Origin: Callorhinchus milii
Taxonomy: Eukaryota
DNA: 64,000 bases
Assembly: GCF_018977255.1 (NCBI RefSeq)
Contig: NW_024704742.1
Location: 54,128,001 to 54,192,000 of the forward strand
Direction: 5' to 3'
The notes under the pieces were generated by a model. That model searched no databases and had not been told where the DNA came from. It saw only the letters and a program-made list of their open reading frames with translations. The translations under genes and the position numbers were made by a program. This document shows, one piece after another, positions 1 through 64,000 of this stretch (its first letter is position 1; every line of letters begins with the position of its first letter).

Positions 1-197
1 TACCCTGCCAAGGAAGCAATTTTGGCAAAGTTCATTGTGGGTTTCAAGAGAGAAGTACTGTAGATGGGTATACGAAAGATTAAGACTGAAAGATAAAGGG
101 GAATAGAGATTGAGATTGGATGAACAGCTTTGCTCTGAGAGCTGGTGCAGATTTCATGAGCTGAATAACCTTCTTGTGCATTGCAAATTTCTATGAT
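1..197 (+). mobile_element. CR1 LINE 3' end remnant
   Basis: gctggtgcagatttcatgagctgaataaccttcttgtgcattgcaaatttctatgat resembles the CR1 3'UTR hairpin and (TTCTATGA) tail. Confidence 0.6.
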
Positions 198-323
198 AAT
201 CTGAGACACTATCCTATGTGAAGCCCCTATGTCATTCATGTATGTTAAGATAATAACAGAATTGAGTCCATGAAAGGAATTTTAATTGGTGATTCATTCT
301 CATCGTTTCCCCTTGTATGACAG

Positions 324-493
324 AACCTGCTGGCGGAGAAGGTGGAGCAGCTGATGGAATGGAGCTCGAGACGTTCAGTTATTCGAATGAATGGTGACAA
401 GTTCCGACGCTTTGTGAAGGCCCCGCCTCGTAATTACTCAGTGATTGTGATGTTCACTGCCCTTCAGCCCCAGAGACAGTGCTCAGTTTGCAG
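324..493 (+). CDS. TUSC3: TUSC3 internal coding exon (equivalent to human exon 2), thioredoxin-like domain with CxxC motif
   Basis: AG at 322-323, GT at 494, 170 bp. Translates [56 protein letters not shown](R). The CSVC motif and flanks match TUSC3 as I recall it rather than paralog MAGT1. Confidence 0.97.
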
Positions 494-631
494 GTGAGAG
501 AAATAAAAACAAATGGACCAATGTTCACGAGCATATAATAAAGTAAAACAATAAAAAATGTTGGTGAGATGTAACTTCTGAAGTCTATCAATTTAGAGTA
601 ATGTAATGACATTGACGTATAGTTCAAGCTT

Positions 632-991
632 GTGGAGAACCGTAGCGCAGTAGTTCACTCACACGCCTCACGAGCGAGAGGCCCCGGGTTCGATTCCCGG
701 GCTGGATGAAACCTTAGGCAAGTTTTCTTACCCTACACGACTCTGTTTACCTAGTAGTAAGTAGGAATCCAGTTGTTGGCCAATTGGCAGATTGCTTTCA
801 GGGGGTAATATTCCCTCAAAAAAAATATTTTTTCAATGCAAGACTGTTTGTGGGACACTGCTGTGTGCAACTCACTACCGCATTTCACCCACAAAATACT
901 GTCACTTTACTGTATATTCTGTGAAGCACTTTGAGACGTCTCAATGATGTGATAAGGCGCTATATCAAATGCAAGGATTATTATTATTATT
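632..991 (+). mobile_element. tRNA-derived Deu-type SINE, long subfamily, full length
   Basis: B box ggttcgattccc, central gactgtttgtgggacactgctgtg core, tail gcgctatatcaaatgcaagga(tta)n, extra ~60-bp segment after the head. Confidence 0.85.
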
Positions 992-1599
992 AAGCTCACT
1001 TTATGTAAAATTGGAATACATAAAAATAATAGCTCACAATGTAGGAATTTGGATTTTTCAAATCGTGCAATTTCAATTTTTCAAATTGTTTCCTTTTTCA
1101 TTCGTGCATCAAAAAGCTGTACATCTGCAACCTTTATAAAAAAAAGCTTTATTTAGTTTGAAGTCATGATTGCAATCGCATTGTCAATTGAAGAAAAAGA
1201 TGACTTTTCTTGACTTTAATTATTACAATATTCAGCTAGTATTCACACTATGTTTCATCTTTCATTGATATTTTATGATTTTTTGAGACATCAAAGCATT
1301 TATTATTCATGTGAAAACTTAAGTAGCAAACCATAATGCCAAATAAGCTTCCAATATTATAACTGTTATAAGTTGTCATGGAGGAAGTTAAACCCTAAAG
1401 AGACCCAATGGAACAGGAGATAGGAACAATATTAAATGACTACTTTGAGATTTGTTACCTGAGAGGAAATGAACAAATGCTGTCTTGACATCCATTACAT
1501 AAATGTTTCTGTGTGGGGGGAATTACAGGTGCCCTTAAGTAGGTACTTAATCAATGAAAATTATTACAGTTTTATAAGAGCACTGTAAAACCAGAGCAG

Positions 1600-2140
1600 C
1601 CAGTCAAGAAAGACCTGGTAACTAAAGCTTGACAGGATATCTGTAAACCTGGCATATGAAGTTCAATACAGATAAATGCAAGATACTGCATATTGGAAAT
1701 AAAATTGGGAGCTACTGCACATCCACACTGCATGGGACAAAAATTGCCAAAGGGGAAGTTGAAATCTACAAGTAGGTGTTGACTTTTTGCTCACCGTGAA
1801 CAACGTGTAAGATAGCAATGAACATAGGAAACAGAATACTGTACTAAATTGCCTACTATTTTAGTTCAGTCCTACATAAACCATGCTTGAGTTGCAAGGT
1901 GTCTGATGAGGCATCACAAGGCTTATTGTGTACAGGTCTGATCATCTCAACCTAGGCCTTTAGAGACAGTACAGAGGAAAATGAGCATGATCCCCTTTGT
2001 TTTAAGGGATGATTTATCAGAATGAGTAGATAAGCTCGGGCTTCTCAGTTGAAAAGAGACTTTATTCAGTCTCTGAGGGGATCTGATAAATGCAGAAGAT
2101 GGTGCAAGGTGACCGTTTAACGTGGTGTTCTTAAGCCCCA
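1600..2140 (+). mobile_element. Degraded CR1 ORF2 fragment
   Basis: tggcatatgaagttcaatacagataaatgcaagatactgcatattgga = WHMKFNTDKCKILHIG, a typical CR1 RT C-terminal motif. Confidence 0.7.
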
Positions 2141-3371
2141 TGTCATAACATGTCCTTAAAAAATAGCCATCTTCCAGGTCGTCGGGTTACCACTACATGA
2201 TGTCATGCAAACAGCGCACAGGAAATGACATCAGCGGTGACCCGACAAAACTGAAGGCAACATTTTTGTAAGTATGGGAAGCCGATTTGTCTACCTACTT
2301 CCAATGAGGCGCCATAGCCATAGCCCACAAAATATACAGTCACTACACTTTACAGTATATTTTGTGAAGCTCTTTGAGACATCTAGAAGACGTGGTAAGG
2401 CACTATGTCAGATGCAAGGATTATTATATAGTGCTATAAGCAGCCCCGTGTTAATTAGGGTGTGTATAGTGGGGTTGTTCTGTTTATGGAAGAGAGAAAG
2501 TAAACCCAGAACAGCACTTTCAGATACACTCTGGCTGCAGGATCGGAGGTTGCTGGTTGGGAAGAAAATGTTTAGGATGCACACACACATCAGGAAATAT
2601 TTCTCTACCCAGAAAGTATTTGACAGCTGGAATAATCAGTAATGGAGAATTTCTAGTTGCAAGTTTCACCCACAAAATACACTGGCAAACCACTTTACAG
2701 TAAAAAGATAGATAGATACATGTATATAATATGTATATATACAATTTATATGTACTGCATATAATGTCCTGGCCAACAATCCTCCAAATAAAATTGGTCA
2801 CTCACTCCATGACTTTTGTGGGATACTGTTGTGCGCAATTGTGCTGCCACATTTGCCTACAAATACACAGTCACTCTATTTCACAGTAATTCCTGTGATG
2901 TGCATTGAGATGTCCTTCCAACGTGCTGAGCCACTAAACCAATTGCAAGGATTATTATTATATCCTGTGAAGCACTTTGAGATGTATTGACGACGTGATA
3001 AGATTTTATTATTAGTATTATTATAAGTAACAAATAATTTCTGGGCAGGTACAATTAGCTTCAGTAGTTATCTGTGAACACTCATTTCTTGAAATGGAGA
3101 TCAGTTAAAATTATTGTGAAAATAGTGTATTAAAGTATGTGGTTTGGTACTGACCAATATAGAACAACAAGGGATTCTTTTAATTGTTTGTATGTGCCGA
3201 GTCAGGCAGTTTTGAATGCAACATCCCTTGACTGGATAAGGGAGAAATATTGTATTTCCAATTCTAATCACTGCCCAGTGTAAGCCTGGTTGGAAATGCA
3301 TAATTGCTGAAGATAGGATCAAACTCACTTGAGTGAGATATTGGATGACTGCTATTCATATCATCAGGAGT

Positions 3372-3565
3372 CAACAACAACAATTACCTTTGTATAGTGC
3401 CTTTCACATTGGAAGGACGTCCTAATGCGCTGGCCAGTGAAGAGTTTGCACCAGAGCTGGGGGTTGGAATCAAGAGGGTTAGAGGGTAGGGGGAGTGGGG
3501 GTGGGAGTGTGGCCGAAAGCACATTCAACGAGGAAGGTCTTGAGACTTGAAGGAGGCGAGTGAGT
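3372..3565 (-). mobile_element. L2 LINE 3' fragment
   Basis: (caa)n tail followed by ttgtatagtgcctttcacattggaaggacgtcc, the reverse complement of the L2 3' ends at 57056-57466 and 60156-60467. Confidence 0.7.
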
Positions 3566-4769
3566 TTCTGCCTTTTGGGAGGAGGGTTTGGGTAAAAAAT
3601 GGAACAAAATAATGAATGAATGTCTTCTTGCCGCCTAAGAGATTCTTTGCAGAAATCATAGATAACTGGCAGAGAACTGGGGTCGCAAAGGCATGATAAG
3701 GCTCTATTTCAAATGCAAGATTTTATTTAAAAGGTACTTGGTATGTTTCCAGCGCCCTGGGACGTTCTCCCGAAGTGAAAGGCGCTATCCAATTTAATTT
3801 TGTTGTTGTTGTTCTAGGTCTGCAATGAAAGCTTTTGCCTTGCAAGTGGAACTATCCACTCCTCCCAGTGATTAGCCCCTTTTGGCTTTGAATCGAGAAT
3901 CTGCTTACAAACTACATCCTATGAAGCTTGGAGAAGCTTTGGTGACAAGATATGGTGCCCAAGTGATCACTGCGATAGATATTATCTAGTGCTGGTATAT
4001 TTGCACTAAAAAAACAAAATAAAGTTTCTCATTCCTTCCGATTACAATTTTTTTTTTAGTCCTAGATCAAAAGAATAATTACCTGCCCAAAAGTCATAGA
4101 TATTGAGAGGGTGAAAGGCAGATTCAGTATGAAACAATATACAAATTAAGAGAGACTTGTTCCTTAAACCCTCTACCAGATGATATTGGGCAGAGTTCCA
4201 ATGTGATTCGTGCTGATGGAGATACCATTTATACTGGACCTTGTGGAAATGAATTTCTGCCTAAATCATAGCAATTCACCGCCATATGTGCAGTGTAAAC
4301 ACAATGTACAAACTGTATGCTCAATGGAATATTCCAACTTATCTCATTTTTGGTAATCGGGAAAATTTACCACCCAGTTTCTTTCCTAATGATCCATCGT
4401 AATTGGCACAAAATACTCTAACGCCTTAGTAATGTTAAGCAATTGCACTAATGATATCACATCTGTACGTTTTACTTGCTCCATTGGTTTCAGTGGCTCA
4501 TTCTTGAGTGCTACAAATATGCTCAAATGTCTGTTGGTATCTGTTTTTATTCTGTAATATTGTGTAGACTTGAGATCGCTTTGAAGAACCACAAGGAAAC
4601 GGAGACACAGTCTTATCTAGAATTTTTGTAGTTTACCCCCCCCTCAAGCTTCCATTTGAATCGCTTTGAGTCATCCTCCCAATGTGAAATCTCCTAAATA
4701 AATGCAAATTATTGTATCCCAGCTGGAACACTTTACATGATTATGCTGAAGAGAAAGATTTGATATTGT

Positions 4770-5175
4770 GTCAGCCTCACTTGGTTGGTTGCACTCTTGC
4801 CTCTCAGTCAGAAGGTTGTGAGTTCAAGGCGCATTTTGTATAGATGACACTCCTATTCAGTGCTGGGAGTGTGCTGCCATGGGACATCTTTCTGCCGTAA
4901 AGGAATACAAATGTAATTTGTTGTTGTTGTTTAACTGAGGCCCTGTCTGTCTGATCAAATGAATGTTAAATATCTCATGGCTTTACTCAAAAAGAGAATG
5001 GAGTTTCTCCCAGTGTCCTGGCCATTCACTCCATAAATATTTGTGGGAAATTGCTGTGTCCAAATTAGCTGCTGCATTCGCCCACAAAACACAGAAATTC
5101 CACTTTACAGTATACCCCTTGAAGCACTTTGGGATGTCCTCTGACTTGAAAGATGCTTACCAAATGCAATAATTA
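4770..5175 (+). mobile_element. Older, diverged Deu-type SINE with a short inserted L2 tail (~4885-4931)
   Basis: Head gtcagcctcacttggttggttgcactcttgcctctcagtcagaaggttgtgagttcaag; core ttgtgggaaattgctgtgtccaaattagctgc. Similar old heads occur at ~14745-15010(-), 19480-19830(-), 22365-22498(-), 28705-28850(+), 38563-38860(+), 42900-43120(-). Confidence 0.65.
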
Positions 5176-5362
5176 TTACTACATTGTAAAAAATGTAAAT
5201 CATTTTTCACTAATTCTTCTCCATGTTTGCCCATATTCTGTTCGTCCTTTTATCATTGAAAACAATACATAAAAAAATCCCATCATGATTGTCCAAAATG
5301 TTTAATTTTACCTGAACTTGAAGGATGATTGAAGTGCCCTTCTTGACATCTTGTGCACTTTT

Positions 5363-5674
5363 GTGGAGTCCAGTAGCTCAGTGGTTAGAGCACTCGCTTT
5401 GCAAATGAGAGACCTGAGTTCAATTCCAGGTCAGGGCAAAACCTTGGGCAAGTTTCCTTACTTCACACGCCTAATAATAATCCCTCCAAAAAACCAAAAC
5501 CAATAATAAATTGGTCATTTTCAATCTACGACTGTTTGTGGGACATTGCTGTGCGCAATTGGCTGCCGCGTTCGCCCACAAATATAGTCAATTCACTTTA
5601 CAGTGTGTTCTGTGAAGCGCTTTGGGACGTCCTCCTGACGTGAAAAGCGCTATATCAAATGCAAGGATTATTAT
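5363..5674 (+). mobile_element. Young tRNA(Ala)-headed SINE, short subfamily, full length
   Basis: A box tagctcagtgg, B box gagttcaattcc, TGC anticodon loop; near-identical to copies at 8337, 40325, 41607. Confidence 0.92.
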
Positions 5675-6569
5675 TTGATTATTTATGGCACCATCTACGA
5701 CAAATTTGGTCACGTGTGGTCCATCATGCACTTTTACCTGTAACCAAGAAAAAAGCCTTTAATCAAACATGTTAGAGCTGTCAGTGAAGCTAATTATTGG
5801 TAGCAGAAGAACAACCAACTCATCTGGGCTTGATGTCGGCCTAACACTAGAATCTTTAGAGTAGACTTAAATTACACGGCTTGTAAGGGTAAATTGAAAT
5901 AGATGTCAGGTTAATGCTGTACTGGTTTAGACACTGCTGTCATCTGCAGGCTTTATACTGTCAGTAATATATTAATGGGACATTTTCATAGAGAAAATAT
6001 CAAGTCTTGTCTGCAGGCTGATGAAGAGATACCATAGCTCTGCCAGTAGGCTGCATACCATTAGTAAATAGTCTCATTGGTGAAGATGTAATTATTCAGT
6101 GAATGTCAATACATTTTGTTCAGAAAAAAATGTAAGTTGAATGCTTAAATGTACCAAGAATTTTCAGACAGGATAAATCTGATACAATACAATTGAGCTT
6201 GTATAAGACTAACTCTCTGAACCGCGCAAAACCGGTTGTTTGGTGGGGGTCCTTAAGACATGTTAAAATGCAATTGCACTGCTATTCTTCCCATGGTTGA
6301 TTGAGGAAAACTATTGAGAAACTGTGAATAATAATTTGTGTTGTGCCTCTTATTTGTACGTGACTGTAGATCATGTTATCACTTGGCTCTTTAATATCAA
6401 TTTATCTCCCTTACAGAAACATTGTGTAATTGTGAGGACCAGCATCTAATTGTTGTGTGATGCATGCACTTAATCCATGCAGTTAGCACTCTGCGAAGAA
6501 AATGAAGTGTAAACATTAATACAGTGTGCTCTTTTCCCAAGCTGATTTTGGTACACTACTTTCTTACAG

Positions 6570-6687
6570 GCAGGCTAATGAGGAGTACCAGGTGCTGGCG
6601 AACTCATGGCGATATTCATCTGCGTTTTCTAATAAGCTCTTCTTCACTGTAGTGGATTATGATGAAGGAGCAGATGTATTTCAACAG
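6570..6687 (+). CDS. TUSC3: TUSC3 internal coding exon (human exon 3 equivalent)
   Basis: ttcttacag|G...CAG|gtaaat, 118 bp. (R)[39 protein letters not shown]; phase-2 junction AG+G=Arg joins the previous exon in frame. Confidence 0.97.
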
Positions 6688-6980
6688 GTAAATAATTATC
6701 TAAAATCCAGAGGTTCTTCTCAATGGGAGTAGCATCAATTCAAGTTGGTTTTGAATTAGCTTTGCTTCCCATAAAGAGAACGAGGCACACACAGCATGCT
6801 CATCACGTTCGCTTGAAATTAAGCAAATGGATAAAGAAAATCATCTTTCAGATCAAACTTATATGTTTGTTCTTTAAAGCCCTGTACAAGTGTTAGCTTC
6901 TGCATAAATCTTTCCTTAATAACTAGTGATATTAGCATTTCGTACCCCTTAAGACTGCACCATGTCTTTGACTTTAAGAA

Positions 6981-7686
6981 TTGGGTCTCCAATTGGGTTT
7001 CTGGGCTGCTAACAGCACAGAAACTGCTCTGATCAAGGTGACAAACGACATCCTGTTCATCTGTGACCAGGGCTCCCTCTGCCTCCTTGTCCTCCTCGAC
7101 CTCTCTGCTACATTCAATATCATGGAGCACACCATCCTCCTCTGCCGCCTCTCCTCTCACCTCAACCTTCAAGGTTCTGTCCTTGAATGGTTCAGGTCTT
7201 ATCTCTCACACCGTCTCTAATTTGTCTCCGCTCTTCCAGCCCCCACACAATCTTGTGTGGTGTTGCTCAGGGCTCTGTCCTCAGTCCCCTCCTCTTCAAA
7301 CTATACATGCTCCCGCTTGGTGACATCATCCGCAGTCATGGGGTCAACTTCCACATGTACGCGGATGATACTCTATCTCTCTGCCTCCACCCTCGATTTC
7401 AGGACAACTACCATCGGCGGCCAGGCTTTCAACCTCTCTGTCCCCACCCTTTGGAACTCCATCCCACAATCCCTTTGCCTTTCTCTCTCTCTTGCCTCCT
7501 TCAAGGCACAACTCAAGACCCTCCTTTTCGACCGTGCCTTCAGCTGCCCTCCAACCCTCTCTGCCCTCCTTCATCCCAACCCTACCCCCCCATGCTCGGG
7601 TCCTGATCCCCAACTGTCCAGCGCCTTCGGTCATACTCCCGACGTAAAAAACATTTTACAAATGTAATTTTGTTGGTGGTGTTGTT
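6981..7686 (+). mobile_element. L2 LINE, 5'-truncated and internally deleted
   Basis: [56 protein letters not shown], then a jump to [25 protein letters not shown] and a (ttg)n-like tail; approximate TSD ttaaga(a)ttg. Confidence 0.9.
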
Positions 7687-8255
7687 AAGATTGCATTATA
7701 CATGTATAACCATTCATATTTCTCTATCTTGTACAGAATCCCTATGTCTAAATGATATCTAAATGGTAGATGCACATGCAAGCAAATTTCATGGATGAAC
7801 GTATTAACTGTGTCAATGTTAATACGTCAGCATAGATCCTACAGTCTGGATATATTTACACTGTTATGTAATAGTATGTCCCAAGCATGTTATTAAAATA
7901 TATTTTCTATATACTAGTGCACACTCTTTGTACATGTGAAGACAAAAACTTAAACTTATGTTCCTTTAAATGTGGGATAGCTGACAAGTGCAAGCATTTG
8001 CATATTTGTGGAAATGATAACTGTAATGGAAAAAAAATAATTTGAGCATTCTTACTGCGTGCACAAGTTTCTGTTGATGTGTCTTCTGTTGTAAAGTGAT
8101 GTCAGAAGCAATTCCAGCATATAGCATACATGTGAGCAGGAAGCAGCATGATGTTAACGGCAAGTTCTATGCATAGAATAAATGCATGCACAACCCCTGG
8201 ATATTTTTTAGTGCAGGAAGCTAATCAATACCTTTCAGGGAGTGCAGGACATAAG

Positions 8256-8875
8256 TAATGATAATAATAATAATAATCCTTGGATTTGATATAGCGCTTT
8301 TCACGTCTTCTTGACATCTCAAAGTGCTTAACAGAAGTCTAGCTCAGTGGTTAGAGCACTCGCTTTGCAAGCGAGAGACCTGAGTTCAATTCCAGGCAGG
8401 GCGAAACCTTGGGCAAGTTTCCTTACTCCACACAGAGCCTAATAATAATCCCTCCAAAACAAAACAATAATAAATTGGTCATCTTCAATCTACGACTGTT
8501 TGTGGGACATTGCTGTGCGCAATTGGCTGCCGCGTTCGCCCACACAAAAAAAATATACAGTCAATTCACTTTACAGTGTGTTCTGTGAAGCGCTTTGGGA
8601 TGTCCTCCCGACGTGAAGAGCGCTATATCAAATGCAAGGATTATTATTATTATATACTGTAAAGTGAATTGACTGTATTTGTGGGTGAAATGCGGCAGCC
8701 AATTGCACACAGCAGTGTCCCACAAACAGTCGTGGATTGAAGTGACCTATTTATTATTGGTTTTTTTTCTCGAGGGATTAATATCAGCCGTGTGGAGTAA
8801 GGAAACTTGCCCAAGGTTTTGCCCTGCTGGGAATCGAAACCAGGTCTCTCGCTTGCGAGGTGTGTGCTCTAACCA
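8256..8875 (-). mobile_element. SINE split into 8256-8336 and 8653-8875 by a nested SINE
   Basis: The two parts rejoin to the consensus ...acagaa|tatactgtaaagtg... Confidence 0.88.
8337..8652 (+). mobile_element. Young SINE nested in an opposite-strand SINE
   Basis: Near-identical to the 5363 and 40325 copies; ends ggattattattattat. Confidence 0.9.
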
Positions 8876-9035
8876 TGGAGATAAGTGATAATAAGTAAAG
8901 CTGTGCTAAAATAATGGGGTTCCTTTGTAATTGCTGCTTTCTGGATAGATTTGCAATTCCAAACCACATGGATGCATTTCAACAAAACATTGATTGCTAC
9001 AAGTGAATGCTTGATGTCGTTTTAATCGGACAATT

Positions 9036-9289
9036 TGTGGAGTCCTGTAGCTCAGTGGTTAGAGCACTCGCCTTGCATGCGAGACACCTGGGTTCAATTC
9101 CAGGCAGGGCAAAATCTTGGGCAAGTTTCCTTACTCCACACTCCTAATAATAATCCCTCCAAAACAAAACAATATACACACAAATATACTATCAATTCAC
9201 TTTACAGCATATTCTGTGACGCTCTTTGAGACGTCTAGAAGACGTGAAAAGCGCTATATCAAATGCAAGGATTATTGTTATTATTATTA
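9036..9289 (+). mobile_element. SINE with the central core deleted
   Basis: Head and tail intact; jumps from aaaacaat to cacaaatatac, lacking the gactgtttgtggg...gccgcgttcgcc segment. Confidence 0.82.
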
Positions 9290-11177
9290 CAATTAGTTAC
9301 TCAGGACACTTTTTCCTATCTCGCAATAAGTAAATTACTCGGCTTTTTAAAGCAGAGCATAGCTCGGTCTTGTCTGTTGCTCTATTGCTCTACAACATTT
9401 TATTGGCTCAACGCGAAGAGAAGTGCAAGATTATCACTGGCTCCCAAAGGGTAATTTCCCAGAACGCTTTTAACTGTTCCATGTTACTGTACGGCTGTGA
9501 CCCCGATAGCTGTTGATTCTGGGTGAATCCTCTTTAAGAAGATGGTGCCTCCAACCTTTGACACACATTCACTGCTAGCAAGCAAAATGCGCCATGCATT
9601 GCTTGACTGTGTACAGTAAACCAGCTTTGCTGGACAAAATTGAGGAGGTGAGAGCATTATCGAAGAAGGAATTCCAGTGAACAAAACCGACACTCTCCAG
9701 CTCAAATCAAATACAACAGTTTCCAATTGGATTTGTAAAGCTGGCACTGATTCAGTGCAGTTCTTAATAGGTACTCTCCAAACTCCAGGAAGAGTGCTGG
9801 ATATTTGATGTGAAGAACAGATGATAGATAGCCGTAAACCTGATCTCAATATTAATTTGATTGCTGTTGTGGATCAGAGGAACAACAAATGAGAAGGAGA
9901 GGAATTTCAACCCCAAGCTACAAGTTGTTCCAGAGATGAGAACTGAATAGCTTATTTTTGGTTGATACAGAACATAAGTAGAATCTCACTATCCAATATC
10001 AATCTCAGAAAAAACACTCTTAGAAGAACTCTGGGGAAAGGAAATGTTCATGAAAAGAAGACTGAAAAATATATTATGTCATATCATTTGATGTGCTTTA
10101 ACAGTTAGATGTTAGATTTCAGAATACTGCACCTAAAACTACAACATCAGCAAAATAAAAAATATAAAAATAATTAGGACCAGGTTTGAAGCTGCACATT
10201 AAAAAAAGAGAATTCAACACTGATTGCATTTAATTTACACTTCTTTTTTTTTGCTTTTTTTTCATATTGGAAACCAAATCTCCCTGTCCTTGGATGCACC
10301 TTAATAATGTAGCACACACTGATTAAAGGAAGTGGATGACCAGTTGCTAAGACGCTACCATTTGGATAGTCTTTTAAGAAGTACTGCATTGGAAAACTTT
10401 CAATCCTCTTGCCCTATAGGGATGTATCATCTTTTTTCTGTGCCTCCCCCTCACAGCCTGTCAGACTGCTGGAACTCACTGATGGGAATCACAGCCGTGA
10501 ACCTGCATATTAAAGCTCTATGGCACAGTATGTTGCTGATACATCACTAGGCCTTCAGCACCATCTGTTTTGTTCTTGGATTTAACTTTCAGTAATGTCC
10601 AGGGAAAACTGCTGGTGTGCCTGAATGTACAAAGTGACCCAGATGAGATTCTGAGGCGGGTGGTGCTTTATTTTAGGATGACAGCAAACTTTTACTGGTT
10701 GATTAACTGAGAAAATAAATAAGGTTTTTTTAAAAAAAGCAGAAATCCAAATATGTTTTACTATATCTGATTGCAATGTGTTCCATTCGTGCAGTGCTTC
10801 AGATGAGACATAAGAACATAAAAATTTGCTAGGTGAAAGAAGACCAAGGTCCATCTAGTTCACCTTCCACCATTCTTCCACCACCACCTTTGCCCACAAA
10901 ATCGAAAGTCAATTCACTTTACAGTATATTCTGTGAAGTACTTTGGGATGTCTCGAAGACGTGATAAGGCAGTATATCAAATGCAAGGATTATTATTATC
11001 CTGGCAGCAGTCCTTTGACATGTCCTGTCCCAAACCATATACTTTTAACAGAAATCAATTTAATTTGTTGTCAAAAGCAAAGTTTTCTGCTTCCACTGTT
11101 TCCCTAGAGAGCCTATTCCATAAGTATACTATTTGCTCACTGTTTCCACAGATTTGTTCTGAATTTACCCCCCTTCA

Positions 11178-11430
11178 ATCACAGGAGAAGACATGAGCTG
11201 CAGAGTTCTGAATGATATGCAGGTTGTGGAGGGAAAAATTGGGAAGGCTGACAAGCAAGGAGTTGGTGTAGTAAAGGCTAGATATAATGAATGCACGAAT
11301 GAGGGTTTTGGTGGCCTTAGAAGAGAGGCAGAGGTGGGCGATGTTGCAGTAGTGGGGGAAGGCAGAGCGGGTCATAGCATAGATATAGGGTAGAAAGGAT
11401 AGTCGAAGGTCAAACAAGATGCCCAGGTTC
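11178..11430 (-). mobile_element. L2 ORF2 C-terminal fragment
   Basis: FDLRLSFLPYI..KTLIRAFIISSLYYTNSLLVSLP..LHIIQNSAAH is a typical L2 post-RT sequence. Confidence 0.8.
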
Positions 11431-11529
11431 TATATTAAATGGAAGGATTGTTATTTCTATACAGTCTAAGGTTAGGAGATTGGCTGAGAATTGACATCTT
11501 GCATCAAGAGTTAAAAGAGCTAATACCAA

Positions 11530-11672
11530 CAACAACAAAATTACATTTGTAAAGCGCCTTTCACGTCGGGAAGACGTCCCAAGGCGCTGGACATACAGAG
11601 TTACGAATCCGAGCAGGGGCTCGGGGTAGGGGAGGGTGGAGGGCAGGGGGGAAGCAGGAGATCAAAAGCACC
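11530..11672 (-). mobile_element. L2 3' fragment with 8-bp TSD
   Basis: aataccaa at 11522-11529 and 11673-11680 flanks a (caa)n-tailed L2 end. Confidence 0.8.
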
Positions 11673-14600
11673 AATACCAATACATTATTACAAGATGTTA
11701 GGTTGAGGGATCGTCTCACATAGTCCATTTGATCTTATCCTTCCAACACTGCCTTCCTTTTATTACAACATAAAGCTGTGGTTTTGTTTCTTGGTATTGT
11801 TATTTTTTAACAATAAATCTCATTGTTAATCTATTCTGGCTGTTAATTACCCACTGTCTGTCTAAAACTTGCCCTTCACAGCCATGAACCAATTAATGAA
11901 TGATGTTAAATATTTATAACTCTTATCAGACAGTGGGCTAATCAAAACAAATCTTTCCAGGATCAGATTACTTCAGTAACATGTTTTTTCACTTCTCCAT
12001 TGGATTCAATTAAACAGGTTAAAACATTTATATTTTCAGGAACATGTGGCTGTATTTGTTCCCTGAAGAAGTTCTTATTGTATGTTTTTTAATTTAGCCT
12101 TTAAAGTCTCTGATTCATTTTCTGCAGTTCTTTGCATTTCTCAGTACTTTAGGTACATTGTAAAGTTTTTGCACAACGAGCATCTCATTTTCTGATGTTG
12201 AGTTATGGACAGGTTTGATTTGATTTGAAAAATACTGTTTCATTGAATAGTAATCTTCCATATACCTCCGATTAGACTCAGAGCCTGTAATTCTTGTTTA
12301 TTTGCATTTGTCAGTTGCCCTGATTCTGCTGGCTTCAGCTGTAGATTCAAATCATTTTATTTAACATCTGTTTGGATGTCTTAAAAGGGGTGGGAAATCT
12401 GTTCGAAGTACCTCTCGATCTGTGGAACCAGTTTCAATAATATATATTTTATCTGTCGTGGGGAATTGTCAGATTTGGTGCGATGTTTGGACCCTTCTCC
12501 ACAATGCTGGGCTGTTCCGGTGATTTATCTATTGAGAATAGTCCTGGTGCATCCCAAAAATGTCTCCATCACCTATCTTCTTTCTGTTTTTTTCACCATA
12601 TAAGGTTATAAGGTGGTAGCTGTATTTCTTTTGTCAGTCAAACTGCTCCGTGTGCATTTTAGCCTCCGAGGCACATTCAGCAGCTTCACCTAGCAAAATG
12701 CTTCAGTGATAGTCTCCACCACTTCCTTCAGCTGTGAACAGCTCTAGGGATGAAGAATGTGTAAGAAATACTGATGGTTTTGATGCATATAAAAGCAAAA
12801 AAAAATTGGAACATATACAGTGAACCTTGTCATTTCATTGGAACATGAGAACAGAGGAATGTACAGGACCTGAAAAAACAATTGCAGCAATCCAAGCATT
12901 GCAATATTAGGACATAATGCACATGACTATTCCAGCTCTTACTACAGTACACGAGTAATAAATTAGGATTAGATTCAATTTGAACCTATCACGGTTGACT
13001 ATATGCATGTGTTTGTATGTGTGGCTGTGTATACACAATGGAAAACCTATCTGCTTTGTGGGACAAATAGACAAATAGATAGAATAGAGATCACCAATTA
13101 CTTCAAACAATATTACCCGAAAAAAAGTTATCCGAAGAAAAACAATGATCCCAGTCAACAGTGCTTTTGTGTTTACAGGAAATAACAAGGCCATTTATTG
13201 CATCTTTAAATAAAGCTTAGGTCTCGGATGTTTATGTTTTATTGTCATGATTTTACAATAATTGAAAAATAATTGAGAATTTTCAAAGCTTTTGTAACTG
13301 ACTCAATGAGGTTTATTGATCGGATGTCGGTTGATGTATTAGGACCAAAGGAGAAGGTAACAGCATTAAATATTAATTTGCATCTGACTAGGCTGAAACT
13401 GTCCATGTGGCAAATAAATGTGATGACGTTATGCACGAGGGCCATAAGGAGGCAAATAAAATACTGCCAGGATTGAAACATGTTTTGACCAGAAATCTGT
13501 ATATTTTGGCTTCTGTAAGATGCAATGTTCAAATAAGATAGTTATTCTGCTTTATGATTCAGGTGGTTCCTCTCAGCTGCTATTTCAAAACAAATGTGGA
13601 GGTTTTTCTTCTGGCTTATTGTTCCTCTTTAATGTTATAGTCTCAGCCTAAATAACTAATTGTGGCAAAACATTTCATGTTCTAATAACCTATTGCATAA
13701 CATCCAATATTAATTCTTTCAGTGACGATCCGATGTTTATGCTTCTTACCGATTCACCAACAGAAAGAATAATCTCCTACTCTCTGTCCTCTCAAACCCT
13801 TCCAGAATTTTGAAGATCTCAGCATTTATTCATGTGCATTAGTATTTTGAAGACCTCAGGAGAGCTGAAGGGCCTTCTTCAACCAAACCTGTCTTGTAAT
13901 TTATTCATGTGCATTAGTACACAATCCAACAACAATCTCATTAAGGTAGAACTCATGAAAAGTGCTTTAAAATTACATAACGATTTAGGAAATTTAAAAA
14001 ATAAGAAAACGCCATTTGACTTCAGAAGTCTTTCCCTTGTTTGAGTGATCCAAGATTCACCTGCTTACCTTATTATATCTATCCATTCCATTTTCCAGAA
14101 CCCATCTGTTGTTTCTTGAACCATTTGTACTATTTGCTTCAAATCTACCAGATTTCCTTATTTAGTTCTAGTTTTTAAAAGGTTACCTCATTTTTGAAAC
14201 TATCTTCACTGTGAACTATTCATCTTGATTGCCTTTATCAGTCTTCATCCTTTCAAAAAGGTATATTGGAGATTTCAAGGTCTTTTGTTTTACATTAGAA
14301 CAAACTCAGCTTCCTCACCCTGTATTACTACTCCCACGGCCACCTGTATTTGCTATTTACCAGGCTGCTCAGGTTTAACAACAACAACTTGTATGTATAC
14401 AATGCAGTGTAGCGTGTCAGAGCACTTGAAGGTGATGGTCTCTCCCTCATGGAGTTACAGTAGTTTGATGTCTTTTTTTAAGTTTTGCTCTGATCTCTGA
14501 GTGCTATTTTAAAGTCTCGTGTTTTTGTGGTATGTTTGGAGCTTATTTGCTATCCTGTAGTTTCTTTGAGGCATTGGGATAAACTCATCAGATTTGGCCT

Positions 14601-15463
14601 GACACCCAGAGTGACTCAGTGGGTTTTACGATCGGTTGGCTGTGCTGGCTCAGGCCGGAAAGATGCATTTGGTAGAATGAGCCTGCAATTGAGAAACCAA
14701 CTTGAGAAATGAACGTACCATGGCATGAATGTTCAATTTTATTTAGGGATTGTTGGCCAGAACTTTAAAAGAAACTCCCTTTCTTCTAATAGTGCCATGG
14801 GATCTTTAGCATCCACCTCAATAGGTAGATGGGAACTCGGTTTAATGCCTCACTTGGAGGATGGTACCTCCAGCACTGCAGCACACCCACAATATTGCAT
14901 TGGAGTGTCAATTTAGATTTTTTATATGAGTTCAAAGTCCCAACACGTGGTATGATCCTGCAACTTTCTGACTCAAAGACGAGAGTGTGACCAACTGAAA
15001 CAGGCTGACCCCCACAGTGTAAAGTACACAGTCCAACTAATGTTCATTTGAAATTTGCAGCTGCATCAAGCAGTAGTTTGGGCTATAATTAGACAATCCA
15101 ATCTCGCCGGCATTTTTCCCCTACGTAGACTGTGTTCAGAAATTTAAAGTCTGCCTTTTCATTTGCTCACTTCATTCTGCTGAAGTCGGATTTTACTTCA
15201 TTTGAAGAGTGATTTTTAAGAAATATTAAATGTTATCCAATCAGGAATCGCTATGTTTTTTTTATAATTCCCCCACCCCCCCACTCATGAAAAAAATCAT
15301 TTATATAAACATCATGAGTTTGTGATGTGCCATCTGGTCAACAACAGCTTGACTTATATGGCAAGCAGATTGTTATGAGGCAGAGATGAAGATTTAAAAT
15401 GAAAGACGGAATACTGTTTGGCATGCAGAAAGTTGGAAAGTCTTAATTAACATTTGCTGGTGA

Positions 15464-15646
<183 letters not shown>

Positions 15647-16124
15647 TAAAACCAGACAGAAGTTCAACTAATGTTTATTCCTGTGCATCAGATAGTAAGC
15701 ACTGCATTACTTAGAATTTACTGCTAATGTTTATTTATTCATAAATGTCATCTGCTTGTTGTTCAGCTCCTCCTCATTACCCAAGACTCTTTGGTGTAAT
15801 TGATTATATTTCAGTTGGGATGAAAAAGCTCTCCTAGAAAAAGTAGTACCCAGCATACTGCTGTGGAAAAAATACCTTGTATCCTAAATTGGGTATTATA
15901 CAGGAAAACATTTTATGGCAAAATCGACTCGCAAAACCCTGCGGTGATCTCAGGACGGAGCCACGATCTTGACAGTTGGCTTGATGTACAGGGTGTTCCC
16001 TGCAGAAAACAGTTTGCTGCAAAGTGCTTTTTCAGTCCTGTATCTGCATTTTCCAAATGTAGCAGGCTTTGATATGAATTTATTATAACTAACACAGTTT
16101 TCTGTGAATTGGGACTGTATTTAA

Positions 16125-16439
<315 letters not shown>

Positions 16440-17070
16440 TAAACCCTTTGCTATTGAGGGGCATGTTGTGTCTCCCTCCATCTTCAGCACTTGTGCAAAT
16501 ATACACACACATTCAGAAGGGTGGGCCCAGGGTCCTCTTCTCAGATTATCCAGATTAACATCCAACATATTTTGGTGGTACAGGGTTTACCTTCCTTGCT
16601 TGGATTTACTGGTGCATGTTAGATGAGTTTAAAGCATATCCAAATAGGGTTGGAGTTGGTCATCATTAGGTCTCTAATTCATAAACTTATGCTTGGAGTT
16701 TTGTAACCGTTTTAATCGTCAAGTTTCCAATTTATGGTAGTTTAGTTCTACAAGCTAATTATATCTTATACTGCACAATTATAGAATGATTATATTACAT
16801 TGTGTGGAAATGTAACCTTTAAAATGAGACATTAAATCATTGTCTCTAATGTAGAGGAAGGTTGTGTTGGGCTATTTTAAAAAAGAAACAAATTTGAAAT
16901 ATTACATTTTTGTAGATCACCCTCATAACCCTCATGTCACACCTGAAGCCTTTCCTCTTCAACCGTTATGGTTACCTCCCCTTTCTCTCCAGCTCAGCGT
17001 CATTCTTCAGTGCTTTGAGATGGTGCCTTGTTTAAAGATCGCTATGTAAATACAGATTGTTGTGAAGTAA

Positions 17071-17241
<171 letters not shown>

Positions 17242-20200
17242 TAACATTGATTTCTTGGTTGCATCTTGCTGAATAGTAATGCACTTGTAAAGGACAACAT
17301 TGGCTTTACTTGTTGGAAACGACAGAAAATCTCCCACACAATTTCTTTGATGGTTGTGGAATGAAGGTGTTGAACTGGTTTCAGAATATTTATTGGAATG
17401 CTCAGCATGTTTTCAGGTCAAACGTGCTGCAAAGAAGCTTGAAGGGATTCGAATTTTCAATTTGACTCTCAGATTTGCAACTAATAAACTTTTTTAGGAT
17501 GTGATTTTACCCTGCGTTTTACACGTACAACTTCAGAATCAAGCCTGCCTCTGCTGGCAATTGTAATGAACATCAGCCGAATTTTCAAGTACTGAACGTC
17601 ACTGGACTCATTTTGGAATCAGTTATCTTGCTGCCTCCATTTCCAGAATGAAAAGGGGTCACGCCGGAATGAAAGGCTATGTGACGATGAGGCATTGCAC
17701 ATAAGTGCAAGATCTGTAGAGGTATACGCTTCCATTCACTGCGACTAAATTAACGTCTGCAGACTCTTTTTAAAAAATAAATAAAAGCTCAGGCCGGCAG
17801 CAAAGTTGCCTGAATTTCAGATGCATCTCCTGGCCTGTGCTTCTATTATTTTGGAAGAGGTAATTGAAAACTAAACTGCAAGGATTTGCGCATACACAAT
17901 GAGTCAAATGTCCTTGCACAATGTTATATTTTCCAAACATGCGCATGTGCATTGCACAAGTGCCTACACTCTCCTTGAGAAGTACGAAGATAAAGCTTGT
18001 CCATAAAAACAGAGCATTGGATTGTTAGCACCTCCAGCTCTGCATCACTGTCAGAAACCATATTATAGAATGAGCAATGGATCAGGCAGTTAAACTCACA
18101 TTGACCAGAAACCTATCGTGTTGGATTTGACCTCAACACAAGCTTGTAATTAGTAGTGGCAGTCAAGATAGCCGTTAGCAGGTCTGTATAAGATTCCTAC
18201 CTGTCAGCTGGGATATTAAACGGCAACCTAATCTACTAGATATCAGACGCTGGATATGAAATACAACAGGCTTACAACAGGTTTAAAAAATAATCTTGTG
18301 ATTTTGATTTTGCCAATCAGCCTTATCAAAATTTAATGATATATACCATGTCAATGATCTACTGTTTGAAGCAGGCTAAGAGACTTGAATCTTTGGATGG
18401 TTTGTCTTGTAAAATTTGCTTAGCAGTATTGTCTATAAATACACTTTTTTTTCTTTTCTTACTCTTGCTTCTTCCTTGGAACTTTAATTTCTGAAATTAG
18501 ACCCCGTATAAAATGACAAGCTGTGGTAAGTTTGTGAGATCCAGAAGCAGAATAGTTTAGACAATATGATAATTTTACCTCCAAACAAGGATTGAATTCA
18601 AGAGGAAACTTTACTAATACTTGTATATGAACGAATGCACCTGCTTTAGACTAGTCCATGTTTTTGAGTAGGAAATAATGTTCAGTAATGTGGAGAGTTT
18701 GAAAAATTACCTATACATGCAATGAATCACAAAGTTTAATAATTGAACATTGCACAAATAAAAACAACTGTAGATCAGCAGGAATTACTTCTTTGTCTTA
18801 TAAAAACAAGTTAAATGTAAAATAAAACCTCTTGCAGAATAATTTGATTATTCTGCAAGATAATAATAGCGTCGGCAGCTATGTGAACTCAAACCTCTTA
18901 GTGCTAATGCATCCTCCATTTAATTCAATGAATTGTCATCTGGGTTTAAGTTTAGCAGGACATGGGTTGGTGAATATATACATTTATACGCTACAGGCAT
19001 TGGAACTGATTTAACTGACAAAAATGATTTATTGTTAGTAAAGCATGTGGTTGCTAAAATCTATTCTGCTTGTACAAAAGGAAAAGAGTGTGATTAAATT
19101 GTTGCTTAAGCAAAAATGTCATTTCACACACACCCTTCTGACAATGCACTGATAGTGTTATGTGATCAGGTTTATGTATACATATTTCTTTAAGGCATTC
19201 TGAAGTTTGTGTTTGGATGAGTTACTGAGAACTGATTTGCTGAGAAGAGGGCAAAGAGGGAGAACGGGTGTGGCATTGCAGTTAGTTATTTATGCTGCAA
19301 CTATGTGTCACTGCATCAACTTTGTGGCACAAACATTGTTCATCTAATTATTTATGATTCAAGTAGTGTATCTTCACATGAAACTTGTACATAATGTAAA
19401 AAAAAACACATCTGGTCATTTCTAGGAAACAGGAAGCATTGGATGCAAATAATAAGAAATAATCTTTCCAATTGATATAATCTTTGCAATTGATACAGCG
19501 CCTTTTCATGATGAAACGCTTCAAAGTGCTTCTGTTAAGTGTAGCCAAATTGATACCAGCAAATTTCTGTACAATGTCCCAAAAATGGCCTAAGATCAAT
19601 ATTTTTCTGGATGATTGTTTGGTAATGATACTCAGGGAAAATCCCTTCTTTTAGAATAAAGTAATTGAATGGGGTCTACCTGAACCTCAAGTTAATGTCT
19701 CATCTGAAGGACAATACCTCCAGCGTTGCATCGAGTATCAGTGTGGACTGTGAACTCAAAGTCCGCACATGGACTTGAACCCATAAACTTTCTGACTCAA
19801 AAGTCAAGAAAGCTACCAACTGAGCCAGGCTATTACCTCAATGCACTGGGGGTCACATGAGTTAGATAAATTGAACTTTCAGATAATGCTAAGAAATTAA
19901 AACCAAAAATGGGTTTGATAACATTGTAAAGTACAACAAAAACAATCTGCATTGATATAGCACCTTTTACATAGGGAGAAGGTCTGCAATGCTTTGCAAA
20001 GACTGTGTGGCACCTCAAGCTGGGAGGAGTAAGTCAGCAATCGATCTTTAGATCGGTTTTATAAGTAGGTGGAGGTGAGATGACCCAGAGGGATTTCAGG
20101 AGAGAGTTGATAACAGCTGACATACTTTGTATAGATATGGAACAAATTGTTCCATGTCCTATATGTATAATTGTAAATTATGGAACAAATTGTTTTTATG

Positions 20201-23200
20201 TCGGGAAGTTCTTTCCTTAAAATACAATTTGTAGATTTCTTCTCGGCAATCAGAACCCTATCCTATTCATCTGTTATAAAAGTTATGAACTTTTTTTTAC
20301 CAGAAATTTGGTAGTGGGGATAGGGCATAAATGTCTGGTTATTGACTTGTATTCACTTTGTTTCATTTAATAATGTGTCATAAATTGGTATTCAGTTAAG
20401 GCAGATTCAGCAAGAATGACATTTTGTCAGTGCATTTGAGAGACTTCTGCCTTAAGGTACTTCTAACTTAATAGAGTTCCTACAATAAGATGTCCACTGT
20501 TAGCTATATCCCAGATCGAGAATGAAGAAAAAATAACTGAAGAACATCTCAGCCTTTCTTATTCATATTAATGGTGAAAGGTCACATTGCTAACAATTAT
20601 TTTTGTCCAACCGAACAAGGTAAACGTTTTCAGAAGCTGTACACATCTTATGAACATTTTGTACGTTACACAGTACAACCGTTATAATCCACTTTGTTTG
20701 AAGTGCTTTGAGACGTCCAGAAGACGTGAAAAGCGCTATATCAAATGCAAGGATTATTATTATTATTATTATTATAGCGCTTATTCAATTATAACATGGT
20801 TGTTGTGTGGATCCTATTTACTGCATATGCGTACAACTGGGCTTTCTGCTTCCTGCTCGCGTACCATGTACAGTGAATGAGGTCCCACTCTGCAACCAAG
20901 TTATAATATGTTTTCATGTAGACTTAAACCCTGGCTGGACAGACCAACCGGGGCGCGGGGGGAGTTTTGATTTAGAGAGCTGGAATTTCCAGCTACGTTG
21001 TTGGTACTGGCATTGTAATTGTTTGCAATTCTTCTGCTCATGGGATTCAAACAATCTGAGTCAAGGTCGATATTCCTGGCCACTAGGAAAGTCAGCAAGG
21101 ATGGTGAGGCTGCTCAGCTCTTTGGGTGAGGCGCACCAAAGAGAGTTGGGCTGGCTACAGTCTACAAGTGAGCCCACAGAAATTTTTGGTCCACAGATTT
21201 TTTTAAAAATTAATTTAGGTTTTGATCCAACTAGGTGCAAATTCCAGATACCCAATGTCCAGTAAGCAAAATGTTTGCTGGGTATATTATATGATAAATT
21301 AAAACTGAATTGAAGAATTTTCCAAAATTTACACAATCTTAAATTTTGAGACAATGCTAAAACAATGAGAAATGTTAACCTTCAAATGCTAAAATCGTTA
21401 GAAAATATTATTTTTACTAGAAATAGTCAAATTTAGAAATCATTTGAACAGTGGAGAAGGGTGGGAGCTGTCCAGAGCAATCCTGTACAGAATGTCATGA
21501 GTCAGGTTCCAATCTCCCACTTTTTTTCTAAAAGGCTTCTGGCAAATCAAGCACATTATATCAAATAAGCTACCACTTATAAGCTATAGAAGTGTAATCT
21601 TGTTGTTGTTGTACCATTTATCCATTAAATGAGTTAGTTCCTCCTTGAAATTCAGGAGAATTGTGAAGCATGAACCAAATTCCTTCTAAAACCATGACAA
21701 ATACTCCAGCTGAATATTGCTGACATCCAGTAAAAAATTCTTAATATTTCTTATTTACAATTTATGTTAGGGTAACAATTCCTCAATTCAGTCATCTCAA
21801 TTTTGTTTCAGTGTTGAAGTGAAGTTTCGCCCACAAAATACACAGTCAATCCACTTTACATAATATTGTGAAGCGCTTTGAGACGTCTCAATGTCTGATA
21901 AGGGCTATATCAAATGCAAGGATTATTGTTATTTACTATCCTCCAATTCTCAGCTCAATATCCTCTGCATATAGAGCTTCTGAAGCTATGAATCAAAGCC
22001 TCTGCTTTCCTTAAGGATTCTATGAAACATATCACCTGCAAGATTGTTGGATGATATCATAGCTGTTACCAAGATTACAAGTGCGGTTCAGATGGGCTCA
22101 GGCCCATTTGATCTCATCCTTCCAGAATACCCTCTCAACTATCCTCCTGTTACAGGAGCAAGCTATTTCTTGAATAATTCCAGTTTCTTGACTTCAACTA
22201 CTCTTTCTTGTAACTTGTTGCTTTAAATACTAATTAGATACTTCCTGGTGGCTATTTTGAAATTGCATCTGAACCTATGACTTCTTGTTCTGCTGCCTTG
22301 GCAAATCTCAACAGTACTGTTTGGGTTTACTTTCTCAATTTTGTTTAAAGTCTCATATGAAGAAGGGGACCTCCGACAATGCAACACTCCCCCAGCACAG
22401 CATTGGAGTGTCAGTTTAGACTATGTGATTCCAAGTCCTGGCCTGTGGCCTGAACCCACAATATTCTGACTCAGAGGCAGGAGTGTTACCACTGAGCTGG
22501 ATATCAAGTTTGTCTATATATTTATTGGAGCAAACAGATGGAAAATACTCATTGAACTGATCTACCTTTTGCAATCGTCTAATATAACAACAACAAGAAG
22601 ATTACATTTGTATAGTGCCTTTCACATCGGGAGGACATCCCTAATACTTCTGCTTGCACATTTCTCATTGTAGCAACTTAATCTACAGCGCATTCCATTT
22701 GTTCCATATCTGTAAATACTCCTTGAACTTCCGTTGCTTCCATGTACAATTTATCTTTCTTTTGTCATTTTAGCTTTTCTAATACTGATTTTATTTATGT
22801 TGAACTGACTTTTGTTTGACTTCCAATCTGAACCAGTTTTGTATCCTTTCTTTTAAAGCAGTTCTGTTTAGCCTGTGGGTTGTTTTTGGCCTTGTTCTTC
22901 AGTCAAAACATTCTTGGTTTTGCTATTGTTCTAATCGTGAAATTGGTTTCTGGTAATCTTTTTTTTAAAAAAATATTTTTTATTTTGCACCTTAATACTG
23001 TCTGGAATTAGGTAAGCAGGGTGTGTCCTCCAGGGAGATAGTGCACATTCTAGACATGATTTTATGCTGTGTTTCATTTTCCTTTTCCTCTGAATTAATC
23101 TGAAACTATTGATAGACAAGTCAATTCTCTTTTGAAATCGTGTACATCTATATCAGGTTGGTCCAATCTTTTGGGTGATGAGGGCCAGAATCTGGATTTT

Positions 23201-23347
23201 AGAAATGTCCACAGGCCGCAAAGCAATATTTTTGTGTTTCCCTTCCTGAAGCGTAACCAGTAAGAATCAGATAGAAATCCTTTGTTTTAAGTTGTGTTAC
23301 TGTATTGCAAACAATATCACAGCCAGGGATTAGGTATCTTTATCTGT

Positions 23348-23481
23348 TTCTCTGCGTGTCTCTCTCTGTCTGTGTATATCTCTGTATCTCTCTCCATCTG
23401 TGTGTGTATCTCCCTCTCTGTCTGTGTGTCTCTGTATCTCTTTCTGTCTGTATGTCTCTGTATGTGTCCCTGTATCTCTCT
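23348..23481. repeat. Imperfect (TC/TG) microsatellite
   Basis: tctctctgtctgtgtatatctctgtatctc... pattern seen directly. Confidence 0.9.
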
Positions 23482-23560
23482 TTAGGACCCCTATACTGAT
23501 AACTGGATGAAATGGCTTCTTTTCCTTTTTTCTTTTGGTTGTCTGTAATGTGTTGGGTTT

Positions 23561-23735
23561 ACAACAACGTCGGGCAGACGTCCCAAGGCATTGGACAGTC
23601 AGGGATTTGGACCCGAGCAGGAGGTTGGGATCAGGAGGGAATGATCTGACCCACTGATGATTTTGGATGATCTGCAGCTTGTGGAGGGAAGAGTTGGGAC
23701 TCTGAATACCCTCATGGTTATAACAATGAGTATAG
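23561..23735 (-). mobile_element. L2 fragment, internally deleted
   Basis: Minus strand reads PNSSLHKLQIIQN joined to the L2 3' end with an (aac)n tail. Confidence 0.65.
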
Positions 23736-24842
23736 TTTCTCCACACAATTGAAGGGCATAAATATTTACTGGAGGAAAATCTCAGTGGCATGGGACATTT
23801 TTTTCTCATTTGGAACGCAACTTGCTTTTTTCTGCCTGGAGGTACAAATAGGTAATAGTGGTTTCTGAATACAGTTTTGAAAAAGCAATTAAGTTGATGT
23901 TGGAAAACAGTTAAACAATAATATCTATTATATAACTGCAGTTTCTGAGGCTTACTAAACATTGTGGGGAGGCGGGTATTTAATCATGGTCTGAGTAGAC
24001 ATAATCCCATCAATTATTTATCTTCCAAAATTGCTGTTTGTTTTATTATTTTATCAAAACTACTAGTACCGTAATAACTAGAAGTCCAAAAGTAATAATA
24101 ATAATCATCCTTGCATTTGATACAGTGCCTTTCACTGGGAGGACATCTCAAAGCACTTCACGGGATTTTACAGTGAAATGTAGTAACTGTGTATTTAGTA
24201 GGCAACTGTGGCAGCCAAGTTGTGCACAGCAATGTCCCACAAACAGCCATGAATGATCAATTTTACCTGGGGGAATTGTTAGCCAGAAGAAACTCCCTTA
24301 TCTTTTGTATAGTGTAATGGGGTTTTTATCATCTGCTTAAACAGCAGACCTTTGCAATGCAGCACACCTGCAAGACATTATTAGAGTGTCAGCCTAGACT
24401 TTGTGGGTTCAAAGTCCCGACAGAGGGCTTGAACCCACAACCTTCTGACTCAGAGTGCTACTGAATCAGTTTTTCGCCCACTTTGAAGTTCCTTGACCAT
24501 TCCTTTCAGACTTCCCAATATTAAATCTAATATAACGTGTGCCGTAGACAGAATTTCGTAAAGCAGAGCAATTTCTGCACAAAATGCTATCTACTGGAAT
24601 GGGTTTCCAGGGCCATTGTCCTATGGGAACCTCTTTCATTCTGGAAATAATCTTATAAAATAAAGTCCCCTCACCACAGCAGTGAGAAGCAAGCACAGTG
24701 ACCTCTGGCAAAATATAGAGTAAATATTAAAAAAATTACGAGTAAGCCCTCGGGCTGAAACATTTTCAGATCAAATTCCACAAGAACATTAGTGCATTAG
24801 CAAATCTTTATTTTTATACATTTCTTCAATAAAAATAGCAAA

Positions 24843-25127
24843 AGGTTAGAGCACTTGCCTCGCAAGTGAGAGACCTAGGTTTGATTCCTGGCAGGGCGAA
24901 AGCTTTAGCAAGTTTCCTTACTCCACATGCCTGATAATAATCCCTCAATATAAAAAATAATAATTTGGTCACTTAATCCACGACTGTTTGTGGGACACTG
25001 CTGTGTACAATTGGCTGCCACGTTTCGCCCGCAAATATACAGTGAATTCACTTTGCAGCATATTCTGTGAAGCGCTTTGAGATGGCTAGAAGACTTGAAA
25101 AGCGCTATATCAAAATCCAAGGATTAT
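24843..25127 (+). mobile_element. SINE, short subfamily, slightly 5'-truncated
   Basis: Same head, core and tail as the 5363 copy. Confidence 0.85.
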
Positions 25128-28041
25128 TTGTTCAATTAAAAAAAGAACTGTGCACCAAACCTTACTTTAAAATGTCTTTAATATCTTTATGTCCGATAAA
25201 TTAGTTTTGTGTTCTTGGTAATAAGATTAATTAAAATGAGCATTTTAAAAGAACCAGCCTTTTTTTAAAAAAAGTCCACACTTTAAAATGGGTATTTGTG
25301 ATTCTTTTATTAAAGCTCTCCCTGAATTGTATTGCTATGAGCGAAAGTGTGAGTAAGCAATATGCTTTCACTCTCTAACACTAATCTTTAAGATAGTCAG
25401 AATTTTGCAAAGCAGAATAATTTCTGCACTCTTGATCAATTGATTGATTCGTATGACCTGCAATGAGACATATGAGACACCTCTGCTCAATGCTTAACAA
25501 TTTGCCACGCAAACAATTATCAGCAAGTTAAGTGTTCTGTAGAGTTTTGAGTAAACTGGAGAGTGCAGTGGGTAGGGAATGTCGAGTGATACAGCAAGCC
25601 ATCGTTTCCAATTGAAGAATAGGAACTCCATTTTATGATCAAATCATATACTGACATTGTATTTGTGCCTGAGTTTATATTTGATGAATACTGCAGGAAA
25701 TGTGTTCATTGAAAATACATGTCAAAACACTGCAGTAAGTATTTTGGGGGGATTAAAGAGTTGAGCTGTAATTTGCGGTATTAGCTCATTCTAATCATGT
25801 CTATAACATGTATTTGAGATTCACTGCAAAAGTTACAATTAAAAAAGGATTTTTAAAAATATGCAAACTATAAAATAATTGAAGCTCAAGAAATACATCT
25901 TGTTGTGGTCTTTGCCATGGTATTGTCCTGTCTGGGCTCTTTGCTTTCTTTAGTGGACCAATAACCTGGTTAGTGATTTATTATGAATCAATCTAGTGCT
26001 TCACACTGCCTTTTCCTGATTTATTTCCAGAGGTATTGTGGAGCTGCTCAGCAGAACATTATAACCTGTTGCTTTGTGTCTTATCATATGTTTAATAATT
26101 AGGTGAATTTACTGCCCATTTTTTTGATAATGACATACAGTGAACATTAATTAGTACATGTTCCTCTGTTTCCCTCTTGCTTTTCTGAACAATTAGCTAT
26201 TTACATTTTCTGTTTGAGCTGCAGTATTGGTGGAAATCGCTTGCCATTTATTACAATTTCTCGGTGTACTGCTTCTACCATCTTATCCAACTGATAGCTG
26301 CCAGGTCCGCCCTTGTCAGCAGTGCAACTCCTCAGGTCTGTGAAGCGAGATACTCTTTCAGAGAACTCCGGTATATGATTAGCACACAACCAACAACAAC
26401 TTGCATTTATGTAGCGCCTTTCAAGCGGGGTAGAGTCCTGGTGCACTTCACAGTGGCTTCACACAACCATATTCCACTGATACCACGAATGTTTATATTT
26501 CTCCAAGGACCTATATCTCTAGTTTCAATTGTTTATTTCTAACGCTCCTTGAAATAATATAAAACAGTTTAAGCTCATATTGGAGAACTTCCCTCTTCCC
26601 ACCCCGCCCAATTTATCTGTGTACATTTGCCATTCAGACTTTTTTTGAATGTCTGAATGGCTATAGTAAACTGCTGATAACTCAACATATGCTTAATTTG
26701 CCACAACCACTTGAATTATCATGCGATCAATATCCTGGCCACATTTATTTATGTATTTATACATATACCTAACCCTCCTCTCCTGATAACTCGTAACTGA
26801 GCCCTTTTACTTTGGAACGATGAGTAATCAGGAGTTCACTGTAATTATATTTCCTTTCCACTCTGTCAGCAATAACTATTGGCTCATTCATTTCACCAAA
26901 TTATTAAGCTCATTTTTGTTACATTTCTGGATACACTTAATTTTTTGTAATCACAGTTATTTCATGGAACATTAACATTTTTGTAGCAAGGACAGCAATA
27001 TTCTGTGCTAAAAGCAGCTTATTTGTAGAATCGTACGTTTAGATTTAAATCTAAATCCTGAACAAGGGAATATGTTCTTTAGTTCTTCATGAACAACCTG
27101 GTAGGTTGCCACAATACTAAACACATTACATGAAGTGGTAGTGCCCCACTAGACAGCTGTGTAATGAGGAGCTTCACTTGATGTAACCAGTGAACTCAGA
27201 TTCCTGATATCAACGACATTGCTTTAAAGCAGAGCGCCATTTGTTACTGACATACAAAGCTTGATTAATGATATTGTCATCTTAAAGGACAGAGAAGGTC
27301 AGTACGGGAAGGAAACCAGCACTAATCATAAGAATTATATTGATTGATTGTATCTCACATAAATATGAGATGTAAAGGACAAACATGTACATTACACCAG
27401 GCTGTGTAGATTCGGACTCAGAATAAATACACATCCATCCAATTGCCTGGATTTCATGTGTCTTTGTTCTTTTACATTCTAAAGGCATAAACTGCAGATT
27501 AAGAGCCGTCAACTGAATGGGGTTTTATAACAAACTGCCGGGCAGAAACTGTCATTTTAGGCTGTAATAGATATAAAGCACAGGTGAAATCAAGAGAAAC
27601 AAACCATTACTTCAAAGCGTAAACTGTGATTTTACAAGATTCAAGTATCGTGCAGATGCAAAAAGATGCATTGCGACATCCGGGTTTGCTTTTCAGCTTG
27701 GATGGAAACGTTACCTTTGATGATATTTCTGACAGATTAAATTATTACATATAGTGGAAATGAAGAACTGTATTTTTTTAGCTAAAACCTGGGCTAATAG
27801 AAAAGTGCGGAAGTATTTGTTCAAAATTGCGGGGAGATTTGGAAATTGCAGGAGTTTCGTTAGCGCCATTGAGGTACATTTTACTGCCAACCTACATTTT
27901 TTCACTTTATTGATAAAAACTTGACATAAGGAAATAACACATATTAGATTGTTGCAAAAAAAATACTTGTTTAACATAAATTGAACTTTTTTTGGGGGGG
28001 GAGGTGGGGGGGGAACACCAGCGAGGCTACAGGAACGAAGG

Positions 28042-28516
28042 AGAGACACGCACACAAACATAGAAAGTGATACACACACTCACAGGCACAGAGAAAGACA
28101 CAAACACTCAGACACAGAGAGACACACATTCTCAGAGAGCAAGACACACACACTCATAGATACAGAGATATACACACAAATACAGACAGGAGAGACACAC
28201 ATACACATTCACACAGACACTCACAAACACAGAGGGACATACACAGACTCACAAACACACAGAGATACAGACTCACAAACACACAGAGAGACACACACCG
28301 ACACTCACATACACAGAAAGACACAAACACTCACAAACACAGACACACACACAGACGTTCACAAACACAGAGACACAGCCACTTACAAACACAGAGAGAG
28401 AGACACACAGACAGTCACAAACACAGAGACATAGACAGTAACACACACAGAGACACATGCACAGACACTCACAAACACAGACACACATCCAGACACTCAA
28501 AACACAGACACACATC
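28042..28516. repeat. Long imperfect (CA/GA) microsatellite
   Basis: ~470 bp of cacacagagacacaaacactca-type units; source of the Cys/Val-rich ORF artefacts. Confidence 0.92.
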
Positions 28517-29060
28517 CATGTGCTTTTACCACCCAACAACAGGGTTACCTCACTCACTATTTTATGATTCCTTTCAATTAGCTTCCAGTCCAACTGAACT
28601 AATGTGACTGCCCTGGATCTAAGCGTGTGTGGAACTGCGGCTTGCTGACTGATCACCACTCTATTATTTTCTATTGCTGCTGCTTCTCCGTCATCACAAA
28701 GGTGACAGCCGGTTCAGTTGGTAGTCGTCTAACCTTCTGAGTCAGAAGGTAACGGGTTGAAGCCGCATGTCAGAACTTTAAGCTCATAGTTTAGGCTGAC
28801 ATTCTAATGTCAGAGATACTGTCCTTCAGATGTGATGTTAAACCGAGGTTTGGTTCTGCTGAGTGTCCTCTGCCCTCTTCCACCTCACTATCAGTTGCCA
28901 AGTCTTCAGTAACTATGACCCCACCTTCTGGAAATCCCTACTTCTGCCCCTCCATCTCGACCCCCTCCCCAACTGTCTTTAAGTTCTGCCTAAAAATCCA
29001 TTTCTTCAACTACTTCTATGGTCATCTCCCCAACTCAGAATCCAACTCCATCTCTGTATT

Positions 29061-29240
29061 TAATAATAATCCTTGCATTTGTTTTAGTGCTTATCACGTC
29101 TTCAAGACATCTCAAAAGTGAATCACAGAATATACTGTAAAGTGAATTGATTTTATATTTTGTGTGCGAAATGCGGCAGCCAATTGTGCACAGCAGTGTC
29201 CCACAAACAGTCGTGGATTGAATGACGAAATTATTGTTAT
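29061..29240 (-). mobile_element. SINE 3' half, inserted in an L2 3' fragment (~28860-29295)
   Basis: (taa)n tccttgcattt...cccacaaacagtcgtgg; L2-like sequence (ccccaccttctggaaatccc; ggtgctatataaacacaagttgttg) lies on both sides. Confidence 0.75.
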
Positions 29241-29344
29241 AACGTTCCAAGATGTTATCCTAGGTGAAGGGTGCTATATAAACACAAGTTGTTGTCACAC
29301 ATTGTGAGTGAGAGTTGTGGAATGCATAGAGAAGTACTGTACTT

Positions 29345-31620
29345 GTGTTCAATGTGCCTATTTGTAGTGGCATTAGTGTTCACTTCGAAAGGTTCGGCTT
29401 GAGATTGGGGTACCAAGTAGTTGAAAGGCCTTTGGACCCAAAGACAAATAGTGCATGTGGTGTGGCCCTGATCATTGACCAGAACCTGCTGGCAGTGGTA
29501 ATGGGAGTGTGCGCTGCTAATCTCATCTGGGAGAAGATACTCTTTAGGGGATCTGTCCCCTGGCTTGTGAGATCAAGGTGTACATTCCCCAAAAGCTGCA
29601 CGGTGCTGAGCACCGGGGGATCCTTAAGGCCGTGGGCACCTCACTGGATAACTTTGCACAACCGTTCTCTGACTGTCCGTTGCTCCTTATGGGAGATTGG
29701 AACATGTCGAAACCGGAACTTCAAAGGTGGAGCTAGACTCTTTGACAGTGATGATCCCCAATTACATGGCATCAGGGTGGAATGCACAATGGAACAGCAA
29801 TCGATCACATGGTGAGTGGATCGGCACATCTTATTCTCTCCAATTGCATTGTTCGACTTCGCTGGGAAACCTCTGACCACTGGCCAGTCATCTTCAGTGT
29901 CAAAAGGGCAGCCCTTGGTGTTCTAGAGCGAAGTGCTGACCCTGTGATACGGGGTGATTTGTCAGGTTGGAGCTGTAGGCTGTGCCTTGTGCTAGGAGTT
30001 ATCGTACCAAGGTACTCCAGCACGAGATGGGTATTGCCAGACATGAAGCCTGGAACCAATTCTTTGTGCAGGCTGACAGAGTGGACTTGACAATTGATGA
30101 TATAGCCAAGGACTTTCTTGCTTCTGTAGCTGAGGTTGTAAAGAAACTGAAGCTGCAGACTGTAACACACCCATCTCGGAAGCTGGACCTGGTCATGGTA
30201 ACGATAAAGGGAAGGTGAGCCATTAGGTGAAAGCAGAAAGCTTTTAAAGCAGTTGTGGAAGTTTCCTCGAAGCTACAACTGCAGCAATTGCAACTTATGA
30301 CCATGAAGCTAGGAAAGTCACCAGAGAAATGAAGCGTATTCAATGGGCTGTGTCACTCCAAAAGGGAGTGCAGTTGGACAATGATGATCTTAAATCTTTC
30401 TTCCTCTGGCTAAAGTCTATTGTTGGCCATGGCCGGAGGGGCACCTCTGGGCCCATATTAGTATTGGCCAAGACTGGTGTTCTCCAAGTATCCTTGCGGT
30501 CTGGAGGAAACATTAAGCAGAGTTGGTATCTGTCCCGACAGGCAGTAGCAGAAACTCATCTACAAGGAGACTGGAAGAGCTGGCGGCAGACGTCGGCCAG
30601 ATTGAAGGGCTTTATGACCCAATCCGCTGGGAGGAGATGGACTCCGTATTGCGGTGTCTTGCCAATGAGAACTGTGAGGATCTTATATGTCCAAGCCAGG
30701 AATCTCCAACTCGCCTTGGAGCTGCCCTCCTAGCACTGGTCAGCAGGATTTTCTCTGAGGCACGCACCCATCAGTTTTCCAGAGTGCAATTGTGGTGTCT
30801 ATCCACAAGAAGGGTATCCCTCTTGAAACTGATAACTACAGAGGGATCTCACTGATTTCAGTGACTATTAAAGTGGTGCTTCGGGTAGTCACTGCATTTA
30901 TATCATTCATTGGAGGCTCGTGGTTTGATCAAGAAGGAGCAGGCTGGCTTCTGTTCTCATGAAGGACAGGTTCATTGGTAGAGAATGACCTAGTGCCTCA
31001 TGAGACCCTTATAATGAAACTGGGAGCCTTGGGAGTACATGGTCGAATCCTGGATTTTATCTGGAATATGTACTCCAGCTCCAAGATCCATGTAAGGGTT
31101 GACAGCAGACTGACTGAGCCCATCCCTCTGGAAAGGGAGTTAAGTCAAGGCTGGCTATTGTCACCCACCCTGTTCGATGTGTTCATTAACGATGTGTTGG
31201 ATGGCATTGAGGGGGAAGGACTTGGTGTATCTGGTCCAGGCCTCTCTGACACGATTTCAGCACTTATGTTAGAATGTGGTAATGTGTTGCTGCAGACTCA
31301 CGTGGGGATCTTCTGCACTGCATCCACCATCTTGAACAGTGGGACATGGTGGTAGGCTCCCCCAAGTATGGAATCATGGTTCTGCATGCCCCAAGGGAAG
31401 ACATTGAGGGAATTGATTGGAAGATATAAGGGGCATCAATCCCAATTATTGACTCTTATCAGTACCTCAGGGTTGTGGTGGACACCAACTTCAGCCTGGA
31501 CACTGTGCTGAAGGACTGCACTAAGAAGGGGCGCCAGGCACTCTGGTCATGCTCATCCCTCTTCCAAGAACAGCAAGGCCTCAGTGCAGGTTAAGCTTGT
31601 GCCATACAAGACCTGTGTGC
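29345..31620 (+). mobile_element. Degraded non-LTR retrotransposon ORF (AP endonuclease + reverse transcriptase), not L2/CR1; clade unassigned
   Basis: Across frameshifts: EN motifs GVAL, KVYIP, LLLMGDWN (~29680-29703), IDH (~29800), SDHWPV (~29872); RT motifs HKKG..DNYRGISLIS, EQAGF, DLVPH..KL..GVHGR, SQGWLLSPTLFDVFIND, IPIIDSYQYL. The catalytic F/YADD motif is destroyed. Confidence 0.88.
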
Positions 31621-31621
31621 A

Positions 31622-32117
31622 AATATCTATATGCTCTCTTTGGGTGTTATCATCCACAGACACGGGATAAACGTCCACATGTATGCGGATGACACACAAA
31701 TCTACTTTGCCTCCTCCAGTACCAACTCCAGGTCTGCAAATATTCTATCAACTTGTCTGGCAAACATCAGAGTCTGGATTAGTGCAACTTCCTGTAGCTG
31801 AATGTGGACAAGACGGAAGCCATACTCCTCGGCTCCCATCAACATCTTCAATCCTATGAATCTGAATTCCAACCTCCCTGGTCTCTCCCTCAGATTCACC
31901 GAACCGGTTGCGCAATCTAGGCATCCGATTCGACCCCCAGCTGTCCTTCCTCCCCACATCCGGTCCTTGACCAGAACTGTCTTCTTCCATCTCCACCACA
32001 TTGTCTGCCTCCGACCGTACCTTACCCCAAATGCAGCCAAAACCCTTGTGTATGCATTTGTCTCCTCCCAAATGGATTGCTCAAAACGCATTCCTCGCTG
32101 GTCTCCCCAGTGCCACT
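31622..32117 (+). mobile_element. L2 RT fragment
   Basis: IYMLSLGVIIHRHGINVHMYADDTQIYF, LNVDKTEAILLG, RTVFFHLHHIVCLRPYLTPNAAKTLVYAFVSSQMD. Confidence 0.88.
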
Positions 32118-35100
32118 AAATTCATTCCTGCTGCTTAAATAGTGACTGCTACAGGCCTCAAATCATAAACATCCAGCAAAGTTTTCATTTTTCTGAGTGT
32201 ATCTGAGAGACTTTAGTGTAGGAGGAGCAGTAAGTGGCTGAGAGAATTCTCTGAAGATTGACATTTCAAACCTTAATGGTCTCAACGCATGCACGCATGC
32301 ATAATAAATTATCGTTTTGGATTATTTGATTTGTAGTTCATGTTTGCTTAAATTTGAGTTTTGTTTGCTGTTTTTGAATGTGTTGGTTTTAAAATGGATT
32401 TGTCAGCTGTTATGCTTCACTGAGGAAGTACTCTATGCAGCCAAATGTATGCAGAGACAGAACAGAATTGGTTACCACACATGAGGCATTCAAAACTCAT
32501 CTTTCTCAAGGGACCAATACTCGTACATATTGTATTCTTATTTGTTTAAACATGTGCAAGTAGCTATTAGTTTCTAATTCACATAGCCGTGCGCTATTTA
32601 TCCTATCCTTTAAAATGTTTTCTATGCACTCATTGTCGCCCATGCGATGATCAAAATGCTTCAGAATTAGGTCATTGCAAAATGATTCACACAGTGTAGC
32701 ATCATGATCCACTCCCGGCTATGCTGTCCTACTAGACAATTAAAAAAAATCCCTGCAGTTCATATAATATCTTTTATGTTGGGAAAATGTCTCAAAGCGC
32801 TTCACAGAATTTTTACTGCAAAATATACTGACAATGTGTTTTATAAATGAAAACAGAAGCCAATTTGCTTCCCACAAAGCAGTGTCCCACAAAGAGTCAT
32901 GACGTGAATGACCAATTTTATCTAGTGGAAGGTTGGCCAGGACACCAGGACAAACTCTCTTTTCCAAAAGTGCCACTGAACATACAGACAGAATCACAGT
33001 TTAACATTTCATTGGCAGGACCGATGAGGGATTGGTATATAGCCCTTATAACACTAAAGTGACATACTGTAACTTTAAATATCAAGGATTGAAAAATACA
33101 ATAATAAGTATTGTGTCAAATCTTTTATGAAATGTTGCATATCTCCAAACGTTCCTGGATGTACTATGAAATTTGATAACTGTTTTCTTTCCTCCCTTCC
33201 CCCAACCATGACACAGTGGTTTGGTTGTAAGGTTGATTTCAAAATATTTGTCATTGTCATTTAGACTACTGCTCAGCAGCCCTGATTTCCTTTTTCAATC
33301 CTAGAGCCAGCACTTGAATGCTGCTTGTCAGGACACCACTGGATAGAAGTTCTACCTGGGTCTAGATTTACTCTTTATGTAGCTTTTTAGAACATCTGGA
33401 ATTTGGAAAATTCTTAGCCCCGGCTTTAATTTTCAGGCCAGTTTTCTGTGAGTTTTTTCTAAGAACTATAGAACACTTTGTCTTAAAAAATAAGACTGAC
33501 TTCCAACAGTTACCTCCAAATGCTGAGTTTCATGGTCAATGGAACAGCAAAGTAATGGAGCAGCCATAAAGAAGAGAATTCTATTAAGGGACCAATCACT
33601 GTATTGGATCTGGGTAAGGACGATCCTCCTTTCTCTCACCTCCCTTACTACACATAGTAGTTGGCCCAAACAACTGTCTGCATCATTGCTGCTCACGATC
33701 ATAGAAATAATTTTGAATGCAGATGTAAATAGCACTTAGCACTTCTTGTGGGTGTTCAGTTCCACTGCCAATCTTTTTGAATGGAAAAATGTGATGTTCC
33801 AGAACAGTTTTGATGTAATAACATGGAATCTGTTAAGAAACGTCTTATTTTTCATTACAATATTGCAATTTACCAGCTGTGAAACACAATAAAAAAAACA
33901 AATTTTCGGTACTCCTGATGTCTACTGCACTCAAACGCTGTTGCTTTGTTGTGCTTGATCATATTGCTGGTGGGTGAAAATGTTTGAATTTGGCACATGG
34001 GATCGAGAGTGTAGCATCTGCAAAAAATAAATGTCATGGATCTAAAGAACACCAGAATACATACCAAAGCAAAGGTTATTTATCAATTAGCCAATCAGTA
34101 GATAGTTCTCCATTTTAAAGCTCTCAGAAGAATAAAGTAAACTTCACATAAGTTGTATTAGTTGGGACCATACATTTAATACGACTTATGCAAAGTATGA
34201 GTTATGTCAAACTTGCATAAGTCATATCATATATGACTAATGTAAAGTTATGTATAAGTCAGATTTTATATGACTTACACATGACAAATACACTAGTACT
34301 GAATTGACTGGTGACATTACGGCAAGGTTTCAAAATGGAAATTTTCCAGATTTCCAATCATTTTCCGGATCAACCATTTTCATCTACTTATTATCTGTAA
34401 ATGTTTCATTTTAGTGTTCATGTTACTGTTCCTGATTTTATTGTATTTTTCTTACAGTGTGAGATGTTACAAATTATTGAAGAGTTGAAGGGGAATGTTA
34501 AGTGCACACCTAATTGTCTCAGTTATAAAGAGAGATACGTGTAGCCTTATAATTTTCACAGCTGTCAGTTGGTGGAAATCTGAAAGAGGGCAAGTGAGTG
34601 CAGCACTGCTCTTGGAGCCATGAGGCTGTGCTCCAGTCATGACATGAATAGGAGGAGATCCCATTCTTAATACACGGAGAAGGGTCCCCCTCACTTTCCA
34701 TGTGATCAGGTGATGCGGTTTCCTCTCTCAGCCCCCTACCCCCGCTGCTGTGCACGATGAGGTTGATGTTATGTCCCAAGGAGGGCGCGAAGAGAGTCGA
34801 GGTGCAGTGTTCCTTTTGAGGTAGGCCCAGGAAACAAGGTTTTAGCTGGTAAGTTCGGTAGCAGCAAGGGCGGTGCAAGTTGCGTGATTGTTAATGCAAT
34901 TAGTGCAGATAAATTTAAGTGTATTTGAGCAGATATAGGACTTAGGCAATTAGACGATTCATACAGATCAGACTTATGCGAGTATTACTGGTTCAATAAA
35001 CTTGTCTCTTTTGTGCCCGATGATGATAAGGTCATCGCACATTACTTGGATGTTCTTACTGAATCATTGTTAGCATTTCTGAAAATAATTCAAGTGACTG

Positions 35101-38100
35101 GAAGGAAATGTAAATGTCAGTGGGATCAAAGGGACACAATAAAGTGATTGACTCTACCAAGCAAGGCACCAGTAATGAAGGAATGCACCTTGAAGTTTAT
35201 GACTTACTGATAACTTGGTGGCACTGACTTAAGTTCTGAAACTCTTCAGAAGGCAAGATCACCTTCTTAGATACTGACCAAAACCTATGAAAGATTTATC
35301 TCAAAACAAAATATTTAATTTCTTAAACAGTTCATAAAAGAGATTGTTAAATATTAATCTATATCAACGAGTATTGGCCTAATTTCTCAACTAATTTCCT
35401 GCCTAGATCCTTTAGAAGAGCTCTTCTGTGCTGTCTTTTCTTTAATAATTTTAATTATTTTGACATTTCAGACTATAATAAGATTACAGGAGAGGCAAGA
35501 GTGAAGACCTTTCATTTAATCTTATCTTTCCAGATTACTTACCTTACACCTTTTAATTTTTTTTGGTCAGCTGGATATCGCGCACGTAGAAACCCATCAC
35601 CATGTTTAGGAATAGCCAAATCAGGCTGAGAGTTCCACATATGGATGCCATCTACACATAGACATTTTCCTGGGTCTGCAATAGAATGTGCACTCTCCCC
35701 CTAGAGGGGAAATGTACAGTTTACTTAATTCTGAAGAGTATTAGGTGCAGGTTGGTGAGAGCCAGGGCTAGGGGACCCCAGAATGTGCTTTGGAGTACTT
35801 CTGGAGTTCAGCTCGCTAAAACTCCATATCTTCCATTTAAAGCATTGTTTACCAAGCTTCCCACTGTTAGTCCTGCGAGGATCACCCTACCTATTAGAAC
35901 TTTTACTTGCAGCATTAACTGCAGCCAGGTGGCCAGTCTCCTCTCCAAGTCCCTCTGCCGAGCCAGGCTGGTTGATTTTCAATCAGCAATGCCCTGGAGT
36001 ATTGCAGGCCTCCTGGCTCAGGAACCAGATGACAGAGACTGCCAGAGAGAGTTGACTCAATTCTGGTAGACAACATGTCATTGATTATGTAAAAGAGAGC
36101 TAAATAAACTGCTCTTATATCTGTCAATTGTACTCTACAACTAAGCTTAAGAGCAGATGTGTAAAGAACGATGTGCTATACCTCCTAATGGAGATTGTTT
36201 GCCCTTTTGACTTCCCATCCAGGACATCACCACATTGAGAATCCAAATTGCAAACTCACAGCTTGCTGCCCTGCGGTCTATGTTCTACACCCAATGTATT
36301 TAAATTCTAATCTAAAAGGTTTAATCCATACTTTTTGAAAAATATTATCTTAAAGAAGGAAATGCACATTTAAAATGTTTTATTTCTCCAAATCAAATAT
36401 TTTTTTATATAAAAGCGTTCTTCTGGGTCATTCACTGCAGTCACTGTTTCAAAATGTGATACTGCATATGCAAATTAAAGGAACTCACTACAGTGTTCAT
36501 TGAAATGTATTAAGTGAATAAATGACAGATGACTGAATGATCATTCTTCTGAGGTAAATGTGGTTGTATTAATGTGTCTTTCCACTTCATGTGAATGAAG
36601 TCTACTATCCAAGTTATGTAAACAATATGTATTATATACCTTACTGCACTGGCAAATATAGGTGCTCTTAATTATGTAATTAGAATATAATGTTCTCATT
36701 GTTAGTTGTTTCTTTAAGGGCACCCTGTAATTCTCCCTGTACACATGTGATTGAATATGGATTACATATGGCCCATAAGAAAACTTATGTTTGGACATGG
36801 TTTGCACAAATAGCATAATGTGGATACCATGGTTAGCTTTACTGAATACATCAATGCAATTAAAATTTACATATATATATATATATATATCATCCCTTTC
36901 GCGTCAGGAGGACATCCAAAGGCAATGCAGTTAAGAGCAAATTTGTGGAGATACAAGGGTGAAGAGAAGAGAGGGGAATTGGAGAGAGTATGAAGATGCG
37001 TGGAGGCATAGACTTTTGAGTTGAATGGTCTGTTTCCATGCTGTAACATTCACTATGTATTCTATATGCCTTTTACCAAAATTCAATGTATAGATGGACG
37101 ATTTGTGCAAAAGAGGTCACTCATTTGAACATTACATGGTACAGATCATGCTTATTTTAATACCTTGATGACCTCACTCGAAGTATACACCTTTTGTGCT
37201 TGTGACATTGCTAGCTTTATGTATTGTTGGGTTAGAAAATCAGTTGACTCTATAGAGCAAATTAGAGTTACAATAAGTTTTAGAATTTGTAAATTTTTCA
37301 GTTTTGAAATCTGGAATATCTTCATTGTTAAATTGAATCGCAGTGCGATTCAATTTAACAATGACATTCAATTTAACAATAACATTTGTCTGTATTCTTA
37401 TCAATCTCATGCAAATTCAATGTTAGTGCTCGACTACAGATGTGTGATCAAATGATGTATTGTTTCTTAAAGGAAGAACTAGCAACTACAGAGTCTTCAT
37501 AGTCTAGGAGTGTAGCATTTTATCTGCCTTTTATATGCTGTCTAGCTTTCTATATTTAGATTTTGTTTTGTTCCAGCAATGGTACTTTCCCAGCAATCAC
37601 TGACTTTTCCCTGCATGTTTCTGTCTCTTTGTTCTGATCCTGCATGGTGAGTTCCTTTCTCCTGGATGTCTCTGGTCCACAGTGTTTCTTTCCGAGCTGC
37701 ATCCCTACCTTGTGCACCTGCAGTAATAACGTAACTATTCATTCACATGCTGTGTATTTTGTTATAATTATTTCCATGACATTTCTCAGATTGTTTGCTT
37801 AATGACTTTCATAAAACCTCTCTAATTAGCCATTAAGATAAATTGAGCTATTCTGTTGATCAATAAACCAGTAAAATTGCTTCACATATGCCAAAATCAT
37901 ATAATCTAATTAATAGTTAATATATTAATGCTAAAGTTCGACCATTATTTAAAATTGCAGAAACTAATCAGGAAAATAAGCTGAAAGGAAGATTAGGTAA
38001 TATGGTATACAGATCTGTAGGACAGAAATAACAAACTAAAAGTAGACAAATAACACAGCCTGCTGACAATCTGCTATGAAACGATAAAATGTGAATTTGT

Positions 38101-39019
38101 GCCTGCAATTTCCTCATAGCAAGTTTCTGATCTTGGTTGTGCCAATAGAGGAAGATACCAAGCCTCAGCAGGGACTTGGCTGACAGTTGTCCCATCACTC
38201 CAGGATACTCTCACAAACCTCCAATTGGTCAAAAACACATTCACATTGGCAGAGGCTTGTGAGCAGTTTATGTGCCCGTACTTGGCAGGAGATAGAACAC
38301 GATATGGAAAGTTCTGAAAATAAAATCACAAAAGTAAGAACAAATGGGGATTGAAAATTTGCAAAATAATAGTTTTGTGGAAAAGGTTCAAGAGAAAGGA
38401 AAGAATCGTTTACTGAACTGCCAAAAATGTTAATTTCTCCTTGACCTTCAAACCTTTTTTTTTATCTTCACTAAGCAGCTGATTTGCCCCAAGTGCCTCA
38501 TTCCTTAAATCACATAATTTACATGTAAATTGCAAAATAAACAACATTGAATTACATACAGGTGTCAGCCTGGCTCAGGCGGTAGCACTCTTCCCTATGA
38601 ATTAGAGACTTCCAATCTGGACTAACCCTAACCCTGCTCAGGTGAATGTGAAAGATCCCATGGCACCATTCAATAAGAAAAGGAAGTTTCTTACTAGACA
38701 ACAATCCTCCACAAAAAAATTAATCATTCACTTAAAGGCTGTTTGTAGGACATTGTGTGTGAAAATTGACTCCGAATACCCAGTTACATTCTACAGAAAG
38801 CTTTGTGAATCACTTTCAAATGATTAATTGTTATAGTTGCTACATCAAATGCAAATCTATTTTTAACATGACTACTGTGTGTTACTGTTAGACGGATGTT
38901 TGGGTGGATGGGATGAGATTATTTCTTGGAACATCCACAGCAGTGAATGTAAAGACAACTATAAGTTGGGGTGAACAACCTGAGGCTTATAAAATTAGGA
39001 AGTATAAGTTTTATTGTAG

Positions 39020-39375
39020 AGTTTTTGTAGCTCAGTGGTTAGAGCACTCATCTCGCAAGCGAGTAGACCTTGATTCGATTCCCAGGAGGACGAAACGTTG
39101 GATAAGTTTCCTTACTCCACTCACCTCCGTTTACCTTGTAGTAGTAGGAACCCAGTTCATAGTCAATTGGCGGATTGCTTTTCCGGAGGTAATAATCCTT
39201 TAAGAAAAAAATACTTGCTACCTCAATCCACGACTGTTTGTGGGGCACTGCTGTGCGCAACTGGTTGCCGCGTTTTGCCCACAAAATATTCGGTCAATTC
39301 ATTTCACAGTATATTCTGTGAAGTGCTTTGAGACATCTCAAAGACGTGATAAGGTGCTATATCAAATGCAAGAAG
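39020..39375 (+). mobile_element. SINE, long subfamily
   Basis: tagctcagtgg head, extra segment ctccgtttaccttgtagtagtaggaacccagtt...gattgcttttccgg, standard core and tail. Confidence 0.85.
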
Positions 39376-40324
39376 TCTTATTGTTATCAGTTAAAAGGAG
39401 CTGAGTTGAGTATGGAAGTGTTTACCTAGAAGAGAAATAAAAGAAATCACCACGTCCAGTCTCACATTTTTTAGCTCCTGAATGGCATTGTCAGGCATAA
39501 GAACAGGTCTGCTGTGTCTGTTGACTAGGAAATGGGGTATGGGGATAAGGCAGACAGTGGGTTTGAAGCGCTAACCTTGCTCTGTGAGCCGGTGCAGACT
39601 TGATGGGCCGAATGACCACCTTCTGCACTATAGATTTCTATGTTTCAATGTTATTTCCACCACCAAGAGGGTTAAATACAGCAGTATTAGGAACCCAGTT
39701 GTTATGTGCCATGTCCGAGAAAGGCCTTTGCTAGAACAGGGCTCCTACGCTGATGGAGTATTAATTTGTGAATATAATGAAATGTGTCACTTTAAGATTC
39801 TGTTTGCTATATGATCATACACAACCTGATTCTCAATGAAAGAATTGCTTATGCGTTAAGACTCCATTTTCACACATGCAAAAGATTTGTATTCACCAAA
39901 TGTTTCCGTTCTCCATTTTCCCCCCTTTTTTTGCTGTTTTAAGAGGCTCTATACCCTTGTGAGATTTGGTTTGTTCAGTGACTTTCTTCAGATGAAACAT
40001 TTGTGCAGCAAATATTGGTTTTGTTCTTACTAGCTTCTAAATATTTGCTGTCAGAAGGATTTTTTAATTTAGCACCATTCAAAATGCTGGATGCAATATT
40101 GTGTAAGAATGGGACCAATACAGAGATGGGCTGAATGGCCTTTTCTAATTCTTCACAAATTATCTCAGCAGAATGCCTGACCTTCAAATTATTCACTCCA
40201 GCAGTTTCTTATCGGTGTATCTCTATGCATACAACAGTGTGGTCATATCTACATCTGACTAGAGCTTGAATCTTTACCCACAGAGCTATCAAAGAAGCTT
40301 ATTTCTGTTTTATTTCTGTTTTTT

Positions 40325-40644
40325 GTGGAGTCCTGTAGCTCAGTGGTTAGAGCACTCACTTTGCAAGTGAGAGATCCGAGTTCAATTCCAGGCAGGGCGA
40401 AACCTTGGGCAAGTTTCCTTACTCCACACGCCTAATAATAATCCCTCCAAAAAACAAAAACAATAATAAATTGGTCATTTTCAATCTACGACTGTTTGTG
40501 GGACATTGTTGTGCGCAATTGGCTGCCGCGTTCGCCCACAAATATACAGTCAATTCACTTTACAGTGTGTTCTGTGAAGCGCTTTAGGACGTCCTCCCGA
40601 CGTGAAAAGCGCTATATCAAATGCAAGGATTATTATTATTATTA
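40325..40644 (+). mobile_element. Young SINE, full length, with imperfect TSD
   Basis: Flanked by ttttatttctgtt (40308-40320) and ttttatgtttctgtt (40645-40659). Confidence 0.92.
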
Positions 40645-41606
40645 TTTTATGTTTCTGTTGCTCAGTATGTAGTACTTAATAGTTCACAGATTTTTATTTC
40701 CCATATAACAAGTGAATTGATGTGAATTTGTATTCAATATTGACCTTTTCTGGCCAGTTTTAGAAGTGGACTTACTCACTGCAGTCATGTTTATTCTAAC
40801 AATAAAGATAATGCCAGTATCAGTGGTATTACAGCATATCCAGTTTCTCATTGCTTGTTCTGACGGGTATGTAGTGCAGAGGAGGTGGGGAACAGTTGAT
40901 GATAAATAACATGCAACCCAGAAGGTAAACTTGCATTGATGTTGCTGATTCAAATGATTAATGCAGGCCCTTTCCCCAGCTGTGTATATGAAATAAATTG
41001 TGTTCTTTCATCTGTCTTAGATAGCTCATGTTTTTTTTCAACAACAGTTTATATCTATATAGCGCCTTTCAAATCAAGAGAATATCTCAAAGTGCTTCAC
41101 ATGCCTGACTGCTGGAAGTTCAGTATGGGAGACGTTGCTGGGGAGGTAGAGACAAAGATTTATGGGGCTCCAAGATGCTATCCTAGGTGCCTGGAATGTT
41201 ATGTAAAATAAGTTGTTGTGTCCGAAAGTATGGTTGTGTTTTTTGAATGTGTTTTTNGAAGGCGGGAGGGGACAGCCTTAGACAGCTGATCTGCCATATT
41301 GAGCTGTGTAATGCCTAATTTATACTGCAAGTTTCAATGATTACAGCAGAAAAATAATTGCTCCAGATCGTCTTGTAAAACTCAATAGAAATCAGGTATG
41401 AGATGCTTGTTCACAAAGTGATTTAGGCTGGAGCTCAGATTCTGAGAACCTCTTATGGAGGTGTTCTCACCATCACATCGATATACAGGGTTGCAATAGA
41501 GAATCGATCAACAAAATCAATTTGGCCTTTCCCAAAAATATTGTCTTAAAAGTTATTGGTCAGTCTCTAATAATATTAAAAACAATGTCGCTTATCCACA
41601 GGACTT

Positions 41607-41927
41607 GTGGAATCCTGTAGCTCAGTGGTTAGAGCATTCGCTTTGCAAGCGAGAGACCTGAGTTCAATTCCAGGCAGGGCGAAACCTTGGGCAATTTTCC
41701 TTACTCCACACGCCTAATAATAATCCCTTCAAAACCAAAAACAATAATAAATTGGTCATTTTCAATCTACGACTGTTTGTGGGACATTGTTGTGCGCAAT
41801 TGGCTGCCGCGTTCGCCCACAAATATACAGTCAATTCACTTTACAGTGTGTTCTGTGAAGCGCTTTGGGACGTCCTCCCGACGTGAAAAGCACTATATCA
41901 AATGCAAGGATTATTATTATTATTATT
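41607..41927 (+). mobile_element. Young SINE, full length
   Basis: Near-identical to the 40325 copy; (tta)n tail. Confidence 0.92.
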
Positions 41928-42254
41928 GGCTAATCTCCACATGTACACAACTTTCCTCAACCCATGGAGAAAGCGATTTTGAGCAAAAGATGTAAATCTA
42001 ACTGAACACAGAGTGAGAGTAAATGCTTGCATGAGGAGAAAGGAATATGAAGTATGGGAAAGGGGGTTGGAATGGATGGAGGCTCATGTTGGGATGAATG
42101 GCTGGTTTCTCTGGTGTACCTCTGTAATTATATGTCACTCTTGTTTCATTCTGATTACAGCAAATTAGAGCATATGTACTTGAGTATGACTTCTGGGTTT
42201 CTGAGCTCAACTGAGCAACCAGTCAGCCTTGTTTATTGTTGCCTCATACTGTTT

Positions 42255-42880
42255 GGGTGACCGATCAATCAACTAGACCCTACATTTCATTCAGTTTCCC
42301 CTTTGGCAGATTCTATCCCATCCATACAGTGCATGTGTTTTCTATTCATATTTCCTACATCTAGTGCTTTGCATTTATCTGCATTGAACTTAATTTTCGA
42401 GTTATCAACAGATTGTATCAAGCTGCAAGACCTTTGGTGTCTTCTCTGATTCCAGTTTTCACCAATTTGCTGTCAACTGCAAATGTAAATAAATAACACT
42501 GGGTCAGAGAATCCAGATCATTAGTGTACACAAGGAAAAAGGGGCTCCTAGTACATACTCCTGAAGAACAGTGCTTAATATCACATCACTCTCTATTTTA
42601 ACCCAGATCCCCTAACAAAGCCTCTCTGTTTCTTTCCCTTTCAAAAGTCAATTCTGAATCCATGTCTAGGTCTTTCCCTCAGTACACAGTGATCTCAATT
42701 TGTGAAGGATTCTTTCATGAGGTACTTTCTCAAACACTTTTTGGAAGTTTAATTACATCATGTCTTCCCACAGTCATTTATAAAACTAATATTCCACTTC
42801 CTTTCTGCCAATTGACTCCATCATTTTTTCAGCTATTGAGGTTGGGCTAATGGATCTGCAGTTGCCAGGTATAGTTTGAT
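42255..42880 (-). mobile_element. Degraded CR1 RT fragment
   Basis: Reverse complement of gtgctttgcatttatctgcattgaact reads KFNADKCKA; aatttgctgtcaactgcaaat gives an FADDxK-like remnant; ctaatggatctgcagttgccagg gives a PGNxRxIS-like remnant. Confidence 0.65.
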
Positions 42881-45838
42881 CACATTTATAATAATACCTG
42901 ATCATCAGGCTAGATCTTGGTTTAACATTGCGTCCAAAGGACAGCACCTCCAACAAAGCAGGGCTGTCTCAGCATTGCATTTGAATGTCAACCTAATACA
43001 TATACAACAACAACTTGCACTTATATCGCACCCTCCACACAGGGTAGCATCTCAGAGCGCTTATGAGTTCAAAGTCCTGATATGGGGCTTAAACCCATAA
43101 CCATTTGCCTCAGAGGAAAGAGCTCAATTACAATACACAGTCAATACACTTTACAATAAATCTTGTGAAGCACTTTGAAGTGGTCTCCCAATATGAAAAG
43201 GATCCTTATTATTAAAATTCAAATATCAACACCTCTGTGGATAATGCAGAGTTGTTATGCCCTATCAAATTGCCAAAATCCATCTTAAATTCAAGATTAG
43301 GCATGAAAGTTACAAATATACATCCCTAACAGTAGAATACTAAATTGGGAAAAACTTAAATACTGGAAATGCTTAACTGTAGAAAACTGCTCAGCACAGA
43401 GACCTAAGTCCTTCCAGCTGATCCATGTTTCATTCCTTTGTCCTATTAGCTGTTAAATGTTGTCCAGTCTGAGTTGAAAGGAGCACGTGTTGTGCCTATC
43501 TACAAGCAATTAAAGTGCAAACTCCAGTGAATGAGAAGCAGAACACGATGGGCTGAGCGGCCTTGTTCCTTGCTGAAACGATTCAACTGCATTTACGATA
43601 ATTCTTCTGCTTCCGAGTTTCAGAATGTAATTCACTCTACGTGAAAATAATTCTTAACAAATTGTTTACTATTAAATTAATCCAATTTAAGGCACTCATG
43701 CCCCAATCCTATATGTTTGCTTTGCTTCTTTTTACGAAAAGGAAAATATCTGAGTATGCCTTCATTGAAATGCGGAAAGGGGAAATTTCCAAGTATATGT
43801 CGAACTCAGTCTGGTTTGGAGACTCTGAAGAATGATAATGTGTTTCCACATTTGTTACACACCTGTCTGACCTTTTTGGGAAACTAATATTGACATAACC
43901 GTTTGTAGAACATATGAAAAAGTTCACAATTTTAAAATGGTAATATATTGCAGGCTTTTGTGATTTGTTTTAAGCTTTAATCGTTGTAGCTTGCAAGTCT
44001 CTTGCACTCATTCCCATTTCAATAAAATTGAGAATTAATTTAATAAACACTTTGTTCAGAATCATTTGCAGTTAGAGTGAAATGGATCCTGGAGGATAAA
44101 CAGATTGTTGGGAAATATATTATCCAGTAAAACAGTAAACTTTAAAATGAACAGTTTTGAAACCTGTCCAGCAATACCATTGGTAGCAAACCTTTACATC
44201 AATAGCTGTAAATTTATATTAGAAAAACTATCTGTGAAAGAATTCAGCCCCCAAATTGATCAGAGTTTACGTTCAAGATCACTCTCCTTGGGTTGTTTTC
44301 TTAAAAACTCTTCAATCAGCAACAGCCCAAGGAGGATACTCACTGAATTGATAATCAGGTGAAAGCAGTAAGAGGGGTACCTGGGTGCTGTCTAAATCAA
44401 TTAATAGAACGAAGGGGCATTTTTTCAGGCCTTCTGAAGGTTCAAACTACTGAAAAGAATGCGTAACTACTAAAAAGAATTATGCAAAGTCTGATATTTG
44501 CAAGCCTCTGATAACAAACAAAATCAATAAGGATGGGTACAAAAATACCAGTTGTTTTGTGTAACAGGTTACTATGGAATGGACTCCCATTATCTGAATG
44601 GTACATTAGTGATCACACAAATTCTCTGAAGTCTGTATGGGATATTGTGTTTGTGCCTCTGCACCACTTGCAGAAATATTGTTAATAAGATCAATAAAGT
44701 ACGAAATAACATGAAGCTCTAAAGAGTTGGACTTCCAAACCAAAGTCAGCGAACTTGAATCACAACTTGACTCCATAGTTTGTTTATTCACTGTGAATTC
44801 AATTCTTACCTTTTCTGACATGTTTCAATGCTGCTCTGCAGTTGTTCTCAGGAGGTGTCCTTTTTGTGGTGAGCCTTGTTTAATCTGCGGTGATTTTATT
44901 TAATCTAGCTAACCACAGCAAGTTTGAAACTATAAAGTTAGATCTTGACAAAGCCAGCCTCCTCTATCATGCTGACTGTGCTTGTTATCCTCTCAAAACA
45001 TGAAAAATGACTCCTCAAACACATTAGGTAATCTTTAATATTGTGACCTGTGGTGACAGAATTCAAACAGTGTATGTACAATTGCTCCTTCAGAAGCATG
45101 AAGCCACCCTACACATTGCATTGTCCTGATGTTGGTCAGAGAATGCAATTCTTGCCTTGTCTTTTAAAATCCTCAAGTGTCAAATATGAGTTATTAAGTG
45201 TGTCAGCTTGTGCGGAGAAAGCTGACATACAACACTTTTGTGATACACTGAGAAGAGAAAACCTGCCAGCTGCTTGTCAAGATCAAAAAGAAGCTCCCCT
45301 CTGAGAACTACCCCATTGCAAACACTGCATTCTCTTAGGAGCTTCTTGTAATAAACCACTAAACAGTCTATTTTATCTTTCTCTGAACAATTGGCTGGTG
45401 AATGGCTTGATGACTTTGCTCATGGAAACGTCACTGGAAAACTAGTGCTGATTTGGCATTTATGTCTCCTACGAGCAATGAAGCCTTTGTTTTGTTGCAG
45501 TAACTGCCAATTCATTTGCATTCACATACATAAATAAAGACATTATACCTGTGAACATTAAACAGTATTGTTTAATGTTCACAAAATATACAGTCAATTC
45601 ACTTTACAATATATTCTGTGAAGCACTTTGAAACATCTAGAAAACATGATAAAGTGTTATATCAAATGCAAGGATTATTATTGTTTTTAACTGCATTGTT
45701 TAGTAACTATTAGTAAATCACTTACAATATTAAGATTTATGCATAGTTTGGGAGAAATTCACCATTGGTTACCATTGGCAAATAAGATCACATTTCTAAA
45801 AGAAGCAGCAAACGTGTCATTTGTCTCCCTTCTGCTGC

Positions 45839-46733
45839 TTTTTGGCTCCCTATAGCTTCATGGTTGCCAGCCATACTGTGATATCTAAGTGCAGTAGCTG
45901 TCTATTTTGGAGGTACTTACAACAGCCAACTTGAATACAGCAATGTACCACAAAGAGCCATGAAGTGAATGACCAATTTTATCTGCGATACAGTGAGATA
46001 AACTCTCTTCTCTTATCGAGTAATGCTGTGCTACCTTTATCGTCTCCACCTGAACAGGCAGTGTTGTTTTGTTTAAATAGCTCATCCATAGAATGGCTCA
46101 TCCGTAGCACTGGGGTCTGGCTTAGTAATAGCACTCTTGTCTCTGAGTCAGAAGGTTATGGGTACCATCGCCATGTTGGGACTTGGAGTCACATAGTCTA
46201 AGGTGACACTCCAGTGCAGTGATAGGGGATGTGTTGCATTGTTGTAGGTGCTATCCTTGCGATAAGACATTAAACCAAGGTCTCATCTGCATGTTCAGGT
46301 GGATATTAAAATCATAGCATTCCTTGAAAGGAGAACAGAGTTCTCTGTGTTCTGGGCCCAAAAATTGGTCACTCCCCCCATGATTGTTTGTGGGATATTG
46401 CTGTGCGCAATTTGGTTGCTGCAATTCGCTCACAAAATGCAGTCAATCCACTGTACAGTATATCATTTAAGCGCTTTGAGACATATCAGCCTGACTCATT
46501 TGGTTACACTTTCATCTCTGAGTCAGAAAGCTGTGGGTCCAAGATGCATTACTCGATAAGAGAAGAGAGTTTATCTCACTGTATCGCAGATAAAATTGGT
46601 CATTCACTTCATGGCTCTTTGTGGGACATTGCTGTATTCAAGTTGGCTGTCATAAGTACCTCCAAAGTAGACAGTTACTGCACTTAGATATCACAGTATG
46701 GCTGGCAACCATGAAGCTGTAGGGAGCCAAAAA
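45839..46733. repeat. Long inverted repeat, arms 45839-46026 and 46546-46733
   Basis: 188-bp arms, 6 mismatches by manual comparison, no indels. Confidence 0.95.
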
Positions 46734-46770
46734 TAAGGCACTATATCAAATCCAAGGATTATATTATTAT
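46105..46770 (+). mobile_element. Older Deu-type SINE interrupted in its tail by the 46484-46733 insertion
   Basis: Head ..agcactcttgtctctgagtcagaagg.., core ttgtgggatattgctgtgcgcaa, tail split as gcgctttgagaca | taaggcactatatcaaatccaaggatta. Confidence 0.75.
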
Positions 46771-47635
46771 AGCCTAGAGTATGTGAGTTCAAGTCACATG
46801 AGTCCTGACCTGCACTGCATCTTGGCCTCACAGCCTTCTGACTCAGAGGTAAGAGTGTGATCAAATGAGCCAGGTTGATACGTTCTGCAGGTTCTTTGTG
46901 TGTCCAACACATAAATATTGTTAGGCTCTCCAATCGGGGCGCGCTGAATGGGGAATGAAAACCGAGACTGACCATCTTCTCACCTGAAATCCAAAGACAT
47001 GCAGAAAAAAACTTCCAAGTTAAGACTGAAAATAACACCGTTTTCCAAACTTAATAATAATAACACAAATTTATGTACAATCTTATTTTTTAAGCCACTG
47101 GTTTTAAGCCTATTGACATTGCAAGATTTCAGAGCTCAATAATCATGGTCGATTTTCTCCCCCCCTTGTCCAACGCCGCTGAGGCTAAATGTAGCTCCTC
47201 TAAGCCAGATAAGAGCAAACTGGGCATCAAATCTTTCACCTTCAACTGCGAAGCAAAAAAACTGTTAAGTGCTGCAGTTTGAGGTAAATAAAAATTATAA
47301 ACAAATTTACATGGAATGATACAGCCAGGAAATAAAGCCATTCAACCCAACTTGTCCTTGTTGGTGTTTATATTCCACATGAGCCCCCATCCCTCCTAAT
47401 CTCCTCTCCAGGGCTCATTTATTTCCTTCTCACTGATGTGTGCATCACATTTCCTCTTGATGATACTATTTGCTTTAACCAAAGTTCCCAATTTGAATCG
47501 ATAAGATTCAAAAGCTGGAGAGTCCACAATAGTATGTTTCATCAAAAGTACATTAACATATTTTCTGATATGGTATAATTTAAAAAATATATAAATATTA
47601 ATGTCTAAACTATGTGTTAGAGTCTAAATAATGCT

Positions 47636-47968
47636 ATAATAATCCTTGCATTTGCATTTGATATAGTGCCTTATCAGATCTTCGAGACGTCTCAAAACGC
47701 TTCACAGAATGTACTTACTATAAAATGAATTGACTGTATATTTTGTGGACAAAACGTGGTAGCCAATTGTGCACAGCAGTGTCCCACAAACAGTCATGGA
47801 TTGAGTGACCAACTGATTATTTTTAAAGGAATTATTACCCCCGGAAAAGCGATCCGCCAATCGACTAACAACTGGGTTCCTATTTACTGCTAGGTAAAGA
47901 GAGGCAGGCATGTGAAGTAAGGAAACTTGCCCAATGTTTCACCCTGCTGGGAATTGAACCCAGGTCTC
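47636..47968 (-). mobile_element. SINE, long subfamily
   Basis: Reverse complement of the 39020-type copy, including the extra segment. Confidence 0.83.
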
Positions 47969-50310
47969 ACCTGAGCAGAAATTGGCGACTTCGGGATAAA
48001 ACATGGGTCAGAATTTGGACTTTCCTGCATCTATCTCAGCAGAACCTCTCACGGTGCATTTCCCCATAGAACTATCAGAGGAACTCCTTTCTGTTTTATG
48101 TTTCTTTTACCCCAGGATTTATATACAGCTCTTAATGGTTCATAGATGTTTGTCTCCCTTATAACAAGCGAATTGATGTGAATTTGAATTAAAAACTGAC
48201 CTTTTGTCTTTTATGACCAGTTTTAGAATATAAGTAAGCATCTTCATTTTTTTCCCAGCACTACACAGATCCCTAAAGGTCAACATTTTGAGCTTCCTAA
48301 ATTTATTCAGAGTTGTGGTGGCTAAAAATAACTTGAGTTTGAAAAGTAACAGCGTTTTATTGCAAAAGAATCAGTATTTTGCCTTCAGGTTTTTTTGTGT
48401 GTACAGCAGAATCCAGTTATAATGCTCTTTGCTACAATGTGGATTTGCTTATTACATGATTGGTGTGTGAACCCCAACACATTCATGAAAAAATGTAAAA
48501 TGTTGGCCAGAGGTATAAAACCAGCCAGCGTGCTCTGCGCTTAAGAGTTGGCTTACTTCCGGGTCCATCAAATCACCATCAACATACCAACATCGCTTCT
48601 GCTTAAAGTGATGGCAGTGGCCATCCTGATGCCTTAGAACTCAGCCAGTCTGGCTTCCCGTGCACTGACTAATGTCCTGTACACTAAGAAAAATGATAGT
48701 GAGAGGAGCCAGTCAGCGATTGCTTCATTACCACTTCCTCGCCTGATCCCCATATCCCTTTAAACTTTTCTCTTTCATAAGCCTGTCTACATCCATCTTG
48801 AAAGCTACAATGGACTCTGTCTCCACCACATCCCAACTACTCGCTTTCTAAATTCTTTAGCTATTCTTATAACTATGTCCCCTAGTTACTGACTCCCTTA
48901 TCAATGGAAATAACTTCTCCATAGCACTGGTTGGGATTTAATGATTCCCCTCAACTTCTGCATTAGAATGGGAATTTACTGCATATTGGAGTGAATTTTA
49001 ATATGGTATTTAGAGAAAAAAACATCAGTTTTCCAGTCATTGTATAATATATAAGCAAGTGAGAAGATCTGAGGGATTCATCTCTTTTGTTGGAACTTAT
49101 GCACGATTCTCTTTGCTCACATACAAAAGTGCTCCTGCTGGTGGCTTTCTCATTTATTTTTTCTTTTCCTATCAACATCAGTTGCAGTGTGGTTTGCTTT
49201 ACTTCAGGAAAAGCCATTTACTTGACCCAGTACTACAGAGAATTTCTTGACCTGTGCTAGAGTAGATAGCTGCAGGGGATGAGAAAGCACCATCTTAAAT
49301 GGCAGTTTGTTTCCTCACACACCGTTGTTCCTCTTCAAGGGTTGCTTGCAACATGTGATGACCTGATGTTTCATCCTATATTTAATAAATATAACAAATA
49401 ATTAATTAATAAATATATAAGTAATGCACATCCCAAGTATCCCGAATATGTACAAGTATAGTTACTGATGTGTAAGTACTTTACAATGAATTGTGAGCCC
49501 CACTTTGAGACGTTGCCCTGATGTGAAAGGTGGTGCATCAAATGCAAAGATTATTATTATTTTATAAGTGTAAAGCAAACATTTGTCATTATTGGACTTG
49601 AAACTTCAGTGTTTTGACTGCCTGAATTCTTTAAATGACATTGAATTGCAAGTAGAAGCTCCTGCCAGGAAACAGAACCTCGTCTCCAACAAGTTTCAAT
49701 CTATTGCGATTTACTCCTGGATTCTTGTTTCCGTGTGGTTGCTGTAATGTATTTTGTTACCATCAGTAGTCAATATTTGCTGTTCAGTGAACCACATAGC
49801 AAATTCTGCATCTTTAGCTCTGTTTTAACTTAATAAAAAACTGCCAAGTACATCTATTTTCAAAAATGGCCAGACTGATGTTCAAGCTGCTTTGATTTTT
49901 GCATTTTAGTCATGTCTATTCTTAGACTATTTTAATATTACATTGTTATGTTTCCGATAAAATTGTGCTGATGGAGGAAAATTGTTGAATACCATTAGAT
50001 TTTGAAATATGATGGATGACTAAGTGTATTTTAGGAGATTTTAGAGTGAACAAAAAAAATTCAACTTGATCTTCTGGTTGACTGAAATAAATCTGAACAC
50101 AGGGAATGTTAAGAATAATAATACATGTAACTACCAGCTTGCTTTCTATCTGCCTGAGCTGTATGCAAATCTTCAAGAGCTTTTGCAATAGGTCCTTACA
50201 TGGGTCATGATATCTATTTAGCTTTTGGGAAATCATATAGAATTTGTAAGATGCAGTTGTTATCACCTGGTAAATAACTTTTTGTTTGTTTTATCCCTTT
50301 CAATAGCATA

Positions 50311-50599
50311 CTAGACAGAAAAGCTCTGTTGATAAGCTAACTGCTCCTTTGCTTATCCCTTTCACTCTTGAGTACAATTCAGTGAAAAGGAGAGAAAACT
50401 CCAGGCTTACGTACTGTCTACAGGAAGTAATCACCTCTTGATGTCTCAAGACTATTTAGTGCCTTTACTGACTTTGTTTATTTTATTTCAGCATCCCATG
50501 GGGAAAGGCTGACTAATTTACTGCTAATAAATGAGCTTCAGTGCATTGCTTTTTTAAGCAAAGGAGCAGTTAGCTTACCAACAGGTCTTTCCTGTCTAG
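50311..50599. repeat. Inverted repeat, 45-bp arms (50311-50355 / 50555-50599), possible MITE
   Basis: 4 mismatches in 45 bp; 199-bp spacer. Confidence 0.85.
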
Positions 50600-53500
50600 G
50601 AGGTTATTTGAGGGTATGGAGTGCCACATGTTAAGTTATGTGTACGTGAACCATGATTTTGCTAACGTGAATAGATAAGGAATGTAACTGATGAATTTGA
50701 GGGTGGTTTATAATGCTTTAAATATCATCACACATTTATACACCAAACACCCTGACTGAAGACATGACTCATGAATTCCATTTTACTGCAATTCACTGTG
50801 CGTGGTAATGATAATAAACTGTTCAAATAAACCTCTTTGAGACCATAAGTCCAATCAAGGCTCACGGAATTAGTGATAAATAGTGATAAATAGAAGCTTT
50901 AGGTTCTCCAAAAACGGCATTTAGGGAAACAACCAATAGATCAACCAATTTGGTTGACCTTGGCATTTCTGTCACCATCTTATCTCTGCCTGTATTTCTT
51001 AATCCTATCTTTCTGATAGGGATGTTAATTGTCTGGACTTGTAGTTTTACCTTCTTGAAGATCATCTGACATTTTTACAACCATTTCAGTTGCTAGTTTC
51101 TAATAACATTCTGTGTGTTAGGAATCATCAAAAGACTTGTGTAATAAAGCATTTATATAGTAGATTAGAACTTGGACCAGAGAAAAGAGATGAAAATCGC
51201 ATTTTGATTGCCAGAAAAATAGAACTCTACTCTTAAATGTCAATCTATCTTTCAGTAAATCACAATGCACAACACAAATAAAAATAAATTGCTGATTTTG
51301 TGGGGTTAGCCACACAGATAATATAATATTTGAGGAGAAAAATGCACAAAATACCCATTTACCAGACCCTACCATTTAGCTTTAAAATTCAAAACTTGCA
51401 AGTAATGTCCATCAATCAAATACTCTATCCTTTAGGTTGTGAATTAGAAAGAATTGGAGAATGATAGCTAGTAATACTAGGTAATAATTCAATGTTGGGA
51501 TTCTGATCATTTTGCAAACCAATTTTATCCTGTAAAACTTTGAACGATGCCTTTAAAACTGAATGTAGAAATTCTTGCAAATACAACAGTCAGTGCACAT
51601 CAGTGAATATTATTTAAGCTGCGTTCCTGCTTATAGTAGTGTGTTGAATTTATAGCAACAGAAGAAAACCAAAGTAAGTTCTGCATGAGATATTGATTTT
51701 ACATTTCAAATGTAAAGCAGATTCCCTGCAGAGGCAGTAGGCTTTTGCATCTATGTAAATATATTTATATAAATCTAATTATTTTTCATTGAATTCTCAC
51801 TGCATTCTGACATTGATTGTTCTTATCAAACTAGATTATTGCCAAAGTCAATGTATAGCTATTTAAAATTTCAGTCACAAATTATATCTTCTGCATTTGA
51901 AATAACACAAGGGGTTTGTATGATATAAATGTAATTTTGTTGTTGTTGATACATGAAGAAGGCCCTTCAGTTGGTTTGATTTCTTTCTTCCAAAATGCCA
52001 ATCCCACTGTCTTCCCATTACAACAGCAAGCTGCTTATTCAATTACTCCACTGTCCTGGCATCAAATGCCCTTCTTGGTAAACAGCTCCAGCTATTGATT
52101 ACCCACTGTGTAAAGAAATACTTCCTGGTGCCTATCTTAAAAATAAACACTGGTGACTATCTGTCTATCATTTCGCCCACAAAATATTCAGTCCATTCAC
52201 TTTATAGTATATTCTGTGAGGCGCTTTGAGACGTCTCAACAATGTGATGAGGTGCTATATCAAATGCAAGGATTATTATTATTATTAAAACCCTTCATGG
52301 CCGTGAGCCTGTGGTTACTTGTCTGTTCCCTTGCTATATCTAAATTGACTTTGTTCTGGGTTTACCTTCTTTATCCCATTAAGCAACAACAACTTGCATA
52401 CATATACTGCCTTTCATACAGGGTAGTGTCTCGGAGCCCTGCATCTTATATACCTCTGTAAGGTCCCCTCTTAGAAATTTATTTTCTTCACTTATGAGCA
52501 ATATCTTTTGTGATCCTTCCAGGTGCTTCATCCCTCAAACAATAAATTTCTTTTAGAGCCTGAATGCCCCTACATCCCTGTCCTCTGCCATGCTACATCC
52601 TGGCCACTGTTTTGTAGAGGTGGAGCATGACTTACTGGATTTGTTTTGTTGCTTGCTGTCTCACATTGTTTAGACATAGTGACCAATTAATCCCCTAACA
52701 CCATTAGTTCTCTTTTAACTTTCCCCCTTGGCAAATTCTTTCTCATCATATGTGCCTCTTACTTTTACTTCAGTATCAGGTGCCTTGCATTTGTTTGTCT
52801 AGAACTTCATTTGCCGAAGATGATTCACTGTAAGATCTTGTATACATAGTCTAATTTCACAACTCCCCATTTTTGCAGTTCGGTAACATCTGCGAATATA
52901 ATTTACGAATTGAGGAATCTGTGAATTCAAATTGTTTATGCGCACAAGGAAGTGAAACACCCATTTTTTCCCCCTCACCCATTTGGTATAATTCATGCCT
53001 ACTACATACACTGAACAGTTATAATGACATTTATGTAAATCTATTGAATACCAAGCATAATTTAACATTGTACTATTCGAACAAACATAAGCAAAAATTG
53101 TTTTCTACGAATTTTTAATTAATTGCTACTGGTTTTGAGAAAAAAATTATCTGTGGTTCTCACCTTGGACTTGGAAGTCGGCCAACAAAACAATCATAGA
53201 AATAACAAAATAGTATACATTTATTGCCATAAATAAAAAAAAATAATTTGAGAAACATTTATTTTGCTGGCCAACCAAAGACTTTAAAGAATGTTGTGAA
53301 GTGTTTTGAGAACGTCTCCTGATGTGAAAGGTGCTATATCAAATGCAACATTTGTTATTATAGTTTTCAGTGCCTCTTCCACGGACGCAAGCCACCCTCC
53401 AGCATTTTGCCCAGTTGGGCATTCTGTATGTGTGAGCTGAGACAGTAAGTGTTAGGATACTCAGTGGGTTATCTTATGATAATCAACCCTGTGGGACAGT

Positions 53501-54341
53501 CACAGAATGCATTGTTTGGCTTCACCCAATTATAAGATCAAATTGAAAAGGCTGGTGAATTTACTAAAAGTGGAAGTAACCTGTTACTCTTAGTTAAATC
53601 TTGCAAGAAGGATTTTCCTTTTTTCATGCATAATTCAAACAGCCCTGCATTAATAAAGCATTCACTTGTGTCCAGAAAAGAATAATGCAACATGCAGCAA
53701 TGTAAGGTTGATGTGTTGATAAGAAGCCTAGGTTTTAGGCTTGATCTGCTTCCCAGAAGGTTTTAAAGTGCAAGTGGTCCAGATTTCCCTCGAGTTTGTA
53801 ACATATGGCATGCTAAACCTACCTTAAGCCTAAATATAAAGCTGGCATTGCCTCCTGATTCTCCAGTATTTGCTATTTTGGTTCATTCCTCAAACATTTC
53901 ACATTCTATGTTGTTATCTCTACAACTTCTTTGGGGTCTTTAAAAGAAGCATTTCCAGCACCCGTAGGCTGCGTAGAATATAATATTTTGATCTTGAATG
54001 TGCTGGTAAGGTGAATGTCAACACATTTTCAGTACTATTGGTAAATATGAAAACTTTTGCAACTGTGGGTTGGATGATCAAAATTAATGCCTTTTGTTTC
54101 TTTTGATCCACTCACTGTCTTTGGAGAGCTTGAAATTTCAGAAATCCTGAAAGTTATGTCCATGACGAGCATTGATTAGATTTTATTCTGAAACAATAAA
54201 AAAATCTAATTTTTATTTTGATGTAAAAGTGTCACTGACATTTTGAAAATTTAAGGCAGAATTATTAGTAAAAGTGTAGAATTGTCCGTACTTAGCCCAG
54301 TGGGTATTTTTGCAGCTCCTCCTTACTATTCAAATAGTATG

Positions 54342-54670
54342 CAGTCCCATAGCGTAATGGTTAGCATGCTCACCTCACAAGCGAGAAGCCCCAGGTGCAG
54401 TTCCCGGGCAGGGTGAAACCTTAGGTAAGTTTCTTTACTTCACACACCTCGGTTTACCTCGCAGTAAGTAGGAACCCGGTTGTTAATTGAATGGCAGATT
54501 GCCAGAGGTAACAGTCGCTGAAAAAAACATTTGGTCACTCAATCAGCAATTGGCTGCCATGTTTCCCCCACAAAATACATAGTCAATCAATGTTATAATA
54601 TATTCTGTGAAGTGTTTGGAGACATCCCAGTAACGTGCTAATGCGCTCGTTCAGATGCAAGGATTATTGT
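54342..54670 (+). mobile_element. SINE, long subfamily, partial core deletion
   Basis: Head similar to the 632 copy (tagcgtaatgg...gccccaggtgcagttcccgggc), extra segment, tail. Confidence 0.78.
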
Positions 54671-57055
54671 TGTATTGTTGTCTGTCATCCCCATTTGTAA
54701 ATCTTCTGCAATTTGAAAATGCTTTATTGCTGTCAACCTTTGGAATGTGATTGGGTAAATAGCATATGAAGAATGTGTGCGTCTTCAATCTAGAAACTGG
54801 TACTTTTCTGTGTTTCATTGGACCTATTGGCTAATACATGGTAATTTTAATGCAGTGTGATGGTACCTAACACTTTATAGGATTATCAAATGGACCCATG
54901 TAGATCAGAAATTTGCATTGTTTAGAACTATGTTCATCAGATGGATCTAGCAGTTGTTTTGTAACAAGGAAAGTCTAAGCTTGAATATATTTTCAAGGAA
55001 ATCTCAGAAATCCATATTGTTGTGGAGGCTCTATTGGTAACATTCCGATCATGTTTTATTTAAAATCTCTGTTCTCAGCTGCAAAGGTAGACGGATTCAA
55101 AAATGGGAGGTTTTATAAATCTGCGGTTCAAGATGAAAGATTTATGTCTTTTTCCTTCAAGTAGTAGAAGGATTTTTTGGTCTAAACAAATCTCTGGAGG
55201 CTAAAACAGTCTTGCTGTGTGAAACTGCATAAGTGGTCCTGAGGGAAACAATAATCTTTCATATTGCCGTACAAAGAAAGAAACCTTGAAGAGGTACAGG
55301 AATAACTAAATTTAAAAAAACGGAGTTGGAGGGAGTGTACTGTCCAGCACTTTGAGATGTCCTCCTGACATGAAAGGCACTGTACGAATGTTATTTTGTA
55401 TAAAGCAAGCAGATTGTCAGAGAATTGTATACTTCCCTTGTTTTCAACAACAAAACCAAAATTACATTTATATAGCATCTTTCACAGAAGGCAGATTGCT
55501 TTCCGCGGGGGTAATAATCCCTTCAAAATAACTAATGAAATAATTATAATAATAATCACATCAGAAGGCCATCCCAAGTCATTACACAGTTAATGTCTTG
55601 TACCCAAGCTAGGGGTGGAATCAAGAGGAGTGGAGAGTAGGGGGGGTGGGAGAATAGCCAAAAGCACAGTGAAAGAGGAAAGTCTTCTCATTTGAGAATG
55701 TTTTTTTGGACAGCCAGATGCCTGATACATGCGGAAACCCATCACCATGCTTAAGAGTATCCAAACTAAGAGAGATACTGACAGTTCCATACATCCCACT
55801 TATACCTGGATATTCTTGAGAAGCGTTGTTGCACCCAATATGGGGCTTGAACCCACTACAACAACAACACGATTACATTTGTATAGCACCTTTCACTTCG
55901 GGAGGACGTCCCAAGGCGCTACCTTCTGACTCATAGACTGAATAGCCTTATCCTGTTTCTCTGTATCATTGAATAAGCAAAAACAAGTCATATTTTTTAA
56001 AAATCTTTATTTAAAAACCTAACAATCAGAATGCCTGACAGTGATATATTCAATAGCGAGACTAACCCTTTCCATATTTATGTATTTTGATTGAATTTCC
56101 TATTAGAAACACATAATGAGAAGACTACCAGAACCGGCAATAAACGCATCAGAATTGCTTTCAATTTTTAGTGTTACACATTTTGTAAGGGCACACTTTG
56201 GTGAAATGTGCTGGTCTTTATATTGATGTGCTTGGGAATCAATGTATTAGTGCTTTAAATTGCTTTTCTGGTAATCGGGAGTAATCTTCGTATTTTTACT
56301 GCAGGACACTGCTTTTTTTGTTTCACCATTAACGGTGAAATCCAGGCAAAGTTTTATTGTGCAAATGATCATCATGTCTCACTTGCAGAGCCAAGCCTTC
56401 TGAGTTATGGGTCTGTCACACTCATGAAGGAGCAACACTAACTCACTGTCCCAGGTGAAATGTCCTCTCTATATTGCTGTCAATATCCCATTGCAACAAA
56501 AGTAGCATTTATGGTAATGAATAGTGAAAGGAATATGGAAACTGAATGTCACCCAGATGAGCAATGTGATCAATTCAGATCACTTCTGATGTTGCAACTG
56601 CTAGTTCATCACCCTCACTATATATTTTACCAGATACCAGATCGATGATCAAAACATCAGTGGAAATTTTGCTTTAGTGGCACCCATGATGCTGGCTGGT
56701 GTTTATTTAAATACTGCAAATAAGTTTCAGACATTGGCTTACATTAAAGAGTTCACCAAAGAGTGCTTCAGATTTCTTTGCTGGAGTTGACTTACGGTCC
56801 CTGCAGACAAATGGATGTGCTTCTTTGAAATAGTTACTTATTTCTTGTGGAAGTCCTATTTCAGTCCAGTGAACTGCAGGCTATCGTTGTTATTTTTCTG
56901 AATTGCCACCTATTTAGATTGGCACTGGTAAAATCAACCCTGTAAACTTTGAGTGAGATACAAGGTTTGTGCAGAATTTCAACTGTCGTCTGATTGAAAT
57001 AACTTTTCAATGATATTTTCTTTACCGAGACCTTGGGTTTTAGAACTGTAACCAA

Positions 57056-57466
57056 CATACTTTTGGTCCTCACCTTCAAAGTCCTTCACGGTCTTGCTCC
57101 CCCCTACCTCTCCGACCTCCTAACCCCCCTACCACCCTGTTCGCTCCCTCCACTCAGCGGGCTCTGGCCTGCTTCACACCCCCACCTTGCTCACCCCACT
57201 ATCGGCGGGCGGGCCTTCCGCCACTCTGCACCCACCCTCTGGAACTCCATCCCACAGTCCCTCTGTCTCGCCCTCTCCTTCGCCACTTTCAAGACCCACC
57301 TCAAGACCCTACTCTTCGAATGTGCTTTTGATCTCCCTGCTTCTCCCCCTGCCCTCCCCCCCTCCCCTACCCCGACCCTCAGCTTGGGTCCGTAACTCTG
57401 TCTGTCCAGTGCCTTGGGAGGTCCTCCCGACGTGAAAGGCGCTATACAAATGTAATTTTGTTGTTG
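57056..57466 (+). mobile_element. L2 LINE 3' fragment
   Basis: [49 protein letters not shown]-rich UTR, (ttg)n tail. Confidence 0.9.
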
Positions 57467-58439
57467 TATATTGACACAACCACTCTTGCAATAGATATTC
57501 AGGAGTTTCACTTGATTATTTGTATGGATCAGAGAAAATGTACTGAGCACTTTCTCACAGCAATAAAATCAGTGGAACAGACTCCATAATAGATTACACT
57601 AGTGGCTTAATAAGAAATATACTTTTACCATTTCATACATGATTTCCTAAACAATAAATGAACAATGAGTGCTATTCATTTGAATGTAAACTTTAACATT
57701 CGAGTCTGTAGCCTGATATTGTAAATATATAAACACGGTAGTTACTCTGATTAGTAATCATTTTTAGTCTGCTTTGGTTCCAATGTTTACTACAAACTGT
57801 TTTATGAAGTAATTTGATTCAGAAAGTAATGGATTTTTAAGTATCAGTCAACAATTTTTTTTAAATCATAAAAAATGCTCAGATTCAGAGTTTGGGGTTC
57901 CTTGTTCGGATCATGTAAGTTTCTGTCTTTGCGAAAACTTGTGATGATTCCACTAAACTTGGCTTGACAGAAGCCTGATGGGGACGATAAGCATGTTCAA
58001 GTAGTTTGCAACGTAAGTAATAAGTGTGATCACAATATGTGAATCTTGATTGACAGGTTAGTGACAGCACAATTCCACTAAAAATCACATTGGAAGTGGC
58101 AGTTACAGAGGGCTGGAAAAAAAACTTGTGAAAAAGTTTGTATCTCCAGACATAATGAAAATGAACAACACACAGATTGTATCAATCCCTTGGTCTGAAG
58201 AGCTTAAACTTGAATCTGTCAAAAAGCAAACAGCACACGATGCCTTCTTACTTATGTTAGATTTATTGTAACATATAACTGGCACAAGTGAGACAAATAC
58301 TCACGTTATCTCTATAATGAAATTGGTAAAATGGGTTGAAACGCTCAAACTGAAGTTTTAAAGTAAGTACCTCGATGTGAAACGTTTTTGAGGAAGCCAG
58401 ATCATTATTTTTTTTGAAAAAAGGAAACCTCAAATTTCA

Positions 58440-58690
58440 ATACGCAAAATAGTGCAGATGCTGGAAATCTGAAACAAAAACAGAAGTTGCTGGGAACACT
58501 CAGCAGGTCAGGCAAAGGAAAGTGAGTCAACGTTTCGGGTCCAAGACCCTTCGTCAGAACTAATAGACTTTTGAACATGTCCCAATGTTTCGATTCTGAC
58601 AAAGGGTCGTGGACCCAAAACGTTGACTCAATTTCCTTTCTCCATAGATGCTGCCCAACCAGCTGAGTGTTCGCAACGACTTCTGTTTTA
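58440..58690. mobile_element. Head-to-head pair of Penelope-like terminal repeats
   Basis: Arms ~58477-58559 and ~58594-58689 are reverse complements (gagtcaacgtttcgggtccaagacccttcgtcagaa / ttctgacaaagggtcgtggacccaaaacgttgactc). The ctgacgaaggg...gaaacgtt motif is typical of Penelope ends. Confidence 0.72.
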
Positions 58691-59137
58691 ACCTCAAATC
58701 TCAACTTGGTTTATTCAGTGTCTGTTTTGTGTCTTGCTATAAACTTCTGCATTTTATTTAAACAGCCTTGTTGTAGCTAAGATATTTGAACGGTTATGAT
58801 CAGTTTTGACATGATGAAGGAGTCAGTAAACAATATAATTGACATTTATATAGCAAATTCCACATTGAAAGGATGTCCCAGGACACTTGGCAGTCCTAGC
58901 TGGGCACCCAAACTGAGGTCTTTTACATTTGCTGTGGTGTGATGCCTCTATGTCTCTGCCTTGCCCCCTGTCTATCTCCATGTGTATTCAAATCGTATCT
59001 TAAAAACTGTCCTTTTGACTGCATCTATGGTCACCTGCCCCCACCCCCTTGTCGCTGTATAGCACTGTAATACATTCTCCTACATGAAGGACACTATGTA
59101 CAGGCGCTATAAAAATGTAATTTGTTGTCGTTGTTGT

Positions 59138-59600
59138 TCCGTCCACAAGTGCAACCCTGAGTTTCTGTTGGCTTGCCACTTTAATTCTCCATCCCACTCC
59201 CACTCTGACCTCTCTGTCCTTGGCCTATTGGCTGCTCCAATGAAACACAACGCATTTCATCTACCTCCTAGGCTCCTTGCAGCCCTCTGACCTCAACATG
59301 AATTTTAACCACTTCAAACCTTAAGCACAGCCCCTGTCTTCTCTCAGCCCTGCCTCCCCCCTCTCCCCTCCCCCTCTTCTATAACCATTCACACATCCTT
59401 TGGGTCTCAGGCACATCTTTAATTTCTATAATCTCTCTCTATTGCCTTCTTTAGTCTTGCACCATCAACACCTCTGTGATTATCATCACCTGTCCTCCAC
59501 CTAGTTTTTTCCTTTGACTTTCTTTCCCCACCCCCTTCTCTGTTTGTCCTTATAAACTGCTCCCTTCCATCATTCCCCAGTTCTGACTAAAGGTCATCAC
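59138..59600 (+). mobile_element. Penelope-like element 3' fragment (GIY-YIG C-terminus and UTR)
   Basis: SVHKCNPEFLLACHFNSPSHSHSDLSVLGLL, followed by a pyrimidine-rich UTR ending ccagttctgactaaaggtca. Confidence 0.72.
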
Positions 59601-59865
59601 TTGATTTGACATTTGATTATCAAGCATGTCAGCTTGAACTCAGCTCCAACGAAACTCCACTTAGCACTCCACCCAAGAAGGATAGTAACTAGTTGGTCAT
59701 TTGACATCCGACAAGCACAGGTTTGAGCCCTCACTAGATGAATGGCAGGTACCAGGAACTCCCTGTGATTTTCTTGGTGATCAGCACTGCTCAGCATGAA
59801 ATGTGTGTGAACGTTCCTACCATCTTCTGCCCACAGCTCGAATTGGGATTGGAATAGATAGTATA

Positions 59866-60492
59866 TAATAGTCTTTGCATTTGATGTAACGCTTTTCACA
59901 TTTTCTAGACATCTCATAGCGCTTCACAGAATATACTGTAAAGTGAATTGACTGTATATTTGTGGGCGAAACGTGGCAGCCAATTGCACACAGCGGTGTC
60001 CCACAAACAGTCGTGGATTGAAGTGACCAATTTATTATTGTTTTTTTTTCTTGAGGGATTATTATTAGGCATGTGGAGTAAGGAAACTCGCCCAAGGTTT
60101 TGCCCTGCCGGGAATCGAACCCAGGTCTCTCGCTTGCAAGGCGAGTGCTTTAACCCGCCCGCCCCCTCCGCTCAGCTGGCTCTGACCTGCTCCACGTCCC
60201 CCGACCCACCCGTCCCACCATTGGCGGAGAGCCTTCAGCCACTCTGCCCCCAACCTCTGGAATTCCATCCCTCAATCACTCCGTCTCGCCCCCTCCTTAG
60301 CCTCCTTCAAGTCCCGCCTCAAAACCCTCCTCTTCGACCATGCTATCGGCCACCCCTCTTTCCCTCCCTTCTCCCCCCCCTTGACCCCAGCTCGGGTCTG
60401 AAATGCTATCCAGCGCCTTAGGACGTCCTCCCGACGTGAAAGGCGCTATACAACTGTAATCTTGTTGTTTAACCACTGAGCTACAGGACTCC
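59866..60492 (-). mobile_element. SINE split by an L2 insertion in its tRNA head
   Basis: SINE runs 59866-60155 and resumes at 60468-60492 (aaccactgagctacaggactcc). Confidence 0.88.
60156..60467 (+). mobile_element. L2 3' fragment with 7-bp TSD TTTAACC
   Basis: TSD at 60149-60155 and 60468-60474; ccaccattggcggagagccttc...ctctggaattcc body; (ttg)n tail. Confidence 0.9.
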
Positions 60493-61461
60493 TTTGACAC
60501 CTGTGCTTGAGTCTGATAGATTGCTCAATTGGGGAGCTAGCACCAGCATAGACACAATGGGCCAAGTGGCTTCTTGTGTTTTAAAACATTTTAGGATTGT
60601 ATTTATGACTGGATGCCATGCTGAGGTTGAAAATAAATTGCTGAATGGAAAAACTGCGGTCTAAATAGCATGAACACTGTTCTCATTCACTAAGAGGTCC
60701 ACAATTTATTCAATGCACAGCTATCATATCTTGTTGCACAACAAGATTTAAAAATTGCTTTTGAGTTGTAAAGTGTGTTCCCCGCAGGGAATCTGATGTG
60801 CATCAGACTTACGTGCAAAATCTCAGCAGTTTCAGGTCGGTGTAATGAACATGTGATGCACCTTATGGCCGTGTTACTCAGTGCTTGCACCATTTACGTT
60901 TGTTTACTCTTTCAAGTGCTTTCTCAATCCCCCTCCCTCCATCTGCTTCCTTCTTTAACCAACAACACAAATCATTCTCAGGCACAAATACACAGCTGTT
61001 GTCAATGTCACTTCCTATCACCTGGCAGTTCCCAGTTTGTTGGAAGAAATCGCTCCCTATGCCATTATTTCCTCCAAGGCGTTTAAGACCAGTAACCTGC
61101 TCCAAACCCTTAAGGCAGGTTTGAATGATGGTTCACATTATGATTTGAGTCTGGAACTACTATTAGACTAATGTTTGTCAATAGAGTCCTGAACCCTTCA
61201 TTGATACTAATCACAGTGAACATATTTAAGATTGTATTTTATGTTGCATTTCTTTCTTTACCTTAAGTGTTTTTACTAAACCTTAGCTATAAATGACCAT
61301 GTTTTACTTCAGTGAGACATTCAGGAACACAATTTGAAAATGGCGCATATAAATGTTATGGCTGAGTGTATCAAATTAGTTGGTAAAATTTAATCCTTTA
61401 TTTTTTGAAGCCACATTTTATTTTCTATTTTTAACATTGTTTTAATTAAATTTTTCCACAG

Positions 61462-61525
61462 AGCTACATCCACGGGAGCAGCCAAGCTCAGTTTGTTGCA
61501 GAGTCACACATCATACTGCTGCTGA
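61462..61525 (+). CDS. TUSC3: TUSC3 internal coding exon (human exon 7 equivalent)
   Basis: tttttccacag|AGC...CTGA|gtatccttt, 64 bp. SYIHGSSQAQFVAESHIILLL plus one base; continues in frame from the exon at 17101-17190. Confidence 0.96.
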
Positions 61526-61534
61526 GTATCCTTT
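61526..61534 (+). promoter_or_regulatory. U12-type (minor spliceosome) 5' splice site
   Basis: GTATCCTTT immediately after the exon matches the U12 donor consensus RTATCCTTT; the other donors in the window are U2-like. Confidence 0.88.
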
Positions 61535-61654
61535 GACATGCTTCCCCATGAAATGACAATTTTGAGTCAAGGTAATCTGTTCAATGAAATGCAAAAGTTC
61601 ATGTCAAGATTTACATAGAAAATAGCCTCACAATTATCCACTAGGAAGTGCCTT

Positions 61655-61855
61655 TAATAATAATAATAATAACAATCCTTGAATTTGATATAGCACCTAA
61701 TCACTTTGTTGAGACATCTCAAAGTGCTTCACAGAATATACTGTAAAGTGGATTGACTGTTTATTTTGTGAAACGTGACAGTCAGTTGCGCACAGCAATG
61801 TCCCACAAACAGAGGTGAAATGAGTGACTAATTTTATTTAGAGGGATTGTTGGAC
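61655..61855 (-). mobile_element. SINE 3' half. Other short 3' fragments at ~2320-2430, 2790-3025, 10889-11000, 20690-20775, 21826-21931, 24091-24260(-), 45580-45685, 52172-52285
   Basis: (taa)n..tccttgaatttgatatagcacc..cttcacagaatatactgtaaagtg matches the SINE tail. Confidence 0.78.
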
Positions 61856-63769
61856 AACAATGCCCCAAATGTATTGTTTTTCATTGTTTGGTGTTTGAAA
61901 CACACTAAATAAGAACAGGCGAAACAATAAGTTACAATGTTTTTCACCATTAGAAATACATTTTGAATGAAATTGAGCAAATAGTTATCAGTAATAAATT
62001 ATTGATGAAGACATTTATGAAATAGGTAATTTACTTTTTTATTATTTGGTATTTGAAGCACACTACAGAGTGTTCTCTATTTGAGTTGAGTTAGGCATTG
62101 TATCCAGCACATTTTTGAGATATATATGTGGTTACTCTATACAATCAGTTCCTACTAAGTTCATATTTTTCCATTGTTGTCCGTCCACCCACAAGAGGCT
62201 CCAGTGCTTGTATGAATGTATTTGTTTTGTCATTTTAGACCTTTAAAATCTGCTGCCCTCTGGCTCATTGGGAATGTAAAAATCACTGGGTGGTTAATTG
62301 AACTGGAGCTGATTAAAGTTTGAGTGAAATTCTATTGAAAAGTAAAGTAAAGAAAAATACAAAAACAATCTTCTGGATGCGAACTGGTAGAAAATGCTGG
62401 GAAAATGCACTGCTCAGAAAGGTTGCACTTTTTAGTTCTTGTGTCTTCTATTTTCAAATAATTTTTTTTTACAATCCAGCAAATGTTGGGATCAAAAATG
62501 TAAAGAGTTGCCATGGTTTTAATAAAATTGCTAACTGGGTGTTGGGCTGCCTTGCTTTCTCCCCCCAACTTATGTTCAGATTTTTAGTCCTTGACAAGAA
62601 GTCTATGTATACAATCTAATAATGAATTTCTATTACTTGTTGAATGCTTTTCGGTTGCTGATTCTACGGTCCCAATCTCTCTTTCTCTTACTTATCCCTC
62701 ATTGTTTCTATGACCTCATTCTGTCTTGCTGACACTCATTTGTTTCACACTGTCTCCAAGGCCTCAATCAATTCCTCTCTATTACATTTCTTGTCTCCAT
62801 AATCTCAACCTTTCTTTCTCATCTCGATTTTTCTTTGTATTATTCTTGCTGATGTCTGTCTTACCCTTCCTTCCCACCTAATCTTTGCAGTTTAACACTT
62901 TCATCTTTCTCTCAGATTCCACATCGCCTGCTCTCTGATCTCACTTGATGTCCGTCCATCGCTCTGCCATCTGTCCCTTGTTGTCCACATCCGTGCTCTC
63001 CATCCTAAAGTCTCCAATGTCCTTATTGTTCTATCTGCCATCACCAACTCATTCCTCAATCTCTCCCAGCAGCTTACTGTATCAATTATTCTTCCATTAC
63101 TGACACAATTCCTCACTCTATCTCTACTCCTTTGAATGTCACCCGACACTCTCCCACTTGTATTCACGGTTCTCATTTTGTCTTGCCATCATGCTTTATC
63201 ATATAGTAATAATATTGGCATTTGATATTGTACCTATGTGAACATATTTCAAACCTCTTCACTCAAGTGTAATCACTGTGTATTGGTACGTATATGTCAT
63301 GGTGGTTTTGCAGCCAATTTGTGCCTACCAGTTCCCACAAACCACCATGAAGTCAATAATCAGCTTATCTGGAGGATTTTTGGCCAGGGCACCAGGAAAA
63401 TGATGATGCCTCCAATGATGTAGAACTCCTCCCAGTGTGGGCCTAAACTGAGCTCAAAGACCTGTGGGGTTTGAATCCACAACATTTTGACCTAGAGACA
63501 AACCAGAATTGACACAGCTAGGCTGATAAACATCCAACCTGTGTCTTCTTCATTCTCCTACACTTTCCTGGACTCCCTTTAACAAATTCCTTCACATAGA
63601 TCAGTCACTGCTTTCATTCTTTACACAGCCTGACATGCTTATTGTTCATCCATTACTTTATCCTTCTGCTTCCTGATTCTTATGTCTTTCACTATTTTCT
63701 CCACATCTTTTTTTTCATCATCACAGTCTGTCCTCAAGCATTATTTCTGGAATCCGTCTTCCATCAGTT

Positions 63770-64000
63770 TCTCCATTTCCTTTACACAGAGGGTTGCGTG
63801 AATGTGAAATTTTCGACGAAGAACAGTGGTTGAGGCAGAATCCATAGATTCTTTCAAAAGAAAATTTGAGAGGGATGAATTCATGGAGAAGAGAATATTA
63901 AAGGATATGGCAAGTGAGCAAGAGAGTAGGGATTACATTGTCTGATGTGGAGAAAAACGCCAGGGTGACTTGATGAGCTGAATGATTTTTTTATGCACTG
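63770..64000 (+). mobile_element. CR1 LINE 3' end remnant
   Basis: tttacacagagggttgcgtgaatgtgaaat (FTQRV..WN-like) ... gtggttgaggcaga ... gacttgatgagctgaatg, similar to 1-197 and ~39535-39645. Confidence 0.65.

Follow-up and report, generated by a model that had tools for sequence, protein, structure and literature searches.

Setting of the element

The window (the whole 64,000-nucleotide stretch of DNA analysed here) carries six coding exons of an OST3/OST6-family gene, an identity that is supported by a Pfam match and by a match to human MAGT1 (E 7.9e-18); we take it to be TUSC3 or a TUSC3-like gene. The gene makes the host a vertebrate; the SINE/L2 load would suit a cartilaginous fish, and the 0.9 Gb of contigs in each run might be expected of a compact genome. 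One intron of this gene harbors the remains of a LINE, closely flanked by other repeats (Table 1). The RT fragment adjoining the remains on their 3' side, which we assign to L2 from its motifs, reaches a depth of 17,000-128,000 in run X2. For the SINE on the 5' side, the depth near 29068-29204 is ~3.2 million, as compared with ~10 for single-copy contigs.

A tRNA-headed SINE family is present throughout the window in many copies on both strands, with six Rfam tRNA matches, and is presumably of the Deu-domain type. Two of its copies (40323-40650 and 41605-41930) are 98% alike over 197 nt and lie 1281 nt apart, possibly as the result of a recent local duplication or conversion. The window also features an inverted repeat (45839-46026/46546-46733; 188 nt, 97% complementary, spacing 519 nt) and further RT fragments at 6990-7660 (+) and 42651-42752 (-), which from their motifs we take to be of L2 and CR1 type.

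Table 1. Positions of the element, its parts and its neighbors in the window
Feature	Position	Strand	Remarks
Six coding exons, TUSC3/MAGT1-family gene	~420-490, 6570-6690, 15490-15620, 16180-16325, 17101-17190, 61462-61525	+	
Host intron, 44.3 kb, OST3/OST6-family (TUSC3/MAGT1-family) gene	17191..61461	+	holds the element in sense orientation
tRNA-headed SINE copies	5361-5700, 8327-8660, 9035-9290, 24822-25140, 39021-39390, 40323-40650, 41605-41930, others	both	
Very high-copy SINE fragment	29060..29240	-	just upstream, where the 5' part of the element would be
Decayed apurinic-like endonuclease (APE) region	29290..29915	+	GDWN and SDHWP retained, Glu of first motif lost
Linker	29916..30760	+	family motifs FFLWLK, TGSSRN (family: TGHSRD), PIRWEE, PTRLG
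RT core	30761..31400	+	RVT_1; ~22-codon deletion, FADD destroyed
RT end and thumb start	31401..31620	+	element ends at 31620
FFLWLKS	near 30400	+	six-frame translation
DPIRWEE	near 30619	+	six-frame translation
QESPTRLG	near 30698	+	six-frame translation
VVSIHKKG..NYRGISLISV	near 30792-30860	+	six-frame translation
KEQAGF	near 30935	+	six-frame translation
LGVSGPGL	near 31220	+	six-frame translation
IPIIDSYQYL..KKGRQAL	31440-31545	+	six-frame translation
L2-type RT fragment (presumed)	31622..32110	+	RVT_1 E 2.8e-04; abuts and truncates the element

Anatomy and decay of the window copy

A frameshift-aware alignment to a profile built from 22 relatives traces the dead copy over ~29290-31620 of the plus strand, the extension as far left as ~29290 being weak and that edge uncertain. 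The alignment ran on into the adjacent L2, and this over-run was trimmed before later analyses. Upon six-frame translation, APE, linker, RT and thumb are found to be collinear in the order typical of LINEs, and every segment quoted in a preliminary description of this DNA, which had placed them in order across frameshifts, is indeed present. The endonuclease lies 5' of the RT on one and the same strand, as in APE-type LINEs. Pfam matches the endonuclease only at E 0.17 (Exo_endo_phos_2) and the RT at E 4.7e-07 (RVT_1, 30963-31352). Run against the uncorrected six-frame translation, the family profile matches three stretches, 29575-29913 (67.7 bits), 30987-31256 (90.5 bits) and 31298-31573 (52.5 bits).

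The damage is extensive. Ten frame changes and nine stops fall within the span, although four of the stops are clustered at 29734-29752 and may stem from local indels. The deletion near 30984 takes out the first catalytic Asp of the RT, and with the loss of FADD the catalytic aspartates are gone; a short deletion has also struck the site of the QxGFxxxxEC motif, leaving EQAGF..E and GQV. Even so, 44 of 73 invariant family columns are retained in the frameshift-aware alignment. Both ends of the copy are lost: the N-terminal RRM-like and C-terminal knuckle regions that characterize its relatives (see below) are absent, as are the C-terminal ~330 codons and the tail, and the missing 3' third is found nowhere else in the 64-kb window. 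Given the stops, the frame changes, the deletion in the RT core and the loss of FADD, the element cannot be active; judged by its sequence, it is an inert intronic fossil that gives no sign of function.

Composition and copies in the host species

The preliminary description had remarked on a GC content above that of the surroundings, and rightly so, the element having 49.0% GC as opposed to 38.8% for the window and 45.9% for the highest other stretch of 2291 nt. GC content was nevertheless dropped as a mark of foreign origin, because the adjoining L2 fragment is equally GC-rich (49.3%). The CpG depletion of the element (observed/expected 0.30) resembles that of the host window (0.34).

The same description called the element single-copy. 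This holds within the 64-kb window, where no second copy was found, and fails for the species as a whole, in which many diverged copies exist. The locus is present in five of 13 listed public runs; these five come from two studies of one species. The other eight, under the same species label, share almost no sequence words with the locus, which is not taken as evidence. When contigs from four of the five runs were compared with the element at 80% likeness, each study yielded contigs that match stretches of the locus with 0-2 differences, and the left edge is bridged by three such contigs, at single-copy depth. The single-copy flank has a depth of 8-16. In run X2 the summed depth is 37-433 over the 5' part of the element, 622-1241 over the RT and 2488 at 31397-31533; the number of contigs per listed site is 8-24 for the 5' half, as opposed to 21-83 for the RT and thumb. 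Consistent with the behavior of a LINE, then, the copies are dispersed, and by contig depth in run X2 their 3' parts are commoner than their 5' parts. As summed contig depth is not copy number, we put the family at dozens of copies in the species, and likely at least a hundred. Among the 15 listed paralog pieces, the median divergence is 14.7% and the range 12.7-16.9%, values above 20% being censored.

These data bear on a rival reading, in which the element is a parasite-derived contaminant or assembly chimera, or else an ordinary L2, CR1 or RTE copy decayed beyond recognition. The right junction near 31620, bridged by none of the listed contig pieces, speaks for such a reading. The recurrence of the locus in five runs of two studies, the single-copy contigs across the left edge, the many decayed paralogs, the host-like CpG depletion and the rejection of placements outside the family described below (RELL/KH; tblastn) make an explanation of this kind very improbable. 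Because the locus is accompanied by dozens of paralogous contigs that are 13-17% different, the element represents an old host family rather than contamination, one that has been amplified within the host lineage.

Relatives and phylogenetic placement

The RT piece of the element retrieved 21 long proteins, with a best identity of 39%. The top protein match, P0001, was in turn compared with 1.84 billion representatives; its best 150 matches are mostly 1200-1500 aa long and 31-44% identical, apart from one fragment at 55%. Clustered at 50% identity, the family so defined has 150 clusters or more. Profile scans yielded 80 loci each from metagenomes and MAGs, and 141 of these 160 had enough RT for a tree; among the 19 left out, the score favors the family over outside rows for two (L007 and L107). 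ESM Atlas matches are RT-family clusters. Neither the 108-347-aa proteins (RT piece) nor the 199-2000-aa proteins (endonuclease piece) held a closer relative, each of these being weak evidence; 69 pattern matches in viral contigs included no relative, plasmids gave two weak matches only, and between the element and the 160 loci there is no extended DNA match, just stretches of 31 nt and 61 nt. Since the collections searched are centred on prokaryotes and metagenomes, the lack of vertebrate matches carries no meaning.

A FastTree analysis of 330 rows places the element in a clade of 196 (the element, 179 proteins and 16 loci; SH 100), and a quick IQ-TREE run on 85 rows recovers the same clade with 99 SH-aLRT. 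On the other hand, a tree holding the family together without the element was not rejected by the AU test (p 0.748, the free tree being suboptimal), and for this reason 117 placements were tested on a fixed 60-row tree using FastTree likelihoods and RELL. The element falls inside the family in 99.3% of RELL draws, on its stem in 0.7% and outside it in 0.06%. The stem position, as sister to the whole family, is 6.4 lnL worse (KH p 0.10), while the best placement outside is 18.3 lnL worse (KH p 0.012; 17.0 by IQ-TREE). IQ-TREE likelihoods agree for 113 of the 117 placements.

As the read-through used here had been fitted to the family profile, an unfitted tblastn comparison on raw DNA was added. 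The 195 family rows give best scores with a median of 86 bits versus a median of 47 and a maximum of 82 for the 134 others, a contrast favored by the sampling, most family rows having been gathered via P0001, the element's own top match. The L2 pieces of the window prefer rows outside the family in the same comparison. The endonuclease, which is independent of the tree data, tells the same story: GDWN, SDHWP and a TGHSRD-like segment, which mark the endonuclease and linker of the family, are all present in the element, SDHWP being found in 100 of 195 family rows and 2 of 134 others. The family endonuclease profile scores the element at 111.6 bits on the fitted read-through and 67.7 on one raw frame, the 134 outside rows reaching at most 62. 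The family rows themselves carry an EEC motif in 160 of 195 cases, versus 1 of 134 others.

By these sequence comparisons, the RT of the element belongs either within a family of environmental single-ORF LINEs or on its stem. The phylogeny thus recovers a clade, whereas the exact place of the element inside that clade is not stable between analyses: a sister pairing with P0001, P0047 and P0048, seen in two trees, was dropped because neither the placement test nor a 720-column comparison reproduced it. The claim of an APE-RT LINE relic distinct from the local L2/CR1 load is thereby upheld, outside placements being rejected and the L2 pieces scoring best on other rows. An assignment to L2/CR1 or to RTE was tried and set aside, given that the RT groups with neither set of rows, in both cases labelled by motifs, for RTE rather than by named Repbase references. 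We are confident that the element is a dead member of a LINE family that is old and multicopy, is not L2/CR1 and has its affinities with a large single-ORF family that appears to be under-described.

Anatomy of intact relatives

Environmental contigs show what an intact member looks like: a single ORF encoding a predicted RRM-like domain, APE, RT and a zinc knuckle. Each of seven intact loci has one ORF of 1299-1553 codons; any upstream ORF is under 50 aa in six of the seven, within the 215-884 nt of upstream DNA available, and a poly(A) run lies 132-375 nt past the stop in five. A C-terminal CxxC..H..C (CCHC) knuckle is found in 153 of 156 long proteins.

The N-terminal domain was matched in 126 rows (e.g., L083:501-761), in frame with the endonuclease, and has no Pfam match. 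Its model (pLDDT 92) has four strands and two helices, and the best structural matches are RRM and related folds (Z 10.2, rmsd 2.4, 76 aligned), with RRMs making up the majority of the top 50; a Foldseek search taken by itself has no match for the domain at E <= 0.001. We infer RNA binding from this predicted fold, which is a common one. The full-length model of P0001 (pLDDT 92) finds its best fold match in L1 ORF2p (E 1.2e-38). From this match and the RRM-like fold, we propose that the family would work like L1, via target-primed reverse transcription, the difference being that a module for RNA binding, comparable to ORF1, is part of the same reading frame.

Hosts of the relatives

The loci assigned to the family lie on short contigs of MAGs or metagenomes, and the sample titles, where informative, name ruminant gut, marine or human gut samples or environmental bacteria. 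We read the contigs as eukaryotic contaminants. Many GTDB MAGs carry eukaryotic LINE contigs (L081-L160); Sedimenticola MAGs account for 17 of them, and several long-read MAGs carry LINE contigs of Mb size; such contigs are likely host contamination.

One locus (L004) is especially informative, in that an intact family member adjoins an HD-domain gene (10936-11850) whose four introns, 28-31 nt long and including one GC-AG, splice to an open frame of 260 codons. Gene structure of this kind points to a compact protist genome, presumably Blastocystis-like. All four ruminant-gut MAG contigs lie inside the family; they are AT-rich (GC 30-33% in the three measured) and open in the standard code, a combination that we assume to fit anaerobic gut fungi. 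The traceable members thus belong to microbial eukaryotes, and we infer hosts of the same kind for most relatives.

A fungus or protist might not have been the direct source; this vertebrate may instead have acquired the clade from an animal carrying it, such as a parasitic invertebrate or an invertebrate eaten as prey. LINEs of the RTE group, BovB among them, do move between animals (PMC3905857), and the hosts of the P-series proteins may include animals. Among LINEs from MAGs that we read as mollusc or sponge symbionts, however, 0 of 41 fall inside the family, so no animal-derived member is at hand. This control is small and comprises 43 loci from few hosts, with host labels that are our own reading (two titles name the host); the two loci left out of the tree score better outside the family. 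A route through another animal thus seems improbable.

Origin of the family

LINEs are thought to be mostly vertically inherited. Descent of this element by that route would make it part of an old branch of the family that belongs to animals. Such a lineage of the RTE/RTEX group, so far under-described, would have been retained in a slowly evolving vertebrate line and lost or overlooked elsewhere, and is perhaps already in Repbase or Dfam as RTE-X or RTE. Its long terminal branch, with no close relative, fits such a history, as does the unrejected stem position, and the data searched took in no animal genomes. The literature lends further weight: RTEX includes vertebrate L4, L5 and ALINE among 32 Repbase clades (PMC5753468), and patchy-looking vertebrate LINE clades, RTE-X included, are often anciently vertical, one RTE-X fossil being of gnathostome age (PMC9004415), so that RTEX traces in vertebrates are ancient. 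Against this stand the absence of presumed animal LINEs from the family, though the search patterns were derived from the family alignment, the 99.3% of RELL draws inside the family rather than on the stem, and the lack in the relatives of the separate ORF1 of RTEX. We regard purely vertical descent as rather unlikely.

The explanation we favor, at a probability of roughly 45%, is an ancient horizontal transfer, in which a microbial eukaryote was the source and the germ line of this vertebrate the recipient. More specifically, and more tentatively, an unnamed fungal or protist LINE clade with an RRM fused to APE-RT in one ORF may have crossed kingdoms into the cartilaginous-fish germ line and been amplified there to at least a hundred copies. 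The source would have been a single-ORF LINE of 1200-1500 aa (RRM-like, APE, RT, CCHC; mostly with poly(A)); after transfer into the germ line of an animal long ago, amplification would have left mostly 5'-shortened copies subject to neutral decay, and the window copy would later have lost its 3' third, where the L2 fragment now sits. Counting against transfer are the distance of any donor, the best identity between element and family being 31% over 720 columns (40-42% in the RT), the shifting position inside the family, the sister position to the whole family, which is unrejected (AU p 0.748; KH p 0.10), the small size of the animal control and the published cases in which patchy-looking clades proved anciently vertical (PMC9004415). 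The resemblance to LINEs of early-diverging fungi and microsporidia suggested in the preliminary description is borne out insofar as the element groups with a family having traceable members in microbial eukaryotes. The metagenome- and prokaryote-centred data searched show no close donor and speak neither for nor against microsporidia, and a parasite vector would be conjectural.

Vertebrate LINE superfamilies are listed in PMC4350176. Chytrid LINEs (PMC9926174) and brown-algal LINEs (PMC12477816) have been labelled RTE-X (LINE/RTE-X in the former case). Microsporidia have few LINE families, and the transfers shown for them involve DNA transposons (PMC4202319). A fungal preprint surveys transfer within fungi and calls cross-kingdom transfer open, the transfer surveys it cites covering animals only (10.1101/2025.06.16.659975). 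We found no paper naming a single-ORF RRM-APE-RT-CCHC clade; Repbase, Dfam or published supplements may already list it as RTE-X. If true, our preferred reading would mean microbe-to-vertebrate transfer of a non-LTR retrotransposon, and a vertebrate LINE family that nests among microbial-eukaryote elements would offer a directly testable cross-kingdom case. Even without transfer, the known range of vertebrate LINEs would gain a lineage from this seemingly poorly described family.

Comparison with known LINE systems

The L2 and CR1 pieces of the same intron are likewise APE-type LINEs, with other RT motifs. RTEX resembles the family in combining APE and RT and in its NYRGISL and QxGFR motifs, and in the 85-row IQ-TREE analysis the family shares a fork of unresolved order with rows that we read as RTEX-like from their motifs. 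The relatives nonetheless form their own long-stemmed clade with the EEC motif. Whereas RTEX has a full, separate ORF1, that of RTE being rudimentary (PMC3905857), the relatives have none and carry an in-frame RRM-like domain in its stead.

RTE elements (BovB, Expander) are like the family in having APE and RT in one main ORF with ORF1 rudimentary or absent, and are prone to horizontal transfer (PMC3905857). A separate ORF1 is similarly absent or rudimentary at six of seven intact loci. Rows bearing the classic RTE motifs make up a clade separate from the family, and the relatives carry a CCHC knuckle (153/156) and poly(A) (5/7), neither of which RTE is known to have.

The closest structural parallel is human L1. 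Its ORF2p, for which solved structures exist, is the best full-length fold match of a relative, spanning EN, RT and the C-terminal domain, and a poly(A) tail is common to both, even though the two proteins are only ~16% identical. In human L1 the RRM is encoded apart, by ORF1, unlike in the family, where the RRM-like domain is fused to the endonuclease and RT.
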